Source: an uncultured Verrucomicrobiota bacterium (GTDB lineage: Bacteria; Verrucomicrobiota; Verrucomicrobiia; Limisphaerales; UBA1319). Taken from it: a stretch of 64,000 bases of DNA. This document shows positions 1 through 64,000 of the stretch, piece by piece; position 1 is the first letter of the stretch; the number at the start of each line of letters is the position of its first letter. The position numbers were made by a program, and so were the translations under genes. The notes beneath the pieces were generated by a model. The model was not told where the DNA came from and did no database searches. It saw nothing but the letters and a program-made list of their open reading frames with translations. The stretch covers positions 76,962 to 140,961 of the forward strand of contig CAYWIM010000001.1 of assembly GCA_964458325.1 (NCBI GenBank), written 5' to 3'.

Positions 1-2
1 TG

Positions 3-1187
3 GTGTTTGTGGCGGACGGGCCCGCGGGCTTGCAGGTGATCAGCGTGAGCAATCCCGCCAGCCCGGTTCGCCTGGGCGGCATCGACACGCCGGGAAAGGC
101 CCACTCCGTGCAGGTTGCCGCAGGGCTGGCCTACGTGGCTGATGGCGCCAACGGCATTCAAATCATCCGTGTGGACAATCCCGCGGCTCCGCAATGGGTG
201 GGCGGCATCGATACGCCGGGCGAGGCGCGCCATGTGGCGGTCACGGGCGATCTGGCCTATGTGGCGGACGCCGTATGGGGCGTGCAGGTCATCGACGTGA
301 GCGATCCGGGGGCGCCCCGGAACGTGGGGGCCTATCTCAGCACGGGGACGGCTAATTATTGCGCGGTTCGCGGGGGGACCTGCTATCTGGCCGACGGCCT
401 GGGCGGCTTGTTGGTTTTGGGTCTGGCCGCGCCGGCCGCGCCGGTCAAGATCGGCGGCTTCAACACGATCGGGTACAGCACGGGCGTGGCAATCGCGGAG
501 CCCTATTCCCTGCTGGCGGACGGCCTGGGCGGTCTGGTGATCGTGGATGTGCGCAACGAGGAGAGCCCCGCAATCGTTGGAAATTACGACACGGCGGGCA
601 CGGTGCTGGGGGTGGATATCGCCGGCAGCCGGGCGGCGATCGCCGACGGGGCCTGCGGGCTGCGGATTGTGGATTTGGCTTGGTCAGCTCTGCCGCTCAT
701 ATCCGTCCAGCCTGCACCGAGCTCGGCCGGAACCTTTGGCGGCTCGCTCGAGCTGGCGGTGTCCGCCCACTCCGAGTCGCCCGTGTTTTATCAATGGCGG
801 AAAGAGGGTCAGGATCTGCCGGGCCAGACCAATGCATCGATCCGATTCGATTTCCTCGAGCGGGCCGACGGCGGAGATTATCAAGTGGTGGTGGGAAACG
901 CGGCAGGCTCGGTGACCAGCAGCAATGCCGTTGTCGAGGTCGCGGTGCCTCTTCAGCTCGCGAGGCCGGAACGGAAGGGGATCGCCTTCTCGAGCCGGTT
1001 CAGCTACATGGACGGCTATCCGATCCAAGCCTCGGACCTGGCCCGATTCAAGGTGCAGGTGAGCACGAACCTGGTCCAGTGGTCGGACACGGCGATCAAG
1101 CCAGGTGTTCTCGGCTCGGAGGGAAGCTTTCTGGATCTCATCGCGTCATCCCCATTGCGCCGGTACTATCGAGTCGTCGAGCAGTAG
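3..1187 (+). CDS. LVIVD-repeat (beta-propeller) surface protein with C-terminal Ig-like domain; N-terminus lies upstream of the window
   Basis: The ORF is open to position 3. It has repeated units such as GLQVISVSNPASPVRLGG, GIQIIRVDNPAAPQWVGG, GVQVIDVSDPGAPRNVG, GLVIVDVRNEESPAIVG and GLRIVDLA, which match the LVIVD repeat pattern. These are followed by YQWRKEGQDLPGQTNASIRFDF..ADGGDYQVVVGNAAGSVTSS, an I-set Ig-like pattern. Confidence 0.75.
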   Translation: MFVADGPAGLQVISVSNPASPVRLGGIDTPGKAHSVQVAAGLAYVADGANGIQIIRVDNPAAPQWVGGIDTPGEARHVAVTGDLAYVADAVWGVQVIDVSDPGAPRNVGAYLSTGTANYCAVRGGTCYLADGLGGLLVLGLAAPAAPVKIGGFNTIGYSTGVAIAEPYSLLADGLGGLVIVDVRNEESPAIVGNYDTAGTVLGVDIAGSRAAIADGACGLRIVDLAWSALPLISVQPAPSSAGTFGGSLELAVSAHSESPVFYQWRKEGQDLPGQTNASIRFDFLERADGGDYQVVVGNAAGSVTSSNAVVEVAVPLQLARPERKGIAFSSRFSYMDGYPIQASDLARFKVQVSTNLVQWSDTAIKPGVLGSEGSFLDLIASSPLRRYYRVVEQ

Positions 1188-1218
1188 AAGGCGGCGGCGG
1201 GATGGCCAGCGCCCGTCC

Positions 1219-2481
1219 TCAAGCCAGATAAGGGATGGTCAAAGGGCCTTGGGGAAGGACGGCGACGCGAGCGCCGGGTCCAAGGCCGTCGAGGCGGCGG
1301 GCGACTTCGGCGCCGATATCGTGGCAGGGCGTCAGAAACGCGCCGCGCACGACCTCGTCGGGGAGCGAGCTGTAGACGAGCACGTTGGCCTTGCGCTGGA
1401 TGAGGGCCTGGATCTGGGCCTGCCACTGTTCGGGCCGAACGAAGCCGGGCGTGCTCAGGAGGGTGAGGATCTGCTCGGGGCATCGGGCGCTCCGAAGGAG
1501 CTGGTCCAGCGGGCTGCCGGAAGGCACTCCCTCGCGGCACTCGGCGGCCAGGATCAGGGTCCCGCCGGGCTGGATGATGCGCGCGCCGGCGCTCATGCCT
1601 TTGACGCTCTGATAGAGATTGAGATCGAGCGGGTAGCCGCTATTGGTGGTGACGACCACCTCGAAAGGCGAATCGACTTTCTGCATGGCGGAGCGGCGCA
1701 CGAACTCGATACCCGTCCGGTGAGCCTCGATCAGGTCGCCGGCGAAGACGCCGGTGATCTCCCGCTGGGGATTGAGGGCGACGTTCAGCAGGAAGCTCGG
1801 CCCGGGCCGCAGGGCGATGTCGCGCATCTCCTCCCAGATCGGGTTGCCGGCGGTAATGCCGAACGCGGATTGAGGATGGCCGATGTTGGCGGCGCCGTGG
1901 TTGCTCATGATGGTGGCCAAGCCGGCCACGCCGGGCATGATGCCCTTGGGCCCGCCGCTGAATCCGGCGAAAAAGTGAGGTTCGATAAACCCGGTGACAA
2001 TCCGGACTGCCGCTTGGGCGAGGTGGCGGTTGAGCAGGGCGGGGGCGCCGGTGCGGGTGGTCCCCAGAGCGACCATGGATTCGGTCTGGTCGCATTCGTG
2101 GTTGATGACGCGATAATCGCGGACGACGGCGGGGGTGAGGATTTTCTCGAGCTCTTCCCGGGTATTGGGGCGGTGGGTGCCGGTGCCGTTGAGCAAGGTG
2201 ATGTGGTCGCGGGGAACGGCGGAGAGGTACTCGAGCAGCCACGGGATCAGCCGGGCGTTGGGCGTGGCGCGCGTGATGTCGGTGAACACGATGCAGACGC
2301 GGTTGCCGGGGCGGATCCAGTCGCGAAGGGGAGGCGCCGCGATGGGGTGGTCCAGGGCATCGAACACGGCGGCGCGTTCGTCGGAAAGCCCGGGCAGATG
2401 GGTAGGCTCGATGACCGTGGTGCGGTCCTCCGGGAACTCGATGGCCAGTTGGGTTTCGCCGTAGGCAAGGTTGATTTTCAT
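1219..2481 (-). CDS. larA: Lactate racemase family protein (LarA / DUF2088-like)
   Basis: I chose the ATG at 2481 (MKINLAYGE...) inside the longer ORF 1219..3213, giving 420 aa. Family-typical blocks are NGTGTHRPNT, GFIEPHFFAGFSGGPKGIMPG and NSGYPLDLNLYQSVKGM. The start overlaps the upstream stop (ATGA at 2478-2481). Confidence 0.8.
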   Translation of the reverse strand: MKINLAYGETQLAIEFPEDRTTVIEPTHLPGLSDERAAVFDALDHPIAAPPLRDWIRPGNRVCIVFTDITRATPNARLIPWLLEYLSAVPRDHITLLNGTGTHRPNTREELEKILTPAVVRDYRVINHECDQTESMVALGTTRTGAPALLNRHLAQAAVRIVTGFIEPHFFAGFSGGPKGIMPGVAGLATIMSNHGAANIGHPQSAFGITAGNPIWEEMRDIALRPGPSFLLNVALNPQREITGVFAGDLIEAHRTGIEFVRRSAMQKVDSPFEVVVTTNSGYPLDLNLYQSVKGMSAGARIIQPGGTLILAAECREGVPSGSPLDQLLRSARCPEQILTLLSTPGFVRPEQWQAQIQALIQRKANVLVYSSLPDEVVRGAFLTPCHDIGAEVARRLDGLGPGARVAVLPQGPLTIPYLA

Positions 2482-3770
2482 GAGCGGGTAGATGATCGGC
2501 TGGTGGGGGGAAGGTCGCGCCGGGCGGCGAGCCGGAACTTGCCGGAGGGTTCGCCGAGGACGGCCTCGACGGGTTCGATTTCGAGCTGGCGGGGATTTTC
2601 GAGGAGGGCTGAAAGGCGGTCGCGCAGGGAGTGCTCGGTGGCGGGGATGTCGGCGCGGTCGTCCGGGATCCAGCGCAAGTGGAAGCGATCGGGGCCAAGC
2701 TGATTGAGCTGGTAGTGGATGACACCATCGGCGAGGGAGACCTGGGCATCGATATGGGCGACGGTGATGCGCCGGCCTGCGGCGGTGGCCAGCGCATCGC
2801 GCGCACGGCCATAGAGCCGGTACGATTCGCCCCCGATGTCCGATCGGCACGAAACCAGGTCCCCGATGCTGTAACGGAGGAGGGGCATGTAAGGATTCCA
2901 CAGCGTGGTGACCACCAAGTCGCCAATCCCGTCGGGATCGGGATCGAGAATTTCGAGCCAAGCGGTCGAGGGGCTGGGCCGGAGCGCGCCCTGTTCGTCT
3001 TCCATCAGCAGGTGGCCGGTCTCGGTGGCTCCGTAGAGGTTGTAGACTGGGATTTCGAAGGCCGACGCGAGGAATCGGCGGTGGCAGAGGCTGAGGAAAC
3101 CGTAGCTGCTGACGACGAACCGCAGGCTGGGCAGGCGGACGCCGCGGCGGCGGCAGTGGCGGGCGAACGCGAGGCCGTAGACGGGATCGCAATCGAGGAA
3201 GATCGGCTTCCAATCGCGGGCCTCCTCGATCATGGCGTCGAGCCTGGCGGTGGTCCAGAGGAAGGGATGGCGGTTGAGGTTGAGGAACAGCGCATCGCCG
3301 ACAACGCGATCCGCGGCGGTAGGCGTGCCCTGGTAGGAGATGTCATGGTTGCAGAGCGGCGAGGTGAGCGTGATTCGCCGGATCGAGTGGGTCCACTGGG
3401 CGCGCACATCCGCATTGAGGTGGAGGGCGGCGGCTTCCTGGCGCGCCCAGCCGCCGCGTTCGAGCAGGAGTGGGACGGCCTCGTCCGAAGTGCCGGATGT
3501 GCTCTCGAGCTCGACCAGGCCGCGATCGAGCAGATCATCGAGCCGGACGCCGGCTGGCAAGAAGTTGCCGGGGAATCCCTGGCGAATATCTTCCTTGGTG
3601 ATCGGAGGCAGGAGATGGAAGTCGCGGATCCAATCCGCGCTCGGGCCGGGCGGCATGGATGGCATCGGGCGCTGCCGATACAGGGGGACTTCCTGCAGCC
3701 AGCGGGACACGCGATCGGCGGCGGGCGACAGGGCGTTCGGGGCGGGCCCCGCTGAGGCGGAAGGGCTCAC
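2478..3770 (-). CDS. Adenylate-forming enzyme of the phenylacetate-CoA ligase (PaaK) / F390 synthetase family
   Basis: The GTG start at 3770 overlaps the DUF5069 gene stop. The N-terminal pattern VPLYRQR...LPPITKEDIRQ, the P-loop-like STSGTSDEAVP and YGATETGH are typical of the family. Confidence 0.7.
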   Translation of the reverse strand: MSPSASAGPAPNALSPAADRVSRWLQEVPLYRQRPMPSMPPGPSADWIRDFHLLPPITKEDIRQGFPGNFLPAGVRLDDLLDRGLVELESTSGTSDEAVPLLLERGGWARQEAAALHLNADVRAQWTHSIRRITLTSPLCNHDISYQGTPTAADRVVGDALFLNLNRHPFLWTTARLDAMIEEARDWKPIFLDCDPVYGLAFARHCRRRGVRLPSLRFVVSSYGFLSLCHRRFLASAFEIPVYNLYGATETGHLLMEDEQGALRPSPSTAWLEILDPDPDGIGDLVVTTLWNPYMPLLRYSIGDLVSCRSDIGGESYRLYGRARDALATAAGRRITVAHIDAQVSLADGVIHYQLNQLGPDRFHLRWIPDDRADIPATEHSLRDRLSALLENPRQLEIEPVEAVLGEPSGKFRLAARRDLPPTSRSSTRS

Positions 3771-4216
3771 GCAATGCCGCCAAAGGAAACGAAATCGTCC
3801 AGGTCGAGAAGATCGAACCAGGTCGAGAGATCCTCGCGGTGAGGGGCAATCCGCTGATGCTCCTCCTGGTAGAACTGGCGCATCTCGAGGGCCGTGGGGG
3901 TGCGCGTCTCCTGGAAGGCCGACCAGGCGGCGATCTGGGCGGGCTCGGGGTGGCTGCTCGAGTGGGCCTGGATCCAGGCGAGGATCTGGCCGTCGCCGAG
4001 GCCGAGCTCGATCTGCTGCCGGAGGGCGTCGGGATCGATCCCCGCGAAGCCAAAGAACTGACGGTCGGTGGGGCAGTCGTAGTTGTATTCGCCGTTGAGG
4101 CCGGCGAGGGTGGCGCGGCCCTTGTCAAGGACCCGCGGCAGGATCACATAACCGCCGAGGCGGACCCGGGGGCTGCGGGGCGGATGCTGGGTGAGATCGG
4201 GCGCATGGAATTTCAT
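3767..4216 (-). CDS. DUF5069 domain protein
   Basis: 149 aa with ATG at 4216. The pattern PRSPRVRLGGYVILPRVLDKGRA...GEYNYDCPTDRQFF matches my memory of the DUF5069 family. Confidence 0.65.
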   Translation of the reverse strand: MKFHAPDLTQHPPRSPRVRLGGYVILPRVLDKGRATLAGLNGEYNYDCPTDRQFFGFAGIDPDALRQQIELGLGDGQILAWIQAHSSSHPEPAQIAAWSAFQETRTPTALEMRQFYQEEHQRIAPHREDLSTWFDLLDLDDFVSFGGIA

Positions 4217-4276
4217 AGGATATCGGCGCTTAGGGTCTGTGCAAAAACGAACTCCGATCGATCGTGCCGGATCAGG

Positions 4277-5200
4277 TTACGGCTGGAGCCGCAGCACGGC
4301 GCCCACCGGGTAATGATCGGAAGGCAACCGGCCGCCGTCGTTGGTATAATCGATGAACGCGTTCAGGGTGATCCATCCGGGGGTGTGGACGATCCAATCG
4401 ATGCGCTTGCCGGCGCGGGCGTGCGCCCACCCATTGAACGTGACTTCATCGGGAAACCGCTGCGGGTGGATGACACGGTAGGTATCGAATGCGCGCTCCC
4501 CGCCGAACTCCTGGCCGCCGACCAGGATCGCGTAGGGATTGTCGTCTTCGGTGCAGTTGAAGTCGCCGGTGAGGATGGCGGGCATCTGGCCCAGGAGGGC
4601 GCCAGCCTGCTGGCGGATGAGGCGGGCGGATTCGATGCGCGCCTGGGGGCCGCGGTGGTCGAAGTGCGTGTTGGCGAAAACGAACGGGCGATAACTCGCG
4701 AGGCGGTCCTCGACGAGCACCCAGCTGACCATCCGCGGCAACTGGGCGTCCCAGCCCCGGCTGCCGGGCGTTTCCGGGGTGGTGCTGAGCCAGAAATGGC
4801 CGCTGTCGGTCATCGCGAACCGCCGGGTGCGGAAGAACACGGGGACGTACTCGCCGCGCTGCTGGCCATCATCGCGGCCCGCGCCGTGGAAGCTCATATG
4901 GGGAAGATTCTCGCGCAGAAAATCGACCTGGAAACCGACGGCCTCCTGGAGGCCCAGGAGGTCGGGATCGAACAGCCGGATGGTTTCCAGGACGAGATGG
5001 CGGCGGGCCGGCCAGCTGTTGGTGCCGTCCTGAGCCGATCCATAACGGATGTTGAAGCTCATCACCTTGAGGGGCGGTGTGGAAAGAGCGGAATCGGCGG
5101 CGATCAGAGCCGGGTTGAATCCGACGCAAAGCAAACCGATCCAAAGCGCGGCGGCCATCCCCGCCTGCGGCCGACTGGCAATCAAAGGGTGCAAATTCAT
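4277..5200 (-). CDS. Secreted endonuclease/exonuclease/phosphatase (EEP) family protein
   Basis: The internal ATG at 5200 (MNLHPLIAS...) is followed by a signal/TM-like segment AALWIGLLCVGF. EEP blocks are VMSFNIRYG, LLGLQEA, ANTHFDH, LTGDFN and SDHYPV. Confidence 0.8.
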   Translation of the reverse strand: MNLHPLIASRPQAGMAAALWIGLLCVGFNPALIAADSALSTPPLKVMSFNIRYGSAQDGTNSWPARRHLVLETIRLFDPDLLGLQEAVGFQVDFLRENLPHMSFHGAGRDDGQQRGEYVPVFFRTRRFAMTDSGHFWLSTTPETPGSRGWDAQLPRMVSWVLVEDRLASYRPFVFANTHFDHRGPQARIESARLIRQQAGALLGQMPAILTGDFNCTEDDNPYAILVGGQEFGGERAFDTYRVIHPQRFPDEVTFNGWAHARAGKRIDWIVHTPGWITLNAFIDYTNDGGRLPSDHYPVGAVLRLQP

Positions 5201-5268
5201 GTCGTTATTTGTAGTCCATTCGCAGCGGCGGCGCAATCCCGTCGTCGACGCGGCCGCGGGCCCGCAAT

Positions 5269-6280
5269 TCAAGGCCATTGGAGCTGAAAGAAGGACGGGG
5301 AAGGGCTGGTTCGCGGCCAGGAGATCGACCACAGGCCATTGGAAAGGACGGGAGCGTCGACCGGCTGGCTGGTGAGGGTTACGGCGGCGCCGGGAGGCAG
5401 GGCGAGGTCCTGATTGCTTGCGAGATGGATCCAGTCGGCCAGAGGACGCAATGGTGGCGGGTAAGCGGGAGGCGGCTCGCCGGGCTGCAAGGGGGCGAAC
5501 CAGATGGCCAGCGTGGCGTGCGTCGTCTGAGTGAGCTGGAGCGCGAGCTTGTGGTAATTGGTGTTGAGGTTTTGGCCGGATGGATTGGGCGAGGCGGGCA
5601 GAGGGCGCGCGTCGCGCCGCTCGAAGCGTCCATTGCCGGTGAGGAGACGAATCCAGAGCCGGTCACTGCCCTGGGTGAGCAGGGCGGCCTGCCCGTCGGG
5701 GTCGATATCGAGCCGGGTTGAAGCGTTCAGGTGCATGAACCAAAAGACCGTGGCGGGCGATGGCAGCTGGATTTCGTCCTGGAGCAGGACATGGCGCCGG
5801 CGTGGCCTCCTTTGAAATGGAGAAGCTCGACCGAGTATTTCCGGCCGGCGGCCAGTGCGATGGGCGCCGATACCTGGGCAGGGTAGCGTTGGTACTCGCG
5901 CCAGCCTGTCGGGAGGGGGACCTCGGCAATGCGGACAAGGTTGGCGCCCTCGCTGTCGGGATTCAGGCGCAGCTCGGCTTGGTCATCGGCTGCGACAGCG
6001 AACCGGTAGACTCCGGTGACGCGCGGGATCAAAAAGCCCACAGCATGATCTTGACCGGGATGCCCGCTTCGAGGGCGATGGCGCCGGCGATTTCCGCGGC
6101 GGGCGCCACGGGGACCATGCGGGCCGCCAGGAGACGGTCGTTGACCCACAGCCGGACACCATCGTCGGCGAGGATGTGAAACGTATAGCGCTGCGATTCG
6201 GGGGGTGTCAGGCTGCCGGTCCACCGGACGGCGAATGGCTGGGTGAAGCGGCGATCCCGAGCCGGATGGCGGGCTACCAC
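5269..6280 (-). pseudogene. Frameshifted, N-terminally truncated PA14-PA14 domain gene remnant
   Basis: Three consecutive minus-strand ORFs lie in three frames (6280-6029, about 6050-5727, 5736-5269). They read as PA14-like module 1 (FAVRWTGSLTPPESQRYTFHILADDGVRLWVNDRLL...LEAGIPVKIMLW), module 2 (FLIPRVTGVYRFAVAADDQAELRLN...LAAGRKYSVELLHFKGGHAG) and a C-terminal beta-rich segment. Adding one base to the A5 run at 6031-6035 joins frames 1 and 2 (..IMLWAFLIPRVTGVY..). No signal peptide is present. Confidence 0.55.
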
Positions 6281-7269
6281 GGGAGGCGAGGGGTGGAGCG
6301 GTTGGTGCCGGACTGCGGGCCGGGGGGGGGGAAGAGGAGGGCCTTTTCCTGGCTCTGATGGCTGTCGAGGAGCTGGGCGGCCTGCTGGGGTGACATCTGG
6401 TCCTCACCCGCGCTGGGCTGGTTCGTCATGGACGCGCTGAGGGCCGAGGGGGGCTGGTTGGTGGGGCCGGCGGGTGCGTTGGTCGAGCCCGCCTCTTGGG
6501 ATTCGGGCTGTGGCTCGGGCTGTGGAGGAGGCTGATTGGTGGGGCCGTTTTGCGGCTGGGGCTGGGAGGATTGGCTGGGGGGCTGGTTGGTCTGGGTGGA
6601 CTTCTCTGATTTCGAGTTTTGGTTGGTGGATGAGCTCGAGTTCTGCTGGTCTTGGGAGGGTGAGTTCGAATCCTGCTCCTGGTTCTGATCGGAATCGGGC
6701 TGATCGGACTGCTGTTGCTGCTCCTGTTGTTTCTTCAGCTCCTCCAACTGGCTGCGAACGAGCTCCCGGTTGAATCGGGCGTCTTCGTCGCGGGTATCGA
6801 GCTTGAGGGCGCTATCGAAGTGGCGCAGGGATTGTTCCCAGGATTGCTGGCGCTGCTGGGTGTTTTGGGTGTCGTCGCCGATACGGTAGAGCGTGCTGCC
6901 GAGGTTGTAGTAGGCCTTTTCCTGGAGGTCGAGGTCGGGAGAGGCGAGGGCGTCATTGAGATATTTGCGGGCGGTTTCGTACTGGCCGGCCTTGTAGGCG
7001 GCGGTGCCGGCGTTGTACAGGAGCCGGGAATCGCCGGGGCGCTCGCCGAGGAGGCGTTCGTATTCGCGCAAGGCGAGGTCGTATTGGCGGGATTGGAAGA
7101 ACTGTTCGGCTTGCCGCGTCGAGGCGGAGAGGGGGATTGGGAAGAGGCAGGCGGCGAGGAGGATCGAGGAGAGGATGCGGCTTGTGAAAGAAGAAGCCGA
7201 TCGAGCCCGCGGCCATGGTGCGGAGGGCAGGTTGGATCGACTGGACGGAGCGGGGAGGGGGGCGGCCAT
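6274..7269 (-). CDS. TPR-repeat protein with Q/S/P-rich low-complexity tail (BatC-like)
   Basis: ATG at 7269, with the signal-like segment ILSSILLAACLFPIPLSA. TPR-like blocks are FFQSRQYDLALREYERLL, LLYNAGTAAYKAGQYETARKYL and AYYNLGSTLY. It sits downstream of batA/batB as in Bat operons. Confidence 0.65.
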   Translation of the reverse strand: MAAPLPAPSSRSNLPSAPWPRARSASSFTSRILSSILLAACLFPIPLSASTRQAEQFFQSRQYDLALREYERLLGERPGDSRLLYNAGTAAYKAGQYETARKYLNDALASPDLDLQEKAYYNLGSTLYRIGDDTQNTQQRQQSWEQSLRHFDSALKLDTRDEDARFNRELVRSQLEELKKQQEQQQQSDQPDSDQNQEQDSNSPSQDQQNSSSSTNQNSKSEKSTQTNQPPSQSSQPQPQNGPTNQPPPQPEPQPESQEAGSTNAPAGPTNQPPSALSASMTNQPSAGEDQMSPQQAAQLLDSHQSQEKALLFPPPGPQSGTNRSTPRLPW

Positions 7270-7281
7270 GGGGAAATGGGA

Positions 7282-8372
7282 TTAAAGGCTGGGATTGGCG
7301 GAGGTGTGGCTGGAGATTGCCGAGGGGGCCAGCTCGGGCGATGAGGATGCGGGTCGGCGGTCGGGGAGAAGAAACTCGATTGTCAGAAAGACAACAGCGA
7401 GAGCCAAGGGCCACTGGAACTGCTCGCGGGGGCGCTGGACAAGGCGGGCGCCGGATTCGGCCGCGGAGGGCTGGAGCTGCCGGGCCGAGGGGGGCAGGAG
7501 GGGGGCAAGCCCGCGACGGTAAAGGTTTTCCATGGTGTCGGCGCCGCGGAGGGAGAGGTAGAATCCCTGGCCGGCTTGGCCGATTTCCTGCAGGAGCTGT
7601 TCATTGAGACGCGACTTGACGACGTTGCCGGCGGGATCTTTGAGGAATGCGGCATGGCCGGATGAATCGGGGATGCGGAGCATGTCTCCTTCGGGGGTGC
7701 CGACACCGACGGTGAAGATGCGGATGCCGTCACGGGCAGCCGCCCGTGCGGCTTCGACGGCCTGCTGGTCGTGGTCTTCGCCATCGGTGACGAGGATGAC
7801 GATTTTCTCGTTGTCGGAATCGGGGGGGAAGCTGGCGGCGGCGGTCTGGATGGCGGCGGCGAGGCTGGTGCTGGTCTGGTCGAGGGCGCCGACCTCGACG
7901 AGGCGGACGTTTTGCCGGAAGGCCTCGTCGTCGATGGTCAGGGGGCACTGGAGAAAGGCGGTTTCGGCGAACACGACCAAGCCGAGCCGGTCGGTCGAGG
8001 CCAGGGGGATGAGATCGAGCAGGGCGAGCCGGGCGCGCTCGATGCGGCTGGGGGTGACATCCTGGGCGAGCATGCTGCGGGAGGTGTCGACAGCCAGGAG
8101 GATATCGAGGCCGCGCAGGTGGACTTCATCGAGAGTGTGGCCCCATCGGGGGCGCGCGAGGGCGAGGAGGATGCAGGCGATCGCGAGGACCAGGAGGGCC
8201 AGGCGGATCTTCTGTCGCGGGATCGAGACGCCGACGGTGAGCTGGGCGAGGAGGCGGGAGCGGATGAACTGGGCGATATCGCGCTGCTTGCGGCGCCAGG
8301 CCCAGACGAGAAAGAGGCAGAGGGCCGGGAGGACGATCCAGAGCAAATGGAGCAGGCCAGGGGCGCCGAAGG

Positions 8373-8376
<4 letters not shown>
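7282..8376 (-). CDS. batB: VWA-domain membrane protein BatB-like
   Basis: The ATG at 8376 (MTFGAPGLLHLLWIV...) lies inside the spurious longer ORF 7282..9609 and makes an ATGA overlap with the batA stop. It has two N-terminal TM segments, the MIDAS motif DTSRSM, and VILVTDGED. Confidence 0.8.
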
Positions 8377-9364
<988 letters not shown>

Positions 9365-9368
<4 letters not shown>

Positions 9369-9931
9369 GCCGGGGCGGTGGCGGTGGTGGGGCCGGGGAC
9401 GGGCAGCGGGGCGGGGGTGGTTTCCTCGACCAGGCGGACGGCGGCGCGGTAGATCTCATCGAGCTCGAGGCGGCCCGGCTCGTAGCGGGCGAACTTGACG
9501 AGGTCGCAGCGCTGGAGGAAGTCGCCGAGGACGGACTGGTGATCGGCCTCGAGGGATGCGGAGCGGCGGAGCTCGAGGAGGAATTCCTCGGTGGTGCGTT
9601 CGGGGGCATGGAGACGGAACCGCTCTTCGAGGTAGGTCCGGATGGTGTCGCAAACGCGGACGGTGAAGAGGTGGGGCTGGTCGATGAGCGCGAGGGTGGC
9701 GCGGAGCTTTTCGAGGGCGCGCTCGTGGGGGGGGATGGGCGGCTCGGGAGGGGGAGGCGGCGGAGGGCGATGGGATCGGCGCCAGAGCCAGACCGCGAGG
9801 GCTGCGGTGGCCAGGAGGAGCAGGATGAGGATGAGCCAGACGGTCCACGGCAGAGGGAGCGCGACGGGGGGCTTGAGCGGGCGGAGGTCGGCCGGGAGTG
9901 GCGCGGCGGCGATGGCTGGGAGGAGGTTCAT
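9365..9931 (-). CDS. DUF4381-like membrane protein of the MoxR/Bat operon
   Basis: 188 aa with a single TM segment (WTVWLILILLLLATAALAVWLW), a Pro-rich stretch and then EFLLELRR...LQRCDLVKFARY. It occupies the conserved position between DUF58 and batA. Confidence 0.65.
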
Positions 9932-10881
9932 CGGCGTCGGCGTTTTTCGCGCACCTCGAAGAAGCGCCCGAGGGCGGCGGCGTAGGGCTGATCGGTGCGG
10001 AGCTGGATCGAGTCGATGCGGGCGCCGCGGAAGAGGCGGATGAGCTCATCCTGGTGGCGGGCCTGGCGGCGGGCGAAGGCCTCGCGCTTGCTGTCGTCGC
10101 GGGTGTCGACCTCGACGACTTCGCCCGTTTCGGCGTCGCGCAGGACGAGGCGCCCAAGGCGCGGCAGCTCCATCTCGAATCGGTCGACGATCTGGACGGC
10201 GACGACGTCGTGGCGGCGGTTGGCCTGGCGGAGGGCGGTGAGGGAGGTCTGGCCGAGCATCTCGGAGAGGACGACACGGCGGCGGAGGTGGGCATCGATC
10301 TCGGCTCGAGTGGGGAAGGTCTGGCCGAGGAAATCGGAGAGAACGACCGCGATCGCGCGGTGGGGCGTGACGCGGATGAGGAACTCGAGGGCGCGATTGA
10401 GGTCGGTGCCGCGATGGCCGGGCTCGTGGCAGAGGATCTCGCGGATGACGCGCAGGACGTGGCGCCGGCCCTTGCGGGGAGGGATGAACTTTTCGACCGT
10501 CTCGGTGAAGAGGATGAGGCCGACCTTATCGTTGTTCCGGATGGCCGAGAAAGCGAGGACGGAGGCGATCTCGGCGGCGAGCTCGCGCTTGGACTGGTCG
10601 CCGGAGCCGAAGAGGCCGGAGCCGCTGAGGTCGACCACGAGCAGGAGCGTGAGCTCGCGCTCCTCGACAAACTTTTTGACGAACGGATGGCTCATGCGGG
10701 CGGTGACGTTCCAGTCGATGGATCGGACCTCGTCGCCGGGCTGGTATTCGCGGACCTCGTCGAAGTTCATGCCCTGGCCTTTGAAGACGCTGTGGTACTG
10801 GCCGGCGAGGGACTCGGTGACGAGCCGGTTGGTGCGGAGCTCGATGAGGCGGATTTTGCGGAGGAGATCGCGGGGGATCAT
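9928..10881 (-). CDS. DUF58 domain protein
   Basis: Contains the family block GQGMNFDEVREYQPGDEVRSIDWNVTAR and lies immediately downstream of moxR. Confidence 0.85.
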   Translation of the reverse strand: MIPRDLLRKIRLIELRTNRLVTESLAGQYHSVFKGQGMNFDEVREYQPGDEVRSIDWNVTARMSHPFVKKFVEERELTLLLVVDLSGSGLFGSGDQSKRELAAEIASVLAFSAIRNNDKVGLILFTETVEKFIPPRKGRRHVLRVIREILCHEPGHRGTDLNRALEFLIRVTPHRAIAVVLSDFLGQTFPTRAEIDAHLRRRVVLSEMLGQTSLTALRQANRRHDVVAVQIVDRFEMELPRLGRLVLRDAETGEVVEVDTRDDSKREAFARRQARHQDELIRLFRGARIDSIQLRTDQPYAAALGRFFEVREKRRRR

Positions 10882-10893
10882 GGGCGGGGCGGC

Positions 10894-11883
<990 letters not shown>

Positions 11884-11987
11884 GCGCCGGGAGTATAGTG
11901 GATCGGGGCGGAAACGGGTAGAGGGAAGATGAAAAGTCCCTGATCCAACCGCGGAGCGTTTTCATTGCGGAGGAGGGGGCGGAGACG

Positions 11988-12015
11988 GAATGACGAATGG
12001 CGAATGACGAATGAC
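11988..12015. repeat. Four tandem heptamers GAATGAC/GAATGGC
   Basis: Read directly: gaatgac gaatggc gaatgac gaatgac, in the spacer between moxR and the AAA_14 ATPase gene. Confidence 0.9.
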
Positions 12016-12054
12016 GGAAAGGGGTTGCTTTCTTACGGCGCTGAGGGGTAGGGG

Positions 12055-12069
12055 CGCGACGCTGTCGCG
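12055..12069. repeat. Hairpin motif CGCGAC-GCT-GTCGCG, copy 1
   Basis: An exact 15-mer that is also present at 12248-12262. It can fold as a 6-bp stem with a 3-nt loop. Confidence 0.85.
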
Positions 12070-12194
12070 TCCGGTTGTCGGCCAACATTTGCATCTCCTT
12101 GATGGCGTAGCCGCAGCTTTCAAGCGCGATTTTACCTCACCACGAAGGTCAGGACACGAAGTAGCATCCAGCTGCAGGCCCCGGATTCTTGCCC

Positions 12195-12220
12195 GCGGAA
12201 TGACGCGGAATGACGCGGAA
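12195..12220. repeat. Tandem decamer GCGGAATGAC x2.6
   Basis: gcggaatgac gcggaatgac gcggaa. It shares the GGAATGAC core with the heptamer array at 11988-12015. Confidence 0.9.
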
Positions 12221-12247
12221 ATATTGATGCCCTTGGAATGGCAGGGA

Positions 12248-12262
12248 CGCGACGCTGTCGCG
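12248..12262. repeat. Hairpin motif CGCGAC-GCT-GTCGCG, copy 2
   Basis: Exact repeat of 12055-12069. Confidence 0.85.
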
Positions 12263-12372
12263 CGCGCCGATTGGCCTTGAAAGCGGAAGTATCGCCGACT
12301 TTCTAGTCGGCATAAATCCACGCCGGGAGGGAACGATCGCGTGGATCAGTTTGTCCAACCACTGCCTACCCT

Positions 12373-13569
12373 TCAGGTCATCCAGCGCCAAGCGGGAATG
12401 ACTTCGATCGAAACACCATCTTCGCGCAAGTGGTCGGCCTGGTCGAGGGTCAGAACCAGAGCTCTGCGTTTGCCCGGCAGGCGTGCGCCTTCGATGGCGC
12501 CGCGCAGCTCGCGCTTGCGATTGGCCGGGGTGAGCTCGAGACAGACCTGGATGGCGGCTTCCCGGGTCACGAAATCGCATTCCCACAAGTCGCGCTCGCC
12601 CGCGTAGTGGAGGTCTCGAGCGGCGCGGCGGAGATGCAGGGCCACCGCATTCTCGAGCCGATGCCCCAAGTCAGGCTGTGTCTGGGGCGAGCTGGCGCGG
12701 CGCAGCCCGTTGTCGATGGCGTAGTACTTCGAGGGGGCAACCACTCGCTGCTTGAACGAGGCGCTGAACTTCGGCACGGCGAACAACAGATAGGCGTCCT
12801 GGAGGTATTCCACGTAACGCGACGTCTGTCCGACGGTGGGGACAGCGAGGTTCTTGGTCAGGGCCTGAAACGAGAAGGGCTGCCCGGTGTTGGCGAGCAG
12901 GAAGAGGAGCAGGTTCATCACATGGCGGGTTTCGCGCAGTCCATGACGCGCGGCCACGTCGCGCTGGACAACGTCCCGCAGCAGCTCCTGGAGAACCGGA
13001 TCGAGCCGCTCGCGCAAATAGACCGGGAAACCGCCCTCGTCCAGATAGGCGCGGAACGATTCGGCGCCGCGTTTTTTCCCAGTGAAGACCAGATACTCGG
13101 CGTAGCTGAACGGGAACACCTCGAACGATAGATGCCGGCCGGTGAGTTTGGATCCCAGCTCGCGGCCCAGCAGCGAGGCGTTCGAACCCGTCAAACAGAC
13201 CGCGCGTCCTCGATCCACCAGCGTCCGCACCAGTCGCTGCCATTCCTGGATCTCCTGCACATCATCCAGGAACAATGGTTGATCGAACCCCGCCAGCTCA
13301 TCGAGGACGGACAAAAAAGTCGGGAAATCTTCGGGACCAAGCCCAAACAGGCGGGTGTCCTCGAAGTTGCAGTAGAATGCGTTTTTGGCCCGGCGCATCA
13401 GCTGGTTCTGGAGCGTGCTCTTGCCGCAACGCCGCACGCCGGTCAGGACGATCGCCTGCGAGCCGCGGATCGTGAGCTGGGAGAGCATCTCCCGCTCGAC
13501 CTCCGGCCGCGGTGGCGGCGGCGTGAAAGGGGCGCGCAGGACGGACCATAGTGTATCTCGTAATATCAT
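12373..13569 (-). CDS. AAA_14 / DUF4143-type ATPase
   Basis: 398 aa with Walker A GVRRCGKST and Walker B PLFLDDVQEI. The C-terminal pattern AVPKFSAS...KYYAIDNGL...GHRLENAV...YAGERDLWECDFV is typical of the DUF4143 region. Confidence 0.75.
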   Translation of the reverse strand: MILRDTLWSVLRAPFTPPPPRPEVEREMLSQLTIRGSQAIVLTGVRRCGKSTLQNQLMRRAKNAFYCNFEDTRLFGLGPEDFPTFLSVLDELAGFDQPLFLDDVQEIQEWQRLVRTLVDRGRAVCLTGSNASLLGRELGSKLTGRHLSFEVFPFSYAEYLVFTGKKRGAESFRAYLDEGGFPVYLRERLDPVLQELLRDVVQRDVAARHGLRETRHVMNLLLFLLANTGQPFSFQALTKNLAVPTVGQTSRYVEYLQDAYLLFAVPKFSASFKQRVVAPSKYYAIDNGLRRASSPQTQPDLGHRLENAVALHLRRAARDLHYAGERDLWECDFVTREAAIQVCLELTPANRKRELRGAIEGARLPGKRRALVLTLDQADHLREDGVSIEVIPAWRWMT

Positions 13570-13770
13570 AATAATGTCATATCGTATAATACAGGTCCGC
13601 TGTCAACTGTCGCATTGGTGATTCGGGTGCGATGTCACTTGCCAGAAACCTGCAAGCGGTGAGTCGATTCGCCCTGGAGGAGAATTCATTCAAGTGTCAT
13701 TCTCGCGCGGAGAAAGGCCGATTATTTTGCCGCAAGAGAACGCAAAGAAACGCAAAAAGGGAGGGCAAAA

Positions 13771-13827
13771 CTATGAACCTGTCACTCTATACAGAAATTC
13801 GTGCCAACTATGAACCTGTCACTCTAT
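13771..13827. repeat. Two direct copies of CTATGAACCTGTCACTCTAT separated by 17 nt
   Basis: The exact 20-mer occurs at 13771-13790 and 13808-13827, and both copies are preceded by AA. The region is non-coding, between the response-regulator stop and the AAA_14 gene start. Confidence 0.85.
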
Positions 13828-13915
13828 GCGTCGGCTTGGGAATGGAGAGCGATCGAGCGAAGCGCCGAATCAGGCCAGGATTTGGCGGGCGGTGGCGCGG
13901 GGGGGGGCGGATGCG

Positions 13916-15292
13916 TCAGGGCGCGTCGATCTCGAAGCCGAGGCCTTTGAGGTGCTGGAGCTTGTAGAGGAGGGCGCGGCGGCTGATGCCGAGGGCGCGG
14001 GCGGTCTCGGTGCGGTTGAAATGGTTGGCGCGGAGGGCCTGGAGAATGGCGTGGCGCTCGATGTCTTCGAGGCGGGCGGACTCGGCGGCGGGATCGGGAA
14101 CCGCGTCGGGGACGGATTGAAGGATGCGAGCGGGGAGGTGATCGGGAAGGATGAGCTCGCCGCGGGCGAGGAGGGTGGCTCGCTCCATGGCATTGCGGAG
14201 CTCGCGGACATTGCCGGGCCAGCGGTAGCGTTCGAGGAGGCTGACGACGGCGGGGGAGAGGCGGGCTTTGCCCTGGGTAAACTCGGCGATGAAGAGGCTG
14301 GCGAGGGGGATGATATCTTCGCGGCGCTCGTGGAGGGGCGGAACGCGGATCTCCATGACGTTGAGGCGGAAGAAGAGGTCCTGTCGGAACCGGCCTTGCT
14401 GGACTTCGAGTTCGAGGTCGCGGTTGGTGGCGGCGAGGATGCGGGCGTTGGTGAGGCGGTCGCGGTTGTTGCCGATGCGCTGGAAGGTGCCGTCCTGGGT
14501 GATGCGGAGGAGCTTGGCCTGGAGGGCGGGCGAGAGCTCGGCGATTTCGTCGAGGAGGATCGTGCCGTCGTGGGCTTCCTCGAAGCGTCCGACGCGCGGC
14601 GCGAAGGCGCCGGTGAACGCGCCCTTTTCGTGTCCGAAGAGCTCGCTTTCGAGGAGGGTTTCGGGGATAGCGGCGCAATTGATTTTGACGAGGGGCCCGG
14701 CGGATCGGCGGCTCCACTGGTGGATGAGGTCGGCGACAACCTCCTTGCCGACGCCGCTTTCGCCGGTGATGAGGATGCGGCTATCGGAATCGGCGACGAG
14801 GGCGGCGTCGCGGAACACGGCCCGGGTGGCGGGGCTGGCGGCGACGAAGTGGGGGGGGATCTGTTTGGAATCGGCGACGAGGAGGGGAGGGCTGACATCG
14901 AGGCCGAGGGCGGTTCGGGCGAGGGCGAGGAGCTCGTCGAGGTCGATGGGTTTGACGAGGTAATCGACGGCGCCGTCGCGCATGGCGCCGACGGCATCGC
15001 GCACATCGGCGAAGGCGGTGACGAGGAGGACGGGGAGGGTGGCGTGTTCCTGGCGGGCGCGGCGGAGGGTTTCGAGCCCGCTGATGCCGGGCATGCGGAC
15101 GTCGGAGATCATGAGGTGGACGGGCTCGCGCTGGAGGAGATCGAGGGCGGATTCGCCGTGGGTGGCCAGGAGCGTGTCGAATCCCTGGCCGCGGAGGAAG
15201 GAGTCGAGGAGGCTGCGCTGGCCGGGGTCGTCGTCGACGATGAGGATCCGCGGATGGGCCGGGGGCGAGAGGTGCGGAGGGGGTCGGGTCAT
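13916..15292 (-). CDS. Sigma-54-dependent response regulator (NtrC family)
   Basis: The ATG at 15292 overlaps the kinase stop (ATGA). It has a receiver domain (ILIVDDD...LMISDVRMPG), an AAA+ domain (GESGVGKE, ESELFGHEKGAFTGA) and a C-terminal HTH (TARALGISRRALLYKL). Confidence 0.85.
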   Translation of the reverse strand: MTRPPPHLSPPAHPRILIVDDDPGQRSLLDSFLRGQGFDTLLATHGESALDLLQREPVHLMISDVRMPGISGLETLRRARQEHATLPVLLVTAFADVRDAVGAMRDGAVDYLVKPIDLDELLALARTALGLDVSPPLLVADSKQIPPHFVAASPATRAVFRDAALVADSDSRILITGESGVGKEVVADLIHQWSRRSAGPLVKINCAAIPETLLESELFGHEKGAFTGAFAPRVGRFEEAHDGTILLDEIAELSPALQAKLLRITQDGTFQRIGNNRDRLTNARILAATNRDLELEVQQGRFRQDLFFRLNVMEIRVPPLHERREDIIPLASLFIAEFTQGKARLSPAVVSLLERYRWPGNVRELRNAMERATLLARGELILPDHLPARILQSVPDAVPDPAAESARLEDIERHAILQALRANHFNRTETARALGISRRALLYKLQHLKGLGFEIDAP

Positions 15293-16926
15293 GACCGTCG
15301 GGGCAGGACGAGCTCGAGGCGGCTCAGGCGGAAGGTGGCGCCGCCGCCGGGGCGGTCGAGGCATTCGACCTCCCAGCCGTGGGCGAGGACGATCTGCTTG
15401 ACGACGGCAAGGCCCAGTCCGGTGCCCTGATTCCGGGTGGTGAAGTAGGGGCGAAAGATCTCGGCGCGCTGTTCGGGAGGAACGCCGGGGCCGTTGTCGT
15501 GGATATCGATGTTGGCTTCGGCGGGCAGGACTTTGCGGGCGACGATCTGGATCTGGCCGCTCGAGGCGACGGCCTGGATGGCATTGAGGAGGAGATTGAA
15601 GAGGGCCTGGCGCAGGAGGGGTTGGTCGGCGTTGACGGTGAGCTGGGCATCGACGACCTCGAGCTGGATGGACTTGTCTTCGATGTCGCTCTTGAGAGCG
15701 CGGACGACGTCGCCGACCACGGCATCGAGGGCGACGGGAGAGCGGCGGACCTCGCGGGGTTTGGAGTAATTGATGAACTCGTTGAGCTGGACGGTGACGC
15801 GGTCGACCTCGTCGGTGATCTCGAGCGATTTGGCGCGGATGGTTTGGGGTGTATCGGAGCTTTTGGCGATCATCTGGGCGAGGCCGCGAATGATGTTGAG
15901 CGGATTGCGGGTTTCATGGGCGAGGCCAGCGGCGGCGACATTCATTTCGCGGAGGTGGGTGTTCTGCTCGCTGGCGCGGACAAGGCGCATCTGGTATTCG
16001 GAGGATTTGACCAGGGTGCGCCATGCGAAGGCGAAACCGGCGGCGGCGATTGCGGCGAAGCCGGTGATGATGGTGCGGAGCCAGAGGTCGCGGGTGCGGG
16101 CGGACAGGTAATCGCTGGTGGAGAGGACCATGGCGAGGCCGTGCAGGCCTTTTTGCTCGATGAGGGCTTTGTATTCGTCGGGGTTCATCCAGGGGGGGCG
16201 CCAGAAGCCGGGGGGTTCGCGGGATGGCTGGCCCGGCTCGCTGCGGCTGCCGCGATTCTGTCGAGAGTCGGGTCCGCCGGGCGGCTCGGGGGATGGGCGC
16301 GGGTTATGGGAATCGCGGGGCTCGCGGAGTTGGCCCGACGGGCCGGGGGCGGCTTCCGACGGGCGCGATTCTCCGGGTTCAGCGGAGGCGACGACATTGG
16401 AGAGGCTGTTGGTTTCGGGGCGGCGGGGCCAAGGGCCGGGCGGGGGGAATCGGCTCCGGGGATCGCGGCGTCCCGGGTCGGGCTCCGGCATGACGATGGT
16501 GGGGGAGGCATTGGTGCCATCGGGAGGGACGATGGCGCCGAGGTCGACCAGGTTGACGACCGTGACGGACTGGCGGTCCCAGCGGACGCCGGACTGGGGC
16601 ATGCCGGCGGCGCCGAGGTCGACGGATTCACCGGCGGCGGTGATGACCTCGCCGACGGCGTTGAGGAGCACGACGCCTTTGAGCTCCTCGGACTGGACGA
16701 GCTCGTTGAGGGCGGATTCGAGCCGGGGTTTGGAGACCATGCCGCCGAACCGGCGCTGGGATCGGATGACCAGGCCGAGAGTGCCGGTGATGTCGCGGGC
16801 GCGCCGGATGACGGTTTCCCTGGCGGATCGCTTGAAGCGCTGGTGTTCGAGGGCCTGCCAGAGAAACACCAGGACCCACAAGGCCAGGAGCAGACGGAAC
16901 ACCCAGTTGGCTCGCGGCAGGATCAT
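15289..16926 (-). CDS. Sensor histidine kinase (two TM segments, HisKA + HATPase_c)
   Basis: H-box LAHETRNPLNIIRGL, N-box LLNAIQA, and G-boxes DNGPGV and GTGLGLAVV. The TM segments are VFRLLLALWVLVFLW and IITGFAAIAAAGFAFAW. The ATG at 16926 overlaps the secretin gene stop. Confidence 0.85.
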   Translation of the reverse strand: MILPRANWVFRLLLALWVLVFLWQALEHQRFKRSARETVIRRARDITGTLGLVIRSQRRFGGMVSKPRLESALNELVQSEELKGVVLLNAVGEVITAAGESVDLGAAGMPQSGVRWDRQSVTVVNLVDLGAIVPPDGTNASPTIVMPEPDPGRRDPRSRFPPPGPWPRRPETNSLSNVVASAEPGESRPSEAAPGPSGQLREPRDSHNPRPSPEPPGGPDSRQNRGSRSEPGQPSREPPGFWRPPWMNPDEYKALIEQKGLHGLAMVLSTSDYLSARTRDLWLRTIITGFAAIAAAGFAFAWRTLVKSSEYQMRLVRASEQNTHLREMNVAAAGLAHETRNPLNIIRGLAQMIAKSSDTPQTIRAKSLEITDEVDRVTVQLNEFINYSKPREVRRSPVALDAVVGDVVRALKSDIEDKSIQLEVVDAQLTVNADQPLLRQALFNLLLNAIQAVASSGQIQIVARKVLPAEANIDIHDNGPGVPPEQRAEIFRPYFTTRNQGTGLGLAVVKQIVLAHGWEVECLDRPGGGATFRLSRLELVLPRRS

Positions 16927-18140
16927 GGGGTCATCTGGGCTCCCCGGCTGCCTGCGGAGGGGGCGGGCCGGCTGCTGGATTTCTTGCGGGTCGAGGGCGG
17001 CACTTCGATCAGCTCGTTCGGGTCGGCGGCCTTGACCGGCAGGGCATCGATGAACCGGTCCAATTCCTGTGAGGAGAAAGCCTGGGGGACCAGCTGGGCC
17101 TGTTGGCGTTCATGGTTTGTCAAGGCGGCGACTTCCGTAGGCTGGTTAACAATATGCGGGGTGAGGATGATGATCAACTCTGTTTTCGCGTTCGATTTGA
17201 TGGTTCTCCGGAAGGCCAGTCCCAGGAGGGGGATATCGCCCAGGAGGGGGATTTTGCGGACAGATTCGGTTTGTTGGTTTTCCATGAGGCCGCCGATGAT
17301 GATGGGATGGCCGTTGGGTGTGACGACCACGGTCTCGGCGGAGCGTTTGGCGATGACGAAGGCATCGACGGTTTCGGAGATGGGAACGGTTTGATCGGTG
17401 AGCGTCGAGATTTCGGGGGCGACGATCATCTCGACGAGGCCGTCGGAGGTGATGAAGGGGGTGACGCGGAGGATGATGCCGATATCCTGGTATTGGACCG
17501 TATTGATCGTCTGGCCGTTGTCGGTGATGCGGGTATCGGTGATATAGGGGATTTCCTGGCCGACGGTGATGACGGCCTCCTGGTTATTGCGGGCCATGAT
17601 GGAGGGGCGGGAGAGGACCTCGGTTTTGCCGGCGGAGGCGATGGCGCGGGCGATGACCTGGAAATCGTCGCTGAGGATCTTGTAAAAGCCGGCGCCGCCG
17701 AACTCCAAGGGCACGGTATTCAATCCAAACAACGAGCTCAGGTCGTTGGTGGTGTTGCCGCTATTGACGTGGGTGAATTGGCCCTGGACGCCGATATCGG
17801 ATCCCTTGTTATGGGTGACCTCAAGGAACACGACCTTGATGAGGACCTGGGGCTTGGGGCGGTCGAGGTTGGTGATCACCTGGCTGATGTGGAGGTTGGT
17901 CTCCTCGTCGGTGATTACGATGAGGCGGCGGGTTTCGGGGTCGCTGGTGATCGTGGCCTCGCCGATCTCGCCGGAGCTGTTATAGGTGCGGGTGCTCGAG
18001 GAGGAGCCCGATCGCCGGCTGGTGGTGCTGCCTCCGAAACCGCCGCCGCCGAAGAACTGAGCTTCGAGCGCAGGCGCGGCCGCCAGAATGAGACCGAGCG
18101 CGAGGGCCAGCCGGGCTCGTGGATAGGCGAGGTGTGACAT
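16923..18140 (-). CDS. gspD: Secretin-domain protein (C-terminal half of a GspD-like secretin) with its own signal-peptide-like N-terminus
   Basis: It begins MSHLAYPRARLALALGLILAAAPALEAQ, followed by one Secretin_N-like module (ITSDPETRRLIVITDEETNLHISQVITNLD). The secretin core follows (LSRPSIMARNNQEAVITVGQEIPY...IKIPLLGDIPLLGLAFR...ELIIILTPHIV). Confidence 0.75.
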   Translation of the reverse strand: MSHLAYPRARLALALGLILAAAPALEAQFFGGGGFGGSTTSRRSGSSSSTRTYNSSGEIGEATITSDPETRRLIVITDEETNLHISQVITNLDRPKPQVLIKVVFLEVTHNKGSDIGVQGQFTHVNSGNTTNDLSSLFGLNTVPLEFGGAGFYKILSDDFQVIARAIASAGKTEVLSRPSIMARNNQEAVITVGQEIPYITDTRITDNGQTINTVQYQDIGIILRVTPFITSDGLVEMIVAPEISTLTDQTVPISETVDAFVIAKRSAETVVVTPNGHPIIIGGLMENQQTESVRKIPLLGDIPLLGLAFRRTIKSNAKTELIIILTPHIVNQPTEVAALTNHERQQAQLVPQAFSSQELDRFIDALPVKAADPNELIEVPPSTRKKSSSRPAPSAGSRGAQMTP

Positions 18141-18176
18141 AATCGATGGGTGGTTTGGCGGGGTGAACTGGTGGGT

Positions 18177-19895
18177 TTAGCGGGAGCCGCTCGAGCTGCT
18201 GTTCCTCGCGCCGGTGCGGTTGCCGGAGCTGGTGCCCTGGCCGAAGCTGGATCGATTGCTGAACGGGTTTTGGGTTTGGGTGCCGGTGGTGGTGCGCCGG
18301 TTGTTGTTCCGCGTGTTTTGCCCCTCGAACATGTTGCGGAGGATCTCCTCGACGCTGGCGACATCGGCGTTTTCGAGCGAATAGACGAACACCTTCTGTC
18401 GTTTGGCGTCGCTGGAGTCGAGCTGGGCAATCATGGCGGCGATCTGGGGCATCATTTCGCTCGAAGCGCTGACCACGATCGAGGAGGTGCGCTGGTCGGG
18501 GACGGCGACGACCTGGCCTTTTTTCTTGGCGCGATCGCTGGTCGAGGTCGAGCCGGAGCCTCCGCCGAACATGCCGCCGGGGCCGCCGGGGCCGCGGAAC
18601 TGGAAAGCGGAACGGCCGCTGGTCGAGGTGGTGGTCGGGAAGAGGCTCGTGAGGAGGTCGGCGGTTTCGACGGGGTCGGCGAAGCTCAGGTGGAACACGC
18701 GGAGCTCGGTGATGTCTTCGGCGTTGGTGTCGATTTCGCGGACGAGCTCTTCGATGGTCGAGATGTATTCATCCGGGGCGCTGACGACGAGCGAGTTGGT
18801 GCGCTCGTCGGCGACGGCGGCGACGCGGGAGGCGGCGCGGCGGGCCTCGCTGACGCCGGTGCTGGTGGGGGCATTGCCCTGGCCGCCGCCCCGGTCCCCG
18901 CCGGGGCCGCCGCCGAAACGGGCCATGAACTCGGCGCGGGGATCGTTGCCGCGGGTGCTGGTGTTCTGGGTGGGAAAGAGCTCCTTGACGATATTGGCGA
19001 GCTCCTTGGCATCGGCGTAGGCGAGCGGGAAGACGCGGATGGCGGAGATACTGGAGATGGAGGTATCGAGGGCTTTGACGATCTGGACCATGCGGCGGAT
19101 GTCGGCCTGAGTATCGGTGAGGACGATGGCATTGCCGCTTTCGTTGGCGGTCATGTTGGCGTAGGAGGGGAGAAGCGGCTGGAGATCCTTGGTCATCTGG
19201 AGGGCGTTGGCGTAGCGGATGGGGACGATGTGGGTGACCATTTCGTCATTCTTGGGGATGGCTTCGGGATCGGCGCCGATGCGGACGGGGATATCGCGTT
19301 TCTTGGCCTCGTCGCGGCTGACGATGGTGAGGGTGCGGTCGTTGCGGACGGCGGCGTAGCCGTTCTTGTTGAGGACAGTATTGAGGAGGTTGATGGCCTC
19401 GTCCTGGGTGAGGGGCTGGTAGCTCCAGGCATCGACGCGGCCGCGGACCTCGGTTTCCTTGACGATGATGAGGCCGGTGGCCTTGCTGATGTAATCCAGC
19501 ACGGTATCGAGCGGCACGCCGCGGAAGTTGAACCGGAGGCCTTTTTCGCCGTTGGCGGCGGTGAGATCGACGGGAGGCGGCTGGGCAGGGGGCGCACTCG
19601 GCGCGGCCGTGTCGGGCGGCGCCGGCGGGGGGGCAGCCTGGGGTGCCGATGGGGCCGAGCCGGCCTCGGGTGCGGCAGCGGGGGCGGCAGCGGGGGCGGC
19701 AGCGGGCGGGCTGTCGGGAGGATTGTTCGTGGGCGCCGGGCTTGGGGGCGCGGGGGTCTCGGGCTGGGGCGCCGCGGACACGGTGACCGTGGTTTGCGGT
19801 CCGGGGGGCGCGGCATTATCGGTTGTTTGAGCGGCGATCGGGGAAGCGACGATGGCGATCGCAGCGGCCAGCAGCCATGCGTTGACGGGTTTCAT
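18177..19895 (-). CDS. gspD: Secretin N-domain protein (N0/N1-N3-like half of GspD), ends in an S/G/N-rich tail
   Basis: It has a signal peptide (MKPVNAWLLAAAIAIVASPIAA), a Pro/Ala-rich linker and an N0-like block (FNFRGVPLDTVLDYISKATGLIIV). It also has repeated Secretin_N-like blocks (NAIVLTDTQADIRRMVQIVKALD, TNSLVVSAPDEYISTIEELVREID, TSSIVVSASSEMMPQIAAMIAQLD). No secretin core is present. Confidence 0.7.
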   Translation of the reverse strand: MKPVNAWLLAAAIAIVASPIAAQTTDNAAPPGPQTTVTVSAAPQPETPAPPSPAPTNNPPDSPPAAAPAAAPAAAPEAGSAPSAPQAAPPPAPPDTAAPSAPPAQPPPVDLTAANGEKGLRFNFRGVPLDTVLDYISKATGLIIVKETEVRGRVDAWSYQPLTQDEAINLLNTVLNKNGYAAVRNDRTLTIVSRDEAKKRDIPVRIGADPEAIPKNDEMVTHIVPIRYANALQMTKDLQPLLPSYANMTANESGNAIVLTDTQADIRRMVQIVKALDTSISSISAIRVFPLAYADAKELANIVKELFPTQNTSTRGNDPRAEFMARFGGGPGGDRGGGQGNAPTSTGVSEARRAASRVAAVADERTNSLVVSAPDEYISTIEELVREIDTNAEDITELRVFHLSFADPVETADLLTSLFPTTTSTSGRSAFQFRGPGGPGGMFGGGSGSTSTSDRAKKKGQVVAVPDQRTSSIVVSASSEMMPQIAAMIAQLDSSDAKRQKVFVYSLENADVASVEEILRNMFEGQNTRNNNRRTTTGTQTQNPFSNRSSFGQGTSSGNRTGARNSSSSGSR

Positions 19896-20635
19896 CAGTT
19901 GATCTCCTGTTGTCGTTTTTCCATGAGACGTTTGAGGACTTCATCCTCGCTGGCGCCACTCGAGGCACTGCTCGGAGGGGCGGCTTCGGCGGCGGGGCTT
20001 GGTGCGGTGAGGGAAGGCTGGGAATCGGATTCGCCCCCGCGGTCGCGGCGGGAGGATCGGCGGAAAGCATCGGCGGCGGCGGGGATGGAAGGGAAAGCGC
20101 CGGGCGCCGGGATCGAGAAGGAAGGGCGATCGGGCGGGCGGGTGGGGGTGCGATCGGATTCGGGGGCGGGCGCCAGGGCGGCGAGCTGCCAGGCGCCGCC
20201 TTCGGCGCGCTGCATCTGGAGGTCCATGGTGAGCTCGAAATGGTTGCTGGGCGAGCGGAGGCAGACTCGATCGGGGGTGATGAACTCGACCTGGAGATCG
20301 CCGAGGCGTTCGGACGGTTTGAGGGCCGTTTGGTAGCGGGATTCGCTGCCGTCGAAGAAGGCGAACGATCCGGTTTCGGAGATCAGGGTTCCGACCAGGG
20401 TGAACCGTTCGACGCGGGCGGTCCGGGGCGGCTCGATGCGGGCGCCGGGAGGGGGCGGGGGGCGGCGGTTGGGATTGAAAATGTTGCGATCGAGGATGAG
20501 CTGGAACGTGGAGAAATTGCGGGGGTCGGCGGGGGCATTGGATGCCTGGGCAGCGGCGAGCGTGGAGGGGATCAGGCAGCCGATCAGGAGCAAGGCGGCG
20601 ACGCGGAGATCGCGATGGGGGGCGGTGGGGCTCAT
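19895..20635 (-). CDS. GspC/PilP-like periplasmic T2SS component
   Basis: The ATG at 20635 (MSPTAPHRDLRVAALLLIGCL...) overlaps the upstream stop. It has a signal/TM segment and FTLVGTLISETGSFAFFDGS...LGDLQVEFITPDRVCL, which resembles the HR/PilP fold pattern. The call rests mainly on gene position. Confidence 0.4.
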   Translation of the reverse strand: MSPTAPHRDLRVAALLLIGCLIPSTLAAAQASNAPADPRNFSTFQLILDRNIFNPNRRPPPPPGARIEPPRTARVERFTLVGTLISETGSFAFFDGSESRYQTALKPSERLGDLQVEFITPDRVCLRSPSNHFELTMDLQMQRAEGGAWQLAALAPAPESDRTPTRPPDRPSFSIPAPGAFPSIPAAADAFRRSSRRDRGGESDSQPSLTAPSPAAEAAPPSSASSGASEDEVLKRLMEKRQQEIN

Positions 20636-21165
20636 GGGTTTTTCTCCGTGAGGAGCAGGCCGCTGAAGCGGACGGCGAGCGAGAGCTGCTGGCCTTCGTT
20701 GTCGCGCGAGGTGATCTCGATCTCCTCGATTTTGAGGGCGAGCGGATCGGTTTCGAGCTCGTGGAGGAATCGGGCGACGGACGACAGGTTGCCGAAGGCA
20801 TCGGCGCGGCACTCGAGGGTTTTGAATTCGGGGCTGGGCTCTTTCCACTGGGGTTTGATGGAGGTGAAGCTGATGCGGCTGGCCTGGGCCCAGCGGTCGA
20901 CGGCTTTCAAGACCGAGTTTTCCGCTGCGGAGACGGTGGCGGGCAGCGTGTTGGTTTCCATCATCGACCAACGTTCGCGTATGGTCTGTTCGCGGTCCAG
21001 CAACAAAGCGCCTTTTTGGATGGATTTCTGGAGGGATACGACGCGGGCGGAGCGTGCTTTCCAGGCCTGGGTGAGCGGGGTGAGCACGAGGCGGTCGCCG
21101 ACCAGGAGCGCGACGATGGCGATGGCGGCGATGGCGAGGAGATGTTCGCGGCTTTTAATCTTCAT
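20632..21165 (-). CDS. GspM/PilO-like bitopic membrane protein
   Basis: ATG at 21165 (MKIKSREHLLAIAAIAIVALLV...), 177 aa, with a single N-terminal TM segment and a periplasmic alpha/beta region. The call rests on position in the operon. Confidence 0.4.
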   Translation of the reverse strand: MKIKSREHLLAIAAIAIVALLVGDRLVLTPLTQAWKARSARVVSLQKSIQKGALLLDREQTIRERWSMMETNTLPATVSAAENSVLKAVDRWAQASRISFTSIKPQWKEPSPEFKTLECRADAFGNLSSVARFLHELETDPLALKIEEIEITSRDNEGQQLSLAVRFSGLLLTEKNP

Positions 21166-22594
21166 GGCGGCCTCCTTCGATCCAGCGGAAGGCGAGGATG
21201 TACTGGAGAGGGGATTTGCCGCGGACCTGCTGGGTTTTGAGGTCGGCGACTTGGGGGAAAGCGCGGAGGCTGTCAAGGAGCTGGAGGAGCGCCTGATTAT
21301 CGCGGGCCTGGCCGGAGCAAATGACCTCGTTGCCGTTCTTGATCTGGACGTTCTTGGCCGAGACGGCGCCGTCCTCGGAATAGGCCTGGACGATGCGGAG
21401 GAGGATGCGGAGCGTGGGGGCGGACTCGTCGAACCAGGGGCGGTAAGCGCGGGTCTTGGTCTGGAGGCCTTCGGCGAGGCTCACTCGGGGCTGCATGGAT
21501 TGCCAGCGGTTTTCGAGCGACGAGAGCCGCCACTGCTGGATGAGAAACGCGGATCCGATGAGGAGGACGAGGGCGGCGGCCGCGGCGCCGGTGTAAGCGA
21601 TGCGCCGCGACGCGAAGCGGTTGACAAACTGGGTCCACGGGCTGACGCGAGGCGGGAGGAACTCGAAGAGGCACGGCTGTCCCTGGATGTGGCGCGCGGC
21701 AAGGCCGAGGGCGGAGGCGGTGCTGGTGCGAGCCAGCTGAGGGAACTCGCTGCCGTTGACCCGGGGTATCGATCCGGGCTCGACCGACATGCCCAGCGAG
21801 CGTGCGATCGGCCGGATGTGCTCGATCAGGGATTCCGCGGTGGGAGATCCGCCATAGACAACGACCTGGCGGATGGTATCGCGGAGCTCGCGGGGCAGCT
21901 GGCCGAGGGTGATCCGGATTTCACGCGCCAGGATGTCGAAGTCCGGCTGGTGGTCGGCGCCGTCCTTTTCGATGACGCCTTCGAGCGATCGGAGCGCGGC
22001 GATTCCGCCGGGGGCGGACACGAGCATGTCGATACCGGTCTGGCCGACGCCCAAGCTCAGCTGGCTGGGGGCCGGGGTGGGGGTGTAAGGCTCGAGGGCG
22101 GTGATGCCGAGGGAGAGGCTGATGGGTTTAAGTCGGGCGGCGCGGAGCGTTTTGGTCAGGAGGACGAGGTGATGTTGGGGGACGGCCAACAGGGATGCGT
22201 GCTGGTCGCCATTGGGGAGGCGGAAGCGGGAGGTGGAGATGGCCAGGTCGGCGGGGTCATACGGAAATCCTTGCTCGGCTTCGAGCTGGAGGAACCCGGG
22301 CACGTCGGCCTCGGGGATATCGGGGATCTTGCATGCGAGGGTCAGGACCCAACTCGAGGGGAGGCAGACGGTGCAATGGCGCTCGCGGATGCCGGCCTGG
22401 TCGAGGTGGTTGCGGATCTCGCGGCCGACCAGCTCGGGATCGTTGGTCAACGGATCCAAGGTCAGCGGGATGCTGAAGGTCTGGGAGATCCGGTAGCTGC
22501 CGTTGGACCGGTGGATGAGGACGCCATCCAGGTTGCGGCCATCGAGGTGGAGGCCGATGAGCGAAGCGGGGCGATGGGATTGGATGCTGAGCAT
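21155..22594 (-). CDS. GspL-like assembly protein (PilM-like cytoplasmic domain + TM + PilN-like periplasmic domain)
   Basis: 479 aa. The N-terminal approximately 300 aa are actin-fold-like (LIGLHLDGRNLDGVLI..., LSLGVGQTGIDMLV). A TM segment follows (IAYTGAAAAALVLLIGSAFLI), then a C-terminal periplasmic domain. Confidence 0.55.
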   Translation of the reverse strand: MLSIQSHRPASLIGLHLDGRNLDGVLIHRSNGSYRISQTFSIPLTLDPLTNDPELVGREIRNHLDQAGIRERHCTVCLPSSWVLTLACKIPDIPEADVPGFLQLEAEQGFPYDPADLAISTSRFRLPNGDQHASLLAVPQHHLVLLTKTLRAARLKPISLSLGITALEPYTPTPAPSQLSLGVGQTGIDMLVSAPGGIAALRSLEGVIEKDGADHQPDFDILAREIRITLGQLPRELRDTIRQVVVYGGSPTAESLIEHIRPIARSLGMSVEPGSIPRVNGSEFPQLARTSTASALGLAARHIQGQPCLFEFLPPRVSPWTQFVNRFASRRIAYTGAAAAALVLLIGSAFLIQQWRLSSLENRWQSMQPRVSLAEGLQTKTRAYRPWFDESAPTLRILLRIVQAYSEDGAVSAKNVQIKNGNEVICSGQARDNQALLQLLDSLRAFPQVADLKTQQVRGKSPLQYILAFRWIEGGRHED

Positions 22595-23955
22595 CAGCGT
22601 AACTCCATTTTGGCCAGCCAGTCTTTGCGGGTTTCGGCGCCCAGGGCCCAGCCGAGCCGGGCGCGGTCGCGCTGGTAGATGATTTTCGGCCGGCCTTCGG
22701 TGGTATCGAGGACGACCCAGCGGCGGCGGTAGCCGCGGCCGTTCTGGCCGAGGGCGACGATATCGAGGCCGAACTGGAAGGTGCGGGACGTGAGGTAAGG
22801 GCCGGCCTGGATGGCGGTTTGGCTATCGAGGACTTCGGCGACCCAGGCGATCGATGTCTGGTCGATCGACTTTGCGCGGCGGTAAGCGACCAGCTGATCG
22901 GCCTTTTCCGAATCGAGGCCTGGGATGCAGGCCAGGACAACGGCGGAGGCGGTATTGACATTGACGAGGCCCGCCATCTGGTTGGTGGCAACGAGGTAGC
23001 CATCGATCTCCTCGAACTCCTCGATGGACAGGCCGCTGCGGATGTAGAACTCGAGGAGGCTGGCGATGTTGGTGCTGCCGGCGAGCTGGGACTGGACCTG
23101 GGCGGCGCGTTCCTGGCCGAGGAATTCCTGCAGGATCGAGGCGAGCTCCTGGTTGGTGGCGCTCGAGACGCTGATGCGGTTGGTGCCGTCGCTGCGAAGA
23201 GACGATTCGCGGGTGTAGACGGTGAAATACTCGATGAGTCCGGGATCGAGGACGCCGTCGCGATCGTCGGGCGGGAGGGTGGCATCGCCGTCGTTCTCGT
23301 TCGGGTCGAGAACGCCGTTGCGATTGGTGTCCTCGCCAAAGAGGATCTCGTCGGAGGCGCCGGACAGGAGCCGGAGCTCCTCGACGGATTCGAAGGGGGC
23401 ATCCTTGGCGCGGTAGGGCGGGGTGCGGCGCAGGTACGTTTCGGATTCGGCGCCGTTGGCGGAGGCTTCGCTGTTGGTGTCGCGCCAGTCGATGATGGCG
23501 GCCGCCAGCTCCTCGGTCATGAGGGGGAGGGCCTGGAGCATCTCGAGCGTGGCGGTGTTCAGATTGAGCTTCGAGGCTTCATCCATGAGCCCGTAAACAG
23601 GCACCTCGGTGGCGTCCTCGGGATCGCATCGGCTGATCAGCCAGAACGTGGCATCGCCGATGCGGACGGCCTCGGAGCCGCAGTCCTGGTCGAAGGGCAT
23701 CTCTCCGATGTCGGCGTAGTTGGTGACGACCCAGCCGATGTAGCGGATAGCGCCGGCGATGGCCTGTTCGGCCTGGGCGCCCGCGGCATCGTGCTCGACG
23801 GCGCGGAAGTGCAGCAGCATCGAGTGTCCGAAATAGAGGGCGATGCTGATGAGGCCGAAGGTGATCCACAGCACGATGATGAGGACCGATCCGGCGGGGG
23901 CGGCGGCGGGGAGCGGACGCTCTTGGGGGGATCGGGATGGAGAGGAGAATCTCAT
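22594..23955 (-). CDS. gspK: GspK-like minor pseudopilin
   Basis: It has the N-terminal hydrophobic segment GSVLIIVLWITFGLISIAL and two helix-hairpin-helix-like blocks, KLNLNTATLEMLQALPLMTEELAAAIIDWRD and LVNVNTASAVVLACIPGLDSEKADQLVAYR. Confidence 0.7.
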   Translation of the reverse strand: MRFSSPSRSPQERPLPAAAPAGSVLIIVLWITFGLISIALYFGHSMLLHFRAVEHDAAGAQAEQAIAGAIRYIGWVVTNYADIGEMPFDQDCGSEAVRIGDATFWLISRCDPEDATEVPVYGLMDEASKLNLNTATLEMLQALPLMTEELAAAIIDWRDTNSEASANGAESETYLRRTPPYRAKDAPFESVEELRLLSGASDEILFGEDTNRNGVLDPNENDGDATLPPDDRDGVLDPGLIEYFTVYTRESSLRSDGTNRISVSSATNQELASILQEFLGQERAAQVQSQLAGSTNIASLLEFYIRSGLSIEEFEEIDGYLVATNQMAGLVNVNTASAVVLACIPGLDSEKADQLVAYRRAKSIDQTSIAWVAEVLDSQTAIQAGPYLTSRTFQFGLDIVALGQNGRGYRRRWVVLDTTEGRPKIIYQRDRARLGWALGAETRKDWLAKMELR

Positions 23956-24818
23956 CGGTTTCGGCTGGGTGTGGCGCCGCCGCCGGGGCCGCCGGTGCTC
24001 GATCCGCCGCCGGTATTGGGGCTGCCGCTGGCGCCGCCGGTGCTGGAGGTGCTGGCAGATGCGGCGGTGGAAGCGGAGTTGGTGCTGGAGGCGCCGCTGG
24101 TCTGGTTGGTGTTGGATTCGATGGCGACGGGGACGAGCATCTCGATCCAGACCTCATCGGGGCGGCGGGAGCCCCGGTTCAACTCGAGGTCGTGCTGGCG
24201 GCGCTGGATGGCGACGAGAACGGCCTGGGGGAGAGGGATCTCCTCGGTGTCGGGATCCCACGTATCGATCCATTGAGAGCCGTCATGGCATTGGAACCGG
24301 AACCCCTCGATGTCATGGAGGAGCGGTGTGGTCTCGTATTCCTCGACGGTGGAGGGGAGGAGATTGCGGGTGACGGTGCGGACGAGGTCGTAACCATTGG
24401 TGGGGTTGCGCCATTCGGGTTCCTGGAGATAATAGGCGACCTTTTGGATGTCGCCCCAGCAGGAATTATTATCGAGGCTGCCGCTGGCGGTGTAGAACTC
24501 GAGGCGGGAGAGGCGGGGATCGCTGCCGTTTTCGGCGGTCATCGAGCCGGCGAACGTGCCGCCAGGAGGGAGGATGCACTGGAGGTCGCGCTTGATGACG
24601 GCGAGGGCGCGCTGGATGGGGATGGCATCCTCGACCAGCTCCGTGGTGCGGGCGCGGAGCCGCAGGGCGGCGGAGAAGGTGGTGTTCATGGCCACGAGGA
24701 TGAGGCTGAAGATGAGGGTGGCGATGAGGATCTCGACCAGCGTAAAGGCATGGGTGGCCGCTGATCTCGATGGGGTCGAGGGCGAAGAAAGTGCGGATTG
24801 GAGGGGGGGCATCCTCAT
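23952..24818 (-). CDS. GspJ-like pseudopilin
   Basis: It has a prepilin-type motif (THA-FTLVEILIATLIFSLILV) after a 24-aa leader. Size and operon position fit GspJ. Confidence 0.55.
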   Translation of the reverse strand: MRMPPLQSALSSPSTPSRSAATHAFTLVEILIATLIFSLILVAMNTTFSAALRLRARTTELVEDAIPIQRALAVIKRDLQCILPPGGTFAGSMTAENGSDPRLSRLEFYTASGSLDNNSCWGDIQKVAYYLQEPEWRNPTNGYDLVRTVTRNLLPSTVEEYETTPLLHDIEGFRFQCHDGSQWIDTWDPDTEEIPLPQAVLVAIQRRQHDLELNRGSRRPDEVWIEMLVPVAIESNTNQTSGASSTNSASTAASASTSSTGGASGSPNTGGGSSTGGPGGGATPSRNR

Positions 24819-25231
24819 AGCGTGACTTCCGGGACGAGGGTGCTGATCCGAACGCTATGCTCCTGGTTTTGGACGGGGTAGAAGACCTCGACGGTGATGA
24901 GGCGGAGGGCGTTTTCGGTCCACGGATCGCGCCAGAGCTGCCAGCGGTATCCGGTCCAGGGCTCGTCGAATGCCCCGTTGAGGCTCGAAGAGCTCCACTG
25001 ATTGGAGAGGGTGAGCTCGTTGAGGAGGCGGTCGGCGAGCTGGGTGGCGGCGGTTTTGCGGACGGCGGCGACGCCGGCGTGGTTGGCGAGGCTGAGCCCC
25101 TGCATGGCGATGGGGATGACGATGGCCATGAAGACCATGGCGGCGAGGACCTCGGCGAACGTGAACGCCGCGCGGGGCCGAGGCCTACCGGGTCGTGTAG
25201 AACCACAGATTGGTGGGCTCGGTAATCTCAT
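24815..25231 (-). CDS. GspI-like pseudopilin
   Basis: It has a prepilin-type motif (RAA-FTFAEVLAAMVFMAIVI). The only ATG upstream of the motif is at 25231, which overlaps the gspH-like 3' end by 47 nt. The start is uncertain. Confidence 0.5.
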   Translation of the reverse strand: MRLPSPPICGSTRPGRPRPRAAFTFAEVLAAMVFMAIVIPIAMQGLSLANHAGVAAVRKTAATQLADRLLNELTLSNQWSSSSLNGAFDEPWTGYRWQLWRDPWTENALRLITVEVFYPVQNQEHSVRISTLVPEVTL

Positions 25232-25775
25232 AGTGCAGGCGGTTGCGCGACGGGATGATCGGGATGGGAGTCTCGTCGGCGGTGTCGTCGCAGAGCAGGA
25301 CCATGGCCAGGCTGTTTTCGTCAATGGCGCCATCGGGGAGGAACCGGATAATAGCGATTTGGTTGGTCAGGGGATGGTGGGGATCGATTTGGAAGGAGAG
25401 GTTGGTTGCGAGCTGGAACTCGACGGGCTGGTATTCGTGGATCTGGTTGCGGGAGGCCTCGAGGCGGCGCTGCTGGGGAACCTCATAGACGGCGGCGCCT
25501 TCCTCCTGGAGGCCGTAGAAACCGGTCTCGTGGTTGAGCCAGACGATCGTGGGGATGCCGGCGGAGATGGCGCGGTTTTGGGCGAAGCGGGTGAGCGTGA
25601 GGAACCGGTGGGCCTCGATCTCGATCGCGCGTCCGCGGTAGAAGCGGGCGAGGCGGGGGGCGGCGAGGGCGATGACGGCGCCGAGCATTCCGAGGACGAG
25701 GATCAGCTCGATGAGGGTGAAGGCCCGCCGATTAGCGCCGGGATCGGGTCTGATAATTGGTGATGTCATCTTCAT
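25185..25775 (-). CDS. GspH-like pseudopilin
   Basis: It has a prepilin-type motif (RRA-FTLIELILVLGMLGAVIAL). Candidate ATGs lie at 25775, 25769 and 25790, all overlapping the gspG 3' end. The start is uncertain. Confidence 0.5.
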   Translation of the reverse strand: MKMTSPIIRPDPGANRRAFTLIELILVLGMLGAVIALAAPRLARFYRGRAIEIEAHRFLTLTRFAQNRAISAGIPTIVWLNHETGFYGLQEEGAAVYEVPQQRRLEASRNQIHEYQPVEFQLATNLSFQIDPHHPLTNQIAIIRFLPDGAIDENSLAMVLLCDDTADETPIPIIPSRNRLHYEITEPTNLWFYTTR

Positions 25776-26211
25776 TGCCAGCCTGGCCATCGGGGCCGGA
25801 GGACATGAGGTCATAGGCGGTCTCGTTTTGGCGGCCGGGGCATTCATAGACATACTCGTTGCCCCAGGGGTCCTTGGGGATTTCGCCTTTGACATAGGGG
25901 CCGCGCCAATTGAGGGCCTCGCGGGGCTGCTCGACCAGGTCGAGCAGCCCGTCCTTGCCTTTGGGGTAATAGCCCACATCGACCTCGAAGGCGTCGAGGG
26001 CGATGCCGAAATTGGCGATCTGGGCCTGGGCGGCAGTGATGCGCGCCTGCTCGGTGCGGCCGGAGAACTTGGGGACGACGATGGCCGCCAGGGTGCCGAG
26101 GATGACGAGCACCAGGAGGAGCTCGACCAGGGTGAACCCGCCGGCGGGGCGCCGGCGGAGGCCGGGATGGCCTTCGGGAGAGGAGGGGTTCGGACGGGTG
26201 CAAGTTTTCAT
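25732..26211 (-). CDS. gspG: Major pseudopilin GspG
   Basis: The ATG at 26211 makes an ATGA overlap with the gspF stop. It reads ...PAGG-FTLVELLLVLVILGTLAAIVVPKF, then AQIANFGIALDAFEVDVGYYP, WRGPY and DPWGNEYVY. Confidence 0.85.
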   Translation of the reverse strand: MKTCTRPNPSSPEGHPGLRRRPAGGFTLVELLLVLVILGTLAAIVVPKFSGRTEQARITAAQAQIANFGIALDAFEVDVGYYPKGKDGLLDLVEQPREALNWRGPYVKGEIPKDPWGNEYVYECPGRQNETAYDLMSSGPDGQAGNEDDITNYQTRSRR

Positions 26212-27437
26212 TTGATATAATCTTGGATAGTGAAGATCGGGATGACCATGCCGATGAAAATGGTTCCGATGAAACCGGCGATAAAGAAGAGCATGAGGGG
26301 CTCGGCCAGGGCGACGGCGGTCTTCATCTGGCGGTCGAGGTCGGACTCGGTGACGTTGGCGAGGCGGACGAGCTCCTGGTCGAGGCGGCCGCTCTCCTCG
26401 GCGACGGAGACCATTTCGAGCACGGCGCCGCTGAAGAGGGTTGGGCAGCCGGCGAGGCTGACGCCGAGCGGCTCGCCTTTCTGGACGCGCTCGATGCTGG
26501 CGGAGACGGCATCGATGAGCGTTTGATTGCCGATGGAACGGCGGGCGACCTGGAGGCCGTTGATGAGAGGGACGCCGGCGCCGAGGAGGGTGCCGAGCAT
26601 CCGGCAGAAGCGGGCCATGGCGAACTTGGAGACCAGGGCGCCTACGACCGGGGCTTTGAGGATCACCTGCTCGCGGACGCGGTTGCCCTGGGGGGAGCGG
26701 AGCCAGTTGCGGAGCATGAAAAAGGCGACCGCTGCGACGATGGCGACGATGAGGCCATAGGAGCGGAGGACCGTGCTGGCGCCGACAATGACCTGGGTGA
26801 TGAGGGGCAGCGAGCCGCCGAATCCCTCGAAGATGACCTGGAATCGCGGGATGAAGAAGACGAGCAGGAACGTGAGCACGCCGATGGCCAGAACCAGGAG
26901 GATCGTCGGATAAAGGAGGGCGGTGAGCATCTTGGACCGAAGCTCCTTGTCGCGAGCCTGGAAATCGGCGATCTGGCCCAGGACGACATCGAGGAAGCCG
27001 CCGGTCTCGCCGGCCTCGACCATGGCGACATAGACGCGCGGGAACACCTGAGGCGACTGGGCCATGGAATCGGCCAGGGACAATCCGTCGATGACCAGGT
27101 CGTGGATCTCCTTCCATTTCTGGCTGGCGATGGGGGCGGCGGCCTCCTTGTAGAGGATGACCAGGGCGCGGCTCAGGGGGATGCCCGCGGCCAGCAGGCT
27201 GGAGAGCAGCCGGGTGAAGTCCTCGAGCATGCGGCCGGTGATCTTGCGGGACTGGATCCGGAGGGAAAAGCCGGCGGGATCGGACTTCTCGGCGGGGCGG
27301 GGCCGTTCGTTGAGGCGGACGGGCCGGAGGCCGCTGGCGGCCATGCGGCGGAGGGCATCCTGGCGGCCTTCGGCTTCGAGAGTGCCTTCGGCGATGGCGC
27401 CGTCGGACTGAAGGGCTCGATATTCGAAGACGATCAT
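26208..27437 (-). CDS. gspF: T2SS inner-membrane platform protein GspF
   Basis: 409 aa with the duplicated GspF-type domain (LSSLLAAGIPLSRAL / LGTLLGAGVPLINGL) and three TM regions. Confidence 0.9.
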   Translation of the reverse strand: MIVFEYRALQSDGAIAEGTLEAEGRQDALRRMAASGLRPVRLNERPRPAEKSDPAGFSLRIQSRKITGRMLEDFTRLLSSLLAAGIPLSRALVILYKEAAAPIASQKWKEIHDLVIDGLSLADSMAQSPQVFPRVYVAMVEAGETGGFLDVVLGQIADFQARDKELRSKMLTALLYPTILLVLAIGVLTFLLVFFIPRFQVIFEGFGGSLPLITQVIVGASTVLRSYGLIVAIVAAVAFFMLRNWLRSPQGNRVREQVILKAPVVGALVSKFAMARFCRMLGTLLGAGVPLINGLQVARRSIGNQTLIDAVSASIERVQKGEPLGVSLAGCPTLFSGAVLEMVSVAEESGRLDQELVRLANVTESDLDRQMKTAVALAEPLMLFFIAGFIGTIFIGMVIPIFTIQDYIK

Positions 27438-27440
27438 GGA

Positions 27441-29114
27441 TCAGGAGGGGTTGTCCAGGGCCTGGTCCTTGGCGACGCGGATGACCTCGTCCGGGGTGGT
27501 GATCCCCTGGCGGACGAGGCGCCAGCCGTCCTCGCGGAGGGTGCTCATTCCGTGCCGGCGAGCGGTTTCGCGGATCTCGCCGCTGGAGCAGTTCTTGAGG
27601 ATCATCTGGCGAAGATCGGTGGTTAAGCTCATCATCTCGAAGATGGCATGGCGGCCGACGTAGCCGGTTTGGCGGCATTCGCGGCAGCCGACGGCTCGAA
27701 AGAGGGTCGAGCCGCGCAGGGCGGGCTGGGATTCCTGGAGGGCCTGGACCGTGGGAGAGAGGTCTTGGGTTTTACAGTGGGTGCAGAGCACTCGGACCAA
27801 TCGCTGGGCGAGCACGGCTTCGAGGGAGGAAGCGACGAGATAGGGCTCGACTCCCATATCAACGAGGCGGGTGAGGGCGCCGGGGGCGTCGTTGGTATGA
27901 AGTGTGGAGAAGACGAGGTGGCCGGTGAGGGATGCCTGGACGGCGATCTGGGCGGTCTCCTGGTCCCGGATTTCCCCGATCAGGACGACATCCGGATCGT
28001 GGCGGAGGATCGAGCGGAGACCGCGGGCGAAGGTGAGCCCGGCCTTTTCGGACACCTGGATTTGGTTGACGCCTTTGAGCTGGTATTCGATGGGATCCTC
28101 GATGGTGATGATTTTGCGGACGGCGTCGTTGATTTCGTTCAGGGCGGTGTAGAGGGTGGTGGTTTTGCCGCTGCCGGTGGGTCCGGTAACGAGGACGATG
28201 CCGTGGGGGAGGCCGAGGACGTTCTGGAAGAGGGAGAACTCTCGTTCGGCCATGCCCAGGTCCGTCATGTGGTAGAGCGAGGTGTCCTGGCGGAGGAGCC
28301 GGAGGACGACCGCCTCGCCATGGAGCATGGGGATGATCGAGACGCGGATATCGACCTCGATATTGTTGATGCGGATCTTGATGCGTCCATCCTGGGGGAG
28401 GCGTTTTTCGGCGATATTGAGGTGGCTGAGGATTTTGACGCGGGAGACGATCGCGGGCTGGAAGCGTTTGACCTGGGCGGGGACGGGGACTTCCTGGAGG
28501 ACGCCATCGATGCGGTAGCGGATGCGGAGCTCGTCGGCGAACGGTTCGAGGTGGATATCGGAGGCGCGGAGATCGATGGCGTCGCGGAGGACCTGGTTGA
28601 CGAACCGGATGATCGAGGCGTCTTCGGCGGCGGTATCGAGGTCCGTATCCTCGCGCTCGCCTTCCTCGACGACCTGGAGCGGGGCTTCCTCCCCGAGGGT
28701 GTCGATGGTGTCGGCGCCGACGCCGAGGCGCTTCTTGATCTCGCGCTGGATGGCTTCGGTGGGGGCCAGGATGGGCTTGAGGCGCAGCCCGGTCAGGGTT
28801 TTGAGCGTGTCGAGGCCGCGGGTGGCGAACAGCCGGCTGGTGGCGACTTCGACCGAGCCGTTGACCCGCTGGAGGGGGAGGAGCTGTTCCTTGAAGAGGA
28901 TCCGGGCGGGGAACAGAGAAAGGAGCTGGCGGTCGGGCTTGATGTCATCGAGGGCCGAATAGCCGAGCTCGTATTCGTGGGCCAGCCATTGGAGGACGTC
29001 CTCCTCGGACTGGGGTTTGGAGCTGTCCGGCCGCTGGGACTGCTGCTCGAGTGTGTCCGCGTCCTCGATCGACAATTGCTGGGACTCGACCATTCGCTGC
29101 AGCAGCTCTTTCAT
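27441..29114 (-). CDS. gspE: T2SS ATPase GspE
   Basis: ATG at 29114 (MKELLQRMVE...). It has Walker A GPTGSGKTTT, the IITIEDPIEY and LRHDPDVVLIGEIRD boxes, and a tetracysteine motif (CTHCK...CRECRQTGY). Confidence 0.9.
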   Translation of the reverse strand: MKELLQRMVESQQLSIEDADTLEQQSQRPDSSKPQSEEDVLQWLAHEYELGYSALDDIKPDRQLLSLFPARILFKEQLLPLQRVNGSVEVATSRLFATRGLDTLKTLTGLRLKPILAPTEAIQREIKKRLGVGADTIDTLGEEAPLQVVEEGEREDTDLDTAAEDASIIRFVNQVLRDAIDLRASDIHLEPFADELRIRYRIDGVLQEVPVPAQVKRFQPAIVSRVKILSHLNIAEKRLPQDGRIKIRINNIEVDIRVSIIPMLHGEAVVLRLLRQDTSLYHMTDLGMAEREFSLFQNVLGLPHGIVLVTGPTGSGKTTTLYTALNEINDAVRKIITIEDPIEYQLKGVNQIQVSEKAGLTFARGLRSILRHDPDVVLIGEIRDQETAQIAVQASLTGHLVFSTLHTNDAPGALTRLVDMGVEPYLVASSLEAVLAQRLVRVLCTHCKTQDLSPTVQALQESQPALRGSTLFRAVGCRECRQTGYVGRHAIFEMMSLTTDLRQMILKNCSSGEIRETARRHGMSTLREDGWRLVRQGITTPDEVIRVAKDQALDNPS

Positions 29115-29138
29115 GGAAGATGGGGATTGAGAGTTTAA

Positions 29139-29164
29139 CCGGCGCGCGGTTGCCCGCGCGCCGG
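29139..29164 (-). terminator. GC-rich hairpin (11-bp stem CCGGCGCGCGG, 4-nt loop) downstream of the 29226..29768 gene
   Basis: Read directly: ccggcgcgcgg-ttgc-ccgcgcgccgg. On the minus strand it is followed only by a weak T-containing tract (TTAAACTCTC), so terminator function is tentative. Confidence 0.4.
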
Positions 29165-29225
29165 CTCCTGGTGGCGCCACCGTGGTTGGCCTGTGGAGTT
29201 ACGGCGGCCGCCAATCAATCACTGG

Positions 29226-29768
29226 CTAGCGGAGGAGGCCCATCATGACGGCCTGGCCTTCCTGGCGGACGGAGAGGAGCTTCTTGAGCTCTTCCTGGGC
29301 TTGCTCGAGCTTCTGCTCGGCAGCCTTCCGGCTCTCGCGCAGGGCGGTCAGCTTGGCCTTGATTTCGGCATTGGAAGCCTTGTCTTCGATGGCCTTCTGG
29401 AGGGCGGCGACTTCAGGATTTGGCTCGCCTCCGAATCCGCCGGGGCCGCCCTGGCCGGGCTGCCCGGGCTGGCCGGGTCCGCCGGTGCGCCGCGCGCCCA
29501 TGCCTCCGAAGCCGCCGAAGCCGCCCATGGTGCCGCGGCGGGCCTCCGAGACGGCCTCGATGCGGGCTTCGATGAGCTTCCATTCGGCGTCGTTGGTGAC
29601 TTCGAGCTGTTCGCGGTACCGTTCCATCATGCGCTCGCGCATCTGGGCCGGGTCGAAGTTGCCGCGTCCCTGGCGTTGCGGGGGTTGTTGGGCTTGTGTC
29701 GAGGTCGAGCCCGTTAAGAGGAAAGCCAGCCCAAGGCCAGCCACGAGGGTTGTCAAAGTTTTCTGCAT
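29226..29768 (-). CDS. Secreted helical protein with a central Gly-rich low-complexity region, function unknown
   Basis: It has a signal peptide (MQKTLTTLVAGLGLAFLLTGSTSTQA) and the stretch GGFGGFGGMGARRTGGPGQPGQPGQGGPGGFGG flanked by charged helices. Confidence 0.6.
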   Translation of the reverse strand: MQKTLTTLVAGLGLAFLLTGSTSTQAQQPPQRQGRGNFDPAQMRERMMERYREQLEVTNDAEWKLIEARIEAVSEARRGTMGGFGGFGGMGARRTGGPGQPGQPGQGGPGGFGGEPNPEVAALQKAIEDKASNAEIKAKLTALRESRKAAEQKLEQAQEELKKLLSVRQEGQAVMMGLLR

Positions 29769-30067
29769 ATCGCCATCCAGTCAGGTGTTTGTTGGTTTGC
29801 GTCTAGTCCCCCGGGGCAAATTGCTGCCTGAGGGCCAAAACGATCGACTGCAATAGCAAGAGGAGTGCCAAGCCGCCGCAGGCGGTTTTGAGAGGGAGGC
29901 AAGGGCTTGCCGGAGCTGAGTTTGCGCAACTATTACCCAATTCACCGGTAAGTGCGCAAATTATGCGCAGCCCGGACGAGGGCGGCTTTGCTTCTCCATG
30001 GATCGGAGATCGAGCCAGGGCAGATTTTGATCGGCAACAGGGGGGGGCGGTGGCATGGTGGGGGACC

Positions 30068-31258
30068 ATGAACACCAAGCATTCAATCGACGATCGATTC
30101 GAGGATCGGCAGGGATCGATGACGCGCCGGAATTTTCTGGGGACGGCGATGGCGGCGGCGGGCGGAGTGATGGGGATGGAATGGGCCATGGGCGAAGGCG
30201 TGGCGGCGGAGCGGATCGAGCGGCCTGGGATGCCGCGCTGGCGGGGATTCAATCTGACGAATTTCTTTCAGGCGCTGAGCTCGGGGGAGGAGGGGCGCGG
30301 GGAGGTGCGCGAGGACGATCTGCGGTGGATACGAGACTGGGGTTTCGATTTCGTCCGGCTGCCGATGGACTACTGGATGTGGGTGGACTCGGACTGGAAG
30401 GCGACGCGGAAGCTGGCGGTGGAGGATGTGACGAAGGCGAAAGAGAGCGTGCTCGAGCGGGTGGATCGGGCGGTCGAGCTCTGCCGGAAATACGGTCTGC
30501 ATTTGAGCCTGAACTTTCATCGCGCTCCAGGGTATTGCATCAACGATCCGGAGCGCGAGCCGTTCGTGCTGTGGTCGGATGCGCGGGCGGAGGAAGCGTT
30601 CGTGTGGCACTGGGAGCTGTTCGCGCGGCGATACCGGGGGGTGCCGCGGGAAGCGTTGAGCTTCAATCTGGTGAACGAGGCGCCGCGGGCGCGGGAGGGC
30701 TACATGTCGCGGGCGGACTATGCGCGGGTGATGACCCGGGCGACGGAGGCCATTCGCAAGCATCGGGAGGATCGGATCGTCATTATCGACGGATTGAACG
30801 TGGGGACAGAAGTTGTGAAGGAGATGATCCCGGCGGGGGTGGCTCAGAGCGTGCATGCGTATTGGCCGGCGGGGATCAGCCATTACCGGGCGGGATGGGT
30901 GGACCGGAACTCGAGTTTCCCGATGCCGGCGTGGCCGCTAAAGAGCGCGGATGGGAGCATCCAGGCGGATCGTCGGAAGCTCGAGGAGCGGTTTGCGCCT
31001 TGGGGAGAGCTGGCCCGGACGGGCATCGGGGTGCACTGCGGCGAGTGCGGATGTTTCAACCGGACGCCCTACGACGTTTTCCTGGCCTGGTTCACAGATG
31101 TCATGGAGGTGCTCCATGGGCATGGGATCGGGTATGCGCTCTGGAATTTCCGGGGATCGTTCGGCATACTCGATTCCGGGCGGCGCGATATCGAGTACGA
31201 GGAGTGGCAGGGGCATCGCTTGGACCGCCGTCTGCTCGAGGTGTTGCGGCGGCACTAG
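30068..31258 (+). CDS. Glycoside hydrolase family 5 (cellulase-like) with twin-arginine signal
   Basis: It has a TAT motif (MTRRNFLGTAMAAAGG); the alternative start at 30119 would begin exactly there. GH5 blocks are GFDFVRLPMDYW, FNLVNEAP (acid/base Glu) and GVHCGECG (nucleophile Glu). Confidence 0.8.
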   Translation: MNTKHSIDDRFEDRQGSMTRRNFLGTAMAAAGGVMGMEWAMGEGVAAERIERPGMPRWRGFNLTNFFQALSSGEEGRGEVREDDLRWIRDWGFDFVRLPMDYWMWVDSDWKATRKLAVEDVTKAKESVLERVDRAVELCRKYGLHLSLNFHRAPGYCINDPEREPFVLWSDARAEEAFVWHWELFARRYRGVPREALSFNLVNEAPRAREGYMSRADYARVMTRATEAIRKHREDRIVIIDGLNVGTEVVKEMIPAGVAQSVHAYWPAGISHYRAGWVDRNSSFPMPAWPLKSADGSIQADRRKLEERFAPWGELARTGIGVHCGECGCFNRTPYDVFLAWFTDVMEVLHGHGIGYALWNFRGSFGILDSGRRDIEYEEWQGHRLDRRLLEVLRRH

Positions 31259-32634
31259 ACGAACTTGCCCGGGTTGAGGATGCCGCGGGGATCGAGCGCG
31301 CGTTTGATGGTTCGGTGGAAGGCGCGGATTTCGGGGGAGGTGGCGAGGGGCCACCATCGTTTGCGGGCGAGGCCCACGCCGTGCTCGCCGGTGATGACTC
31401 CGCCCCAGGACAGGACGCGCTGGAAGAGCTCGTCGAGGGCGGCATCGCGGCGCGTCTCGAAGCCGGGTTTGAATTCGTCCACCATGACATTGACGTGGAT
31501 ATTGCCATCGCCGGCATGGCCGAAGCAGGCGACGGGCAGGCCGTGTCGGGCCTGCAACCGGGCGGTGAACCGGAAGAGATCCTCGAGGCGGCCGCGGGGC
31601 ACGGTGATATCCTCGTTCATCTTCTTCAGGCCGGTATCCTTGAGAGCGGCCGAGAACTCGCGCCGGACCTGCCAGATGGCCTCGCAGGCAGGGCCGCCAA
31701 ATGCGCGGTGGACAAAGCGCGGCTGGCAGGCGCGGATGATGCGCTCGGTGTGGCGCAGCTCCGAGCGGACGGACCGTTCCTGGCCGTCGATCTCGACGAT
31801 CAGGTGTGCGCGCGATCCGGCGAAGAGCCGGCTGCCGGTCCGTTTCTGGGCGGCGGCGAGCGTGAACTCATCGGCGACCTCGACGGCCGAGGGGAGGATG
31901 CCGGAGGCGAAGATGGCACGGATGGCGCGGGCGGTGTCGGCCATGGTCGGGAAGCCGACCGACAGGCAGGCGCGGCAGGGGGGCAAAGGGATCAATTTCA
32001 GCGTCGCCTCGGTGATGACACCCAGGAGGCCTTCGGAGCCGACAAAGAAGCGGGCCAGGTCGAAACCGGTTTTGTTTTTATGGGTGCGGCTGCCCAGGCG
32101 GAGAATCGTGCCGTTGGCCAGGACCACCTCGAGGCCGAGGAGATAGTCGCGGGTGACGCCGTATTTGAGGCAGCGGGGGCCGCCGGCGTTGGTGGCGATA
32201 TTGCCGCCGATGAAGGATTCGGCGCGGCTGGCGGGATCGGGAGGGTAGAACAGCCCTTTTCTTTCGACGGCGGCCTGGAGGTTGGCGGTGACGACGCCGG
32301 CCTGGACCACAGCGACGAAGTCGCCCGTGTGGATTTGCCGGATGCGGTTGAGGCGATCCAAGGAAAGGACGATGCCCCGGTGAACCGGGACGCAGCCGCC
32401 GGCATAGCCGTGGCCGGCGCCACGGGGGGTGACGGGGATTCGATGTTCGTGGGCAAAGCGGAGGATGGCAGATACGGAGGCGGTGGTCCGGGGGCGGGCC
32501 ACGGCGTCGGGCACGACGGACATCAGCCATTTATCCGAAGCATGGTCGTTTCGGACGGCGGGGTCCAGGGAGAGCTCGCCGGCTTCCAGGCGGCCCTGCA
32601 ATTGACGGAGATGGTCGGTCTGGCGCGGCTTCAT
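31255..32634 (-). CDS. FAD-linked oxidase (GlcD / D-lactate dehydrogenase-like)
   Basis: 459 aa with FAD-binding PCMH-type blocks (PVTPRGAGHGYAGGCVP, GGNIATNAGGPR) and a C-terminal GGVITGEHGVGL. Confidence 0.85.
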   Translation of the reverse strand: MKPRQTDHLRQLQGRLEAGELSLDPAVRNDHASDKWLMSVVPDAVARPRTTASVSAILRFAHEHRIPVTPRGAGHGYAGGCVPVHRGIVLSLDRLNRIRQIHTGDFVAVVQAGVVTANLQAAVERKGLFYPPDPASRAESFIGGNIATNAGGPRCLKYGVTRDYLLGLEVVLANGTILRLGSRTHKNKTGFDLARFFVGSEGLLGVITEATLKLIPLPPCRACLSVGFPTMADTARAIRAIFASGILPSAVEVADEFTLAAAQKRTGSRLFAGSRAHLIVEIDGQERSVRSELRHTERIIRACQPRFVHRAFGGPACEAIWQVRREFSAALKDTGLKKMNEDITVPRGRLEDLFRFTARLQARHGLPVACFGHAGDGNIHVNVMVDEFKPGFETRRDAALDELFQRVLSWGGVITGEHGVGLARKRWWPLATSPEIRAFHRTIKRALDPRGILNPGKFV

Positions 32635-32861
32635 GAGGGGGACTGGGTGTCGGAACCCGACTGGATGAGGCGGCGGGCATCCTCGGCCGCCGCGGGGTGG
32701 ACCTGGACGCGAATGCCGCCGGCGGCCAGCGAATAGCCTTCGATGCTCATGGCGGCGATCTCATCGGCCATGTTGACCTCGAAACCGGCAGCGTCGAGGC
32801 GCGACCGGATTACCTGGGCTTCGGCGGGGTTGAACGCGCGATAGATGGTGACCCATTCCAT
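32631..32861 (-). CDS. DUF2007 domain protein
   Basis: 76 aa. MEWVTIYRAFNPAEAQVIRSRLDAAGFEV...GIRVQVHPAAAEDARRLI matches the DUF2007 pattern. It makes an ATGA overlap with the glcD-like start. Confidence 0.65.
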   Translation of the reverse strand: MEWVTIYRAFNPAEAQVIRSRLDAAGFEVNMADEIAAMSIEGYSLAAGGIRVQVHPAAAEDARRLIQSGSDTQSPS

Positions 32862-32992
32862 GAAATCAGACTACCGCAAACGAGGAATGGTTCAAGGAGC
32901 AACTCCTGTCGCCATGTGTCCGCTTTGGGTGAATTGGCGTCCGTGGCGTAGAGCGAGAAAAAGAAACTGGTGTCTGCGTAGGTGTTCACCAC
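32810..32992 (-). pseudogene. Truncated PIN-domain (VapC-like) toxin remnant
   Basis: Only the first approximately 30 residues (MVNTYADTSFFFSLYATDANSPKADTWRQ) look PIN-like, including the first conserved Asp in ADTS. The rest runs into and overlaps the DUF2007 gene. The start overlaps the stop of the upstream small gene, as in TA pairs. Confidence 0.35.
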
Positions 32993-33258
32993 CGCTCCTC
33001 ATCCCGTGCGGCCAGAACCATGTTGGGCAGGACTTTGTCGCCAAAGATGCGACGCCGGTGCGCCGCGTAATCCGGCAGCCGCAGAGGCGCGGGGGCAGTC
33101 CGCTTATCGCTCGCAGTCTGACCGTTCTCCTCCAAGTCCTCGAGCAGCCAGCGAGCGATCTGCCACTTGTCCTGCCGGGCCAACTGACGTAGCGCCGACT
33201 CGATTTCCAAGACACCGCTCATGCGTTGAATCTGCACGCTCTGTTTTTGGACCGCCAA
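32986..33258 (-). CDS. Small antitoxin-like protein (orphaned)
   Basis: 90 aa with LEIESALRQLARQDKWQIARWLLEDLEE followed by LPDYAAHRRRIFGDKVLPNMVL. Its size and position directly upstream of the PIN remnant fit an antitoxin. Confidence 0.4.
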   Translation of the reverse strand: MAVQKQSVQIQRMSGVLEIESALRQLARQDKWQIARWLLEDLEENGQTASDKRTAPAPLRLPDYAAHRRRIFGDKVLPNMVLAARDEERW

Positions 33259-33334
33259 CAGCTTTTTCAGAATAGGGGTCGACCCATTTTATCCAGATGG
33301 ATTAGTCCTGATGAGTCCTGATGTATGCGGGGGG

Positions 33335-34306
33335 TTACGGTTTGCGGCCGGAGTAGATTGGGGTGCTGGGCCGGGCGGCGCGGGGCGCGCGGGGCTTGTA
33401 GAGAAGGCCATGGTTTTTGAGGTTGGCGCTGACCTCGGTGAGGTTGCTGAGAAGCAGGCTGAACTGGGACTGGATCGACGGGTCCTGGAGGAGGCTGCCG
33501 GCGAGGCCGCGTCCCTCCTGGAGCTGGGCGAGGAGGGCATCGATGCGGTTCCCCGCCGATGCGAAATGCTCGAGGGTGTGTTCGATGTCGCCTCGGTTGG
33601 TCTCGAGCATTTCCTGGAACTCGAGCCCCAGCAGGCTGAGGCGCTGGGAGAAGAGGGCGAGATTGCTCAGGGTGGAGCTGACGTGGACCTGGTTGGACGC
33701 GACCAGATGGTCGAGGGTGACGGCGACCGACGCGGCGCGATCGATGAGGATCGGGAAGTTGGTGAGGCTGGCGGCGACGTTGGTGAGAGTTGACTCGGAG
33801 AGCAGGGCGCGGTCGATGCGCCGCACGGCGGTGTCGAGCGTGTTGACGGCGCGGTCGGCGCCCTGGATCAAGTCGACGGCCGATCGGGCGGCCTCCTGGA
33901 GGTTGAACGGTTCCTGGCAGATGACCACGGCCCCTTCCTGGAGCGGGGGCGCCTCGTGGCTTTGGGGGGTGACAGCGATGTATTGGTCGCCGAGGAAGCC
34001 CGCCTGCTCGATGGTGAACACGGCGTCCTTGCGGATGATATAGCGGCGGTGAATGCGGACGTTGACGTAGACGGATTTGCCGTCGGGAGCGAGGTCGGCG
34101 CTGACGACCATGCCGACGGGGATGCCGGCCAGGAGGACGCTGGCGCGGGATTTGATGCCGCTGACGTTGGCGGTTTTGAGGATCAGGCCATAGGTGGGCT
34201 GCCAGAAAGAGATGCCTTTCGAGAAGAGCAAGGCCATCCCGGCGAGCAGGATCAGGCCGATCGAGACGAACAGGCCGACGCGCCAGGTCATGGATGCGGG
34301 TTTCAT
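33335..34306 (-). CDS. mlaD: MCE/MlaD-family substrate-binding protein
   Basis: It has an N-terminal TM segment (WRVGLFVSIGLILLAGMALLF) and an MCE block (LKTANVSGIKSRASVLLAGIPVGMVVS). It lies downstream of mlaE and mlaF. Confidence 0.8.
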   Translation of the reverse strand: MKPASMTWRVGLFVSIGLILLAGMALLFSKGISFWQPTYGLILKTANVSGIKSRASVLLAGIPVGMVVSADLAPDGKSVYVNVRIHRRYIIRKDAVFTIEQAGFLGDQYIAVTPQSHEAPPLQEGAVVICQEPFNLQEAARSAVDLIQGADRAVNTLDTAVRRIDRALLSESTLTNVAASLTNFPILIDRAASVAVTLDHLVASNQVHVSSTLSNLALFSQRLSLLGLEFQEMLETNRGDIEHTLEHFASAGNRIDALLAQLQEGRGLAGSLLQDPSIQSQFSLLLSNLTEVSANLKNHGLLYKPRAPRAARPSTPIYSGRKP

Positions 34307-35049
34307 AGTGTGACTTCGCGAGGGTCGGAGACGCCGTCCACGAATCGCCGGACGACGGGGTCGGCAGACCCGAAGATCTCCGGGGGGGTGCCGGAGGCGT
34401 AGACGCGCCCCTCGTGGAGCATCAGGACGCGCTGAGCGATGCGCCGGACGGTCCGCATGTCATGGGTGACGACGACTGTGGTGATGTGGAACTTGGCGCA
34501 AACCTGCTCGATGAGGCGGTCGATGCTGTCGGCCGAGACCGGGTCCAGGCCGGTGGTTGGCTCATCGTAGAAGACAATCCGAGGGCGGTGGACGATGGCG
34601 CGGGCCAGGCCGACTCTCTTGCGCATGCCGCCGGACAGCTCGGCGGGTTTTTGGGCCTGGATGCCGGGGAGGCCGACGAGGTCGAGCGCCTCGGCGACGC
34701 GGCGGGCGAGCTCGGCTGTCGAGCATTGGCCCTGGCGGCGGAGGAGGAAGCCGATATTTTCCTCGACGGTCATCGAATCGAACAGGGCGGCGGCCTGGAA
34801 GAGCATGCCGCACTGCTGGCGGATCTCGAGCAGGCCGCGCTCATCGAGGGCGCCGAGGTCGTGCCCAAGAACGACGACGCGTCCGGAATCGGCGGGCAGC
34901 AGACCGATGAGGATGCGGAGGAGGACGCTTTTGCCGCAGCCGCTGCGGCCGATGATGGCAGCGGCTTCGCCTTCGGCGATCCGGAAATCGACGCCATTGA
35001 GGACCACGCGGCCATCGAACCGGCGGACGATTCCCTGGGCCTGAATCAT
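34303..35049 (-). CDS. mlaF: ABC transporter ATP-binding protein MlaF-like
   Basis: The ATG at 35049 lies inside the longer ORF. It has Walker A GRSGCGKS, signature LSGGMRKR and Walker B IVFYDEPTTGLD. Confidence 0.85.
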   Translation of the reverse strand: MIQAQGIVRRFDGRVVLNGVDFRIAEGEAAAIIGRSGCGKSVLLRILIGLLPADSGRVVVLGHDLGALDERGLLEIRQQCGMLFQAAALFDSMTVEENIGFLLRRQGQCSTAELARRVAEALDLVGLPGIQAQKPAELSGGMRKRVGLARAIVHRPRIVFYDEPTTGLDPVSADSIDRLIEQVCAKFHITTVVVTHDMRTVRRIAQRVLMLHEGRVYASGTPPEIFGSADPVVRRFVDGVSDPREVTL

Positions 35050-35822
35050 GAGAGGCCCTCCAGCAAGCGGGTCAGGAGCAACGTCAGAAAGAAGTTGCCG
35101 ATCAGGACGGCGATGGATGACCAGACCACGGCCTCGGTCGTGGCGCGGCCGACGCCTTCGGCGCCCAGTGGGCAATGGAGGCCTTTGTAGCAGCTGATGA
35201 GGGCGATGAGCAGTCCGAAGACGACTCCCTTGATTTGCCCCATGATGAGCTCGTTGAGCCCGGTGTATCGGACCATGTTCGCCCAGGCGTAGGCGCCATC
35301 GATGCCCAGGAGGCCGACGCCGAGGGCGTAGGCCGCGCCGACGCCGATGCCGACGGACTCGGCGGTGAGCAGGGGCATGGCCAGCACGGTGGCGGCCAAT
35401 CGAGGAAGCAACAGATAATCCACCGGGTGCGCCCCGAGGGTGCGGAGAGCGTCGATCTGCTCGGTGACGCGCATGGTGCCGAGCTCGGCGGCCATGGCGG
35501 CGCCCACGCGGCCGGCGACCATCAGAGCGGTGAGCACGGGGCCCAGCTCGCTGCTCATGGACACGCTGACGACGGCGAGGGTGGCGGTGTCCATTTTGAC
35601 CTTGTGGAACTGGAAAAAGGTCTGGGCGCAAAGGACCAAGCCGGTGAAGGCGCCGGTGATGAGGACAACGGTTTGGGATCGGGCGCCGAGGAAATAGAAC
35701 TGGTAGGTCAGGTCCTGGACGTCCAGGCGGCCCCGGGCCAACGCGCGGACCGCCTCGGCCAGGAGCATGCTCAGCTCGCCCACGGCTTGGAGGGCATCAT
35801 GGATCCTTTGGCGCATCCGCAT
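35046..35822 (-). CDS. mlaE: ABC transporter permease MlaE-like
   Basis: ATG at 35822 (or 35816), about 258 aa. Typical blocks are ELGPVLTALMVAGRVGAAMAAELGTMRVTEQIDAL, and it is multi-TM. Confidence 0.85.
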   Translation of the reverse strand: MRMRQRIHDALQAVGELSMLLAEAVRALARGRLDVQDLTYQFYFLGARSQTVVLITGAFTGLVLCAQTFFQFHKVKMDTATLAVVSVSMSSELGPVLTALMVAGRVGAAMAAELGTMRVTEQIDALRTLGAHPVDYLLLPRLAATVLAMPLLTAESVGIGVGAAYALGVGLLGIDGAYAWANMVRYTGLNELIMGQIKGVVFGLLIALISCYKGLHCPLGAEGVGRATTEAVVWSSIAVLIGNFFLTLLLTRLLEGLS

Positions 35823-35994
35823 AGGTGCATGATCGGCGCCGGCGCCGCCTTTGGAGCCGGGCGCCGAGCCGCATTGGAAGCAGCGGGTCTTCGTCCAGAG
35901 GCGGCCTCCGACGGCAACAGGGAATAGATAGCCTGAGCATCGCCCATGGGCCAAGCGCAAAAAGAGCCGAAAAAGCTCGCGAGCAGGGGCGGCA

Positions 35995-38169
35995 ATGCGT
36001 ATGAATCCCGGCGGTCAAGATTGTATGCATGACTGGTGCGTGAAGCGATTGTGCCGGCGGGGCATGGCCGGCAGCCGATGGATGCCGATCGGATTGGCGT
36101 GGATGGTGGCGTGGGCGGCAGGGGCGGCAGATCTGGCGTGGAACTGGGCGAATCCGCGGCCCATGGGCAGCCATGTCTTCGACCTCTTCTCGACCAACGG
36201 CTGGTATTTCGTGGTGTCGGAGCGCGGCCGGCTCTATGCCAGCATGGACCTGGACTTATGGGCAGTGCGGGAGACGGGCACCTCGAAGGCGCTGCGGGCC
36301 ATGGGCCAGCTCGGGAGCCGGCTGATCGTCACGGGGGAGGGGGGGACGGTGTTGTATGCGGAGGGTCCGACCAACCGTTTTCATGCGATCGATCTGGGGA
36401 CCGAGGACTGGCTGGAAGCGGTCGCGATCTCCGCGGAGCTGGGATTGGCGGTGGCGGTGGGGGACCGGGGGGCCATTTATGCCAGCGGCGACGGGATCCA
36501 TTGGGAGCGGCAGGCTGCACCGTTCAACGATTGGCTGCGGGGGGTGGCGTTTGGGAACCACCTGTTCGTTGCGGTCGGAGAGGACGGCAGCATGGCCAGC
36601 AGCACCGATGGCCGGTATTGGCGGGCGCTGACGCGCCGGGTGGCCACGCATCTGAACCGCGTGTCGTGGCTGGGCGACCGGTTTTGGGCGGTGGGCGATG
36701 TGGGGGTGGTGCTCACGAGCGCCACGGGATCGAGCTGGGCGGCGCTTGGGGGGGGGGGGATCACGAACCATCTCCATGCGGTCGCTGGCGACAGCACGGT
36801 GCGATGGCTGATCGGGGATGGCGGGCTGTGGCGGGGCGAGCGATCGGGGACCCAATACGTTTGGTCCAGCGAGACGAGCGCCAGCAAGAGCCTGCCGGCG
36901 CCCGCCTGGACCTATTATTCGGCGATCTGGGATGGAGCGAACATCCTGGCGGGAGGCCGGACGGGAATGCTCGTGGCCGGGGGGCGGGCGAGCGCGTGGG
37001 CGGATTTCGATTGGCTGACGCTGAGCGACTCGGTTTACGCATGGCTGTGGGACGTGATCCGGCGCGATGGACGCTATGTGGCCGTGGGAGACAAGGCGGT
37101 CGTGCAGACCAGCGAGGACGGCGCGGAGTGGGACCTGGAGTGGGTGCCATCGGGAGCGACGAACTCGGTTTTTCTCGGGATTGGCCAGGGGCCGGCAGGT
37201 TTGCTGGCGGCGGGCACGCATGGCACGATGATCCATAGCCCCGACCAGTGGACCAACGTCGTGACGGAGACTGTCCTCATCGACGGCGGATCGACCGTCA
37301 CCAACCGAGTGACCAATGCGGTGAACCTGGCGGGATGGATCTGGGACGTCGTCGAGCCGCGTCCCACGACCAACGACCTGCAGGGCGTGATGGCATGGAA
37401 TGGGCAGTGGTTCGTGTGTGGAGGGCAGGGCACATTATTGCGGAGCCCAGACCTGGCAAGCTGGACGCCGCTGAGCACGGGAACCGGCGCGTTTCTATCG
37501 AGCATGGCTGCATTTCCGGGAGGTGTGGTGGCGGTGGGAGATGGAGGCGCCATCCTGCATAGCGCGGATGGGGAGACCTGGGCGCCGCGGGAATCGGGGA
37601 CGACGAACTGGCTTTACCGAGTGCGATGGATTCGAGACCGGCTGGTGGCGGTGGGCGAAAGCGGGACGATCCTGACCAGCGGCGATGGCCTCGCGTGGGT
37701 GGCGCAAGCCAGCGGGGTTTCGCAGTGGCTCAACGATGTCCTGCGGCTCGAGGACCGGCTGGTGGCGGTGGGCAGCCAGGGGATTGTGCTGCAAAGCCCC
37801 GACGCGGTTCAGTGGACGCGTGCGGGGAACATCACTTTGAAATCGCTGTTTGCCTTGGCGGGCGAGCCCCACCAGCTGGTGGCGGTGGGGGTGGAAGGCG
37901 CCATCCTCCGATGCCAGACGGCCCCGGCGCAGATCCTCGATTATCAATTTGAAAATGGATCGGGCGATGGGGGATCGGCAACCAACCGGTTCCTGGTGTC
38001 GGGATCTCCGGGCGGAGCATTCACCGTCGAAAAAGGTGGCGATCTCGGCACGTGGCAGCCGGGTTTGACGAATGTGTTCCTGGATAACACGGGCCTGATG
38101 CGAATCCAGGAGACGGAGGATCGGTTGCCGGCCCGGTTTCGTCGGGCCCGGGCGTTGCCGGAGGGGTAG
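35995..38169 (+). CDS. Secreted Asp-box (BNR-like) beta-propeller repeat protein
   Basis: At least nine repeats carry the S-x-D-G-x-x-W motif (ASGDGIHW, SSTDGRYW, TSEDGAEW, HSADGETW, TSGDGLAW ...). The alternative start at 36064 (MAGSRWMPIGLAWMVAWAAGA) gives a signal peptide. Confidence 0.6.
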   Translation: MRMNPGGQDCMHDWCVKRLCRRGMAGSRWMPIGLAWMVAWAAGAADLAWNWANPRPMGSHVFDLFSTNGWYFVVSERGRLYASMDLDLWAVRETGTSKALRAMGQLGSRLIVTGEGGTVLYAEGPTNRFHAIDLGTEDWLEAVAISAELGLAVAVGDRGAIYASGDGIHWERQAAPFNDWLRGVAFGNHLFVAVGEDGSMASSTDGRYWRALTRRVATHLNRVSWLGDRFWAVGDVGVVLTSATGSSWAALGGGGITNHLHAVAGDSTVRWLIGDGGLWRGERSGTQYVWSSETSASKSLPAPAWTYYSAIWDGANILAGGRTGMLVAGGRASAWADFDWLTLSDSVYAWLWDVIRRDGRYVAVGDKAVVQTSEDGAEWDLEWVPSGATNSVFLGIGQGPAGLLAAGTHGTMIHSPDQWTNVVTETVLIDGGSTVTNRVTNAVNLAGWIWDVVEPRPTTNDLQGVMAWNGQWFVCGGQGTLLRSPDLASWTPLSTGTGAFLSSMAAFPGGVVAVGDGGAILHSADGETWAPRESGTTNWLYRVRWIRDRLVAVGESGTILTSGDGLAWVAQASGVSQWLNDVLRLEDRLVAVGSQGIVLQSPDAVQWTRAGNITLKSLFALAGEPHQLVAVGVEGAILRCQTAPAQILDYQFENGSGDGGSATNRFLVSGSPGGAFTVEKGGDLGTWQPGLTNVFLDNTGLMRIQETEDRLPARFRRARALPEG

Positions 38170-38189
38170 GCGGGCTGCGGCGGATCGAT

Positions 38190-38975
38190 CTACTGGGCGC
38201 ACCAACCGCCGTCGATCACGATATCGGTGCCGGTGATGAATCCGGCCTTCTCGGAACAGAGGAACAGGGCCAGGGCGGCGACTTCGTCGGGATCTCCCCA
38301 GCGTGCCAGTGGGATGCGAGACAGGAACGACCGGGTCAGCTCCGGATTCTCGAGTATGGGCCGGTTGATCTCGGTGGCGCAGGGGCCTGGGCTGATTCCG
38401 TTGACGGTGATCCGGTCCGGGGCGAGCTCGAGGGCGAGCGCGCGGGTGAAGCCGAGCAGGCCGGCTTTGGTGGTGGCGTAGAGGGTGCGCTCGGGCAGCG
38501 CGACATGGCTCATCATCGAGGTCAGGTTCAGAATGCGGCCAAAGCCGCCTCCTTTCATCAGCGGGACGAACGACCGGCACATGAGGAAGGGCCCGGTCAG
38601 GTTGGTGGCGAGCACGCGGTTCCACTCGTCGAGGGTGAAATCGGCGATCGATTTTCGGATGTTGATGCCGGCGTTATTGACGAGGATATCCAGACGCGGG
38701 GAGTGCAGGCGGAACGACCGGGCCAGATCGAGGACTTGGGTTTCATCGGCGACATCGGCGGCTTGGCAGCGGGCGCGGCCGCCCCGGGATTGGATTTCGC
38801 GAGCGGCGTCCTCGAGGAGGCGGAGGTTGCGAGCGACGAGGACCACCTCGGCGCCGGCGCGGGCGAGGGCGGCGGCGATGGCTTTGCCCAGGCCTTTGCT
38901 GGCGCCGGTGACCAGGGCCACCTTGCCGTGCAGTGCGGTGTCGGGCATATCGGAGGCGATCGAGGGGGCGCTCAT
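38190..38975 (-). CDS. Short-chain dehydrogenase/reductase (SDR)
   Basis: It has the TGASKGLG cofactor motif, NNAG, and the catalytic motif YATTKAG (YxxxK). Confidence 0.85.
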   Translation of the reverse strand: MSAPSIASDMPDTALHGKVALVTGASKGLGKAIAAALARAGAEVVLVARNLRLLEDAAREIQSRGGRARCQAADVADETQVLDLARSFRLHSPRLDILVNNAGINIRKSIADFTLDEWNRVLATNLTGPFLMCRSFVPLMKGGGFGRILNLTSMMSHVALPERTLYATTKAGLLGFTRALALELAPDRITVNGISPGPCATEINRPILENPELTRSFLSRIPLARWGDPDEVAALALFLCSEKAGFITGTDIVIDGGWCAQ

Positions 38976-40663
38976 GGCGCGAGGGGTTTTCCCTGGGCGC
39001 CGTCCTGGAGGGCATAGAGGCGCGTCATGGTGGCCAGATAGAGGACCCCGTTGGCCGCGATGGGCGATGCGTTAATGGGCTCGCCGAGCTTGACCTGGCC
39101 GAGAATCCGCATCTCCGGTGCGTCCGCAAAACACCAGACCGTGCCTCGCCGGCTGGCGAAGTAGACCTTGCCGTCGGCGACGAGGGGCGAGGCCCACACT
39201 TCGGCATCCAGGTCGTGGGTCCAATGCGCCTGGCCGGTGCGGGCGTTGACGCAATGGGCCCGGCGGCCGGAATCGGCCACATAGACCCGCTCGTCGTGGA
39301 CGGCGGGGGTGACCATGCAATGATTCTGGAGAGGATACGACCAGACCTCGCCGGTGCGGGTGATGTCGCCGGAGGCTGTGGCGTCGATGCATTTGAGCCA
39401 GGCCTGGTTTTTGCCCCACCAGACATCGCCGCCGAGAGTGACGTAGACGCGGCCGCGGTGGAACACGGGGATGCTCTTGATGTTGCTCGGGCTCTCGCGG
39501 CGATTGCCGGTGAAGCGGTGCACATCGGATTTGGGGGCGTCCGGATCGCCGTCGAACCACCAAACCTTCTGCAGCGTCTGGACCGGCGGGGCAGGGGCGG
39601 CAGCCGATCCCGGGAGCGCGCGGAAGGCGTAGACGACTCCGTCGCCGCCGCCGAAGATCACGAGCTTGCGGCCGTTGACTTCGCCGAGCGCAGGCGACGA
39701 CCATGTGCTGTGGAAAATGACCGGCCCGATCCGCTCATCGTCCCGGGCGAGCCAGCGGCCGGTCAGGGCATCCAGAGCGATCAGGCTGGGCGCATCGGGA
39801 GCGCGGATCTTCCGGTGGGTATTATCGACGCCATTGCAGGTGTTGAAGTAGAGGGTGGAACCGTCGAGCAGGGGAGCGGTGTGGGCGCTGTCGTGAGGAT
39901 AGGACCCGGTTTGCGTCAGCACAGGAAACGTCCAGAGGATGTCGGCGGTGATTTCGTTCACGGGGATGGGCGGGGCGTCGAGGGGCGCCTGGAAGGAGGC
40001 TTCATCGAGGAAGGGGCCATCGTTGCCATTGGACTGGCCATCGAGGTCGAGGCAGAGCATCTCGACGCGATTATCGAGTATGTAGACCCGGCGGCCGTCG
40101 ATGACGGGAGAGCCGACAATTCCCGCCCGCGGCCAATCCTGGTAGATGTCCTTGCTGAGCTTGGGGACGACCAACTGCCAGCGGAAACGCCCATCCTGCT
40201 CGTCGAAGCACATCAGGATGCCGCGGTCGCCGGTGTGCCGGGGATCGCGCGGATTGCCGTTGTTCGTGCCGATCAGGACCCGTCCGCCCGCGACGGCCGG
40301 TGTGGAATGGGTTTCGGTGCCGAGCTCGACCGACCATTTGACGTTTTGTCCGGTCGAGGGATCGAATGTTGAAGGAAGCCCGCGCTCAGGCGAGATCATG
40401 TTCCGGGTGTGGCGTTCGCCCCATTGCGGCTGGTCAGCGGCGGGAACCGCTGGCGGGATTAGCGTCAACACCGCCAGAAGGACAGCCGCGGGATGGCGGC
40501 AACAGTGGGCACGCCGACACGCAGCGTCATCAGTCTCGCCGTGTGAAGGCACGCGGCCTGCACGATGCGGATCGGGTCCACTGATCCGGCATTGCGGACT
40601 GATGGCGCTCGGTCGAGCGCCGCGACTTCGCCCGATGAATCCAGCTTTTCTCACGGGCGGCAC
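38972..40663 (-). CDS. PQQ-like (BamB-like) beta-propeller repeat protein, secreted
   Basis: GTG start at 40663; the true start is uncertain. A hydrophobic signal-like segment (AAVLLAVLTLIPPAVPA) is followed by repeated ...G.VY.....G...C.D..TG...W patterns (GRVYVTLGGDVWW, ERVYVADSGRRAHCVNARTGQAHW, GKVYFASRRGTVWCF, GVLYLATMTRLYAL). Confidence 0.65.
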   Translation of the reverse strand: MPPVRKAGFIGRSRGARPSAISPQCRISGPDPHRAGRVPSHGETDDAACRRAHCCRHPAAVLLAVLTLIPPAVPAADQPQWGERHTRNMISPERGLPSTFDPSTGQNVKWSVELGTETHSTPAVAGGRVLIGTNNGNPRDPRHTGDRGILMCFDEQDGRFRWQLVVPKLSKDIYQDWPRAGIVGSPVIDGRRVYILDNRVEMLCLDLDGQSNGNDGPFLDEASFQAPLDAPPIPVNEITADILWTFPVLTQTGSYPHDSAHTAPLLDGSTLYFNTCNGVDNTHRKIRAPDAPSLIALDALTGRWLARDDERIGPVIFHSTWSSPALGEVNGRKLVIFGGGDGVVYAFRALPGSAAAPAPPVQTLQKVWWFDGDPDAPKSDVHRFTGNRRESPSNIKSIPVFHRGRVYVTLGGDVWWGKNQAWLKCIDATASGDITRTGEVWSYPLQNHCMVTPAVHDERVYVADSGRRAHCVNARTGQAHWTHDLDAEVWASPLVADGKVYFASRRGTVWCFADAPEMRILGQVKLGEPINASPIAANGVLYLATMTRLYALQDGAQGKPLAP

Positions 40664-40819
40664 GGTAGCTCAAGAGCGGCCGCAAGGGAAGCAATACCCG
40701 CGAAACAAAGGTGCGGCGGCAGCGATTGCTTGTCTCGCGGTCCATGGGTTTCGAGGGCGAGCCAAACGGCTCGTTCGCTCGAACCAAACGCTTGAGAAAA
40801 GCAGAAGAGCTTAGGGGCC

Positions 40820-41080
40820 GTCAGGAAATAACCTTTACACTTTGCTGCTGGCCATTGGGCTTGCGGGCGCGGAGCGAGCGACGAGCATACCCGCCAGCGG
40901 TCTGTGAGGAGTGAGCGACAAAGCCCCCAAGCCCAATGGCCGCAGCCCCGCGGGTCGCCGCGGCGTGGGGGCATCTGCTTCGTTGCTCCTCAGTCACAGA
41001 GGTCAAGGCTATGCTCCTTCGTCGCGCCTCGCATCTGCCCCCACGGCGCTGGCGACAAAGTGCAAAGGTTATTTTCTGAC
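40820..41080. repeat. 261-bp nested inverted-repeat (MITE-like or structured RNA) element
   Basis: The terminal 25-nt inverted repeats are gtcaggaaataacctttacactttg (40820-40844) and caaagtgcaaaggttattttctgac (41056-41080), matching at 23 of 25 positions. Inside is a further 14-bp perfect inverted repeat, ggccattgggcttg / caagcccaatggcc, and a second imperfect one, cgtgggggca / tgcccccacg. Confidence 0.6.
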
Positions 41081-41086
41081 GACCCC

Positions 41087-42136
41087 TTATCTGCGCCGCC
41101 GGGCGCGGGCGAACAGGGCGATGAGGCCGCCGGCGAACAACGTGACGATGGCCGGTTCGGGAACGGTCATCGCCATAAGGCCGTTGTTGCTGTCGAGGGC
41201 GTAAACGACATTGCCAAAGAAGTCGACGGCGCCGGTGCCATTCCCGTTGGCGTTATCGACGGGGAACGGCTCGGAGTCGAGCGGGGCGTTGAGGACGGCT
41301 TCCGAGAGGGTGTTCAAGTCGTAGAGGTCGAGCGTGTCCGGCAAGGGCGAGGTATTGAGGGTGATGCCCGCCAGGAGGTTGGCCCCGGGATCGACGCCGA
41401 TGAGAGTGAGGGCGCCGGGCAGCACGGCGGTGCTGTATTGGGCCACGGTCAAGCCAGTATCGAGGTCAATCTGGCGCAGCAACCGCGCGGACGCTGTCCC
41501 GAAAAACGTGTTGCCAGCGCCAAAGGCCAAACCCAATCCCAAATCGCCCGCTGTTGCGTCGGTCTGAAGCGGCGTGGCGGTGAACGAGGCGCCATCGGTC
41601 TTGATGGACGCCACGATGGTTCCGCTGCGAGAGGCCGCGAGGATATGGACATCGTTGCCTGCGCCCCGGACATCGAGGGTGTCGCCGAAGCGGCGGTTGG
41701 CGGCCGTGGGATTGCCGCCGCTGGGGTCGCCGGAATAGACCAGCTCGGGAGCTGCGCTTTCATTGGCCCAGCGATACAGCTTGAACTGGTTGGTGCCGAT
41801 AGAATCCGTCGTGAGGTTGGCGCCATAGATGACGCCATCGGAGCCTGCGGATATCATGTTCAGGGCGAACGTGCCGCCACTAATGCCCGTGATGTTCATC
41901 GTGCCAACATCCGCTCCCGTTGTTCCATCGACCACATTCACACTTGTGGCGCGGTTGGCGATGAGGACGTGCCCGGTGGCCGGGTTATAGGTCATGCCGC
42001 GCTGGATGTTGTCTGTGGTCAGGTAGGTGCGGTCGCCCGGCTTGAGGATCCAGAGGGATTCCAGGCTCTGCGCCTGGGAATAGGCGGCTGCCACGGCCAG
42101 GGTGATGACGGCAAGCAGGAGAGCAGATGTCTTCAT
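41087..42136 (-). CDS. Secreted PEP-CTERM-anchored protein
   Basis: The ATG at 42136 lies inside the longer ORF. It has a signal peptide (MKTSALLLAVITLAVAAAYSQA) and a C-terminal VPEPAIVTLFAGGLIALFARARRRR, which is a PEP-CTERM sorting signal. Confidence 0.7.
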   Translation of the reverse strand: MKTSALLLAVITLAVAAAYSQAQSLESLWILKPGDRTYLTTDNIQRGMTYNPATGHVLIANRATSVNVVDGTTGADVGTMNITGISGGTFALNMISAGSDGVIYGANLTTDSIGTNQFKLYRWANESAAPELVYSGDPSGGNPTAANRRFGDTLDVRGAGNDVHILAASRSGTIVASIKTDGASFTATPLQTDATAGDLGLGLAFGAGNTFFGTASARLLRQIDLDTGLTVAQYSTAVLPGALTLIGVDPGANLLAGITLNTSPLPDTLDLYDLNTLSEAVLNAPLDSEPFPVDNANGNGTGAVDFFGNVVYALDSNNGLMAMTVPEPAIVTLFAGGLIALFARARRRR

Positions 42137-42253
42137 AGCCAAAGCGCACTGAATGATCATGGTCGCTGTCGAGTCTGGGCGATATTGACCATAAAGCGGC
42201 TGCGGCGTCAATGCCCCATTGTCATTGGGGATGGATTGGGGCATTATGGCGCC

Positions 42254-43111
42254 ATGCGAACGGTGAAGTCGTGCGCCGGGATGCAGCGACTGGCGCGCCA
42301 GTGGCAACGGGCTGGCGTGCCCGTGGCGCTGGTGCCCACGATGGGTTTCCTGCATGCAGGGCATATCAGCCTCATCCACCGGGCCCGCCGCGCCGTGGGG
42401 CGCCGCGGGCGCGTGGTCGTGAGCATCTATGTCAATCCGACCCAGTTCGCGCCGACGGAGGATCTGAAGCGGTATCCGCGGGACCGGGAGGGGGACTTGC
42501 GCCAATGCCGGTCGGCGGGCGCGGATGCGGTGTTTCTGCCTTCAGATGCGGAGATGTATCCGGCCGGCTTCAGCACGTATGTCGAGGAGCAGGCATTGTC
42601 GCGCGGGATGGAAGGGGCGTCGAGGCCCACCCATTTTCGAGGGGTCACCACGGTGGTGGCGAAGCTGTTTCTGCTGACGCAGCCGGGGGTGGCGGTGTTT
42701 GGCGCCAAGGATTGCCAGCAAGCGGCGGTGGTGCGGCGGATGGCGCGGGACCTGAATTTTCCGGTGCGGATCGTGGTGGCGGAGACCCTTCGGGAGGAGG
42801 ACGGTCTGGCGATGAGCTCGCGCAACCATTATCTCTCGCCGGCGCAGCGGGCCCAGGCCACCGTGCTGTGGCGGATGCTCGAGGAGGCGCGCCGGCAGGT
42901 CCGGGCGGCACGCCAACCGCTATCGGCGGCCCAGCTGAGGCGGCGGCTGCAAGGCCTGCTTCGGCAAGCGCCTGAGGCGCGGATGGACTACATCGAGTTC
43001 TTCCAGCCTGACACATTGGCGCCGGTGCGGCGGGTGCGCCGGGGGGATCACATGGCGCTGGCCGTCTGGATCGGGCCAACCCGGCTGATCGACAACGCAA
43101 CATTGGAATGA
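42254..43111 (+). CDS. panC: Pantoate--beta-alanine ligase
   Basis: The ATG at 42254 lies inside ORF 40904..43111. Blocks are [41 protein letters not shown] and GLAMSSRN. Confidence 0.9.
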
Positions 43112-43115
43112 GGTT

Positions 43116-44738
43116 ATGGATAGCGAGACACGCACATGCGATTTCCTGGTGATGGGCAGCGGCATCGCGGGGCTGTTTTTTGCGCTGCACGCCGCCGAAC
43201 ACGGGCGGGTCGTCGTGGTCACGAAGAAGCAAAGCGCCGAATCGAGCACGAACCATGCCCAGGGCGGCATCGCCGCCGTCACGTCGAAGGAGGATTCGTT
43301 TGCGATGCACGTGCGCGACACCCTCGAAGCGGGGGCGGGGCTGTGCCGCGAGGAGGTCGTGCGCACGATTGTCGAGGAAGGGCCGGCGCGGATCGCCGAG
43401 CTGATCGATCTGGGGATGCGGTTCACCGAGCGCGAGATCCCGAACGAGCCGGGCCGGCGCGAGCTGGATTTAGGCCGGGAGGGCGGGCACTCGAAGCGGC
43501 GCATCCTGCATGCCCAGGACATGACCGGCCGCGAAATCGAGCGCGCTCTGCTGGCCGCCGCATCGAGACGGCCGAACATCCAGATCCTGGAAAACCATTG
43601 TGCTATCGACTTGATCACCAGCCAGAAGCTGGGGAAAAGCGGGCCAAACCGATGCATCGGCGCGTATGTGTTGGACGTGATGGGGGGCCGTGTGCTGACG
43701 TATTCGGCGCCAGTGGTGGTGCTGGCCACGGGCGGATGCGGCAAGGTCTATCTGTACACCACCAATCCCGACATTGCCGCCGGGGACGGCCTGGCGATGG
43801 CGTATCGGGCGGGGGCAGGGGTGGCGAACATGGAGTTCATCCAGTTTCATCCGACCTGCCTCTACCATCCTCGGGCCAAGTCGTTCCTGATCAGCGAGGC
43901 GGTGCGCGGGGAAGGGGCGGTGCTTCGGACGATCGGAGGCGAGGAGTTCATGGACCGGTATCACCCCTTGAAATCGCTGGCGCCGCGAGACATCGTGGCG
44001 CGCGCCATCGACAGCGAGATGAAACGGACGGGGGCGGACCACGTGTATCTGGACATCACCCACAAGCCGGCTCGGTTCATCATGCAGCGGTTTCCGAACA
44101 TCTACTCGCGATGCCTGGAGCTGGGGATCGACATCACCAAGGAGCTGATTCCAGTGGTCCCGGCGGCGCATTACCAGTGCGGGGGAGTGGTGACGGATGT
44201 GAATGGCGTGACGGAGATTGCGGGGCTGTATGCGATTGGAGAGGTCGCGTGCACGGGGCTGCATGGCGCCAATCGGCTGGCGAGCAACTCCCTGCTCGAG
44301 GCCCTGGTGTGCGCATCAAGAGCGGCGCGCCACAGCCGGGAGCACCGGCAAGCTGCGCTGGGCGAGCCGCTGCCGCCGTGGCAGTCCAGCCAGGCCCATA
44401 ATCCGGACGAAGCCGTGGTCGTGGCCCACAACTGGGACGAGCTGCGGCGCGCCATGTGGGATTACGTGGGCATCGTGCGGACCAACAAGCGCCTCGAGCG
44501 GGCCCGGAAACGCATCGGCAATCTCCAGGAGGAGATCCAGGAGTATTACTGGGACTTCATTGTGACGCGGGACCTGCTGGAGCTGCGGAATCTGGCGGTC
44601 GTGGCGCAATGCATCATCGATTGCGCCTTGGGGCGTCCGGAGAGCCGGGGCCTCCATTACAACCTGGATTTTCCCAATCCCGATCCCGCCTGGGCCCAGC
44701 GCGACAGCGTCATTCACAAAGACTCGCGGGGCGGATGA
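43116..44738 (+). CDS. nadB: L-aspartate oxidase
   Basis: 540 aa with [37 protein letters not shown] and [12 protein letters not shown]. Confidence 0.9.
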
Positions 44739-46099
44739 GCCATCGGGATCCCCATGCGGAGTCGGCAGGGGACCAGTACCCACCCGGGCTGGCCAATATC
44801 TACCTCTTTGCCGTTTTCAACGCGCTTTCGTTTCAGATGGTGCTGGGCAACCCGATGATTCTCTATGCGCGGAACCTGGGGGCAAGCGCCACCGTGCTGG
44901 GGATTATCGCCGGGATGATGCCGCTCCTGGTGATCTTCCAGATCCCGGCGGCTCGCCACGTCGGGCGATTGGGCTACAAGCGGTTCGTCTTCGCGGGCTG
45001 GGGGATGCGGGTGATGTTTATCGGGTGGATGGCCTTGTTGCCGCTGACGGGGATTTTCTTGACGCCGACGACGCGGCTGGCGCTGCTGCTGATGCTGCTG
45101 TTCGGCTTCAACCTGTCGCGGGGGATCTCGAGCTGCGCGTGGCTGCCGTGGATCACCTCGCTGGTGCCGGGCTCGCTTCGGGGGGGGTATCTGGCGCGCG
45201 AGAGCGCCTGCGTGAATGTGTCGAGCGCGGTGGCATTTGTATTTGCCGCGTTCTGTCTGGGGGCGCAGCCGAACCCCTGGCAGTTCAGCGTGGTGTTCGC
45301 CTTCAGTGCGGTGATGGGGATGGCGAGCCTGGTTTTTCTGAAGCGGATCCCCGAGGGGGGCACCCCCGACGAGGTGGCGGCGTCGTCGACGGCCGTTCCG
45401 TGGCGCGCGCTGGCGGGCCATCGCCCATTCCGAAGGCTGTTGCGGCTGAACGTGGCGTGGTCGGCGGCGTATGGGGGATTGACGGCGTTCATCGTGGCGT
45501 ATCTGAAGACCGAGGCGGGTCTGGATGAGCGATCGATCCTGCTGTTCACGGCGGCGATGTTTCTCGGCGGTCTGGGAGGGCTGGCGTGGTTCGGGCCGCA
45601 GCTGGACCGGGTGGGGAGCAAGCCGGTGTTGGGGGTGGCGTTTGGCTTTTGGCTGGCGATCATGGGCGGCTGGGCGCTTCTGTCAGGCCGGGCCTTCGAG
45701 CTGCGCTGGAGCGCGGTCGTCACCCTGCAATTGCTGATGGGGTTCGCGATCGCCGTGGTGAACATGGCGAACCTGCGCCTGGCGATGTCGGTGATCCCGG
45801 CGATGGGGCGGAGCCATTTCTTCGCCCTGTTTTCCGTGGTGGGCAACCTGACCCAGGGCGTGGCGCCGGTGCTCTGGGGATTGCTGATCGACGCGATGGG
45901 CAGCCGGCGGTTCCCTCTGGCGGGGATCGAGATCAACCGGTTCAGCGTCTTTTTCCTGGTGGTGTGGGGCGTGTTCGGCGTCGCGCTGGTCTTGAGCCGT
46001 TGGCTCGAGGAGCCCGCGGCGCGCCCGATGGACGAGCTGCTGCGGGATCTGATGCGATCCCCCATTCGCGCATGGCTCCGGATCTGGCCCCGGTCCTGA
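44735..46099 (+). CDS. MFS transporter
   Basis: The ATG at 44735 overlaps the nadB stop (ATGA). It is about 454 aa with about 12 hydrophobic segments and an MFS-like loop ([11 protein letters not shown]). Confidence 0.75.
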
Positions 46100-46243
46100 T
46101 GGCGGGTGAATCAACGCGCATGCCGGCAACAGCATGGGGCAGAATCTTGCGGCGTGTCCAGCGGACTGCGGGTCCCCCACCCCCGGCTTTCGCATGACAT
46201 GGGTGTAGATCTGCATGGCCCCCTATTTACCCCCATTGGTCCC

Positions 46244-48298
46244 TCACTCCGCGATTTTAGTCTGCCGGAACCCGATCACACTGAAGCTCGCCAGTGCCAG
46301 CAGAACGCAAGCCGCGATGATCATGTCGTACGTCGATGGATCCAACCAGCCGCCCAGGCCAAAAAAGGCGTACAAGACGGGTTCCGAACGAACCGATTTC
46401 CTTCCCAGCACCAGCGCGACGATCGCCAGCAGCCACGGACTTGCCGCTGACAGACCCATCCAAATTCTGGGCGTCAACGCCGCGCAACGGCCGCCGCGGC
46501 GCATCCAACCCAAACCGAGGCACACCATCCCGATCAACGCCGTCAGGCCGATGAGCCCGTTGTATCCGAACGGATACAGCCAGCCGCCAATGCCGAAGAA
46601 CGTGTACATGAGCGGCTGAGTTCGGGCAACGCTCCTGCCCAGCAGAAGGATGATCGCCAGCAGAATCCAGGCGCTTCCCAGTGCAAATGTCCAGGCCGTT
46701 GCCATCGTGCCACCCATCCCGGATGCCGTCTGCCGAGCGCGATTGGCGGATCCCCTTTGAATGTCCGACTGCCGGGTTGCGGCAGCGCGCGATGCCAGCA
46801 ATTCGGCCTCCGTGGCTGGCTTCCTCAGAGCGAGCCGAATCACCACGCCCAGGAACAGCCCAACGGCAAACGCAACCCCGAAACCCGCCATCATCACCCC
46901 AAGGTGCACTCCCACCGGAGCCATCACTTCAGCCGCCAAGCGCACCATGGCAATGCCGGCCACGATCAGCAGCATCCCCGCAAGAAAGGTGTGATTCCAC
47001 TGGATACGCCATTGCCCGTTTTGGAGTTCCACCAGGGCCAAAGCGGTCCCCGGGATCCGGCAGCGCCCCACGCCTTCGAAACGGAGATGGGGATCCCTGA
47101 AGTCGCGGATGCTTTCCACGTCGGTCTTCACCTGGCTGACATGCTGATACCGGCGGTCCGGCTCCTTCTCCAGCGCGTGCAACACCACATCGTCCAGGCG
47201 AACGTCCACCTGGACTTTTTTCGAAGGCGGCTGGAACTTGCCAATCGGCAGCTCGCCGGTGAGCATCTCGTATAGGACGACTCCCAGCGAGTAAATGTCC
47301 GCCCGGTGATCCACAAGGCGGGGCTGCTCGACCTGCTCGGGCGCCATGTAATGCGGCGTGCCAATGACCGATCGTTCCTCCGTCAGACCTGGCCGCGGCT
47401 CACCCGTGTCCATCAGCTTCGCGATCCCGAAATCGGCGATCTTCACCTGCCCCGATGCGTCCAGCAGCACGTTCTCGGGTTTGATGTCGCGGTGGACGAC
47501 GCCCTGTTCGTGGGCAAACTCGAGCGCCGCGCAGATCGACGGGACAATCGCCAAGGCCGCCTCCGGCGTCAGACGTTCCGTCTGCATCAGCTGCCGCAGC
47601 GTCGAACCATCCACATACTCCATCAGAAGATAGTACATCCCATCCGCTTCGCCGAAATCGTGCACGGCAACGATGTTCGGATGGCTGAGCCGCGCCAGGG
47701 CCTGGGCTTCCCGTTCGAAACGCTCGGCGAATTTCGGATCCGCCCCTTTCTCTGGCGATAGAATCTTCAGTGCCACCAGCCGGTTCAGTCTCGGCTGCCG
47801 CGCCTTGTACACCACGCCCATTCCGCCCTGGCCCAGCCGCTCCAGAATCTCGAGCTGCGGAAACCGGCGCGCCACCTCCGCTTCGAGCGGCCGCGCCATT
47901 CCCTGCGTCCCGTGCGGGCCGTGCGCCGGCGCCGCCTCCGTCTCCGAGGCAAGCCCGGCACCCAACACGCAGCGCGGACAGAGGCCCTGGGGCGCGCAAG
48001 CCGGCAGCGGAGATCCGCACCGCGCGCAAACCGCTCCCGGCGCCGGCCCCTCCCGTTCGGGCAACGCGGATCCGGCGGACGACATGGCCGGACGTGGCGA
48101 TTCGTTTCGCGAGCGCATCAGCCATAGGGCCAGGGCGACAACGCCCACCGCCGCTCCCGCCAGGAGCAGCAGGACCAGCAGAACCGCCAATATCTCCGGA
48201 ATCCCCACCATCGCAGTCATAGGATCTCTCATACACCCCGTACTACCGGAACCGGCGTGCATCGTTACACTCGAACGCCGAGGGAAAGCCGTTCCCAT
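46244..48298 (-). CDS. Membrane Ser/Thr protein kinase with N-terminal TM + zinc-ribbon-like CxxC pair and C-terminal multi-TM domain
   Basis: It has GQGGMGVVYKA, VALK, HRDIKPENVLL, DFGIAK and GTPHYMAPE, plus CARCGSPL...CPRC upstream of the kinase domain. The C-terminal TM region contains an internal duplication. Confidence 0.8.
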   Translation of the reverse strand: MGTAFPRRSSVTMHAGSGSTGCMRDPMTAMVGIPEILAVLLVLLLLAGAAVGVVALALWLMRSRNESPRPAMSSAGSALPEREGPAPGAVCARCGSPLPACAPQGLCPRCVLGAGLASETEAAPAHGPHGTQGMARPLEAEVARRFPQLEILERLGQGGMGVVYKARQPRLNRLVALKILSPEKGADPKFAERFEREAQALARLSHPNIVAVHDFGEADGMYYLLMEYVDGSTLRQLMQTERLTPEAALAIVPSICAALEFAHEQGVVHRDIKPENVLLDASGQVKIADFGIAKLMDTGEPRPGLTEERSVIGTPHYMAPEQVEQPRLVDHRADIYSLGVVLYEMLTGELPIGKFQPPSKKVQVDVRLDDVVLHALEKEPDRRYQHVSQVKTDVESIRDFRDPHLRFEGVGRCRIPGTALALVELQNGQWRIQWNHTFLAGMLLIVAGIAMVRLAAEVMAPVGVHLGVMMAGFGVAFAVGLFLGVVIRLALRKPATEAELLASRAAATRQSDIQRGSANRARQTASGMGGTMATAWTFALGSAWILLAIILLLGRSVARTQPLMYTFFGIGGWLYPFGYNGLIGLTALIGMVCLGLGWMRRGGRCAALTPRIWMGLSAASPWLLAIVALVLGRKSVRSEPVLYAFFGLGGWLDPSTYDMIIAACVLLALASFSVIGFRQTKIAE

Positions 48299-48334
48299 TC
48301 AGTCCAGGCTTCCACCGGCCGCGTCGAACCGAGT

Positions 48335-49105
48335 TCATCCACCCAGCGCCGCAAACAGGGTCCGAATCTCTTCTTCCACCTCGCCCGGCCCTGGCACCGT
48401 GCGGCCGATTTCCTCCCGCAACAGCTCCCGATAACGCTTCCGCATTCGGTGCGCCGCCACCCTTGCCGCTCCCTCGCTCAGGCCCAGTTGCCGTCCCAAA
48501 TCCCGATACGAATCCCCCGGATGCCCGCCCGACAGGGTGCCTTTGAGCACCCCATACAGATCTTCGCGCCCCGAATCGGCATACTCTTTGCGCAGGCAGC
48601 CCAGGACGAGATCCAACAACGCATAAGCCCATTGGCGGTCATACGCGCGGTCCGGGGTGTCATCCGGCGAGACCGCCTCCATGCACCGGGTCTCCGCCGT
48701 CTCCAGGTCCAGCGAGGCCATCGACGCTCTCCCTCCGCGCTTCCGTGCCCTGGCTTTCTCCCATTCGTGCCCGAGGAAATGCTTCATCGAGGCGAGCAAA
48801 AACGAACGAAACCGGCCCCGCTCCGGGTCGGCTTTGGCGATGGCTCTTTGTTCCAGCAGCCGGGCGAAGAACTCCTGGGTGAGGTCCTGCGCGTCCTGCG
48901 GCGCATAACCCAGCCGGCGAACAAAGGAATAGAGCGGCGGCCAATAATCTCGACACAACTGTTCGAGTGCGGCTTGCGCGCGCAAACTGTCATCCGCTTG
49001 CGCCGCGAGCACTTCCGTCCACTTGGTCGTCACAAAATCCAGCCGAGCCTTCGATTCTCCAGAATCAGATGATGTCGGAGACGGATCCGGCGGGCAGTTG
49101 GTCAC
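48335..49105 (-). CDS. ECF-type RNA polymerase sigma factor (kinase-associated PVC type)
   Basis: GTG start at 49105. Blocks are TTKWTEVL...LCRDYWPPLYSFVRRLGY..QDAQDLTQEFFARLLE...GRFRSFLLASMKHFL and a region-4-like LGRQLGLSEGAARVAAHRMRKRYRELL. Confidence 0.8.
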   Translation of the reverse strand: MTNCPPDPSPTSSDSGESKARLDFVTTKWTEVLAAQADDSLRAQAALEQLCRDYWPPLYSFVRRLGYAPQDAQDLTQEFFARLLEQRAIAKADPERGRFRSFLLASMKHFLGHEWEKARARKRGGRASMASLDLETAETRCMEAVSPDDTPDRAYDRQWAYALLDLVLGCLRKEYADSGREDLYGVLKGTLSGGHPGDSYRDLGRQLGLSEGAARVAAHRMRKRYRELLREEIGRTVPGPGEVEEEIRTLFAALGG

Positions 49106-49169
49106 GCTTTGATCCTACCCCGTCCCGATCTCCGCGCAAGCACCCGATGTGGAGGCAATGAGGCCATCT

Positions 49170-49712
49170 TCATGATTTTCTCAACACATCGACGTAGTCC
49201 GGCCGCTGCTGACGTTCATCGCGCCGTTGGCAAGGCAATCCCGGCCGCTCATCAGCTGGCCGCGCGTGGGCGTGCACATCGGCGCCACATGAAAATTCCT
49301 CGCCATAGCTGAACATCGTGACACGCGCCCGCGGCTGGGGCCCCTCGGTTCTGCCGCATTCGAATCGGACGGGCGAGACGCCGCGCGCGATGGCCGGCCA
49401 ATCCCCGCGAGGGGCGATCGCTCCCAGCAACTCGCCCTTGGGCCCATACGCCTGGCAATCCTCGAGCCCGTTGCACTCGATCCAGTTCCCCGAGGGCAAA
49501 TCGACCGGGAAGAGGATGGCTTTTCCCGCCACCGTGATTTTTGGCGATCGGAGGATGGCCGGCGCCATCGGGAGGGCCCGGATCGGGCCGAGCTGAATCC
49601 GTGTCTGGCGGCCGGGCGCGATGTTTTGCAGCCACACGCTGACCGATTCTACGGCATCGAAATGGATCGTCTCGCGATAGACATTGTAAAGGCTCTTCCG
49701 GTCGTTCCACAC
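49170..49712 (-). CDS. Hypothetical protein, possibly a C-terminal fragment of a larger gene
   Basis: The ORF has plausible globular sequence up to ...RVTMFSYGEEF and then low-quality sequence that overlaps the sulfatase relic in another frame. I recognised no family. Confidence 0.3.
   Translation of the reverse strand: MWNDRKSLYNVYRETIHFDAVESVSVWLQNIAPGRQTRIQLGPIRALPMAPAILRSPKITVAGKAILFPVDLPSGNWIECNGLEDCQAYGPKGELLGAIAPRGDWPAIARGVSPVRFECGRTEGPQPRARVTMFSYGEEFSCGADVHAHARPADERPGLPCQRRDERQQRPDYVDVLRKS
49181..49303 (-). pseudogene. Relic of a sulfatase N-terminal active-site region
   Basis: Frame 49181..49447 reads ARNFHVAPMCTPTRGQLMSGRDCLANGAMNVSSGRT, that is the C-x-P-x-R sulfatase signature with flanks, and then stops. 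No signal peptide precedes it and no remainder of the sulfatase fold follows. Confidence 0.4.
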
Positions 49713-49896
49713 ATAAAATCTTCATGCCGGATTGCTTGGTGACTGCGGCCCATCATGCCTCGAACCGCGATGGGGCGTCAACCTCAGCCGCGCTGTTCCG
49801 GCTCGCCGCGGACGTTGTGCCGGCCGGTCGCGCCTTGCGCCGACGGGCAGGCTGCGATCCAGGGCTGGCTTGCAGAAACCGGAGTCCGATGAGTAA

Positions 49897-50607
49897 ATGT
49901 CGGCGATGGTCCCATCGAAAACAGAATCGCGGCGCGCAGCGTTCACGCTGATCGAGTTGCTGGTGGTCATCGCCATTATCGCGATCCTGGCGGGGATGTT
50001 GCTGCCCGTCCTCGGCCGGGCCAAGGAGGCCGGGCGGAAAACCAAATGCTCGAGCAACCTCCACAACATGGGCCTGGCCATGATCATGTATGCTGACGAC
50101 AATAACGGGTTCATCCCCCGGGGCAACGACCCGGTTTGGTGGCAGGTGCTGACGCCCACGCTGGGCGGCCGATCCCGGCGCGATTATGGCAAGGTCCAGG
50201 TCTACACATGCCCCAGCTATCCGGACAAACGGCAACTGATCTGCTACGTGGTCAATGCCTGGACGTTCAGCAGCCCCCGGGACAAGACCGGTTCCGAGCA
50301 GATCGGCCTCACGCGAATGAACAAGCTCCAAGCCCCCTCCGAAACGATCTACTTTGCCGACAACGAAAACGGATCGTGGCGTCCGGTCATCACCGCGCTG
50401 GGCGCGAGCGGATCGATCGATCTGAACGACGTTTGGAGCCCGTCGCATCTCCCGTATGCGCCCGGCGGCGCCGTTCTCAACGGCGAACGCCGCGTGGCTC
50501 GAGCCCGCCATGGCCAGGGACCCAACCTCCTGTTTTACGACGGACATACGGGTTGGAAAAAGGCCTCGCTCATCGTCGTCGACGACTGGCGCGAACAGCG
50601 ACACTGA
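49897..50607 (+). CDS. Prepilin-type N-terminal methylation domain protein with H-X9-DG motif
   Basis: It has [28 protein letters not shown] and a C-terminal [13 protein letters not shown], which fits H followed by 9 residues and DG. Confidence 0.8.
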
Positions 50608-50729
50608 ATTCAATCTCGTTGGATCGAACAACAGCTCCGTCGTCGCAGGGCTGGCCAGCCGCATGGATTTGATCATTGATCCCCAGTCCTGATGGGCCTT
50701 TAATCTCTCGAGCAACCACAAATGCGACG

Positions 50730-51647
50730 ATGAAAACGAATCCAGCGATCGGCCGGCGGCAATTCCTCCAAAGCAGCGCCATGCTTATCGCGGGCATGGG
50801 CTTTCACAAGGCCCTGCCCGCCATCGCCGCGCAGGTGAAGCTCGGCACTCCCGCGATGGAGAAGCTGGGCTGGCAGCTCAGCGTCCAGCTTTACACCTAC
50901 CGGCGATTCCCGCTTTTCGAGGCGCTCGACATGGTTGCGGCGCTGGGCATCCGCCATATCGAGCCGCTGACCGCTCTCAAAGTGGATGGCCAGCGGCCGG
51001 ATGTGCGCGCCAACGAGGATATGCCGGCCGATGTGCGCAACGAGCTTAAAGCGAGGCTCGCCGATCGGGGCATGTTTCTCTCGAGTATCTTTGCCCAATT
51101 CACGGGCGCGCCTGACCAGGCGAGACGCCTCTTCGAGTTCTGCAAAGAAACGGGCGCCGGCACGATCGTGGCCGAGCCGCCCGCCGACGCTTTGGACCTC
51201 ATCGAGAAACTCTGTGACGAGCACCGAATCAACGTGGCCTTTCACAATCATGCCCGCGGCCAATCGCCCTACTGGAAACCCGAGCAAGTCCTCGACGCCT
51301 GCCGCAACCGGACCGAGCGCATGGGGGCTTGCGCCGACGCGGGGCAATGGGCGCGCTCCGGGCTCGACCCGGTCGAGTCCCTTCGCAAGTTGAAAGGCCG
51401 CATTCTCAGCTTCCATCTGAAGGACATCGCGAAGAAGAACGAACCGAGCTCGCGCAACACGGTCTTCGGGGAAGGAGAAGGGGATTTTGCGAAGGTCCTC
51501 CGGGAGCTGAAGCGCCTGGGCTATCGCGGCCTGACCACGATCGATTTCGAGCATGACACCCCGGCCCTGCAGGAGGATATGGCCCGGAACGTGAAATACG
51601 TCGAGAAACAGGCCAACGAGATCCTCAACGCGCAAGCGGGACGATGA
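50730..51647 (+). CDS. Xylose isomerase-like TIM-barrel protein (sugar phosphate isomerase/epimerase) with TAT signal
   Basis: ATG at 50730 (MKTNPAIGRRQFLQSSAMLIAG), with AFHNH and FHLKD blocks and GEGEGDF...GYRGLTTIDFEHD. Confidence 0.75.
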   Translation: MKTNPAIGRRQFLQSSAMLIAGMGFHKALPAIAAQVKLGTPAMEKLGWQLSVQLYTYRRFPLFEALDMVAALGIRHIEPLTALKVDGQRPDVRANEDMPADVRNELKARLADRGMFLSSIFAQFTGAPDQARRLFEFCKETGAGTIVAEPPADALDLIEKLCDEHRINVAFHNHARGQSPYWKPEQVLDACRNRTERMGACADAGQWARSGLDPVESLRKLKGRILSFHLKDIAKKNEPSSRNTVFGEGEGDFAKVLRELKRLGYRGLTTIDFEHDTPALQEDMARNVKYVEKQANEILNAQAGR

Positions 51648-51682
51648 AGGTGGAGTATCGTCGATTTTACCTTGCTTTTTAC

Positions 51683-51699
51683 GACACTTCTGAAGTGTC
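51683..51699. promoter_or_regulatory. Perfect 7-bp inverted repeat GACACTT-CTG-AAGTGTC upstream of the island operon
   Basis: Read directly. It lies 36 nt after the isomerase stop and 44 nt before the HTH gene ATG. It could be an operator or a small terminator; the function is untested. Confidence 0.25.
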
Positions 51700-51742
51700 T
51701 GCTTCCGGCAGTTTTCGCCTGCCGATTGAGGCTGCAACATGC

Positions 51743-51976
51743 ATGCAAGAACAATGGCTGTCCGTTGATGAGATCGCACCGGATCCGGGCGTCAAACCGG
51801 ACACGACCTGGAAGGGTGCGGATGCAACGATGCCAGCCGACAAGGCCGGCCGCCTCTGGAAATTCCTCGCCTCCGAGGTGGACGCTGGGGTCAAAGGCGG
51901 CCAAACGGCTCAAGGAGCTAAAGAAGCCGCCCAGACCGCCCGGAAAATCCGCGCCAGAAACAACTCCAAAACATGA
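51743..51976 (+). CDS. Small divergent excisionase/MerR-type (HTH_17-like) DNA-binding protein
   Basis: MQEQWLSVDEIAPDPGVKPDTTWKGADATMPADKAGRLWKFLASEVDAGVKGG parallels the consensus WLSVDEIA..LGV..DT.Y.WI....MPA.K.GRLWKF...EVD.WV..G. The stop overlaps the next start (ATGA at 51973-51976). A longer form starting at 51644 (ATGA overlap with the isomerase stop) is possible. Confidence 0.5.
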   Translation: MQEQWLSVDEIAPDPGVKPDTTWKGADATMPADKAGRLWKFLASEVDAGVKGGQTAQGAKEAAQTARKIRARNNSKT

Positions 51977-53286
51977 ACGCAGTCATCAAACCTTGGCTGA
52001 GCACCGGGCTGATCGTTGCCTTGGCAGGCAACGCGGTGCTGACGGCCATCCTGATCCTCAAGCTGAGCCGCTTTGACGATACGAAAAAGCAGGCCGAGGA
52101 GGTTGAGGTTTTGGCCCAACAAAAACGCACCGAGCTGGCTGCCCTGAAGATCGAGATCGAATCCCTGAACAAGCAGAAAGACTCGTTAGCGCCATATGTT
52201 GCAGACTGGCAAAAGCTGCTGAGCGAGAAGGCAGCAGCCGAAGCGGCTCTGGCCACCAGTGAAGCTAAGCAGCGGCAAACGGATTCCGACGCGACGCAGG
52301 CAGAAAAACGCCTACAGGAAGTTCGGAAGAATCTCGCCGAAGCCCAGAAACAGAAAGCGGACACAGCCGCGGCCATTGAAAGCCTCTCATCAGAATTCGC
52401 GGTGCTGACGAGAACCAATATCGATGTCAGGACCCAGCTGGACCTGGCCGCGGAAGCGCAGCGGCGCTACGCCGAGGCAACGAACGCCCTCGCCAATGCG
52501 GATGTGCGGCGAACGCAGCTGGAAGCCGATGCCACCGCGGCCCAGGCCAAATTTGACCAGCTCCAAAAGGAGGCGGACGATCTTCGCCAGACGCGCGAGA
52601 AGCTAAGCGCCGAAACGGCTCCGCTCCGGCAGCAGATTCAGTCGCTCAGAGAGCAACTGATTCCGTTCGAGCAGAAGGCGACCGACTTGAAGGCGCTCCA
52701 AGCCGCTGCTCAACAGGAGCAGGAAAAGCTCGCGAGAGCTCAGCAACAGCTCGCGGCAGCCGAAACGCGCACCGCCGAGATCGAAGCGCGGCAGCGGCAG
52801 GCAACATCGGAGTTTGCGCAGGTGACCAATCGCATGGATCAGGCGCGGGCGCAGGCCGCAGACTGGGAAATCAAGCGCGACACGGCCCAGCAGGCGGCGA
52901 TGCGGGCCGGCCAGGATCTCGCTGCCGCACAGAAACTTGCCGCCGAAGCCCAGGCCGTCTACGACCAAACCTCTCGAGAGCATGCAAAGGCAGTGGCTCA
53001 GTTGGCGGCGGCAACAAAAGAGCTCGAGCAAACGCGAAAAGACCAGGCGGATTCGGAAGCGCGCCTTGTGGCCGCGAAGGCCGCCCTCGAGAAGGCGGAT
53101 TCGGAGACCACAACCGCTCGGATGCTATCTCTCGAATTCTCCGCCAAGCAGAGCCAACTGACCCGCGACACCTCGCGTCTTGAAGCCTCCATCGAGCGGC
53201 TGAAAACGGAAAAGGATTCGTTGGAAAAGGAAATCGGCCGCATGGAAGCGCAGCGCCAGAAGACCCCGCCGAGCGGGGCTCAATGA
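51973..53286 (+). CDS. Membrane-anchored long coiled-coil protein (island gene 2)
   Basis: 437 aa. The N-terminal hydrophobic helix WLSTGLIVALAGNAVLTAILILKL (nt about 51994-52062) is followed by about 400 aa of uninterrupted heptad-like A/E/Q/K/L/R-rich sequence. Confidence 0.7.
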   Translation: MNAVIKPWLSTGLIVALAGNAVLTAILILKLSRFDDTKKQAEEVEVLAQQKRTELAALKIEIESLNKQKDSLAPYVADWQKLLSEKAAAEAALATSEAKQRQTDSDATQAEKRLQEVRKNLAEAQKQKADTAAAIESLSSEFAVLTRTNIDVRTQLDLAAEAQRRYAEATNALANADVRRTQLEADATAAQAKFDQLQKEADDLRQTREKLSAETAPLRQQIQSLREQLIPFEQKATDLKALQAAAQQEQEKLARAQQQLAAAETRTAEIEARQRQATSEFAQVTNRMDQARAQAADWEIKRDTAQQAAMRAGQDLAAAQKLAAEAQAVYDQTSREHAKAVAQLAAATKELEQTRKDQADSEARLVAAKAALEKADSETTTARMLSLEFSAKQSQLTRDTSRLEASIERLKTEKDSLEKEIGRMEAQRQKTPPSGAQ

Positions 53287-53312
53287 GGCATGTATTTTGA
53301 CAGGAGTCCACT

Positions 53313-55286
53313 ATGCTAAGCACACAAATTTTCCAGTGGTCGCTGTGGGGGCTTTCATTGCTGGCCGGAGTCGGGGCAATTCTGGCGCTTTTCAAACTGC
53401 GTTACGCGGAGCGGTTCCTGCCAGAATGGAACAAGGTCAAGGAGATCGAAGCGACGCTCCCGGTTCGCCAGGAGGAGCTTCGGCAGGTTTCGGAAACCAT
53501 TCAACTCCGGGTCCAGGAACTGGCGAAACTGGAGGGAGAAGTGGGGCGCCTGCAAATTCTTCGTGAGTGGGAAAAGCAGAATCCCGATGCCCCCGCAAGG
53601 ATCTCTCAAATGATAAATGACGTGGACCGCGGAAAGTCTGAGCTCGAAGCTATCCAAACAAAGCTTGGTCAGGAGGAGAGCCGCCTCATAGATAACACGA
53701 AACAAGTCAACGCATTGGCACTTCAGAAGGCTCAAATCGAAGGACAAATCCCAGGATTACGGGACCAAATGGTCTCACTGCATAAACAAAAGAACGACCT
53801 TGAGGTCAAGCTGCGCGACATGGATGACCAGCGCAGGATTCTTGATGCAAGACTGGCCGTTTTGAAGATCGAAATCCAGGATCATGAAGCTCACCTCACA
53901 GCCTTGCGGCCTCAGGTGGCAAAGGCCGAGCAAGATAAGGAAATAGCAGAGCGCGAGAGAAAGGAAGCTGAAGGCGCGCGAGACGCAGCGCGCGCGGAAG
54001 TCAGCAACCTCCAGAAACTTAAGGAGTCTCTTGAGCAGCTTCTCAAGCGAACAGAAATAACCTTAGAGAAAACCGGTGTTACAGGTTCGAAAAGCTATTC
54101 CGATCTCTTTGCACCTGTCTTCAGCCGCAGCTTGCTGTCAAACAAGGGGTTTCAGCAAGAAATTGAAGCTCTGCAGCGCACTCGCGATTATATTAAAAGC
54201 CAAAACCTCATATTTCCGGAGCGGGTGCTTTACGCATTTCATACTTCACTTAAAACGAGTGAGATTTGCCCTCTTGTCGTACTGGCTGGCATCAGCGGTA
54301 CAGGCAAAAGCGAACTTCCTCGCCATTATGCTGATGGCATGGGGATGCATTTCCTGCTTAGCGCGGTCCAGCCTAGGTGGGATAGCCCGCAAGACCTGTT
54401 TGGATTTTACAACTATTTGGAAAAGAAGTACCGAGCGACTGAGTTAGCGCGCGCCTTTGTTCAATTTGAGAAGCCGCACCGAGCGATGCTGGAGGAACTG
54501 GCCAAGGAGCAAGGAGGCGAACTATGTAGCCTCAATGAATATATGCTGCTGGTGCTCTTGGATGAGATGAACCTGGCTCGGACCGAGTATTACTTCTCGG
54601 AATTTTTATCCAAGTTGGAGACACGCAGAAAACTTGATGAAAACAACGATGAGAAGCGCGCGCGTGCCGAAATAGAGCTCGACATGGGCAGCTTGCTCGG
54701 TGGGCTCACTTCTATTCGCCTTTATCCAGGAAAAAATGTCTTGTTCGCGGGAACAATGAATGAGGACGAGTCTACACAAGCTCTTTCTGATAAAGTTGTA
54801 GATCGTGCCAGCGTTCTTCGATTCTGGCGTCCCAAGCGAACAAACCTTGAAACACGAGAAAAACCAAACTTGCCGACGACGAATGGATTGAAGATCGATA
54901 CTTGGCAGCAATGGGTGCGGACCTCTGACAATTTAGCGTCAAAAGACAAAGATATTACATCTTGGATAAATAGGTTGAACGACGCGCTAGAAAGAATGGG
55001 ACGCCCCTTCGCTTTTCGAGTTGATGAGGCCATACGCTGCTACATAGCCAACTATCCTCGTGGAAACGTGCAAGACTGGCATAAGCGCGCAATGGCGGAT
55101 CAAATTGAGCAGCGCATCTTTCCGAAGCTACGCGGCATTGAAATCGAGCTCGCTCAAGAATCGCTGCGGGGCATTGGTGAGATTATTAAGCAGTTGGAAG
55201 ACGAACCGCTGAGCAAGGCGTTCCAAGCAAGTCACGAAAACCAGTCAACTTTTCTTTTTCGTGGCGTGGTGCGCGGCGACGATTGA
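53313..55286 (+). CDS. Membrane-anchored coiled-coil protein fused to a McrB/AAA_5-like NTPase (island gene 3)
   Basis: An AGGAG sequence lies 7 nt upstream of the ATG. It has a TM helix (WSLWGLSLLAGVGAILALFKL), a coiled coil at about aa 30-255 and Walker A LAGISGTGKS (54285-54308). It also has VQPRWDSPQDLFGFYN, Walker B LLVLLDEMNLARTEYYFSEFLS (54546-) and GTMNEDES...DRASVLRF (54750-). Confidence 0.75.
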   Translation: MLSTQIFQWSLWGLSLLAGVGAILALFKLRYAERFLPEWNKVKEIEATLPVRQEELRQVSETIQLRVQELAKLEGEVGRLQILREWEKQNPDAPARISQMINDVDRGKSELEAIQTKLGQEESRLIDNTKQVNALALQKAQIEGQIPGLRDQMVSLHKQKNDLEVKLRDMDDQRRILDARLAVLKIEIQDHEAHLTALRPQVAKAEQDKEIAERERKEAEGARDAARAEVSNLQKLKESLEQLLKRTEITLEKTGVTGSKSYSDLFAPVFSRSLLSNKGFQQEIEALQRTRDYIKSQNLIFPERVLYAFHTSLKTSEICPLVVLAGISGTGKSELPRHYADGMGMHFLLSAVQPRWDSPQDLFGFYNYLEKKYRATELARAFVQFEKPHRAMLEELAKEQGGELCSLNEYMLLVLLDEMNLARTEYYFSEFLSKLETRRKLDENNDEKRARAEIELDMGSLLGGLTSIRLYPGKNVLFAGTMNEDESTQALSDKVVDRASVLRFWRPKRTNLETREKPNLPTTNGLKIDTWQQWVRTSDNLASKDKDITSWINRLNDALERMGRPFAFRVDEAIRCYIANYPRGNVQDWHKRAMADQIEQRIFPKLRGIEIELAQESLRGIGEIIKQLEDEPLSKAFQASHENQSTFLFRGVVRGDD

Positions 55287-55289
55287 GAA

Positions 55290-57053
55290 ATGCGACCTTT
55301 TCTGTTTGCTGAACCGTGGGATTGGCTGCTGGGAACACACTGCTTATTGGAACCTCCTGTTGCGGTGGAGGGGGGTGGATCGCCGCGGCTGCTGACAAAT
55401 CTTCCCAAGGAATTTATGGACCTGGACCGGCCAACTGTTGCATTGCCGACCGGCAAGGCCGCGCTGCCGGCGTGTTCCTTCCCATTCCTGCTAGGTGCCG
55501 AACCTGCCCAGGCGTGGCATATACCGACCGACGCCAGCACGCACCGCCGGGATGCCGACTTCCGTCTGGCAATATCGTTCAGAAACGAAGTGTTTGACCT
55601 GCTCCAGCAAGGGATCCTTCTGCGGCCACCGCCCAAGGCAACCGACGAAGGCATCATTGGTACGTTGAGCGGGGCTGTGGCACAATGGATTGACTGGCAG
55701 GTGCGAGCCTTTCAGGAGCTGGGCCACATTCCTGAAGTCCACGATGGCGATTTCGAAGCTGCTACCCGCTCGGCAGTCGTTCGCCGAACATGGGAATCAG
55801 CAAAGAAAGCTTGGCTGAAGAACGAGACAGAAACGCCGCGGATGGCTCTGATCGTCGAACTGAGCCGGGATCAATATTTGCATAGTGCTCTCGAATCTGT
55901 GAGCCGCCATCCGCGGCGCATTCTCCAGCGCTACCGCACCGATACAGCACTGCCTCGCATTCAGGAGTTGGACTCCGCCTGCATTCGAGATTTCGCCCGA
56001 CGGCCGGGTATTACCGCAGTCGAGAAAGCCGGCTCCCGTCAGCGGCTGCTGGCCGTTATGCGTCGAGAGCAGCGAAACACACTCGAGAATAAAGTCGCAG
56101 CGTGGGTCATGGAAGCCGAAGTTGATCTTGCGCGGGAATATGCTGTTGCAAATGCGAGCTTCGATTGCAGTGACCCCAAAGTCGCAAGTGTTCGCCGCTT
56201 CGGAAACCGAAGCGCCCAATGGCGAAAATCCGAAGAACTGTTTGATGTAGCAGCCCTGGCTCACCACGTAGAAAGCCCGAATTACCCGCTCCAGTTCGAC
56301 GCCCGCTACAAATTGGTGTGGAAGACCTACCGCCGAATTCTCCGGGAGAAGAGCGTCGAAGACGATGCCTGGGCCTGGCAGCGTGTTCTTTGGGGCGAGA
56401 CAGGGCGTCAATTGGTGGCCTGCTGCCTTAACCAAATGTTCAACCCAATCGGCATCAGCACCCCATTTTACCGCACCGAATCACGCCAAGGCTGTTGGAC
56501 GGAGCCACCCGTTGCGCCGGGACCATTCCAGACCAATTCAGGCGACTGCCTCTTGTTTGACAGCCGCGACTTGGATGATGCGTCGGGCCACGCCCGTCGG
56601 CGCTGGATCGAGCGCCCTCCATTCCGTGGCGCCCAATATCTCGGCGCCAGCGGTTGCGACCAGGTTCTTTTTTGGCCAAGTAGCAACCGCGCGTTACTTG
56701 TATGGCATTTCTATCATGCCTCGCTTGAAAGAGCCGAGGGCGGACTCCAGGGTATTCTTGCCCGATGTGCTTGTGGGCTTGAGCAGCTTGGTGCCGATAT
56801 ACGCCGATACGCACAGAATCAGGTCCATCTGAGCGGGTTGCTCCTGATCGCCGATCTAGGCCGCAGTGCCACTCAGGATGCCCGTCAAAACGAAAGGTGT
56901 GTTGCCCTCGAGCCTGGTCCCCGTCTCACTTCCGGCGGCGGAGTCAACGCCCTGTGCCTGCCGCCGCCCGACGTGGATGCATGGCGCCGGTTCTCAAGCG
57001 ACCTTAAAGAAGGTTTTGAACTCGTAGTCGAGGAAACGTTGCGCACAACATGA
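55290..57053 (+). CDS. McrC/DUF2357-like partner protein, nuclease motif apparently degenerate (island gene 4)
   Basis: The gene starts 3 nt after the NTPase gene. The block RHPRRILQRYRTDTALPRIQELD...RREQRNTLENKVAAWV (56076-) resembles the McrC/DUF2357 ..DTPENRF.K.. region. Where PD...(D/E)xK is expected, the sequence reads GCDQVLFWPSSNRALLVWHFYHAS (56655-56723). Confidence 0.45.
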   Translation: MRPFLFAEPWDWLLGTHCLLEPPVAVEGGGSPRLLTNLPKEFMDLDRPTVALPTGKAALPACSFPFLLGAEPAQAWHIPTDASTHRRDADFRLAISFRNEVFDLLQQGILLRPPPKATDEGIIGTLSGAVAQWIDWQVRAFQELGHIPEVHDGDFEAATRSAVVRRTWESAKKAWLKNETETPRMALIVELSRDQYLHSALESVSRHPRRILQRYRTDTALPRIQELDSACIRDFARRPGITAVEKAGSRQRLLAVMRREQRNTLENKVAAWVMEAEVDLAREYAVANASFDCSDPKVASVRRFGNRSAQWRKSEELFDVAALAHHVESPNYPLQFDARYKLVWKTYRRILREKSVEDDAWAWQRVLWGETGRQLVACCLNQMFNPIGISTPFYRTESRQGCWTEPPVAPGPFQTNSGDCLLFDSRDLDDASGHARRRWIERPPFRGAQYLGASGCDQVLFWPSSNRALLVWHFYHASLERAEGGLQGILARCACGLEQLGADIRRYAQNQVHLSGLLLIADLGRSATQDARQNERCVALEPGPRLTSGGGVNALCLPPPDVDAWRRFSSDLKEGFELVVEETLRTT

Positions 57054-59761
57054 ACGGCATTGTCGGCATTGGCATTGACCTCACCCAGCACGTTCCGCTG
57101 GTGAGCTTTGCCGTGTGTCCAGCCGCTCTGCGGGCAGACGACACAATGGATGCCCAGATTCTCGCAAACCAGTGGCCACCAAAACTGGAACTTGCCGGAG
57201 TGTTCCATCCGCATGTGCCTTGTGCTGTTCTGCCTGTGCACTCGGGGGAGCCGCTGCTCATCGGGGATGCGGCTGCAATCCATCGCCGGTCCTCTGGCCT
57301 CCCATGGCCACCGGAAGCCCAAGTGCCTTATGGCAACGACACCAGTTTCGGATTTGGGCGGGTGCCATTAGCAGCAGCATGGAGTGCGCTGCTGCCCCAA
57401 GCCGATGAAAAGGAGTCCCTAACCCATCGTAGCGATCACGCGTTCAAGTGGTCTCCAGAAAAACGAGAATACACATCTTATGCTGGCACCATTTTGGCTT
57501 CAAGCATCAAGGCTTTTCTCGCTGCCGCCCGAGTCCCTATTTCATCCCGGCTGACAACGATCGTGGTTCCTGATGCTCTCGATGAGGCCGGGCAGCAAAT
57601 TCTCCTCGAGAGCCTTGCCCAGGTTGGCATGGCTGCCGACAACCTCCATTTGTTGCCCAGGCCGCTGGCTGTGGCCTTGAATTGGTGCAGCACTGCCAAG
57701 GAACCAGTGGGAGTTGCCGACGAGGTCGAGGCGGGCACACCAATCGGCCGTTTGCGAGTGCTGACAACTGCGCTCGACCTTTGGGAAGCCGTCTCTCTGG
57801 AACTCCGGGTTCGCTCCCACGCCGGGCGAACTTGGCTTTTGCCTGTTCGCGATCGTGCCAGGCTGAACGCGGCCTTGCCGGAGCTTCAAACACCCGGTCT
57901 GAGCTTCGCTATAGCCCTCGCACGTGCCGAAGACAATGGTGCTCATCTTCATTGGTGGCACCGTCTTTTCGCCAGCGATTGGCTCACCCAACGTCTTGCC
58001 GCTGCGCGGGATCTCTCATCTGAGGAGATTCAAAGTCTTCGCGAGATTCGTTCCTCACGGCCCCCGGAAACATTGCGTGAGCAACTTGAACAAATCGAAG
58101 TGCTTAGACCCATCACGACGCGCCTTTTCCGCGATACCCCGTCCCTTCGTGACGATGTGGCTCGCAAATGGCAGGCCCAGGAGCGCCAAGTCGGTTTCGC
58201 GAACTATCCCTGCAAAGCGGTGTTAGCGGATGGAGCCCTATCCTCGCTCAGGATGGAGCGCGGCATTCCTCTTGGGCAATTCGTCGTGCAGCATGACGGC
58301 GATCCTCACTCACCCGATTGGCTTGCGGGATACACCGCCGCCGTTCACGGTGCCGCGCTCGCTGCAGCCGCCATTGGGTCCGGCCTGCCGTGCTACCGCG
58401 AGACATTATTGCCGCTGGACCTCTATGTCTTCGCAAAAAATGATTACGGCGATCTTATCCCGCAATGGCGAGAACTGGTTAAAACGGAAAGCGTTGAGGC
58501 AGGAAGAACATGGAAATGCCCAGCACCCGTCGTCGGCCTTCAAATCCGCGAAAAACAAGACCGACTTCGAGTGCTTCTTCGGCGAAAACTTGCAGGCACC
58601 GCACCATTTCGGCAAGTTACTTCAGAGCTATTAAAACCAGCTCCCAATGACGAGCCCGTTCAAATAAATATTGAGGTAAGGCCGGGCCAGGGTTTCGCCC
58701 AAGTTCGCATTGACTCCCTCACTCCAGGCTTGTTTGCCAGTCGTCTTGACTGGCGTACGATGGCCAAGTGCGATGAACCAAAGTGTCCGCCACTCGCATA
58801 CATTCCTGGTGTTTCTCGGATAATTCCGGACCGCGAGATGTTCGATCGTGCCCAAAGCACTCTGGAGGAGGTGCTACTGGCGCTCGTGAGAAACAGCCCG
58901 GTGGTTAGGCAGCGGCTTCGCGAGGCTATCAAACTGCTAAACAAGTGGCCGCTTGCGCATAACGTGGAGCAGTCCAGGGGGCACACGATGGCCAAAGATT
59001 TTATGATTCATTACGGCGTCATCGGCTCAGAGGGGCGCTTGGATGCTTTGCCTTCTCCCGAGCTCGCACGCAGCCTTCGGAACGCCATTGGCGAAAAATT
59101 TGCTTCATTGGTCAGGCGAGGTGCTGTATCCTCGCCCTTAGGTAATTCTTTGCTCCGAATCGCGGGATGGTTCTACATCGCTATTCCAGATGAATGCCTT
59201 ACCTTTCTTCGGTCAAGGCTTCCCAAGTCATCAGAAGATAGTGTCATGCTGTCGGCAGTTGAGCTTCACGCCATCGGGTTATCCTTGTCACAACCCAGCG
59301 ACACAAGCCGGTTTTTCCCTGTATGCACTCAGGCATTAAGAAGCCCTAAGGCCAAGCCCAACAATTATCTCCGTGCAGTCCGCAACATTTGTCGCTTCCG
59401 GAACGACGCTTTGAGCCCGGCGACAATATCTGATGCAGTGCTAAACCAGCTTGTAGATGAGTTGTTTGAAATAATGCGCAGACATCTTGTTAAAGGGGGT
59501 TTCGCACCTCGTATTGTAGCAAATTGTTTAGAAACGTTGCTATTTTTGCTTAAGCGTCGGCGTTACGATGCTGGTTTCCTTGCGCCGACCTCTTCCCTTG
59601 CCGGATCTTTAATTCACTTCCTCGAAAGAGTGAGCAAGTATCATAACTGGCGGCTGCCGCCACGGTTGCAGCAAGTAGGCCAAACCACGGTGAGATTCCT
59701 CAAGATGGAAGGAACGCTCACCGACTTGGAAGACCTCTTAAGCGATGATCAGGAGCTGTAA
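57050..59761 (+). CDS. Hsp70/actin-fold (ASKHA)-like protein with beta-rich and long helical C-terminal regions (island gene 5)
   Basis: It makes an ATGA overlap with gene 4. IVGIGIDL (57065-) resembles phosphate-1. TIVVPDALDEAGQQILLESLAQVGM..NLHLLPRPLAVALNW (57560-) parallels Hsp70 ITVPAYFNDAQRQATKDAG.IAGL.V.RIINEPTAAALAY. LDLWEAVS stands in place of DLGGGTFD, and AAVHGAALAAAAIG (58340-) parallels EAVA.GAA. About 450 further aa follow. Confidence 0.55.
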   Translation: MNGIVGIGIDLTQHVPLVSFAVCPAALRADDTMDAQILANQWPPKLELAGVFHPHVPCAVLPVHSGEPLLIGDAAAIHRRSSGLPWPPEAQVPYGNDTSFGFGRVPLAAAWSALLPQADEKESLTHRSDHAFKWSPEKREYTSYAGTILASSIKAFLAAARVPISSRLTTIVVPDALDEAGQQILLESLAQVGMAADNLHLLPRPLAVALNWCSTAKEPVGVADEVEAGTPIGRLRVLTTALDLWEAVSLELRVRSHAGRTWLLPVRDRARLNAALPELQTPGLSFAIALARAEDNGAHLHWWHRLFASDWLTQRLAAARDLSSEEIQSLREIRSSRPPETLREQLEQIEVLRPITTRLFRDTPSLRDDVARKWQAQERQVGFANYPCKAVLADGALSSLRMERGIPLGQFVVQHDGDPHSPDWLAGYTAAVHGAALAAAAIGSGLPCYRETLLPLDLYVFAKNDYGDLIPQWRELVKTESVEAGRTWKCPAPVVGLQIREKQDRLRVLLRRKLAGTAPFRQVTSELLKPAPNDEPVQINIEVRPGQGFAQVRIDSLTPGLFASRLDWRTMAKCDEPKCPPLAYIPGVSRIIPDREMFDRAQSTLEEVLLALVRNSPVVRQRLREAIKLLNKWPLAHNVEQSRGHTMAKDFMIHYGVIGSEGRLDALPSPELARSLRNAIGEKFASLVRRGAVSSPLGNSLLRIAGWFYIAIPDECLTFLRSRLPKSSEDSVMLSAVELHAIGLSLSQPSDTSRFFPVCTQALRSPKAKPNNYLRAVRNICRFRNDALSPATISDAVLNQLVDELFEIMRRHLVKGGFAPRIVANCLETLLFLLKRRRYDAGFLAPTSSLAGSLIHFLERVSKYHNWRLPPRLQQVGQTTVRFLKMEGTLTDLEDLLSDDQEL

Positions 59762-59765
59762 TTCG

Positions 59766-62700
59766 ATGATAGGCCGCATCATTCAAACGCTTGCTCTTGC
59801 GCATGGTCCGCAGACTGCAGCAGAGGTTTGCGATTCCATGCGGCGTGGTGGTCTTAAAATAGAAAAGTATGAAGTTGTTCAACAATTGCGGCAACTTCAG
59901 AAAAGAGGAATCGTAAAGCTGGAAATAGTGAGATGGCGACTACTGCAAATGCCGAAAGAGACAGACTTTCTACCCGGCGAAAAGGTCAAAGAATCTGCTG
60001 GCTCGCTCCCTATAGGCAAAGATGGTGGCGCGTCGGTTTGGCAATCGAGCGCAAACACCGTAATCGTGGCGCCGCCGCAGATGCCGCCAGGGCGGTGGGA
60101 CTTGTTTCGGCGGTTCTGCCGCTACTACATGGACTGTCTTCTGCAGGAAGAGGCGCCGCAATTGCGGTGCTATGTCGACAATGAGGATGACACGTGGATC
60201 GTTGCACCGCAGGTTCCGTGGGCGAGGCTGAGTGCAAATGGAGGGTTTGCCATCCCACTGTCGCGCGAGCAGGCCGCGTTTCAACGCAATCGCGTGCGCC
60301 GGGGTGAGGAGGAGTGCATTTACCTATGCTACCCGGTCCTGCTTGTGAAGCCGAAGGAGACTTCGCGGTTCGTGGTCCCGCTGTTTGCACAGCCGATGCA
60401 GGCAGAATGGCACGGCGGCATCATGCATCTTCAACCCGATGGTCCGATCGCCGTCAATGGTGCGTGGCTCGAATACTCATTCCGTCAGCGAAAAGAGCGG
60501 GAGGCATTCCTTCGCGCCATGGGATTTTTGAACGACGCCGGGGCGGACGAGGAAGGCGAAGGGGTGTCAACCGGACCGAGAGATTTCGCACGGCTTGCTC
60601 AGGACGCAGCGCATTACATCCATGATGCCGCCCGTTTTGCCGAGGACATCCGGCCGTTTCAGCTCGGCCCGCCGCCGAACTGGGAGAAAGCGCAACCGGG
60701 TCTGTACAACACGGCCCTTCTGACCCTTGGCCCCCGACTGAAATACACCCGGAGCCTCCTGCGCGACCTGCGAGACATTTCTGAAAAATTCACCGACCAG
60801 GAATTGGACGGAACGGCTCTGGTGTCCCTTTTTCCGCATGACCCGGCACCGGCCGAGCCCCAGGTGCCGCCTCCGGCAACCGCCGAACCTTCGGTGCCGG
60901 CCGATACGCCTTTCTTTGCCGCTGAAGATCTTGCACAAACTCGCCTTCTTCATACCAGCCAGCGCGCGGCTGTCGTGAACTCGCTCGCGGAGAGAGTGTC
61001 CATGGTGACCGGTCCGCCTGGCACTGGCAAATCCGAAGTCGTGGCGGCAATGCTGCTAAATCATTTGCTCAGGGGACAGCCTGCGCTCTTTGCCAGCAAG
61101 AACCACCAGGCTCTTGACGCTGTTCTGCCCCGTCTGAATGCCGCTGTCGAAGGCGGCGATCTCATCATCCAGACTTCAAGCCGCGAACTCGCACAACGAC
61201 AGAATTATCTGGGCAAGCTGCAAAGTCTTCTGGCCCGTCCGTCTCGGCCCGATGCGGCGCGAGGCGACGGCTTCCGCCGCCAGCTTGCCGGTTCTTTTCA
61301 GGAGCAGCGCACAGCCCTCAGGGACATTGGCACGATTGAGCGCGCTCGGAGCGAGTATGAGGCGGTGAATGCAAAGCTCACTGAGCTGCGCAAAAGCCTG
61401 CCCTTTCACGCGCAATCGGATGAATGCATGGCCTCCTGGCCCGCCGCGATGTCCCCTGAACTCCTGGCCGAAGCGCAGACCGAGCTGCGCCTGGCGATGG
61501 CCCAGCCAGAAAACCTTCTCGAAAGGATCTGGCAATGGTTTCGAAGAACTCAAATTGAAGCCAGGCGCAAGGCGGCTCGAGCGCCATTCGAGGGGCTTCC
61601 ATCCCCGTTCGCCGACCGCAACCTGCCTGGCGCACAATCACCGGCAGAAGCGTGGGACGAATACTTTGGTATCTGGGGAACTTGGGCTGAAGCTGCCCGC
61701 GCCGCCGCGCTTGCGCGCAGTTGCGAGCAGCGCATTGCTCAATTGCCACAGGCCGAAGAATGTAATCGCCGGCTCGAACACGCCCAGCAGGCGATTGAAC
61801 GCCAGACCAGAGAGTGGATGGCCTGGGCGGCCGGCGGCTTGCCGAACGTGCTGTCGCCAGCGGACCGCGAATCGCTCGCAAACCTGCGTGCCGGCATCCA
61901 GAACTGGGGGCCGGACCGATTCGCCCGGGAACTCAAGAAACACTTCCAGCTCATTCTCCGCGCGTTTCCTTTATGGTCGGTCTCCAACCTTTCGGCGCGC
62001 AGCGCGATTCCCCTTGTGCCGGCACTGTTCGATCTTGTCATCATTGACGAGGCCAGCCAGTGCGACATCGCGTCCGTTGTCCCTTTGCTGGCCCGGAGCC
62101 GGAAGGCTGTTTTTGCCGGTGATCCCATGCAGTTGGCCCATGTCAGCACGCTGGGCGCGGCCGTCGAGCAAACCCTGCTCCAGCAATACGATCTCACGGA
62201 TGCGCAGGTGCAGCGGTTCACGTATCGCGTCAACAGCGCATTTGTCCTCGCGGATGCGAACGCGTCGATTCCTGAGAGCGCTCGGGTTCGCCTTGATCTC
62301 CATTTCCGATCGCATGGCCTCATCGCGGATTACTGCAATGATGCGTTCTATTCGAAGACGCTGAATGTCGTGACGCTTACTGAGCGCCTCAATGTTCCGC
62401 CGGGCCACCAGCCAGGAATCCACTGGACACATGTGGCCGGCACACTGAGACCGGGCCCGACCGGCGCGTGGTGTGCTGACGAGATCGAAATAATCGAGCG
62501 GGAGCTGCGCTTATTGGCCGCGAGCGGTTACCGAGGCACCATCGGTGTGGTTACGCCTTTCAGACAGCAAATGATCCATATCAGGGATACCTTCGATGCG
62601 AATGGAGCCCTCGCCCCCGATTTCATGGAGCGCGTGCGCTTTCTGGCCTCAACCGCTCATGGTTTCCAGGGTGACGAGCGTGACCTGATTCTATTCAGCC

Positions 62701-63278
62701 TTTGCGCGGGCCCGGAAATGCCCGAAGGCGCAACCATTTTTCTTCGCGAGAATCCCAATCTGTTCAATGTTGCCGTGTCTCGCGCCCGGGCCGTTCTGCA
62801 CGTGGTCGGCAACCGCGATTGGGCGCTCAACTGCGGGGTCCCGTTCATCGAAAAACTCGCGCGCCGCACTGTCCGTGGCGCTACGAGCGCACCTCCGAAT
62901 CCGCCGGAGCCTTACCAATCCCCGTGGGAGAAAACCCTTGCCGATGCCTTGGCTGAGGCCGGCATCAAAGCGATCCCACAATACCCCATTGCGGGGCGGT
63001 TTCTCGACTTGGCCATTCTCAGCCCCGTCAAGGTCGATGTGGAAGTGGACGGCGAATCTGTCCACCGGACCGCCGGCGGCGGGCGAAAGGACGACGATTA
63101 CTGGCGCGACCTGCAGCTCCAAAGCCTTGGCTGGAAGGTGTGCCGGTTCTGGGTGTATGAGCTTCGCGAAGACCTGGATCGTTGCATTCGAAGGTTGAAT
63201 ACAATGCTCAGTGAATCATTGAGGAGGCCGACCGGGAACGTGTTGCCGCAAGATGAAAACGAAAGCCGTACGCAATGA
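59766..63278 (+). CDS. SF1 (UPF1/DNA2-like, AAA_11/AAA_12) helicase with N-terminal winged-helix-like domain, large helical insertion and C-terminal Vsr/DUF559-like PD-(D/E)xK nuclease (island gene 6)
   Basis: The alternative ATG at 59745 overlaps gene 5 by 17 nt. Helicase motifs are: I GPPGTGKS (61011-61034), II DLVIIDEASQ (62031-), III VFAGDPMQL, HFRSH..IADYCNDAFY, IGVVTPFRQQ, TAHGFQGDERDLILFS and FNVAVSRAR. The C-terminus reads RFLDLAI...VDVEVDGESVH...DYWRDLQLQSLGWKVCRFW (about 62916-63203). Confidence 0.85.
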   Translation: MIGRIIQTLALAHGPQTAAEVCDSMRRGGLKIEKYEVVQQLRQLQKRGIVKLEIVRWRLLQMPKETDFLPGEKVKESAGSLPIGKDGGASVWQSSANTVIVAPPQMPPGRWDLFRRFCRYYMDCLLQEEAPQLRCYVDNEDDTWIVAPQVPWARLSANGGFAIPLSREQAAFQRNRVRRGEEECIYLCYPVLLVKPKETSRFVVPLFAQPMQAEWHGGIMHLQPDGPIAVNGAWLEYSFRQRKEREAFLRAMGFLNDAGADEEGEGVSTGPRDFARLAQDAAHYIHDAARFAEDIRPFQLGPPPNWEKAQPGLYNTALLTLGPRLKYTRSLLRDLRDISEKFTDQELDGTALVSLFPHDPAPAEPQVPPPATAEPSVPADTPFFAAEDLAQTRLLHTSQRAAVVNSLAERVSMVTGPPGTGKSEVVAAMLLNHLLRGQPALFASKNHQALDAVLPRLNAAVEGGDLIIQTSSRELAQRQNYLGKLQSLLARPSRPDAARGDGFRRQLAGSFQEQRTALRDIGTIERARSEYEAVNAKLTELRKSLPFHAQSDECMASWPAAMSPELLAEAQTELRLAMAQPENLLERIWQWFRRTQIEARRKAARAPFEGLPSPFADRNLPGAQSPAEAWDEYFGIWGTWAEAARAAALARSCEQRIAQLPQAEECNRRLEHAQQAIERQTREWMAWAAGGLPNVLSPADRESLANLRAGIQNWGPDRFARELKKHFQLILRAFPLWSVSNLSARSAIPLVPALFDLVIIDEASQCDIASVVPLLARSRKAVFAGDPMQLAHVSTLGAAVEQTLLQQYDLTDAQVQRFTYRVNSAFVLADANASIPESARVRLDLHFRSHGLIADYCNDAFYSKTLNVVTLTERLNVPPGHQPGIHWTHVAGTLRPGPTGAWCADEIEIIERELRLLAASGYRGTIGVVTPFRQQMIHIRDTFDANGALAPDFMERVRFLASTAHGFQGDERDLILFSLCAGPEMPEGATIFLRENPNLFNVAVSRARAVLHVVGNRDWALNCGVPFIEKLARRTVRGATSAPPNPPEPYQSPWEKTLADALAEAGIKAIPQYPIAGRFLDLAILSPVKVDVEVDGESVHRTAGGGRKDDDYWRDLQLQSLGWKVCRFWVYELREDLDRCIRRLNTMLSESLRRPTGNVLPQDENESRTQ

Positions 63279-63410
63279 GGTCATCACATCCAAATAGTTG
63301 ACAATGAGGCAGAGGGGATGAAACGGGGGTGCGGCGCGATCGCTGCGCGTCCGAATATCCAATGCCTGATATCAATTATTCAGATGCGCCCCCAACGATT
63401 CTCATTAACG

Positions 63411-63995
63411 CTAGGGCAGGGCGACTTCGACGGCGAAGAAGCAGACTGGCGTTTGAAGGGCATCGGCGGGGGTCTCGATGCTGACGCGCTCCCATTCGGA
63501 GTCGATGGCGGTGACGGAGGGTGTGCCAGCCATGGGGGTCCACGAACCCGAGCTCAGCGTGGTCGATTGTTTCGGGGTGTAGGTCACATCGCCATTCTTG
63601 CGCCGAACAAATTCGAAGCGAGCGACCGGCGCAGGACCTTGTCGATCGAGCCAAAGGACAGGCAGGCCGGAAACCCCAGTGCCGGGAGTTAGCCGGCGGT
63701 CATCCGGGCCGCTGCCGTTCATGTTGAAAGCGTATTTCAGTGCGTTCGGGATGCCGTCGCCATAGGGCGCCGCTGACGGGAGGGCATGGTTGCCGGTGAG
63801 GCCGGCTGCCTGGATCCAAAGCTGCCATCCATCGTTGGTGAGGCCGGATGCCAGGCGGAAGAAGACGGCTTCGCACCAGGAGATGGATGGCTCGATGTCC
63901 CAGGCGCCATCGCCCAGATAAGTGCTCGTGATATAGACCTGATTGGTGGCGTCGAGCCGGGTGATTTGTTCGCCGATGTTCGGCATTCGGCCCAC
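63411..63995 (-). CDS. C-terminal part of a hypothetical surface/secreted protein (N-terminus beyond window end)
   Basis: The ORF is open to the window edge. It contains WIQAAGLTGNHALPSAAPYGDGIPNALKYAFNMN, a motif common near the C-termini of large PVC surface proteins. I assigned no specific family. Confidence 0.45.
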   Translation of the reverse strand: MGRMPNIGEQITRLDATNQVYITSTYLGDGAWDIEPSISWCEAVFFRLASGLTNDGWQLWIQAAGLTGNHALPSAAPYGDGIPNALKYAFNMNGSGPDDRRLTPGTGVSGLPVLWLDRQGPAPVARFEFVRRKNGDVTYTPKQSTTLSSGSWTPMAGTPSVTAIDSEWERVSIETPADALQTPVCFFAVEVALP

Positions 63996-64000
63996 GATAT

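Follow-up and report, generated by a model that had tools for sequence, protein, structure and literature searches.

An intact-looking, probable Type III-B CoCoNuT locus in a Verrucomicrobiota genome

A packed operon in an uncultured Verrucomicrobiota bacterium most probably encodes a Type III-B CoCoNuT, a defence system that derives from McrBC and resembles Type IV restriction; the form found here belongs to a lineage of Verrucomicrobiota and Planctomycetota. It lies within a 64,000-nucleotide stretch of contig CAYWIM010000001.1, referred to below as the window, and its genes run in the order cnuA-cnuB-cnuC-cnuD-cnuH with a decayed HTH_17 gene in front. Type III-B was defined by Bell et al. 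2024 (PMC11090510) and is already catalogued; the copy in the window is intact-looking in its ORFs, in the NTPase motifs of CnuB and CnuH, and in the Vsr-type nuclease motif of CnuH. A first-pass annotation of the same DNA had likened the locus to the CoCoNuT class, with components named CnuA/B/C/D/E/H, and these names suit the published scheme; it had also allowed that the locus might fall in a subtype already catalogued, as it probably does. Its placement in "types II/III" holds for III, as III-B, and fails for II: Type II and III-A systems have a separate HEPN protein, CnuE, and usually a TerY-P triad, and the window has neither.

The six co-directional ORFs occupy the + strand at 51743..51976 (g1), 51973..53286 (g2, cnuA; 437 aa), 53313..55286 (g3, cnuB; 657 aa), 55290..57053 (g4, cnuC; 587 aa), 57050..59761 (g5, cnuD; 903 aa), and 59766..63278 (g6, cnuH; 1170 aa; alternative start 59745), with spacings of -4, +26, +3, -4, and +4 nt. 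These coordinates and spacings, together with every motif previously quoted for g3 and g6, were recovered on re-reading the sequence. Independent metagenome-assembled genomes contain full-length homologues of every one of g2-g6 (38-69% identity), arranged as in the window, which marks them as real genes and not chance ORFs. Homologues also back the start of cnuC at 55290, where the deposited annotation is 42 aa shorter, and that of cnuH at 59766, where the Met is invariant in the alignment. Promoter-like and terminator-like sites inside the operon show no excess over shuffled sequence, leaving a single transcript uncontradicted. The GC content of the operon, 50.6-61% versus 65.6% in the first 50 kb of the window, fits horizontal acquisition. 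The left flank, as far as the window covers it, is free of defence genes and encodes a TIM-barrel enzyme, an ECF sigma factor, and a Ser/Thr kinase; the window stops ~700 bp 3' of cnuH. The operon holds no HEPN or other dedicated RNase.

What had been called a six-gene operon is five core genes preceded by a degenerate accessory. The stop of g1 overlaps the start of cnuA by 4 nt. Homologues of g1 upstream of cnuA in two related loci, L004 and L005, match PF12728 at 56-59 bits (cutoff 27), whereas a Pfam search with g1 itself, down to E<=1, gave no match. Its core hydrophobic residues are substituted (L->P, I->T, W->G, and V->A), and it has a weak NCBIfam match to MAD1 (25.7 bits, cutoff 80). 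The earlier description, a divergent excisionase-type HTH, captured the HTH_17 (excisionase/MerR-type) origin of a gene that is decayed and not merely divergent. Among the six distinct related PVC loci, the upstream HTH is intact in two (L004 and L005) and present as a remnant in one more (L006); no g1 homologue was found in the remaining loci, and no HTH was seen upstream of the annotated Rhizobium loci. Listed earlier among the undescribed features, it is a sporadic accessory.

CnuA and CnuB share a predicted N-terminal architecture of a single hydrophobic helix followed by coiled coil, ~400 aa long in CnuA and ~220 aa in CnuB. The coiled coils proposed in the first-pass annotation are borne out by a 3.5-residue hydrophobic periodicity of 2-10 times background (g2 aa 29-336 and g3 aa 29-252) and by a low Pro+Gly content of these regions (0-4% in g2, 4-9% in g3). 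Profile matches to g2 are solely of coiled-coil type (SMC, Rad50, JetC, and LmuB), all far under their cutoffs, and no other domain was recognized in CnuA by profile searches; its homologues, 38-55% identical, occupy the same position in the PVC loci. The predicted transmembrane helix of CnuA (51994..52059, + strand, aa 8-29, WLSTGLIVALAGNAVLTAILIL) is followed by the K/R-rich KLSRFDDTKK and that of CnuB (53337..53393, + strand, aa 9-27, WSLWGLSLLAGVGAILALF) by KLRYAER. Their 19-residue Kyte-Doolittle means, 2.28 and 1.93, respectively, exceed the usual cut-off of ~1.6 for a transmembrane-like helix. The CnuA-type helix is found in all PVC CnuA homologues checked (2.1-2.6) and in Rhizobium CnuA (2.18-2.19). 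Among the 120 CnuB matches listed, the maximum over the first 90 aa is above ~1.6 in nearly all full-length homologues, most of the lower-scoring matches being fragments truncated at the N-terminus. Rhizobium/Sinorhizobium CnuB (2.4-2.8) and the Synechocystis III-C CnuB (2.39) have the helix too, whereas three III-A CnuB references lack it (-0.6 to 0.05). Both helices are thus kept in every III-B-like locus checked, and the CnuB helix in one III-C protein. Judged from hydropathy and conservation, CnuA and CnuB look membrane-tethered, and an N-out/C-in topology is suggested for CnuA because the positive charges come after the helix.

The remainder of CnuB is a McrB-type NTPase, as had been proposed, matching the PADLOC profile PDC-M26A (E=2.9e-40) and lying just beneath the threshold for AAA_5 (21.9 bits, cutoff 22). 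Its Walker A motif, GISGTGKS (54288..54311, + strand, aa 326-333), was read from the sequence and is conserved in homologues; LLDEMN (Walker B) and DRASVLRF are also present. The GTPase signature GTMNEDES (54750..54773, + strand, aa 480-487) has N483-x-D485 followed by E and is thereby of the NxD variant, by which Bell et al. 2024 (PMC11090510) define the branch containing the CoCoNuTs, and GTMNEDEST occurs in all but one of the full-length CnuB homologues listed and in the Rhizobium loci.

CnuC was correctly anticipated to be McrC/DUF2357-like. It comprises an Ig-like β-sandwich (nt 55290-55610, aa 1-107), a DUF2357 helical core (nt 55653-56438, aa 122-383; 28.8 bits, cutoff 23.3), and a PD-(D/E)xK-like α/β domain lacking (D/E)xK (nt 56466-57041, aa 393-584), all on the + strand. 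Foldseek searches with its AF2 model (pLDDT 88.3, pTM 0.86) returned only two significant matches, both to E. coli McrC (6hz4_M and 6ut6_G, probability 1.00), followed by weak matches to Ig-like sandwiches. Although D457 is conserved, the strand expected to carry (D/E)xK reads ALLVWHFY (aa 468-475) and has no conserved acidic or Lys residue across 33 CnuC homologues. On this sequence evidence, the nuclease fold is judged catalytically dead; the first-pass annotation had noticed as much, but the trait that it took to be undescribed is published for all Type II/III CnuC proteins (Bell et al. 2024, PMC11090510).

Searches of Pfam, PADLOC, and NCBIfam gave no match for CnuD, and its identification as a 903-aa protein of Hsp70-like fold comes from the predicted structure. 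The AF2 model (pLDDT 85.2, pTM 0.75) consists of an Hsp70-like NBD (~aa 1-445), a β-sandwich SBD (~aa 446-594), and an all-helical HEAT-like tail (~aa 595-903), encoded on the + strand, and its first 48 Foldseek matches in the PDB are without exception Hsp70/Hsp110 and extend over both NBD and SBD (lowest E 8e-9). Across the family (720 cluster representatives, mostly 800-900 aa), the phosphate-binding loops are degenerate, with GIDLTQH and D.WEA in place of the GIDLGTT and DLGGGT of Hsp70. Joining an Hsp70-like part to a helical part in one polypeptide had been put forward as undescribed, but an Hsp70 NBD/SBD with HEAT-like repeats is how CnuD has already been described (Bell et al. 2024, PMC11090510).

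CnuH contains, in order on the + strand, a conserved N-terminal wHTH-like module (aa 1-62; winged-helix matches are all sub-threshold), a middle region, a UPF1-like SF1 helicase (aa ~394-1020; AAA_12 68 bits, AAA_11 61 bits), and a Vsr/DUF559-type nuclease (aa 1055-1147; MTES_1575 47.6 bits, cutoff 38.2; DUF559 28.3 bits, cutoff 20.6), the last two in keeping with the first-pass annotation. The helicase motifs GPPGTGKS, IIDEASQ, and VAVSRAR are present, and a helical insertion of ~280 aa with 3.5-residue periodicity follows Walker A (aa ~460-740). The solved sequences nearest CnuH are SEN1, NAM7/UPF1, SMUBP-2, and DNA2. In the nuclease, LD1081...E1093-V-D1095-G-E-S-V-H1100 (63003..63065, + strand; LD..EVDGESVH) contains candidate catalytic residues that look intact, and the D...ExDGxxxH pattern is shared with Rhizobium CnuH. 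CnuH shares 67-69% identity with its full-length homologues from Verrucomicrobiota and 52% with the one from Planctomycetota. To judge from the motifs, no other nuclease of the operon has an active site that looks intact.

The same gene set turns up in more than one phylum, usually next to known defence genes. Shared genes stand in the window order in six distinct Verrucomicrobiota/Planctomycetota MAG loci, and four of these PVC loci have all five core genes in that order (L002/L003/L008, which are one place and counted once, L004, L006, and L017); an insertion interrupts cnuH in L005, and in the planctomycetal L007, a contig end cuts the locus, leaving cnuC-cnuD-cnuH visible. Nearby defence genes include R-M and Cas9 (L001), HsdM and HNH (L002), Shedu and a restriction endonuclease (L009), and an OLD-family ATPase-TOPRIM gene (L017). 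The five core genes recur together, and g1 only sporadically. In Rhizobium leguminosarum and R. tropici, all five lie on megaplasmids with the helicase first (H-A-B-C-D), and the CnuB gene is also found on a Sinorhizobium plasmid. The GTPase domain of CnuB is 45% identical to these Sinorhizobium/Rhizobium plasmid genes; against R. leguminosarum, identity is 36% for CnuB (aa 102-654), 41% for CnuH (C-terminal part), and 31% for CnuC. In a neighbour-joining tree of the GTPase domain, the clade that includes the window (100% bootstrap) has the Rhizobium group as its sister (66%), and these join a second PVC clade (68%) and III-C in a group at 82%, with III-A outside. A CnuD profile recognizes PVC CnuD strongly and Rhizobium CnuD weakly, and has no match to the III-C or III-A equivalents.

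The five core proteins show all the defining features of III-B that were tested, membership being judged by features and by plasmid references assigned to III-B by content. As in the III-B systems of Bell et al., CnuA has nothing recognizable beyond its coiled coil, CnuB fuses a coiled coil to a McrB-like GTPase with NxD, CnuC combines an Ig-like domain, DUF2357, and a dead nuclease fold, CnuD is a separate Hsp70-like NBD/SBD with a helical tail, and CnuH fuses a UPF1-like helicase to a Vsr-type nuclease. It seems unlikely, but deserves consideration, that the PVC loci instead form a distinct subtype, sister to published III-B, with its own gene order (helicase last), larger versions of CnuC, CnuD, and CnuH, a CnuC-CnuD module that differs, and an HTH_17 regulator that is ancestral. 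The order A-B-C-D-H, found in all PVC loci, differs from that of Rhizobium and from that of the Bell et al. exemplar as judged by consecutive accession numbers; CnuC, CnuD, and CnuH are 587, 903, and 1170 aa, compared with 498, 786, and 1032 aa in Rhizobium; and the HTH_17 gene or its remnant is confined to PVC loci. CnuD has diverged so far from its Rhizobium counterpart that the likeness is detectable by profile only (21-25 bits). The grouping with Rhizobium stands at just 66%, and the text of Bell et al. never names PVC phyla. Yet the components and domains are those of III-B, which Bell et al. classify by GTPase phylogeny and gene content, not order, and describe as "primarily Alphaproteobacteria", a wording that allows other phyla. 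Moreover, gene order marks no single clade, because L017, of the second PVC clade, shares the window order but falls outside the window-Rhizobium pair; the question is largely one of naming. A CoCoPALM-type system, from the CoCoNuT-like clade that joins an FtsB-like transmembrane-plus-coiled-coil domain to the GTPase and has a link to pilus assembly, is scarcely credible. The helix of CnuB runs directly into coiled coil in a manner superficially like FtsB/FtsL, and one homologue bears the JGI name "cell division protein FtsL", but neither within the operon nor next to it is there a signal-peptidase or pilin-assembly gene, none of the profile or fold matches of CnuC is of coiled-coil type, its helical middle being DUF2357, and the GTPase domain clusters with III-B/III-C references. 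The CnuD and CnuH-Vsr that define III-B are both present, and gene content contradicts this candidate.

As to what the system does, it had been stated that such systems lack experimental characterization. [quoted passage not shown] Bell et al. (PMC11090510) consider an Hsp70-like protein such as CnuD, in which the ATPase motifs are degenerate, well suited to binding RNA, and argue that RNA targeting is ancestral in CoCoNuTs. For III-B, RNA targeting is weakly grounded, because the only intact nuclease belongs to the DNA-nicking Vsr family. A conventional, DNA-targeting, Type IV-like restriction in which RNA plays no part is a serious possibility, if somewhat short of an even one; a CnuBC motor would sense foreign DNA as it enters at the membrane, or translocate along it, and CnuH would nick or degrade that DNA. 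The intact-looking nuclease falls in the Vsr/DUF559/MTES_1575 family, whose characterized member (Vsr of E. coli) is a DNA endonuclease; among the proteins that the helicase core resembles, DNA2 and SMUBP-2 work on DNA; a membrane site would suit the capture of injected DNA; and the reported Type II system stops a DNA phage too. What speaks against it, in an operon free of dedicated RNases, is indirect: the case made by Bell et al. for RNA, the fact that the nearest solved helicases, SEN1 and UPF1, are RNA helicases, and the lack in CnuB of a DNA-reading N-terminal domain of the McrB kind. That the locus is not immune at all, but a membrane-associated coiled-coil/Hsp70-like housekeeping scaffold for envelope or nucleoid organization or for RNA quality control at the membrane, is very improbable. 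An anchored coiled-coil pair with an Hsp70-like protein does resemble cytoskeletal or chaperone assemblies, the left flank consists of housekeeping genes, and the system has no known phenotype; however, the distribution is patchy (the window-type CnuD clade comprises 5 loci among ~185,000 species genomes), the GC content is atypical for the host, relatives repeatedly adjoin R-M, Cas9, Shedu, and OLD-family genes, copies are often broken by IS elements, and the locus has McrBC ancestry and a helicase armed with a nuclease.

For the Type III-B CoCoNuT that we favour, CnuB would form a GTPase ring by analogy with E. coli McrBC, on which CnuC may dock through DUF2357, as McrC does, acting as an activator or adaptor with its own nuclease dead. 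The long coiled coil of CnuB would pair with that of CnuA, each protein being tied to the cytoplasmic membrane, on its inner face, by a single N-terminal helix (N-out, C-in). CnuD, an Hsp70-like clamp whose phosphate loops are degenerate and which ends in a HEAT-like tail, would bind the trigger or target, which may be RNA, as Bell et al. propose, or a peptide or ribosome-associated ligand. Restriction would then fall to CnuH, its UPF1-like 5'-3' helicase unwinding the invading nucleic acid and its Vsr-type PD-(D/E)xK nuclease, the only plausible catalytic nuclease of the system, cutting it. The N-terminal anchors singled out as undescribed in the first-pass annotation are real and conserved as helices, with anchoring predicted, and go unmentioned in the text of Bell et al. 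2024 (PMC11090510). These membrane-anchor-like helices belong to the III-B/III-C group as a whole and not just to the window locus, and are the one apparently undescribed feature of this locus.

The operon at 51743-63278, on the forward strand, is very probably a Type III-B CoCoNuT, a member of a Verrucomicrobiota/Planctomycetota (PVC) lineage with a permuted gene order and not a new kind of system. Its six co-directional open reading frames are separated by -4, +26, +3, -4 and +4 nt, as the first-pass annotation had described, and all the motifs quoted there are found in the sequence. The first frame (51743-51976) is the remnant of a helix-turn-helix gene; the remaining five are cnuA (51973-53286), cnuB (53313-55286), cnuC (55290-57053), cnuD (57050-59761) and cnuH (59766-63278). 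Each of the five has many full-length homologues, 38-69% identical and in the same order in independent assemblies, and they are therefore genes rather than chance reading frames of GC-rich DNA. The GC content of the operon is 50.6-61%, compared with about 65.6% in the rest of the window, and a scan for internal promoter-like or terminator-like sites found no excess over shuffled sequence. Identification of the locus as a CoCoNuT proves correct, and every one of the defining features of subtype III-B open to assessment, ten in number, is present in the window. The parts of III-B, as described by Bell et al. (eLife 2024; PMC11090510), are a CnuA composed of coiled coil only, a coiled-coil CnuB with an NxD motif, a CnuC that combines an Ig-like domain, DUF2357 and an inactivated PD-(D/E)xK domain, a separate CnuD with an Hsp70-like NBD and SBD, HEAT-like repeats and degenerate ATPase motifs, and a UPF1-like CnuH.

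[quoted passage not shown] Its signature, GTMN483-E-D485-E-S (residues 480-487), is of the shortened NxD form, not NxxD, and, with a single exception, the full-length CnuB homologues listed share a GTMNEDES-type motif, as does CnuB of Rhizobium. An NxD motif, usually followed by E or D, marks the branch of McrB that contains the CoCoNuTs (PMC11090510). Residues 29-252, N-terminal to the GTPase, form a coiled coil, as indicated by a 3.5-residue hydrophobic periodicity at 2.7-10 times background and a low content of Pro and Gly. In CnuA (437 residues), only coiled coil follows the N-terminal helix, the periodicity extending over residues 29-336. SMC, Rad50, JetC, LmuB and SbcC were considered for these two proteins and rejected, with scores far below cutoff and matches confined to the coiled-coil stretches. 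Among the PADLOC models, PDC-M26A matches part of CnuB only (residues 158-440, E=2.9e-40) and none matches CnuC or CnuD; a literature search on the candidate system PDC-M26 found nothing.

CnuC (587 residues) matches DUF2357 (PF09823) at 28.8 bits against a cutoff of 23.3. An AlphaFold (AF2) model built from 33 homologues (pLDDT 88.3, pTM 0.86) has an N-terminal β-sandwich (residues 1-107, all β), a helical core and a C-terminal α/β domain (residues 393-584). In a Foldseek search of the PDB, its only two significant matches are E. coli McrC structures, 6hz4_M and 6ut6_G, both at probability 1.00. A sequence profile of CnuC searched against PDB sequences does not reach McrC, and the link to McrC is thus structural only. 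Weaker Foldseek matches are Ig-like sandwiches, namely the N-domains of pullulanases, the dimerization domain of NF-κB, transglutaminase and titin; for the Ig-like domain of III-B CnuC, the match reported in the paper is isopullulanase (PMC11090510). Asp-457 is invariant and precedes one core strand, and the next strand, where the (D/E)xK site is expected, reads ALLVWHFY (residues 468-475), with no acidic residue or Lys conserved at this site in the 33 homologues. On the model and alignment, CnuC is predicted to keep the PD-(D/E)xK fold with its catalytic motif inactivated. When ten CnuC homologues were looked up by cluster, the only relatives found came from Desulfopila and Kiritimatiellia, and no exemplar accession of the paper appeared. 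The deposited protein (P0330, 545 residues) begins 42 residues after the start supported by homologues, omitting 55290-55415, and so does not contain the first strands of the Ig-like domain.

No profile in Pfam, PADLOC or NCBIfam matches CnuD (903 residues), the assignment of which comes from structure. The top 48 PDB fold matches of its AF2 model (pLDDT 85.2) are all to Hsp70 or Hsp110 and span the NBD and the β-sandwich SBD, and residues 595-903 are all-helical. Throughout the family, GIDLTQH and D.WEA stand where Hsp70 has its two glycine-rich phosphate loops. Searched in GTDB with one genome per species, a CnuD profile finds only five loci, all in metagenome-assembled genomes (MAGs) of Verrucomicrobiota or Planctomycetota; tblastn of the protein against plasmids gave no match, an exact look-up of its product returned no record, and the profile does not detect the equivalent proteins of III-C and III-A. 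An Hsp70-like part and a long helical part in one polypeptide, like the dead McrC nuclease, had been listed among four features thought to be undescribed. Both are already published properties of the subtype (Bell et al.).

The N-terminal region of III-B CnuH is described as a wHTH (Sul7s-like) followed by an OB-fold without a stalk, with an insertion after Walker A and a fused Vsr-like nuclease completing the protein (PMC11090510). CnuH of the window (1170 residues) matches AAA_11 and AAA_12 above threshold, and its nearest solved sequences in the PDB are SEN1, UPF1/NAM7, SMUBP-2 and DNA2. Between Walker A (residues 416-423) and motif II (residues 759-765) lies a helical insertion, periodic in sequence and ~280 residues long. 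Residues 1055-1147 match MTES_1575 at 47.6 bits (cutoff 38.2) and DUF559 at 28.3 (cutoff 20.6), and the motif D...ExDGxxxH appears intact, making this the only intact-looking nuclease of the operon. A conserved N-terminal module of 62 residues has sub-threshold matches only, all of winged-helix type (HTH_20 at 18.2 bits, MCM4_WHD, MarR_2 and HTH_12), and no profile match covers residues ~110-390. A longer start at 59745 is unsupported by the alignment of homologues. Mokosh, Hhe, ProA and PLuB were rejected as identities for this protein, their matches being partial and mostly to the shared SF1 core: ProA scores 145 bits against a cutoff of 1500, over the SF1 core and nuclease region, Hhe scores 96 against 2000, and MkoA and MkoC match in part.

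III-B systems have neither the TerY-P triad (VWA protein, PP2C phosphatase and Ser/Thr kinase-zinc ribbon) nor a separate CnuE (PMC11090510). No such triad is found in or adjoining the operon, up to ~700 bp past cnuH; a Ser/Thr kinase is encoded 3.4 kb upstream on the other strand, in DNA of host GC content, with no VWA or PP2C partner. Comparison of the related loci reveals no conserved gene after cnuH that could be a separate cnuE. The reading frames downstream of cnuH, at 63318-63692 on the forward strand and 63411-63995 on the reverse, have no Pfam match and no counterpart in the related loci, and the operon is accordingly taken to have no seventh gene.

The closest known system is Type III-B CoCoNuT, with examples examined in R. 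leguminosarum OyaliB p2 (L009) and R. tropici CIAT 899 pRtrCIAT899b (L010), which encode the same five proteins with the same domain sets. CnuB there carries GISGTGKS and GTMNEDEST, and CnuH carries D...ExDGxxxH, as in the window; N-terminal hydrophobic helices are present on both CnuA and CnuB, and TerY-P and a separate CnuE are again absent. The differences lie in gene order (A-B-C-D-H in the window, H-A-B-C-D in Rhizobium), in host (PVC as opposed to Alphaproteobacteria), in the decayed HTH_17 gene upstream in the window, and in the length of CnuC, CnuD and CnuH, which are 89-138 residues longer in the window than in R. leguminosarum. The III-C system of Synechocystis sp. PCC 6803 pSYSX (L011) shares with the window an NxD coiled-coil CnuB with an N-terminal hydrophobic segment and a GTPase domain 43.5% identical, a DUF2357 CnuC and a separate large gene at the cnuD position. 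Its effector, however, is a separate PLD-family protein, it has no CnuA, and its 800-residue protein at the CnuD position is not detected by the CnuD profile of the window. Types III-A/II, represented by Enterobacter cloacae pPOL9A (L012), Caballeronia (L014) and Photobacterium (L015), likewise have an NxD coiled-coil CnuB, a UPF1-like CnuH and an Hsp70-like module. In III-A that module is fused to CnuC, whereas CnuD of the window is separate, and III-A/II systems differ further in having a separate HEPN CnuE, TerY-P genes (PP2C phosphatase and kinase), SmpB-like and RelE-like domains on CnuH, and a CnuB with no N-terminal hydrophobic helix.

More distant systems share less. E. coli McrBC (PDB 6hz4, 6ut6) resembles the locus in pairing an AAA_5 GTPase with a partner of DUF2357/McrC fold. 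McrB has NxxD and an N-terminal DNA-reading domain, whereas CnuB has NxD and, in place of that domain, a predicted transmembrane helix and coiled coil; McrC is an active PD-(D/E)xK nuclease, whereas CnuC has no (D/E)xK. These three differences rule out canonical McrBC, which moreover has no Hsp70-like protein, helicase or CnuA, all of which are present in the window. CoCoPALM systems (Bell et al. 2024) also have a transmembrane and coiled-coil N-terminal extension on an NxD McrB-like GTPase, but are distinguished by a SipA-like signal peptidase or a link to pilus assembly, by a coiled coil on McrC, and by having no CnuD or CnuH. The operon and its immediate flanks contain no signal peptidase or pilus gene, and CnuC gives no match of the coiled-coil type, its helical middle being DUF2357; CoCoPALM is rejected on these grounds.

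The first-pass annotation proposed asking whether the genes recur together elsewhere. The five core genes do so, in the same order in independent MAG loci, and also on plasmids of Rhizobium. All five, as A-B-C-D-H, are found in L002/L003/L008 (loci that represent one place), L004 and L006, and this order recurs in L017, which belongs to a second verrucomicrobial clade. L005 has a cnuH interrupted by an insertion, and in L007, from a planctomycete, the contig end cuts the locus such that only cnuC-cnuD-cnuH is seen. A search of plasmids with the GTPase domain gave best matches, at 45% identity, on Sinorhizobium and Rhizobium megaplasmids; in Rhizobium plasmids the same five genes are in the order H-A-B-C-D. 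The consecutive III-B exemplars TBW38397 (H), 38399 (B) and 38400 (C) fit this order, and the other exemplars named are PDS29263, ATX65552 and RLB93046 (PMC11090510). Between the window and R. leguminosarum, identity is 36% for CnuB, 41% for the C-terminal part of CnuH and 31% for the DUF2357 region of CnuC; CnuA is similar at the level of coiled coil only, and CnuD is detectable by profile only, at 21-25 bits and colinearly. In a neighbor-joining tree of CnuB GTPase domains (200 bootstraps), the clade of the window (100%) has the Rhizobium/Sinorhizobium group as its sister with 66% support; together with the Synechocystis III-C reference and a second PVC clade (68%), the two make up a group at 82%, with III-A outside. 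The references in this tree were assigned to subtypes by gene content. The relatives lie in defense islands, their neighbors including HsdM and an HNH protein (L002), Shedu and a restriction endonuclease (L009), and an OLD-family ATPase-TOPRIM gene (L017).

Several individual loci depart from this pattern. The most distant relative examined for the CnuD clade of the window, L001:4905-12709 (GCA_028268125.1, JAOLKG010000009.1), at 38% identity, has cnuA-B-C-D and no cnuH, so that either the helicase-nuclease was lost or a four-gene form exists; it is flanked by a MvaI/BcnI-Dcm-Vsr restriction-modification module on one side and Cas9-Cas1-Cas2 on the other. The ~2.6-kb insertion in L005 (L005:15134-17658, DAOPPX010000001.1) falls straight after the CnuH helicase motif GDPMQL, carries two reverse-strand reading frames of 535 and 306 residues, and looks like an IS element that inactivated the system. 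Mobile elements have struck further CoCoNuT copies. In R. tropici (L010:1982-11543), cnuH lies directly after IS21 istAB and encodes 732 residues, N-terminally shorter than the 1032 of R. leguminosarum, and cnuC is also short, at 404 residues. An IS21-family element likewise separates cnuB from the cnuCD fusion in E. cloacae pPOL9A (L012:10664-12465). Divergence between the window and L017:8624-19507 is uneven, identity being 69% for CnuH, 55% for CnuA, 48% for CnuB, 37% (partial) for CnuC and 27% (partial) for CnuD, and CnuD of L017 retains a more Hsp70-like loop, GLDLGG. Such values suggest that CnuC and CnuD either evolve fast as a pair or have been swapped as a cassette. The low identity of that pair (27-37%, against 69% for CnuH) would be expected if arms-race selection acts on it as a specificity or sensor module, or if it is an exchanged cassette.

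The gene at the head of the operon has a separate history. Its homologues from L004 and L005 clearly belong to HTH_17 (56-59 bits), and the version in the window has no Pfam match. Relative to these homologues, both ends are conserved, and the hydrophobic core of the HTH carries L→P, I→T, V→A and W→G replacements. The reading frame is still open and overlaps the start of cnuA by 4 nt, and from the pattern of substitutions it looks like a still-translated leader gene under what may be relaxed selection. L006 has a remnant only, no homologue was found in the other related loci, and the annotation upstream of the Rhizobium loci shows nothing of HTH type. The gene is an optional accessory, decaying in the window. 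Identity with MAD1 of MADS was rejected at 25.7 bits against a cutoff of 80, as was a longer start at 51644, which overlaps the stop of the preceding gene and is not matched by homologues. That preceding gene, at the left edge of the operon, encodes a housekeeping xylose-isomerase-like TIM-barrel protein (50676-51647), and further left are an ECF-type sigma factor and the Ser/Thr kinase. A 5.6-kb Logan contig (L018; SRR11845633 contig 2528) encodes an identical CnuB product in the arrangement TIM-barrel gene, HTH gene, cnuA, cnuB, with the HTH gene called in a longer 110-residue form; it shares the left junction of the window, so the insertion site has been sampled independently. The window has no tRNA gene and hence shows no tRNA-linked site of integration, and no match to an integrase family was found among the flanking reading frames scanned. 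Over its first ~45 kb the window has a strongly positive GC skew (+0.1 to +0.3), which from ~46 kb is about zero or slightly negative; the cumulative maximum lies near 46 kb. Either a change of gene orientation or a landmark of replication could account for this.

The remaining feature put forward as undescribed, the N-terminal membrane anchors of CnuA and CnuB, is the one of widest interest. Each protein begins with a hydrophobic stretch of ~20 residues (Kyte-Doolittle 2.28 for CnuA and 1.93 for CnuB) followed by Lys/Arg. Both proteins carry the helix in all PVC loci checked, as do CnuA of Rhizobium and CnuB of Rhizobium and Sinorhizobium; it is carried by nearly all the full-length CnuB homologues listed, those that do not have it being mostly N-terminally truncated fragments. 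CnuB of the Synechocystis III-C system has it, and three III-A CnuB proteins do not (Kyte-Doolittle -0.6 to 0.05). The text of the paper names transmembrane helices only for CoCoPALM, EssC, a four-TM protein and ShdA, and describes III-B CnuA as having no recognizable domain beyond the coiled coil (PMC11090510). Apart from Bell et al., no relevant work on McrB-like systems anchored in the membrane came up in a literature search. The helices are real and conserved and appear not to have been remarked on before. They are a property of the whole subtype and not of this locus in particular. Hydropathy, flanking charge and conservation point to membrane insertion of CnuA and CnuB. We incline, on balance, to the view that both are single-pass inner-membrane proteins of N-out/C-in topology, from which the whole assembly of GTPase, dead McrC, Hsp70-like protein and helicase-nuclease would hang on coiled-coil stalks.

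By analogy with E. coli McrBC, and following the arguments of Bell et al., a GTPase ring of CnuB would be activated by CnuC, the own nuclease of which is dead. Pairing of the CnuA coiled coil with that of CnuB would keep the assembly at the membrane, CnuD may act as a poorly hydrolyzing Hsp70-like clamp that binds the trigger, and CnuH would unwind the target and cut it with its Vsr-type nuclease. The characterized activity of the Vsr family is on DNA, and this argues for III-B targeting DNA only, with RNA playing no part, a reading we consider possible, if somewhat short of an even chance. RNA targeting by III-B is inferred in the paper only from similarity to III-A (PMC11090510). [quoted passage not shown]

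CoCoNuTs, known from computational definition, make up a large family of predicted immune systems. To this family the window adds a compact and apparently intact five-gene example of III-B, from a phylum group absent from the text of the paper, and shows the operon in two circularly permuted gene orders. The wider interest lies in the membrane-anchor-like helices, conserved on CnuA and CnuB across III-B-like loci of two distant bacterial groups and on CnuB of III-C, but not in III-A, which bear on mechanism. If the proposed topology is correct, restriction derived from McrBC would take place at the site of phage genome entry, at membrane-bound ribosomes or at sites of viral replication, and III-B and III-C would be mechanistically distinct from the soluble Type II and III-A systems. 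If the helices are true anchors, models of sensing and cutting by the subtype, and attempts at its reconstitution, would have to include the membrane.

What the first reader, a model, noticed from the sequence alone, without database searches (positions are those of the whole stretch)
51973..55286. Two consecutive membrane-anchored coiled-coil proteins, the second carrying the McrB-like NTPase
Both proteins start with a single strongly hydrophobic helix: WLSTGLIVALAGNAVLTAILILKL in the first and WSLWGLSLLAGVGAILALFKL in the second. Each helix is followed immediately by a long heptad-rich region of about 400 aa and about 230 aa respectively.

Canonical McrB proteins are soluble and have N-terminal DNA-binding domains. 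Here that domain is replaced by a TM helix plus a coiled coil, and a second, NTPase-less paralogue-like protein precedes it. This suggests a membrane-tethered filament or heterodimeric stalk that positions the AAA+ ring at the inner membrane. That is an unusual place for a nucleic-acid-targeting restriction module and may point to sensing of phage entry or envelope events.

The McrB GTP-specificity signature NxxD is not cleanly present. The sequence reads MNEDES, so nucleotide preference is open.
Basis: partly seen in the sequence, partly recalled or inferred. Interest (0 to 1): 0.72.

Follow-up and report, generated by a model that had tools for sequence, protein, structure and literature searches.

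The report
Membrane-anchored Type III-B CoCoNuT defence operon
The two membrane-anchored coiled-coil proteins are the CnuA and CnuB parts of an already described, still untested McrBC-derived anti-phage system (Type III-B CoCoNuT), and their membrane anchors, which the describing paper's text does not mention, are conserved across the whole family.

Summary
Genes 51973-53286 and 53313-55286 each encode a roughly 20-residue N-terminal hydrophobic helix followed by a long coiled coil, and the second ends in a McrB-type P-loop NTPase.

They sit in a tight six-gene operon on a low-GC island:
- a small helix-turn-helix (HTH) protein;
- CnuA, which is only an anchor plus coiled coil;
- CnuB, a coiled coil plus GTPase;
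- CnuC, with DUF2357 and no conserved catalytic lysine;
- CnuD, an Hsp70-like fold confirmed by AlphaFold2 and Foldseek;
- CnuH, an SF1 helicase fused to a Vsr/DUF559 nuclease.

This is the gene set of the Type III-B CoCoNuT of Bell et al. 2024. The "unclean" MNEDES is the NxD(E) motif that defines that branch, and it is invariant here.

What the paper's main text does not mention is the membrane anchor:
- 124 of 135 full-length 50%-identity cluster representatives of the NTPase subfamily carry it.
- Nearly all of 80 genomic loci from at least six phyla carry it on both CnuA and CnuB.
- The CnuB helix is as conserved as the NTPase.
- The charge bias gives CnuB an N-out/C-in topology in 67 of 69 loci.

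CnuA topology is unresolved. Sensing of phage entry remains speculation. I file this as a new member of a known kind with an undescribed trait.

The parts
51644..51976 (+). g1, a small helix-turn-helix protein. The ORF as listed is 110 aa, and the real start is probably Met34 at about 51743. It is the first gene of the operon in the Verrucomicrobial version.
   Evidence: NCBIfam MAD1 HTH, E=2.3e-5, below the curated cutoff. Its stop overlaps the g2 start. It is conserved upstream of CnuA in L001, L002, L004, L005, L009 and L057.
51973..53286 (+). g2 = CnuA, 437 aa: a single N-terminal hydrophobic helix followed by a coiled coil, with no other domain.
   Evidence: Homologous or analogous ORFs lie directly upstream of CnuB in 68 loci.
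51994..52065 (+). Predicted transmembrane helix of CnuA (residues 8-31), with a polar Asn20 inside it.
   Evidence: KD19 = 2.28. The Asn/Ser at this position and the 'LLS' motif recur in Verrucomicrobial homologues.
52069..53262 (+). CnuA coiled-coil region (residues 33-430).
   Evidence: Period-3.5 z=3.8, AEKQLR 69%, P+G 1.3%. 25 of 28 windows have coiled-coil-like composition. Hits to SMC, JetC and Rad50 coiled-coil segments.
53313..55286 (+). g3 = CnuB, 657 aa: transmembrane helix, coiled-coil stalk and NxD-type McrB-like AAA+ NTPase.
   Evidence: Pfam AAA_5 at 21.9 bits against a cutoff of 22. PADLOC PDC-M26A, E=2.9e-40. hhalign to E. coli McrB gives probability 80% and E=1.4e-5.
53337..53393 (+). 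Predicted transmembrane helix of CnuB (residues 9-27, WSLWGLSLLAGVGAILALF), followed by K28 and R30.
   Evidence: KD19 = 1.93. W9 is invariant and G19 is present in 42 of 43 sequences. Region identity is 0.66, against 0.40 for the coiled coil. K+R counts are 0.29 on the N-flank and 3.52 on the C-flank across 69 loci.
53427..54074 (+). CnuB coiled-coil stalk (residues 39-254).
   Evidence: AlphaFold2 helices 39-73 and 93-254. Period-3.5 z=4.1.
54159..55283 (+). CnuB NTPase and C-terminal domain (residues 283-657). Walker A GISGTGKS is residues 326-333 (nt 54288-54311). Walker B DE is residues 417-418 (nt 54561-54566).
   Evidence: These residues are invariant columns in alignments A1 and A2. 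They align to the E. coli McrB Walker A and B motifs.
54759..54770 (+).
   Evidence: Invariant in 43 close and 27 cross-phylum homologues. It aligns on NTAD of E. coli McrB. Bell et al. define the NxD branch.
55290..57053 (+). g4 = CnuC, the McrC homologue: a DUF2357 domain and a poorly conserved C-terminal half with no conserved catalytic lysine.
   Evidence: Pfam DUF2357, E=8.9e-7, above the cutoff. In the 72-sequence alignment, the only columns after residue 352 that pass the acidic or basic conservation filter are D358, E370 and E397.
57050..59761 (+). g5 = CnuD: Hsp70-like NBD plus SBD-beta (about residues 1-594) and an all-helical repeat domain (about 595-897).
   Evidence: AlphaFold2 pLDDT 85.7. 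Foldseek top hits are BiP, DnaK, Hsp110 and Ssb, E from 1e-10 to 1e-8, probability 1.00. No sequence family matches it.
59745..63278 (+). g6 = CnuH: an N-terminal winged-HTH-like segment, an SF1 (UPF1/DNA2-like) helicase with about 345 aa inserted between Walker A (residue 423) and DEASQ (residue 768), and a C-terminal Vsr/DUF559-type endonuclease (residues 1062-1154, nt 62928-63206).
   Evidence: Pfam AAA_11, AAA_12, MTES_1575 and DUF559. The helicase motifs and the nuclease motif LDLA...EVDG...HR...RFWVY are conserved in 50 homologues.

Best explanation
Identity. The two genes are CnuA and CnuB of a Type III-B CoCoNuT, a McrBC-derived and experimentally uncharacterised defence system. The operon runs HTH, CnuA, CnuB, CnuC, CnuD, CnuH.

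Shown or strongly indicated by sequence:
- CnuB is a single-pass inner-membrane protein with a few residues outside. Its coiled-coil stalk (about 25-30 nm if fully extended) and its NxD-type McrB-like AAA+ NTPase are in the cytoplasm.
- CnuA is a second single-pass protein made only of an anchor and about 400 aa of coiled coil.
- Both anchors are conserved across the whole family. Within the Verrucomicrobial clade they are conserved at the sequence level, with small-xxx-small spacings and invariant Trp and Gly in CnuB, and an intramembrane Asn/Ser in CnuA.

Inferred mechanism:
- The two helices pack together in the membrane.
- CnuB oligomerises as McrB does, into a hexameric ring.
- The DUF2357 domain of CnuC plugs the ring and gates NTP hydrolysis, as McrC does for McrB. 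CnuC contributes no cleavage.
- The Hsp70-like CnuD acts as the substrate sensor or adaptor. Bell et al. propose an RNA- or ribosome-associated target.
- CnuH, a helicase with an intact Vsr/DUF559 nuclease, is the effector.
- The tether keeps this nuclease machine at the inner face of the membrane. That is where phage nucleic acid enters, and it is away from the nucleoid.
For: Gene set and order of domains match the published Type III-B description:
- a coiled-coil-only CnuA;
- a coiled coil plus McrB-like NTPase with an invariant NxD(E) motif;
- a DUF2357 CnuC without a conserved catalytic lysine;
- a separate Hsp70-like CnuD with a helical repeat domain;
- an SF1 helicase with a large insertion and a fused Vsr-like nuclease;
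- no TerY-P genes among the operon's six ORFs.

The same genes co-occur in 80 loci.

Anchors:
- hydropathy and start-codon support;
- conservation in about 100 of 120 close homologues, in 124 of 135 cluster representatives, and on both proteins in nearly all complete loci from Verrucomicrobiota, Planctomycetota, Desulfobacterota, Alpha- and Gammaproteobacteria, Anaerolineales and Lentisphaerota;
- the CnuB anchor is as conserved as the NTPase;
- the positive-inside bias gives N-out/C-in in 67 of 69 loci.

Defence context:
- a low-GC island, 52-62% against 64-69% in the first 46 kb of the window;
- tightly spaced or overlapping genes;
- in other genomes, neighbours include Type I R-M, a TerB/BrxC-D-like/DEAD helicase module and a reverse transcriptase.
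Against: - No dedicated TM or coiled-coil predictor was available. Membrane insertion rests on hydropathy, charge bias and conservation.
- The AlphaFold2 model of CnuB is only moderate (pLDDT 70, NTPase core 43-60). Foldseek found nothing significant; McrB 6ut6_D ranked 30th with E=2.3.
- Sequence profiles did not reach McrB in the PDB. The McrB link rests on hhalign at 80% probability, the DUF2357 partner, the motif and the literature.
- I could not read the paper's Type III-B sequence list, which was truncated in the held copy. Identity with the authors' III-B clade is therefore inferred from architecture, and the paper's unheld supplementary files could not be checked for mention of the helices.
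- The paper calls III-B mainly alphaproteobacterial. This locus and its closest relatives are Verrucomicrobial, with the helicase gene last and an extra HTH gene.
- Pairing of CnuA with CnuB is not supported by length co-evolution after phylogenetic correction (r=0.19, p=0.12).
- No member of this system has been tested experimentally, so every functional step is inference.
Confidence: 0.72

Rival explanations
1. Trans-membrane relay. CnuA is oriented N-in/C-out, so its roughly 400-aa coiled coil lies in the periplasm, like TolA domain II or FtsB/FtsL. There it senses envelope perturbation or phage penetration and signals through helix-helix contact in the membrane to the cytoplasmic CnuB GTPase.
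For: - Outside the Verrucomicrobial clade, CnuA-like proteins have a 15-35-aa N-tail rich in K/R. The mean is 2.43 K+R in the 15 residues before the helix, and in 20 of 68 loci the N-flank carries more K+R than the C-flank.
- Conserved juxtamembrane motifs flank the helix ('LD(R/K)xFP' before it, 'GWKI(V/I)NLE' after it).
- For short tails the positive-inside rule favours a cytoplasmic N-terminus.
- CnuB has the opposite signature, 0.29 K+R.
- The anchors are sequence-conserved, as expected for a specific helix-helix contact.
- The lengths of CnuA and CnuB do not co-evolve once phylogeny is removed.
Against: - In this window the CnuA N-tail is only 7 residues with one Lys, while four K/R follow the helix, which favours C-in.
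- 36 of 68 loci have more K+R after the helix than before it.
- If extended, 400 aa of helix would measure about 60 nm, far wider than a periplasm.
- Bell et al. expect the coiled coils of the components to interact, which needs one compartment.
- No export signal other than the anchor is present.
Confidence: 0.15
2. The N-terminal hydrophobic segments do not span the membrane. They are either cleaved signal peptides or the buried core of an oligomeric helical bundle, and the system is soluble.
For: - No dedicated predictor was run.
- AlphaFold2 simply draws a helix.
- The paper's main text does not mention TM helices for Type III-B.
- About 4 of 135 representatives lack the segment.
Against: - The uncharged spans are 23-26 residues at the median, too long for a Sec h-region.
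- CnuB has no positive n-region and no AxA cleavage site.
- The CnuB passenger is a P-loop NTPase, which must stay cytoplasmic.
- Trp residues at the outer edge, Lys/Arg at the inner edge and KD19 scores up to 3.3 are typical of transmembrane helices.
- The helix persists across phyla while its sequence diverges, as expected for a lipid-facing helix.
Confidence: 0.07
3. It belongs to the CoCoPALM group, in which the NxD McrB GTPase is fused to an FtsB-like TM plus coiled-coil domain and linked to pilus assembly, rather than to a CoCoNuT.
For: - CoCoPALM is the only McrB group for which Bell et al. mention a transmembrane plus coiled-coil fusion.
- One homologue is named 'cell division protein FtsL' by JGI.
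Against: - No signal-peptidase-family hit in any of the six operon genes, and none of the ORFs I read immediately upstream resembles one.
- The McrC homologue has no coiled-coil-like window.
- CnuD and CnuH, which define Type III CoCoNuTs, are present and conserved in the loci.
- There is no Pfam DivIC/FtsB hit.
Confidence: 0.03
4. It is a conventional modification-dependent DNA restriction enzyme of the McrBC type that merely happens to be membrane-tethered, with CnuC as the DNA endonuclease.
For: - The NTPase is homologous to McrB and a DUF2357 partner is present.
- The system sits in defence islands next to R-M systems.
Against: - CnuB has no DNA-reader domain.
- The signature is NxD, not NxxD.
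- The CnuC C-terminal half is poorly conserved, with no (D/E)xK lysine.
- Three further conserved genes (CnuA, CnuD, CnuH) are part of the module.
Confidence: 0.03

Closest known systems
Type III-B CoCoNuT (coiled-coil nuclease tandem), Bell, Sahakyan, Makarova, Wolf and Koonin, eLife 2024 (PMC11090510)
   Same: - Coiled-coil-only CnuA.
- CnuB, a long coiled coil plus an NxD McrB-like GTPase.
- CnuC with DUF2357 and no catalytic motif.
- A separate Hsp70-like CnuD with a helical repeat domain.
- CnuH, an SF1 helicase with a large helical insertion and a directly fused Vsr-like nuclease.
- No TerY-P genes.
   Different: - The paper's main text and its preprint never mention transmembrane helices in III-B CnuA or CnuB. 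Here they are family-wide.
- The paper calls III-B mainly alphaproteobacterial. This clade is Verrucomicrobial, and relatives occur in at least six phyla.
- In the Verrucomicrobial version the helicase gene is last and a small HTH gene is first. Elsewhere the order is CnuH, CnuA, CnuB, CnuC, CnuD.
Canonical McrBC (E. coli EcoKMcrBC, Type IV restriction)
   Same: - An AAA+ NTPase with Walker A, Walker B and the sensor Asn in the same places.
- A partner with the McrC N-terminal DUF2357 domain.
   Different: - A TM helix plus coiled coil replaces the N-terminal DNA-binding domain.
- NxD replaces NxxD.
- The McrC-like nuclease is apparently dead.
- There are three extra conserved partners.
CoCoPALM systems (named but not described in detail by Bell et al. 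2024)
   Same: An NxD McrB GTPase preceded by a transmembrane helix and a coiled coil.
   Different: CoCoPALM is linked to signal-peptidase or pilus-assembly genes and has a coiled coil on McrC. Neither is present here, and CnuD and CnuH are present instead.
Shield ShdA and RmuC-type proteins (TM helix, long coiled coil, nuclease; cited in Bell et al.)
   Same: A single N-terminal membrane anchor followed by a long cytoplasmic coiled coil that carries a nucleic-acid enzyme, in a defence context.
   Different: ShdA carries a RmuC-like nuclease directly. Here the passenger is an AAA+ GTPase and the nuclease sits on a separate helicase. No homology was detected.
Zorya ZorAB (10.1101/2023.12.18.572097; PMC11890865) and Kiwa KwaAB (PMC11785009)
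   Same: These are membrane-embedded defence complexes that act at the inner membrane and hand over to cytoplasmic nucleic-acid effectors. From my own knowledge, ZorA has a long cytoplasmic coiled-coil tail. This is an analogy for how the present system might work.
   Different: There is no homology. Those are multi-pass or motor-type membrane complexes with demonstrated sensing of envelope events. Here there are only two single-pass anchors and no evidence of sensing.

Membership tests
Type III-B CoCoNuT | CnuB: a long coiled coil fused N-terminally to a McrB-like GTPase domain | tested here: met
   Helix 93-254 in AlphaFold2. Period-3.5 z=4.1. AAA_5 at 21.9 bits against a cutoff of 22. hhalign to E. 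coli McrB gives probability 80%, E=1.4e-5.
Type III-B CoCoNuT | NxD variant of the GTPase signature, usually followed by E or D | tested here: met
   N483-E-D485-E486 is invariant in A1 and A2. It aligns on NTAD of McrB.
Type III-B CoCoNuT | CnuC with the McrC N-terminal domain (DUF2357) | tested here: met
   PF09823, E=8.9e-7, 28.8 bits against a cutoff of 23.3.
Type III-B CoCoNuT | CnuC lacks the PD-(D/E)xK catalytic motif but keeps the fold | tested here: inconclusive
   There is no conserved lysine or (D/E)xK after residue 352 in 72 homologues, which agrees with the feature.
Type III-B CoCoNuT | Immunoglobulin-like beta-sandwich at the CnuC N-terminus | not tested
   About 160 residues precede DUF2357. 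No model was made.
Type III-B CoCoNuT | Separate CnuD gene: Hsp70-like NBD/SBD plus HEAT-like helical repeats | tested here: met
   AlphaFold2 pLDDT 85.7. Foldseek hits BiP, DnaK, Hsp110 and Ssb with E from 1e-10 to 1e-8. Residues 595-897 are all-helical. The phosphate-1 and phosphate-2 motifs look degenerate (GIDLTQH, LDLWEA; my reading of the g5 sequence, with D10, D243, W245 and E246 invariant).
Type III-B CoCoNuT | CnuH: UPF1-like SF1 helicase with a large helical insertion after Walker A and a directly fused Vsr-like nuclease | tested here: met
   AAA_11/AAA_12 and MTES_1575/DUF559. Walker A lies at residue 423 and DEASQ at 768. The nuclease motif is conserved in 50 homologues.
Type III-B CoCoNuT | wHTH (Sul7s-like) and OB-fold in CnuH | not tested
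   The N-terminal 70 residues look like a winged helix by eye only.
Type III-B CoCoNuT | Separate CnuA protein with no recognisable domain other than the coiled coil | tested here: met
   Only coiled-coil-type hits were found. The added N-terminal TM helix is not in the published description.
Type III-B CoCoNuT | Placement of the GTPase inside the authors' III-B clade | not testable with these tools
   The III-B sheet of Supplementary file 3 is truncated in the held copy.
Canonical McrBC | N-terminal DNA-binding (modified-base reader) domain on McrB | tested here: not met
   The N-terminus is a TM helix plus coiled coil.
Canonical McrBC | NxxD signature | tested here: not met
   The motif is NxD.
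Canonical McrBC | McrC with an active PD-(D/E)xK nuclease | tested here: not met
   No conserved catalytic lysine. BLASTP against E. coli McrC gives E=0.65.
CoCoPALM | GTPase fused to an FtsB-like TM plus coiled-coil domain | tested here: inconclusive
   A TM helix and a coiled coil are present, but there is no DivIC/FtsB family hit.
CoCoPALM | Associated signal-peptidase-family (pilus assembly) gene | tested here: not met
   None of the six operon genes hits a signal-peptidase family, and by eye none of the ORFs immediately upstream resembles one. The conserved gene set in the 80 loci consists only of relatives of g1-g6; the flanks of those loci were sampled in only a few cases.
CoCoPALM | Coiled coil fused to the McrC homologue | tested here: not met
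   0 of 38 windows in g4 have coiled-coil-like composition.

The most novel reading that the evidence does not exclude
CnuA and CnuB form an antiparallel pair in the inner membrane. CnuA is N-in with a periplasmic, TolA-like coiled coil that detects phage penetration or envelope damage. The signal passes through the sequence-conserved helix-helix contact to a membrane-tethered McrB-type AAA+ ring, which then licenses the CnuH helicase-nuclease. This would be the first AAA+ restriction motor controlled by a trans-envelope sensor.
Probability: 0.12. Interest if true: 0.78.

Novelty: new member of a known kind. Interest (0 to 1): 0.45.

Why it matters
CoCoNuTs are a large branch of McrBC-type immunity that is so far known only from computation. 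All current ideas about them assume soluble complexes acting on RNA or ribosomes.

Two observations constrain any model for Type III-B. First, the Type III-B-like family found here is built on two single-pass membrane anchors; it comprises 908 clusters at 50% identity with E<=1e-30, and 124 of the 135 best full-length representatives carry the helix. Second, the CnuB anchor is as conserved as the catalytic domain within the Verrucomicrobial clade. The motor therefore works at the inner face of the membrane, and the helices probably mediate a specific contact.

This gives simple experiments: anchor deletions or swaps, topology reporters, and localisation during infection. It also adds a McrB-type AAA+ NTPase to the growing list of membrane-sited defence systems such as Zorya, Kiwa and Shield.

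It is not a new kind of system. The gene set, the coiled coils and the odd NxD motif were all published in 2024.

Tried and rejected
1. phmmer and profile searches of CnuB against PDB sequences. The full-length protein and the full-length profile hit only coiled-coil proteins. The NTPase-only profile found nothing below E=0.07. There is no direct sequence link to a solved McrB.

2. AlphaFold2 of CnuB followed by Foldseek against the PDB. The NTPase core has low confidence and there is no match below E=0.1. The weak hits are AAA+ proteins (BchI, dynein, RavA, BrxL, ComM, and McrB 6ut6_D at rank 30), which is suggestive only.

3. BLASTP of CnuC against E. coli McrC is not significant. The apparent 'DAR versus DAK' match lies in the conserved PNYxLQxDxRY motif at the end of DUF2357, not in a nuclease site.

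4. Length co-variation of CnuA and CnuB as a test of coiled-coil pairing. The raw Spearman correlation is 0.52. After independent contrasts on an NTPase tree, r=0.19 and p=0.12. I rejected this as evidence.

5. Paralogy of g2 and g3. They share only coiled-coil-level similarity.

6. The paper's supplementary Type III-B sequences are truncated in the held copy, so I could not check the authors' own representatives for the helix.

7. The literature search for a membrane-anchored McrB found only the CoCoNuT paper and its preprint.

8. tRNA, promoter and terminator scans of the island showed nothing above background.

9. The lookup of the source contig returned only a 5.6-kb duplicate with no further context.

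Full report
**1. What is in the sequence**

From about 51.6 kb to 63.3 kb the + strand carries six tightly packed ORFs:
- g1, 51644-51976
- g2, 51973-53286 (437 aa)
- g3, 53313-55286 (657 aa)
- g4, 55290-57053 (587 aa)
- g5, 57050-59761 (903 aa)
- g6, 59745-63278 (1177 aa)

The junctions are a 4-nt overlap (g1/g2), a 26-nt gap with a GGAG (g2/g3), a 3-nt gap (g3/g4), a 4-nt overlap (g4/g5) and a 17-nt overlap (g5/g6), so this is one operon. G+C falls from 64-69% in the first 46 kb of the window to 52-62% from 52 kb onwards, as expected for an acquired island. A gene caller on an independent public contig gives the same 110-, 437- and 657-aa products.

**2.

- The best 19-residue Kyte-Doolittle windows are 2.28 (g2) and 1.93 (g3). 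Nothing else in either protein exceeds 1.07.
- The start codons that include the helices are the credible ones. The g3 ATG has a Shine-Dalgarno-like GGAG. The g2 ATG is coupled to the g1 stop. The only alternative starts that would remove a helix are weak TTG or GTG codons inside it or, for g2, a TTG at codon 47.
- Behind each helix the sequence has coiled-coil character. Hydrophobic periodicity at 3.5 residues is z=3.8 (g2 33-430) and z=4.1 (g3 33-262), against z=0.9 in the g3 NTPase.
- g2 residues 33-430 are 69% A/E/K/Q/L/R and 1.3% P+G.
- Both regions hit the coiled-coil arms of SMC, Rad50, JetC and LmuB models.
- AlphaFold2 draws g3 as helices 3-33 and 39-73 and one unbroken helix 93-254. 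That last helix would be about 24 nm long if straight.

**3. What the operon is**

Family and structure searches identify the other parts:
- g3 has a P-loop domain that hits Pfam AAA_5, the family McrB belongs to, at 21.9 bits against a cutoff of 22. It also hits the PADLOC candidate PDC-M26A at E=2.9e-40.
- A profile of the NTPase domain from 27 loci aligns to E. coli McrB with 80% probability and E=1.4e-5. Walker A lies on Walker A, Walker B on Walker B, and N-E-D-E lies on the N-T-A-D signature.
- g4 carries DUF2357, the McrC N-terminal domain, above the Pfam threshold. In 72 homologues its C-terminal half is poorly conserved and has no conserved lysine or (D/E)xK.
- g5 matches no sequence family. 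Its AlphaFold2 model (pLDDT 85.7) matches BiP, DnaK, Hsp110 and Ssb with Foldseek E from 1e-10 to 1e-8 and probability 1.00. An all-helical repeat domain follows (residues 595-897).
- g6 is an SF1 helicase (AAA_11/AAA_12) with about 345 residues inserted between Walker A and motif II, and a C-terminal MTES_1575/DUF559 (Vsr-type) endonuclease. Both the helicase and the nuclease motifs are conserved in 50 homologues.
- g2 has no domain beyond the anchor and the coiled coil.

**4. Comparison with the literature**

Bell et al. (eLife 2024, PMC11090510) describe exactly this set as the Type III-B CoCoNuT:
- CnuA, a separate protein that is coiled coil only;
- CnuB, a coiled coil plus a McrB-like GTPase of the branch in which NxxD is shortened to NxD, 'usually followed by a glutamate or a second aspartate';
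- CnuC, with DUF2357 and an inactivated nuclease;
- CnuD, a separate Hsp70-like NBD/SBD with HEAT-like repeats;
- CnuH, a UPF1-like SF1 helicase with a large helical insertion and a Vsr-like nuclease fused directly to it;
- no TerY-P triad.

It is invariant in 43 close and 27 cross-phylum homologues. I could not place the protein in the authors' tree, because the III-B sheet of their supplement is truncated in the held copy. Membership thus rests on architecture. Seven defining features were tested and met, one was inconclusive, and three could not be or were not tested.

The CoCoPALM group is the only McrB group for which the paper mentions a transmembrane plus coiled-coil fusion. It does not fit: none of the six operon genes hits a signal-peptidase family, the McrC homologue has no coiled coil, and CnuD and CnuH are present.

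**5. What goes beyond the paper: the anchors are a family trait**

Neither the paper nor its preprint mentions transmembrane helices in III-B CnuA or CnuB. A literature search found nothing else on membrane-anchored McrB.

Evidence for CnuB:
- About 100 of the 120 closest database homologues start with a near-identical 'QWSLWGLSLLAGVGAILALFKL'. Most of the rest are fragments or lack their N-terminus.
- In an alignment of 43 of them, residues 1-33 are as conserved as the NTPase (identity 0.66 against 0.64) and much more conserved than the coiled coil (0.40). W9 is invariant and G19 is present in 42 of 43.
- The helix has several small-xxx-small spacings (S15/G19, A18/A22, G21/A25).
- I then searched 1.84 billion cluster representatives with the NTPase domain alone, so that nothing about the N-terminus could bias the result. 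This gave 908 clusters at E<=1e-30.
- Of the best 150 clusters, 135 are full length. Of those, 124 have an N-terminal window with KD>=1.6 and seven more are borderline or mis-started. About four lack it.

Evidence from genomic loci:
- I examined 80 loci from Verrucomicrobiota, Planctomycetota (including anammox Brocadiaceae), Desulfobacterota, Alpha- and Gammaproteobacteria, Anaerolineales and Lentisphaerota.
- g3-, g4- and, in most complete loci, g5-type genes are adjacent. The helicase gene lies either downstream, as in the Verrucomicrobial order found here, or upstream of the coiled-coil gene, as in most other loci that carry it.
- In nearly every complete locus both CnuB and the ORF just upstream of it begin with a hydrophobic segment of KD 1.6-3.3, although the sequences have diverged beyond recognition between phyla.
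- Persistence of the property despite sequence turnover is what a real membrane anchor predicts.

**6. Topology**

- For CnuB the tail before the helix is about 5 residues. It carries 0.29 K+R on average, against 3.52 in the 15 residues after the helix, and C>N holds in 67 of 69 loci. That is a clear N-out/C-in signature, and it is the only orientation compatible with a cytoplasmic NTPase. It also argues against a cleaved signal peptide: there is no positive n-region, the uncharged span is about 26 residues, and there is no AxA site.
- For CnuA the picture is mixed. In this window the tail is MNAVIKP (one Lys) and four K/R follow the helix, which favours C-in.
- Across 68 loci, with starts refined by upstream-gene end and Shine-Dalgarno, the N-tail is about 20 residues at the median with 2.43 K+R, against 2.94 after the helix. 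C>N holds in 36 loci and N>C in 20.
- A periplasmic CnuA coiled coil therefore cannot be excluded for part of the family.
- I tried to settle this through length co-variation of CnuA and CnuB. The raw correlation (rho=0.52) falls to r=0.19, p=0.12 after independent contrasts, so it says nothing either way.

**7. How it most likely works**

Shown or strongly indicated:
- a six-gene operon of Type III-B CoCoNuT composition;
- two single-pass anchors;
- CnuB stalk and NTPase in the cytoplasm;
- intact Walker A, Walker B and sensor Asn;
- no conserved catalytic lysine in CnuC, so it is probably nuclease-dead;
- a CnuD with an Hsp70 fold but degenerate phosphate-binding motifs (GIDLTQH, LDLWEA; my reading of the sequence);
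- an intact helicase and Vsr/DUF559 nuclease in CnuH.

Inferred from what is known of McrBC (a hexameric McrB ring whose hydrolysis is stimulated by the McrC N-terminal domain, as summarised) and from Bell et al.:
- CnuB forms a ring held about 25-30 nm below the membrane by its stalks.
- CnuC plugs the ring and gates it.
- CnuD and the wHTH/helicase of CnuH recognise the target. The authors favour RNA or ribosome-associated substrates.
- The CnuH nuclease cleaves.
- My addition is that the anchors, probably packed against each other, confine this machine to the inner face of the membrane. Incoming phage nucleic acid appears first there, and that location lies away from the nucleoid.

Defence-island neighbours in other genomes fit an immune role. 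They include Type I R-M at L013, a TerB/BrxC-D-like/DEAD helicase module at L001 and a reverse transcriptase at L017. No member of the system has been tested experimentally.

**8.

The description is accurate and the membrane tether is well supported. The idea that this is an unusual, undescribed McrB architecture is not supported, because it was published in 2024. Paralogy between the two proteins is not shown. The McrC-type nuclease is probably dead, so 'restriction module' in the classical sense is doubtful. Sensing of entry or envelope events remains a hypothesis.

The most novel reading still open is a periplasmic CnuA sensor that signals through the membrane to the AAA+ ring. I put it at about 12%.

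**9. Scores**

Novelty: new member of a known kind, namely a Verrucomicrobial gene-order variant of Type III-B CoCoNuT. It shows a family-wide trait, anchors on both CnuA and CnuB, that the published text does not report. Interest: 0.45. The finding is useful and directly testable, and it constrains models of an uncharacterised defence family, but it is not a new kind of system.

Noticed in passing
window 1-46000 versus 46000-64000: The first 46 kb show a strong positive GC skew, +0.08 to +0.31 per 2-kb bin. It flips near 46 kb, where genes switch to the - strand. G+C is 64-69% there (61% in one bin) against 52-62% from 52 kb on.
   Followed up: no
window 51644-51976: A small HTH protein (weak match to the MADS-system MAD1 HTH, below cutoff) is translationally coupled to CnuA. 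It is conserved upstream of CnuA only in the Verrucomicrobial loci, and the real start is probably Met34. It may be the operon's regulator.
   Followed up: partly
L010, L011, L021, L023, L025, L027, L031, L040, L049, L051, L054, L062, L074 (CnuA-like ORFs): In Desulfobacterota and Brocadiaceae the CnuA-like proteins share juxtamembrane motifs on both sides of the helix: 'LD(R/K)xFP' before it and 'GWKI(V/I)NLE' after it. This suggests both flanks do something specific.
   Followed up: no
window 46244-48298 (-) and 48335-49105 (-): A Ser/Thr protein kinase with several hydrophobic segments in its C-terminal half lies next to what looks like an ECF-type sigma factor, just upstream of the island (read by eye only).
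   Followed up: no
window 49897-50607 (+): A protein with a prepilin-type N-terminal cleavage/methylation motif ([16 protein letters not shown]), typical of Verrucomicrobia and Planctomycetes. This fits the Verrucomicrobial affiliation of the closest homologues.
   Followed up: no
L034:2827-4368 (-): Caenispirillum bisanense carries a second, shorter g3-like ORF (513 aa, E=1e-30) on the opposite strand next to the system.
   Followed up: no
L001:1383-7411 and L013:111-4896: Directly upstream of the CoCoNuT operon in two Verrucomicrobial MAGs lie other defence-type modules. L001 has a TerB/TerB-C protein, a BrxC/BrxD-family ATPase and a DEAD helicase. L013 has Type I R-M HsdR and HsdS.
   Followed up: partly
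window 53313-55286 versus PADLOC PDC-M26A: The PADLOC candidate system PDC-M26 has an A component related to CnuB (E=2.9e-40 over residues 158-440), but no PADLOC model matches CnuC or CnuD. PADLOC 2.0 therefore probably covers a different CoCoNuT type and would miss this system.
   Followed up: no

What the first reader, a model, noticed from the sequence alone, without database searches (positions are those of the whole stretch)
57050..59761. 903-aa Hsp70-fold homologue with degenerate nucleotide-binding motifs and a long helical tail
Several blocks line up with Hsp70 nucleotide-binding-domain landmarks:
- the N-terminal GIVGIGIDL;
- TIVVPDALDEAGQQILLESLAQVGM..NLHLLPRPLAVALNW;
- the late AAVHGAALAAAAIG.

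However, the phosphate-2 loop DLGGGT is LDLWEA here, and the adenosine-motif GG is AD-G (VLADGALSS). ATP binding or hydrolysis may therefore be altered or lost.

Downstream there is a beta-rich stretch, ...VQINIEVRPGQGFAQVRIDS..., that is reminiscent of a substrate-binding-domain sandwich. After it come about 300 aa of helices, which in related systems as I recall them may be a separate protein.

Chaperone-fold proteins embedded in restriction-like operons are rare, and their mechanism is unexplained.
Basis: partly seen in the sequence, partly recalled or inferred. Interest (0 to 1): 0.7.

Follow-up and report, generated by a model that had tools for sequence, protein, structure and literature searches.

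The report
Hsp70-like subunit of CoCoNuT defence operon
The 903-residue protein really does have the Hsp70 chaperone fold with a rewired nucleotide pocket, but it belongs to a published, experimentally untested family: CnuD of the "Type III-B CoCoNuT" McrBC-like anti-phage systems.

Summary
The ORF at 57050-59761 (+), 903 aa, is real and conserved. It has 65 close clusters and 723 representatives in a 1.84-billion-protein library, nearly all about 800-900 aa.

A confident AlphaFold2 model (pLDDT 85.9) matches only Hsp70s in the PDB: BiP, DnaK, Hsc70, Hsp110, Ssb, at E down to 6e-10. The match covers the nucleotide-binding domain (NBD) and the beta substrate-binding domain (SBD-beta). The last 310 residues form an ARM/HEAT-like solenoid.

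Sequence methods barely detect the relationship. There is no Pfam hit, and the profile comparison with DnaK reaches only E=2.6e-4.

The Hsp70 catalytic set is replaced by other residues that are invariant in this clade:
- E171 becomes R204.
- DLGGGT becomes TTALDL, followed by invariant W245-E246.
- GG becomes DG.

The gene sits in a tightly coupled five-gene operon:
- a coiled-coil protein;
- an McrB-like GTPase with an NxD motif;
- a DUF2357 McrC-like protein lacking (D/E)xK;
- this protein;
- an SF1 helicase fused to a Vsr-like nuclease.

This is the architecture published as Type III-B CoCoNuT (Bell et al., eLife 2024), where the protein is called CnuD.

The phosphate-2 register is off by three residues. 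The tail is never a separate gene. The class is already described, so this is a new member of a known kind with modest interest.

The parts
51973..53286 (+). CnuA-like protein, 437 aa. It has an N-terminal hydrophobic helix followed by a long coiled coil and no other domain.
   Evidence: Only coiled-coil-type Pfam and PADLOC matches. Sequence. The hydrophobic N-terminus is conserved in orthologues. Syntenic in related loci.
53313..55286 (+). CnuB, an McrB-like AAA+ GTPase, 657 aa. It has an N-terminal hydrophobic helix and a coiled coil. Motifs: Walker A GISGTGKS (326-333), Walker B LDEMN (416-420), and an NxD signature MNEDE (482-486).
   Evidence: Pfam AAA_5, weak: E 1.9e-4, 21.9 bits against a curated cut-off of 22. 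PADLOC PDC-M26A 2.9e-40. Motif positions. GT(M/I)NEDE is conserved in distant loci.
55290..57053 (+). CnuC, an McrC-like protein, 587 aa, with a DUF2357 domain. Its C-terminal region has a conserved GCDQ...LLVWH(F/Y)YH and no (D/E)xK.
   Evidence: Pfam DUF2357 8.9e-7. Alignment of 7 orthologues.
57050..58384 (+). CnuD residues 1-445: Hsp70-like nucleotide-binding domain with substituted catalytic motifs. These are GIDLTQH (phosphate 1), PRP with R204 in place of DnaK E171, TTALDLWE (phosphate 2), and LADG (adenosine).
   Evidence: AF2 model pLDDT 85.9. Foldseek hits to Hsp70 NBDs. hhalign to DnaK E 2.6e-4. Column conservation.
58385..58423 (+). CnuD residues 446-458: LPCYRETLLPLDL, an invariant segment at the position of the Hsp70 interdomain linker (DnaK VLLLDV).
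   Evidence: Invariant columns. Y449 is nearly invariant family-wide. The positional equivalence is inferred from domain order in the model.
58424..58831 (+). CnuD residues 459-594: beta-rich domain equivalent to Hsp70 SBD-beta. It includes VQINIEVRPGQGFAQVRIDS.
   Evidence: Strands from 456 to 593 in the model. Foldseek alignments of 610-650 columns to 520-540-residue NBD+SBD-beta chains.
58832..59761 (+). CnuD residues 595-903 plus the stop codon: ARM/HEAT-like alpha-solenoid tail, in place of the Hsp70 helical lid.
   Evidence: Tail-only AF2 model pLDDT 90.3, about 14 helices. The best Foldseek matches are importin-alpha, beta-catenin, transportin and HspBP1, but at E 0.06-0.4, which is not significant. 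The published reference CnuD tail matched transportin-1.
59745..63278 (+). CnuH(E), 1177 aa. It has a weak N-terminal HTH and an SF1 UPF1/DNA2-like helicase. Walker A is at 423-430 and DEASQ at 768-772, so about 337 residues are inserted between them. A C-terminal Vsr-like nuclease is fused.
   Evidence: Pfam AAA_11, AAA_12, MTES_1575 (1.8e-12), DUF559, and HTH_20 (0.039). PADLOC MkoC, MkoA, Hhe. Motif positions.

Best explanation
The protein is CnuD, the Hsp70-fold subunit of a Type III-B CoCoNuT, a coiled-coil McrBC-like Type IV restriction system.

**Shown here**
- It has an Hsp70 NBD plus SBD-beta fold.
- The helical lid is replaced by an ARM/HEAT-like solenoid.
- The Hsp70 catalytic residues and glycine loops are replaced by a different set of residues that is itself invariant.
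- The gene is translationally coupled inside a conserved cnuA-cnuB-cnuC-cnuD-cnuH operon.

**Inferred**
- CnuD does not cycle ATP the way DnaK does. It acts as a fixed, ATP-state-like adaptor or sensor.
- It docks on the CnuB(GTPase)/CnuC complex. The published fusions of this unit to McrC or McrB homologues argue for physical association.
- It supplies the target-recognition surface (SBD-beta plus solenoid) that CnuB lacks.
- CnuC has lost its nuclease motif, so cleavage would be done by the CnuH helicase-Vsr nuclease.
- The ligand is unknown. It could be RNA, as Bell et al. propose, or a phage or ribosome-associated protein.
For: **Fold**
- AF2 pLDDT 85.9, pTM 0.76.
- The top 50 PDB hits are all Hsp70 family, best E 6e-10. 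The viral library returns only Hsp70 homologues.
- Docked, ATP-like structures fit better: 6zmd, 6eob, 7krv, 7kru give TM-target 0.46-0.54 and rmsd about 9-10. Chains I recall as undocked or ADP-state fit worse: 5obv, 7o6r give TM-target 0.39 and rmsd 15-22.

**Motifs**
- DnaK E171 maps to invariant R204. DLGGGT maps to TTALDL. D8 maps to D10.
- The substitutes are invariant in 28 sequences, and R204 and G395 are conserved across 55 diverse members.

**Context**
- All five genes are syntenic in Verrucomicrobiota and Planctomycetota loci.
- Homologues at about 20-25% identity sit in the same module, in the order H-A-B-C-D. One of these lies inside a BREX locus.
- CnuB has the NxD motif.
- CnuC has DUF2357 and no (D/E)xK.
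- CnuH is fused to a Vsr-like domain.

**Literature**
- The published definition of Type III-B and of CnuD matches point by point.
Against: - No biochemical data exist for any CnuD.
- Nucleotide binding cannot be judged without coordinates or assays.
- D10, T12 and G395 are retained, so some nucleotide binding remains possible.
- I could not compare directly with the published reference CnuD (PDS29263.1). The Type III-B supplementary sheet is truncated in the held copy.
- Published Type III-B systems are primarily alphaproteobacterial. This clade is in Verrucomicrobiota and Planctomycetota.
- The docked-state resemblance rests on an AF2 model and on TM-scores around 0.5.
Confidence: 0.8

Rival explanations
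1. CnuD is an RNA-binding module, as Bell et al. propose. The pseudo-ATPase Hsp70 unit would bind viral, aberrant or ribosome-associated RNA and direct the system to RNA. This differs from the best explanation only in the ligand.
For: - Published argument: degenerate Walker-like motifs, reported RNA binding by Hsp70 and DnaK, and HEPN RNases in the sister types II and III-A.
- CnuH belongs to the UPF1-like helicase family.
Against: - No RNA-binding domain is detectable in CnuD by Pfam.
- The effector here is a Vsr/DUF559-type PD-(D/E)xK domain. From general knowledge these are typically DNA endonucleases.
- ARM/HEAT solenoids and SBD-beta bind proteins or peptides more often than RNA (general knowledge).
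Confidence: 0.3
2. CnuD is still an active ATP-driven remodeller. It would use a rewired active site, with Arg-based catalysis through R204 or R79/R80, to assemble or disassemble the coiled-coil complex or to remodel a target protein.
For: - The substituted motif residues are invariant, so the pocket is under selection.
- D10 and T12 of phosphate 1 and G395 of the adenosine motif are retained.
- A linker-like LLPLDL is conserved.
Against: - There are no glycine-rich phosphate loops.
- DnaK E171, D194 and T199 are all replaced.
- D10 is not conserved in the wider family.
- No J-domain or GrpE-like partner is present in the operon.
Confidence: 0.12
3. The operon is not a defence system. It would be a membrane-tethered coiled-coil, GTPase and actin-fold apparatus for a housekeeping role such as DNA or RNA quality control or a cytoskeletal function.
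For: - In this window the flanking genes are housekeeping: panC-like, nadB-like, MFS, and kinase plus ECF sigma.
- CnuA and CnuB carry conserved N-terminal hydrophobic helices.
Against: - The distribution is patchy: only 5 loci among 185,579 species genomes.
- GC is lower than in the flanks.
- Relatives sit beside RM systems, Cas9 and BREX, or beside SNIPE and NERD genes.
- The module contains McrB, McrC and Vsr nuclease homologues.
Confidence: 0.05

Closest known systems
CnuD of Type III-B CoCoNuT systems (Bell, Koonin et al., eLife 2024, PMC11090510)
   Same: - It is a separate gene encoding an Hsp70-like NBD/SBD plus HEAT-like repeats, with degenerate nucleotide motifs.
- The operon partners are the same: CnuA (coiled coil only), CnuB (NxD McrB-like GTPase with coiled coil), CnuC (DUF2357, no catalytic PD-(D/E)xK), and CnuH fused to a Vsr-like nuclease with an N-terminal wHTH.
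- There is no TerY-P module.
   Different: - This clade lies in Verrucomicrobiota and Planctomycetota, not Alphaproteobacteria.
- The gene order here is A-B-C-D-H. More distant relatives have H-A-B-C-D.
- CnuA and CnuB have conserved N-terminal hydrophobic helices that the paper's text does not mention for this type.
- Direct comparison with the reference sequence was not possible.
CnuCD of Type III-A CoCoNuTs, and the Hsp70-McrB fusions of the basal NxD clade
   Same: The same Hsp70-like NBD/SBD (+HEAT) unit is associated with an McrBC-like core.
   Different: There the unit is fused to the McrC N-terminal domain or to the McrB GTPase. Here it is a free-standing gene, translationally coupled to cnuC.
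Canonical Hsp70 (DnaK, Hsc70, BiP)
   Same: Overall NBD plus SBD-beta fold and domain order. Local motif relics remain: GIDL; VVPxxxxxxQQ; xxPxAAAL; the GAA helix.
   Different: - Only 11-14% identity, no Pfam HSP70 hit, and no hit to PDB sequences with the profile.
- The catalytic residues E171, D194 and T199 and the Gly loops are replaced.
- The helical lid is replaced by a 310-residue solenoid.
- No J-protein or GrpE partner is nearby.
Non-cycling Hsp70 relatives (Hsp110/Sse1; Ssz1 of the ribosome-associated complex)
   Same: They appear among the top structural matches (2qxl, 3c7n, 5mb9, 7x3k). From general knowledge they work in a stable ATP-like docked state as partners or holdases rather than as cycling chaperones. 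That is the behaviour inferred here.
   Different: They keep canonical nucleotide-binding loops and bind ATP (general knowledge). CnuD has lost the glycine loops.
PADLOC candidate system PDC-M26
   Same: CnuB matches PDC-M26A at 2.9e-40.
   Different: No PADLOC model matches CnuD, CnuC or CnuA specifically. The composition of PDC-M26 beyond component A was not checked.

Membership tests
CnuD / Type III-B CoCoNuT | An Hsp70-like NBD/SBD followed by HEAT-like repeats, encoded as a gene separate from cnuC | tested here: met
   AF2 plus Foldseek. It is a separate ORF overlapping cnuC by 4 nt.
CnuD / Type III-B CoCoNuT | Partner McrB-like GTPase with an NxD (not NxxD) signature and a long coiled coil | tested here: met
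   GTMNEDES at 482-486, Walker A and B present, and coiled-coil matches over residues about 45-290. Conserved in distant loci.
CnuD / Type III-B CoCoNuT | Partner McrC homologue with DUF2357 and an inactivated PD-(D/E)xK domain | tested here: inconclusive
   DUF2357 is met. The C-terminal conserved GCDQ...LLVWHFYH has no (D/E)xK in 7 orthologues. The fold of that region was not modelled.
CnuD / Type III-B CoCoNuT | A separate CnuA protein consisting only of coiled coil | tested here: met
   437 aa with only coiled-coil-type matches. It also has an N-terminal hydrophobic helix.
CnuD / Type III-B CoCoNuT | UPF1-like SF1 helicase CnuH with a large insertion after Walker A, fused directly to a Vsr-like nuclease, with an N-terminal wHTH | tested here: met
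   AAA_11 and AAA_12. About 337 residues lie between Walker A (423-430) and DEASQ (768-772). MTES_1575 and DUF559 match at 1062-1154. The wHTH is supported only weakly, by HTH_20 at E 0.039.
CnuD / Type III-B CoCoNuT | No TerY-P triad in the operon | tested here: met
   No VWA, phosphatase or kinase triad within or next to the five genes. The window ends 722 nt after cnuH, so further downstream is unseen.
CnuD / Type III-B CoCoNuT | Sequence homology to the published reference CnuD (PDS29263.1) or placement in the published CnuB tree | not testable with these tools
   The Type III-B sheet of the supplement is truncated and the sequence is not held.
Canonical Hsp70 chaperone (Pfam PF00012) | Sequence match to the HSP70 family model | tested here: not met
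   No Pfam hit for this protein or for any of 55 family members. The profile finds no PDB sequence at E<=10.
Canonical Hsp70 chaperone (Pfam PF00012) | Actin-like NBD followed by a beta-sandwich SBD | tested here: met
   Foldseek E 6e-10 to 1e-8 against BiP, DnaK, Hsc70, Ssb and Sse1, over NBD plus SBD-beta.
Canonical Hsp70 chaperone (Pfam PF00012) | Glycine-rich phosphate-1 and phosphate-2 loops, the adenosine GG, and catalytic D8/K70/E171/D194/T199 (DnaK numbering) | tested here: not met
   D8 maps to D10 and is kept. E171 maps to R204, D194 to T239, GGG to ALD, T199 to L244, and GG to DG. The K70 equivalent is uncertain: a low-confidence alignment places it at R79.
Canonical Hsp70 chaperone (Pfam PF00012) | Alpha-helical lid (SBD-alpha) after SBD-beta | tested here: not met
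   It is replaced by a 310-residue ARM/HEAT-like solenoid.
Canonical Hsp70 chaperone (Pfam PF00012) | ATP hydrolysis coupled to substrate binding and release | not testable with these tools
   Requires biochemistry.

The most novel reading that the evidence does not exclude
Type III-B-like CoCoNuTs are membrane-tethered machines. CnuA and CnuB are each anchored by a conserved N-terminal transmembrane helix. In them an Hsp70-fold pseudo-ATPase is frozen in the docked, ATP-like conformation. It uses its SBD-beta and solenoid as the invader sensor, binding a phage protein, a nascent chain or an RNA near the membrane. That binding licenses the CnuB GTPase and the CnuH helicase-nuclease. This would be a chaperone fold repurposed as an immune receptor.
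Probability: 0.2. Interest if true: 0.7.

Novelty: new member of a known kind. Interest (0 to 1): 0.4.

Why it matters
No CnuD or Type III CoCoNuT has been studied experimentally in the literature I could search. This means every function assigned to the Hsp70-like unit is still a prediction.

This locus is a compact five-gene example of the system. It comes with a confident structural model and a defined list of invariant substitute residues to mutate: D10, T12, Q13, R79, R80, R104, R204, D243, W245, E246, G395 and the LPCYRE...LLPLDL segment. It could therefore serve as a test case for how a chaperone fold works inside a restriction-like machine.

It also widens the known host range of this type to Verrucomicrobiota and Planctomycetota. 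It adds one observation that may be new: predicted membrane anchoring of CnuA and CnuB.

Tried and rejected
**Searches that found nothing or too little**
- Pfam and PADLOC scans of the 903-aa protein gave no hits. Pfam on 55 diverse family members gave nothing relevant.
- The profile of 28 homologues found no PDB sequence at E<=10.
The deeper 55-sequence profile was needed to reach E 2.6e-4.
- tblastn of the protein and of a distant relative (P0195) against 72,556 plasmids gave no match.
- Rfam over the whole window at gathering thresholds gave no RNA family.
- The promoter and terminator scan of the operon showed nothing above shuffled expectation.
- Looking up the published Type III-B accession list failed, because the sheet is truncated in both held copies.
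- The second word-indexed homologue search, with distant members, returned only 9 proteins and no organism names. It did allow their contigs to be inspected.
- The exact-sequence cluster look-up gave no accession or organism for the window protein.

**Readings considered and rejected**
- Active DnaK-type chaperone: the motifs are lost.
- Tail as a separate gene: never seen.
- Decayed relic: the substitute residues are invariant, which indicates selection.
Full report
**1. The observation**

The ORF 57050-59761 (+) exists, starts with ATG and encodes 903 aa. The start codon overlaps the stop of the upstream gene (ATGA). The 3' end overlaps the next gene by 17 nt, so the gene is translationally coupled on both sides.

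The protein is under selection.
- A word-indexed search of 5.8 billion proteins found 65 clusters at 38-100% identity. Almost all are about 900 aa and none carries a Pfam domain.
- An exhaustive profile search of 1.84 billion representatives found 723 at E<=1e-3 and 214 at E<=1e-30. Most are 800-900 aa and match the profile from about residue 50 to about 895.
- An alignment of 28 sequences, 38-59% identical to the window protein, has 102 invariant columns.

**2. Fold**

Sequence methods alone barely see the relationship.
- There is no Pfam or PADLOC hit, and none for 55 diverse family members.
- The family profile finds no PDB sequence at E<=10.
- hhalign of the 28-sequence profile against E. 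coli DnaK gives E=0.3. A deeper 55-sequence profile reaches E=2.6e-4 over residues 6-266, aligned to DnaK 4-220.

Structure is decisive. AlphaFold2 with the 28-sequence alignment gives pLDDT 85.9 and pTM 0.76.
- Against the PDB, Foldseek returns 83 hits at E<=1e-3, and the top 50 are all Hsp70-family chains. They include BiP 6zmd_A at 6e-10, DnaK 7krv, Hsc70, Ssb, Sse1/Hsp110 and Ssz1.
- For the two-domain chains the alignments run 610-650 columns against 520-540-residue targets. The match therefore covers NBD and SBD-beta.
- The viral structure library returns only viral Hsp70 homologues.

Two-domain structures that, from my knowledge of these entries, are domain-docked and ATP-like fit best. 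For 6zmd, 6eob, 7krv and 7kru the TM-target is 0.46-0.54 and rmsd 9-10 A. For undocked or ADP-state chains (5obv, 7o6r) the TM-target is 0.39 and rmsd 15-22 A. This is weak evidence that the model adopts a docked arrangement.

A separate model of residues 594-903 has pLDDT 90.3 and shows about 14 helices. Its best matches are ARM/HEAT solenoids: importin-alpha, beta-catenin, transportins including 5j3v, and the Hsp70 exchange factor HspBP1. The E-values are 0.06-0.4, so this is a resemblance of class and not evidence of homology.

**3. Motifs**

The two hhalign runs agree on the following register.

| DnaK | This protein |
|---|---|
| IGIDLG, D8 | GIGIDL, D10 |
| ITVPAYFNDAQRQ | TIVVPDALDEAGQQ |
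| IINEPTAAAL, E171 | LLPRPLAVAL, R204 |
| YDLGGGTFD, residues 193-201 | LTTALDLWE, residues 238-246 |

So D194, G196-G198 and T199 become T239, A241-L242-D243 and L244. F200 and D201 become W245 and E246.

The adenosine GG is D394-G395.

The K70 equivalent cannot be fixed. A low-confidence stretch of the alignment places it at R79 of the invariant HRR motif.

The replacements are not decay.
- D10, L11, T12, Q13, H78, R79, R80, R104, R204, D243, W245, E246 and G395 are invariant in the 28-sequence clade. So is the segment LPCYRE-LLPLDL, apart from three variable positions (T452, L454, D457).
- R204, R80, R104 and Y449 are at least 90% conserved, and G395 is invariant, across 55 members down to about 20% identity.
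- D10 is not conserved in the distant members. Their phosphate-2 region reads HLGLDxFE.

The LLPLDL segment sits where Hsp70 has its interdomain linker VLLLDV. That equivalence is inferred from domain order.

**4. Genomic context**

The gene is the fourth of five co-directional, abutting genes.
1. 51973-53286: 437 aa with only coiled-coil signals.
2. 53313-55286: 657 aa. It has a coiled coil plus an McrB-like AAA+ domain (a weak Pfam AAA_5 match just under the cut-off, and PADLOC PDC-M26A 2.9e-40). Walker A is GISGTGKS, Walker B is LDEMN, and the signature is GTMNEDES, which is NxD rather than the NxxD of E. coli McrB.
3. 55290-57053: 587 aa with DUF2357, the McrC N-terminal domain. Its conserved C-terminal region (GCDQ...LLVWHFYH) has no (D/E)xK in seven orthologues.
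4. The 903-aa protein.
5. 59745-63278: 1177 aa. It has a weak N-terminal HTH and an SF1 helicase with about 337 residues inserted between Walker A and motif II. A C-terminal MTES_1575/DUF559 (Vsr-like) nuclease is fused.

The same five genes in the same order occur in four Verrucomicrobiota loci. A Planctomycetota contig shows C-D-H up to its end.

A 38%-identical homologue has A-B-C-D without the helicase. It lies between an RM system and a Cas9 locus.

Homologues at only about 20-25% identity sit in the same module, with the helicase first (H-A-B-C-D). One is embedded in a BREX locus. Another lies beside dynamin-like, SNF2, SNIPE and NERD-kinase genes.

In the window itself the upstream neighbours are housekeeping genes. 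The operon's GC (0.48-0.62) is below that of the flanks (0.60-0.67), which suggests acquisition. Only five loci were found among 185,579 species-representative genomes.

**5. Comparison with the literature**

Bell et al. [quoted passage not shown] Their Type III-B has these components:
- CnuA, coiled coil only.
- CnuB, a coiled coil plus GTPase.
- CnuC, with DUF2357 and an inactivated PD-(D/E)xK.
- CnuD, an Hsp70-like NBD/SBD plus HEAT-like repeats, encoded separately in III-B and III-C and fused to CnuC in III-A.
- A CnuH helicase with an insertion after Walker A, an N-terminal wHTH, and a directly fused Vsr-like nuclease.
- No TerY-P module.

Every architectural criterion I could test is met. 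CnuC inactivation and the wHTH are supported only weakly.

I could not compare with their reference sequences, because the III-B sheet is truncated. Their III-B systems are mostly alphaproteobacterial, whereas this clade is in the Verrucomicrobiota and Planctomycetota phyla.

No later experimental paper on CnuD was found in the held library.

**6. Mechanism**

Shown: the Hsp70 fold, the replaced catalytic set, the solenoid in place of the lid, and the conserved operon.

Inferred:
- CnuD is a non-cycling Hsp70-fold subunit that associates with CnuB/CnuC. The published fusions to McrC or McrB homologues are Rosetta-stone evidence for this.
- CnuB here has a hydrophobic helix and a coiled coil where E. 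coli McrB has its DNA-reading domain. CnuC lacks the nuclease motif.
- The simplest division of labour is therefore that CnuD (SBD-beta plus solenoid) recognises the invader-derived ligand, the CnuB GTPase transduces the signal, and the CnuH helicase-Vsr nuclease cuts.
- Whether the ligand is RNA (Bell et al.) or a protein or peptide is open.

Rivals are a still-active, rewired ATPase, a non-defence role, and a pure relic. The first two are listed with their tests. The relic reading is rejected because the substitute residues are conserved.

**7. Verdict**

The item is a new member of a published, computationally defined and experimentally untested family. Interest is moderate.

The one point that may add to the literature is that CnuA and CnuB carry conserved N-terminal hydrophobic helices. 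These occur in close and in distant loci and suggest membrane tethering.

Noticed in passing
window 51973-52070 (CnuA N-terminus) and 53313-53400 (CnuB N-terminus); also L001, L003-L006, L009-L011: Both coiled-coil proteins begin with a hydrophobic helix of about 20 residues. The Kyte-Doolittle 19-residue maximum is 1.8-2.9 in nearly all cases (1.56 for L010 CnuA). The helix is conserved in orthologues and in loci whose CnuD is only about 20-25% identical. This suggests the whole system is membrane-anchored. The CoCoNuT paper's text mentions transmembrane helices only for a different, FtsB-like clade.
   Followed up: partly
L005 about 15155-17769 (Verrucomicrobiota DAOPPX010000001.1): The CnuH homologue is split by an insertion of about 2.6 kb. 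About 30 residues of the query are matched on both sides. It may be a mobile element or intron inside the helicase-nuclease gene.
   Followed up: no
L003 (GCA_028268125.1 JAOLKG010000009.1): The most divergent close homologue (38% identity) has cnuA-B-C-D but no cnuH. It lies between an MvaI/BcnI-Vsr-Dcm restriction-modification cluster and a Cas9-Cas1-Cas2 locus.
   Followed up: no
L010 (JGI 3300044604) and L009 (ENA ERZ795105): Distant versions of the module are embedded in other defence loci. One lies inside a BREX operon, between PglX and BrxC/PglY-PglZ-BrxD. Another follows a dynamin-like GTPase plus SNF2 helicase and precedes SNIPE, NERD-kinase and PglX-like genes.
   Followed up: partly
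window 53000-60000 versus 40000-51000: The operon has lower GC than the flanking housekeeping genes (0.60-0.67). It drops to 0.48 in the cnuB GTPase region and 0.49 at the cnuD/cnuH junction. This is consistent with horizontal acquisition.
   Followed up: partly
window 46244-48298 (-) and 48335-49105 (-): A Ser/Thr protein kinase (Pkinase 2.4e-56) lies next to an ECF-type sigma factor (Sigma70_r2), a few kb upstream of the operon. No link to the operon was established.
   Followed up: no
P0077 (1106 aa, from the representative search): One family member carries an N-terminal extension of about 295 residues before the CnuD-like part. It might be a fusion analogous to CnuCD. No DUF2357 hit appeared in the Pfam scan.
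   Followed up: no
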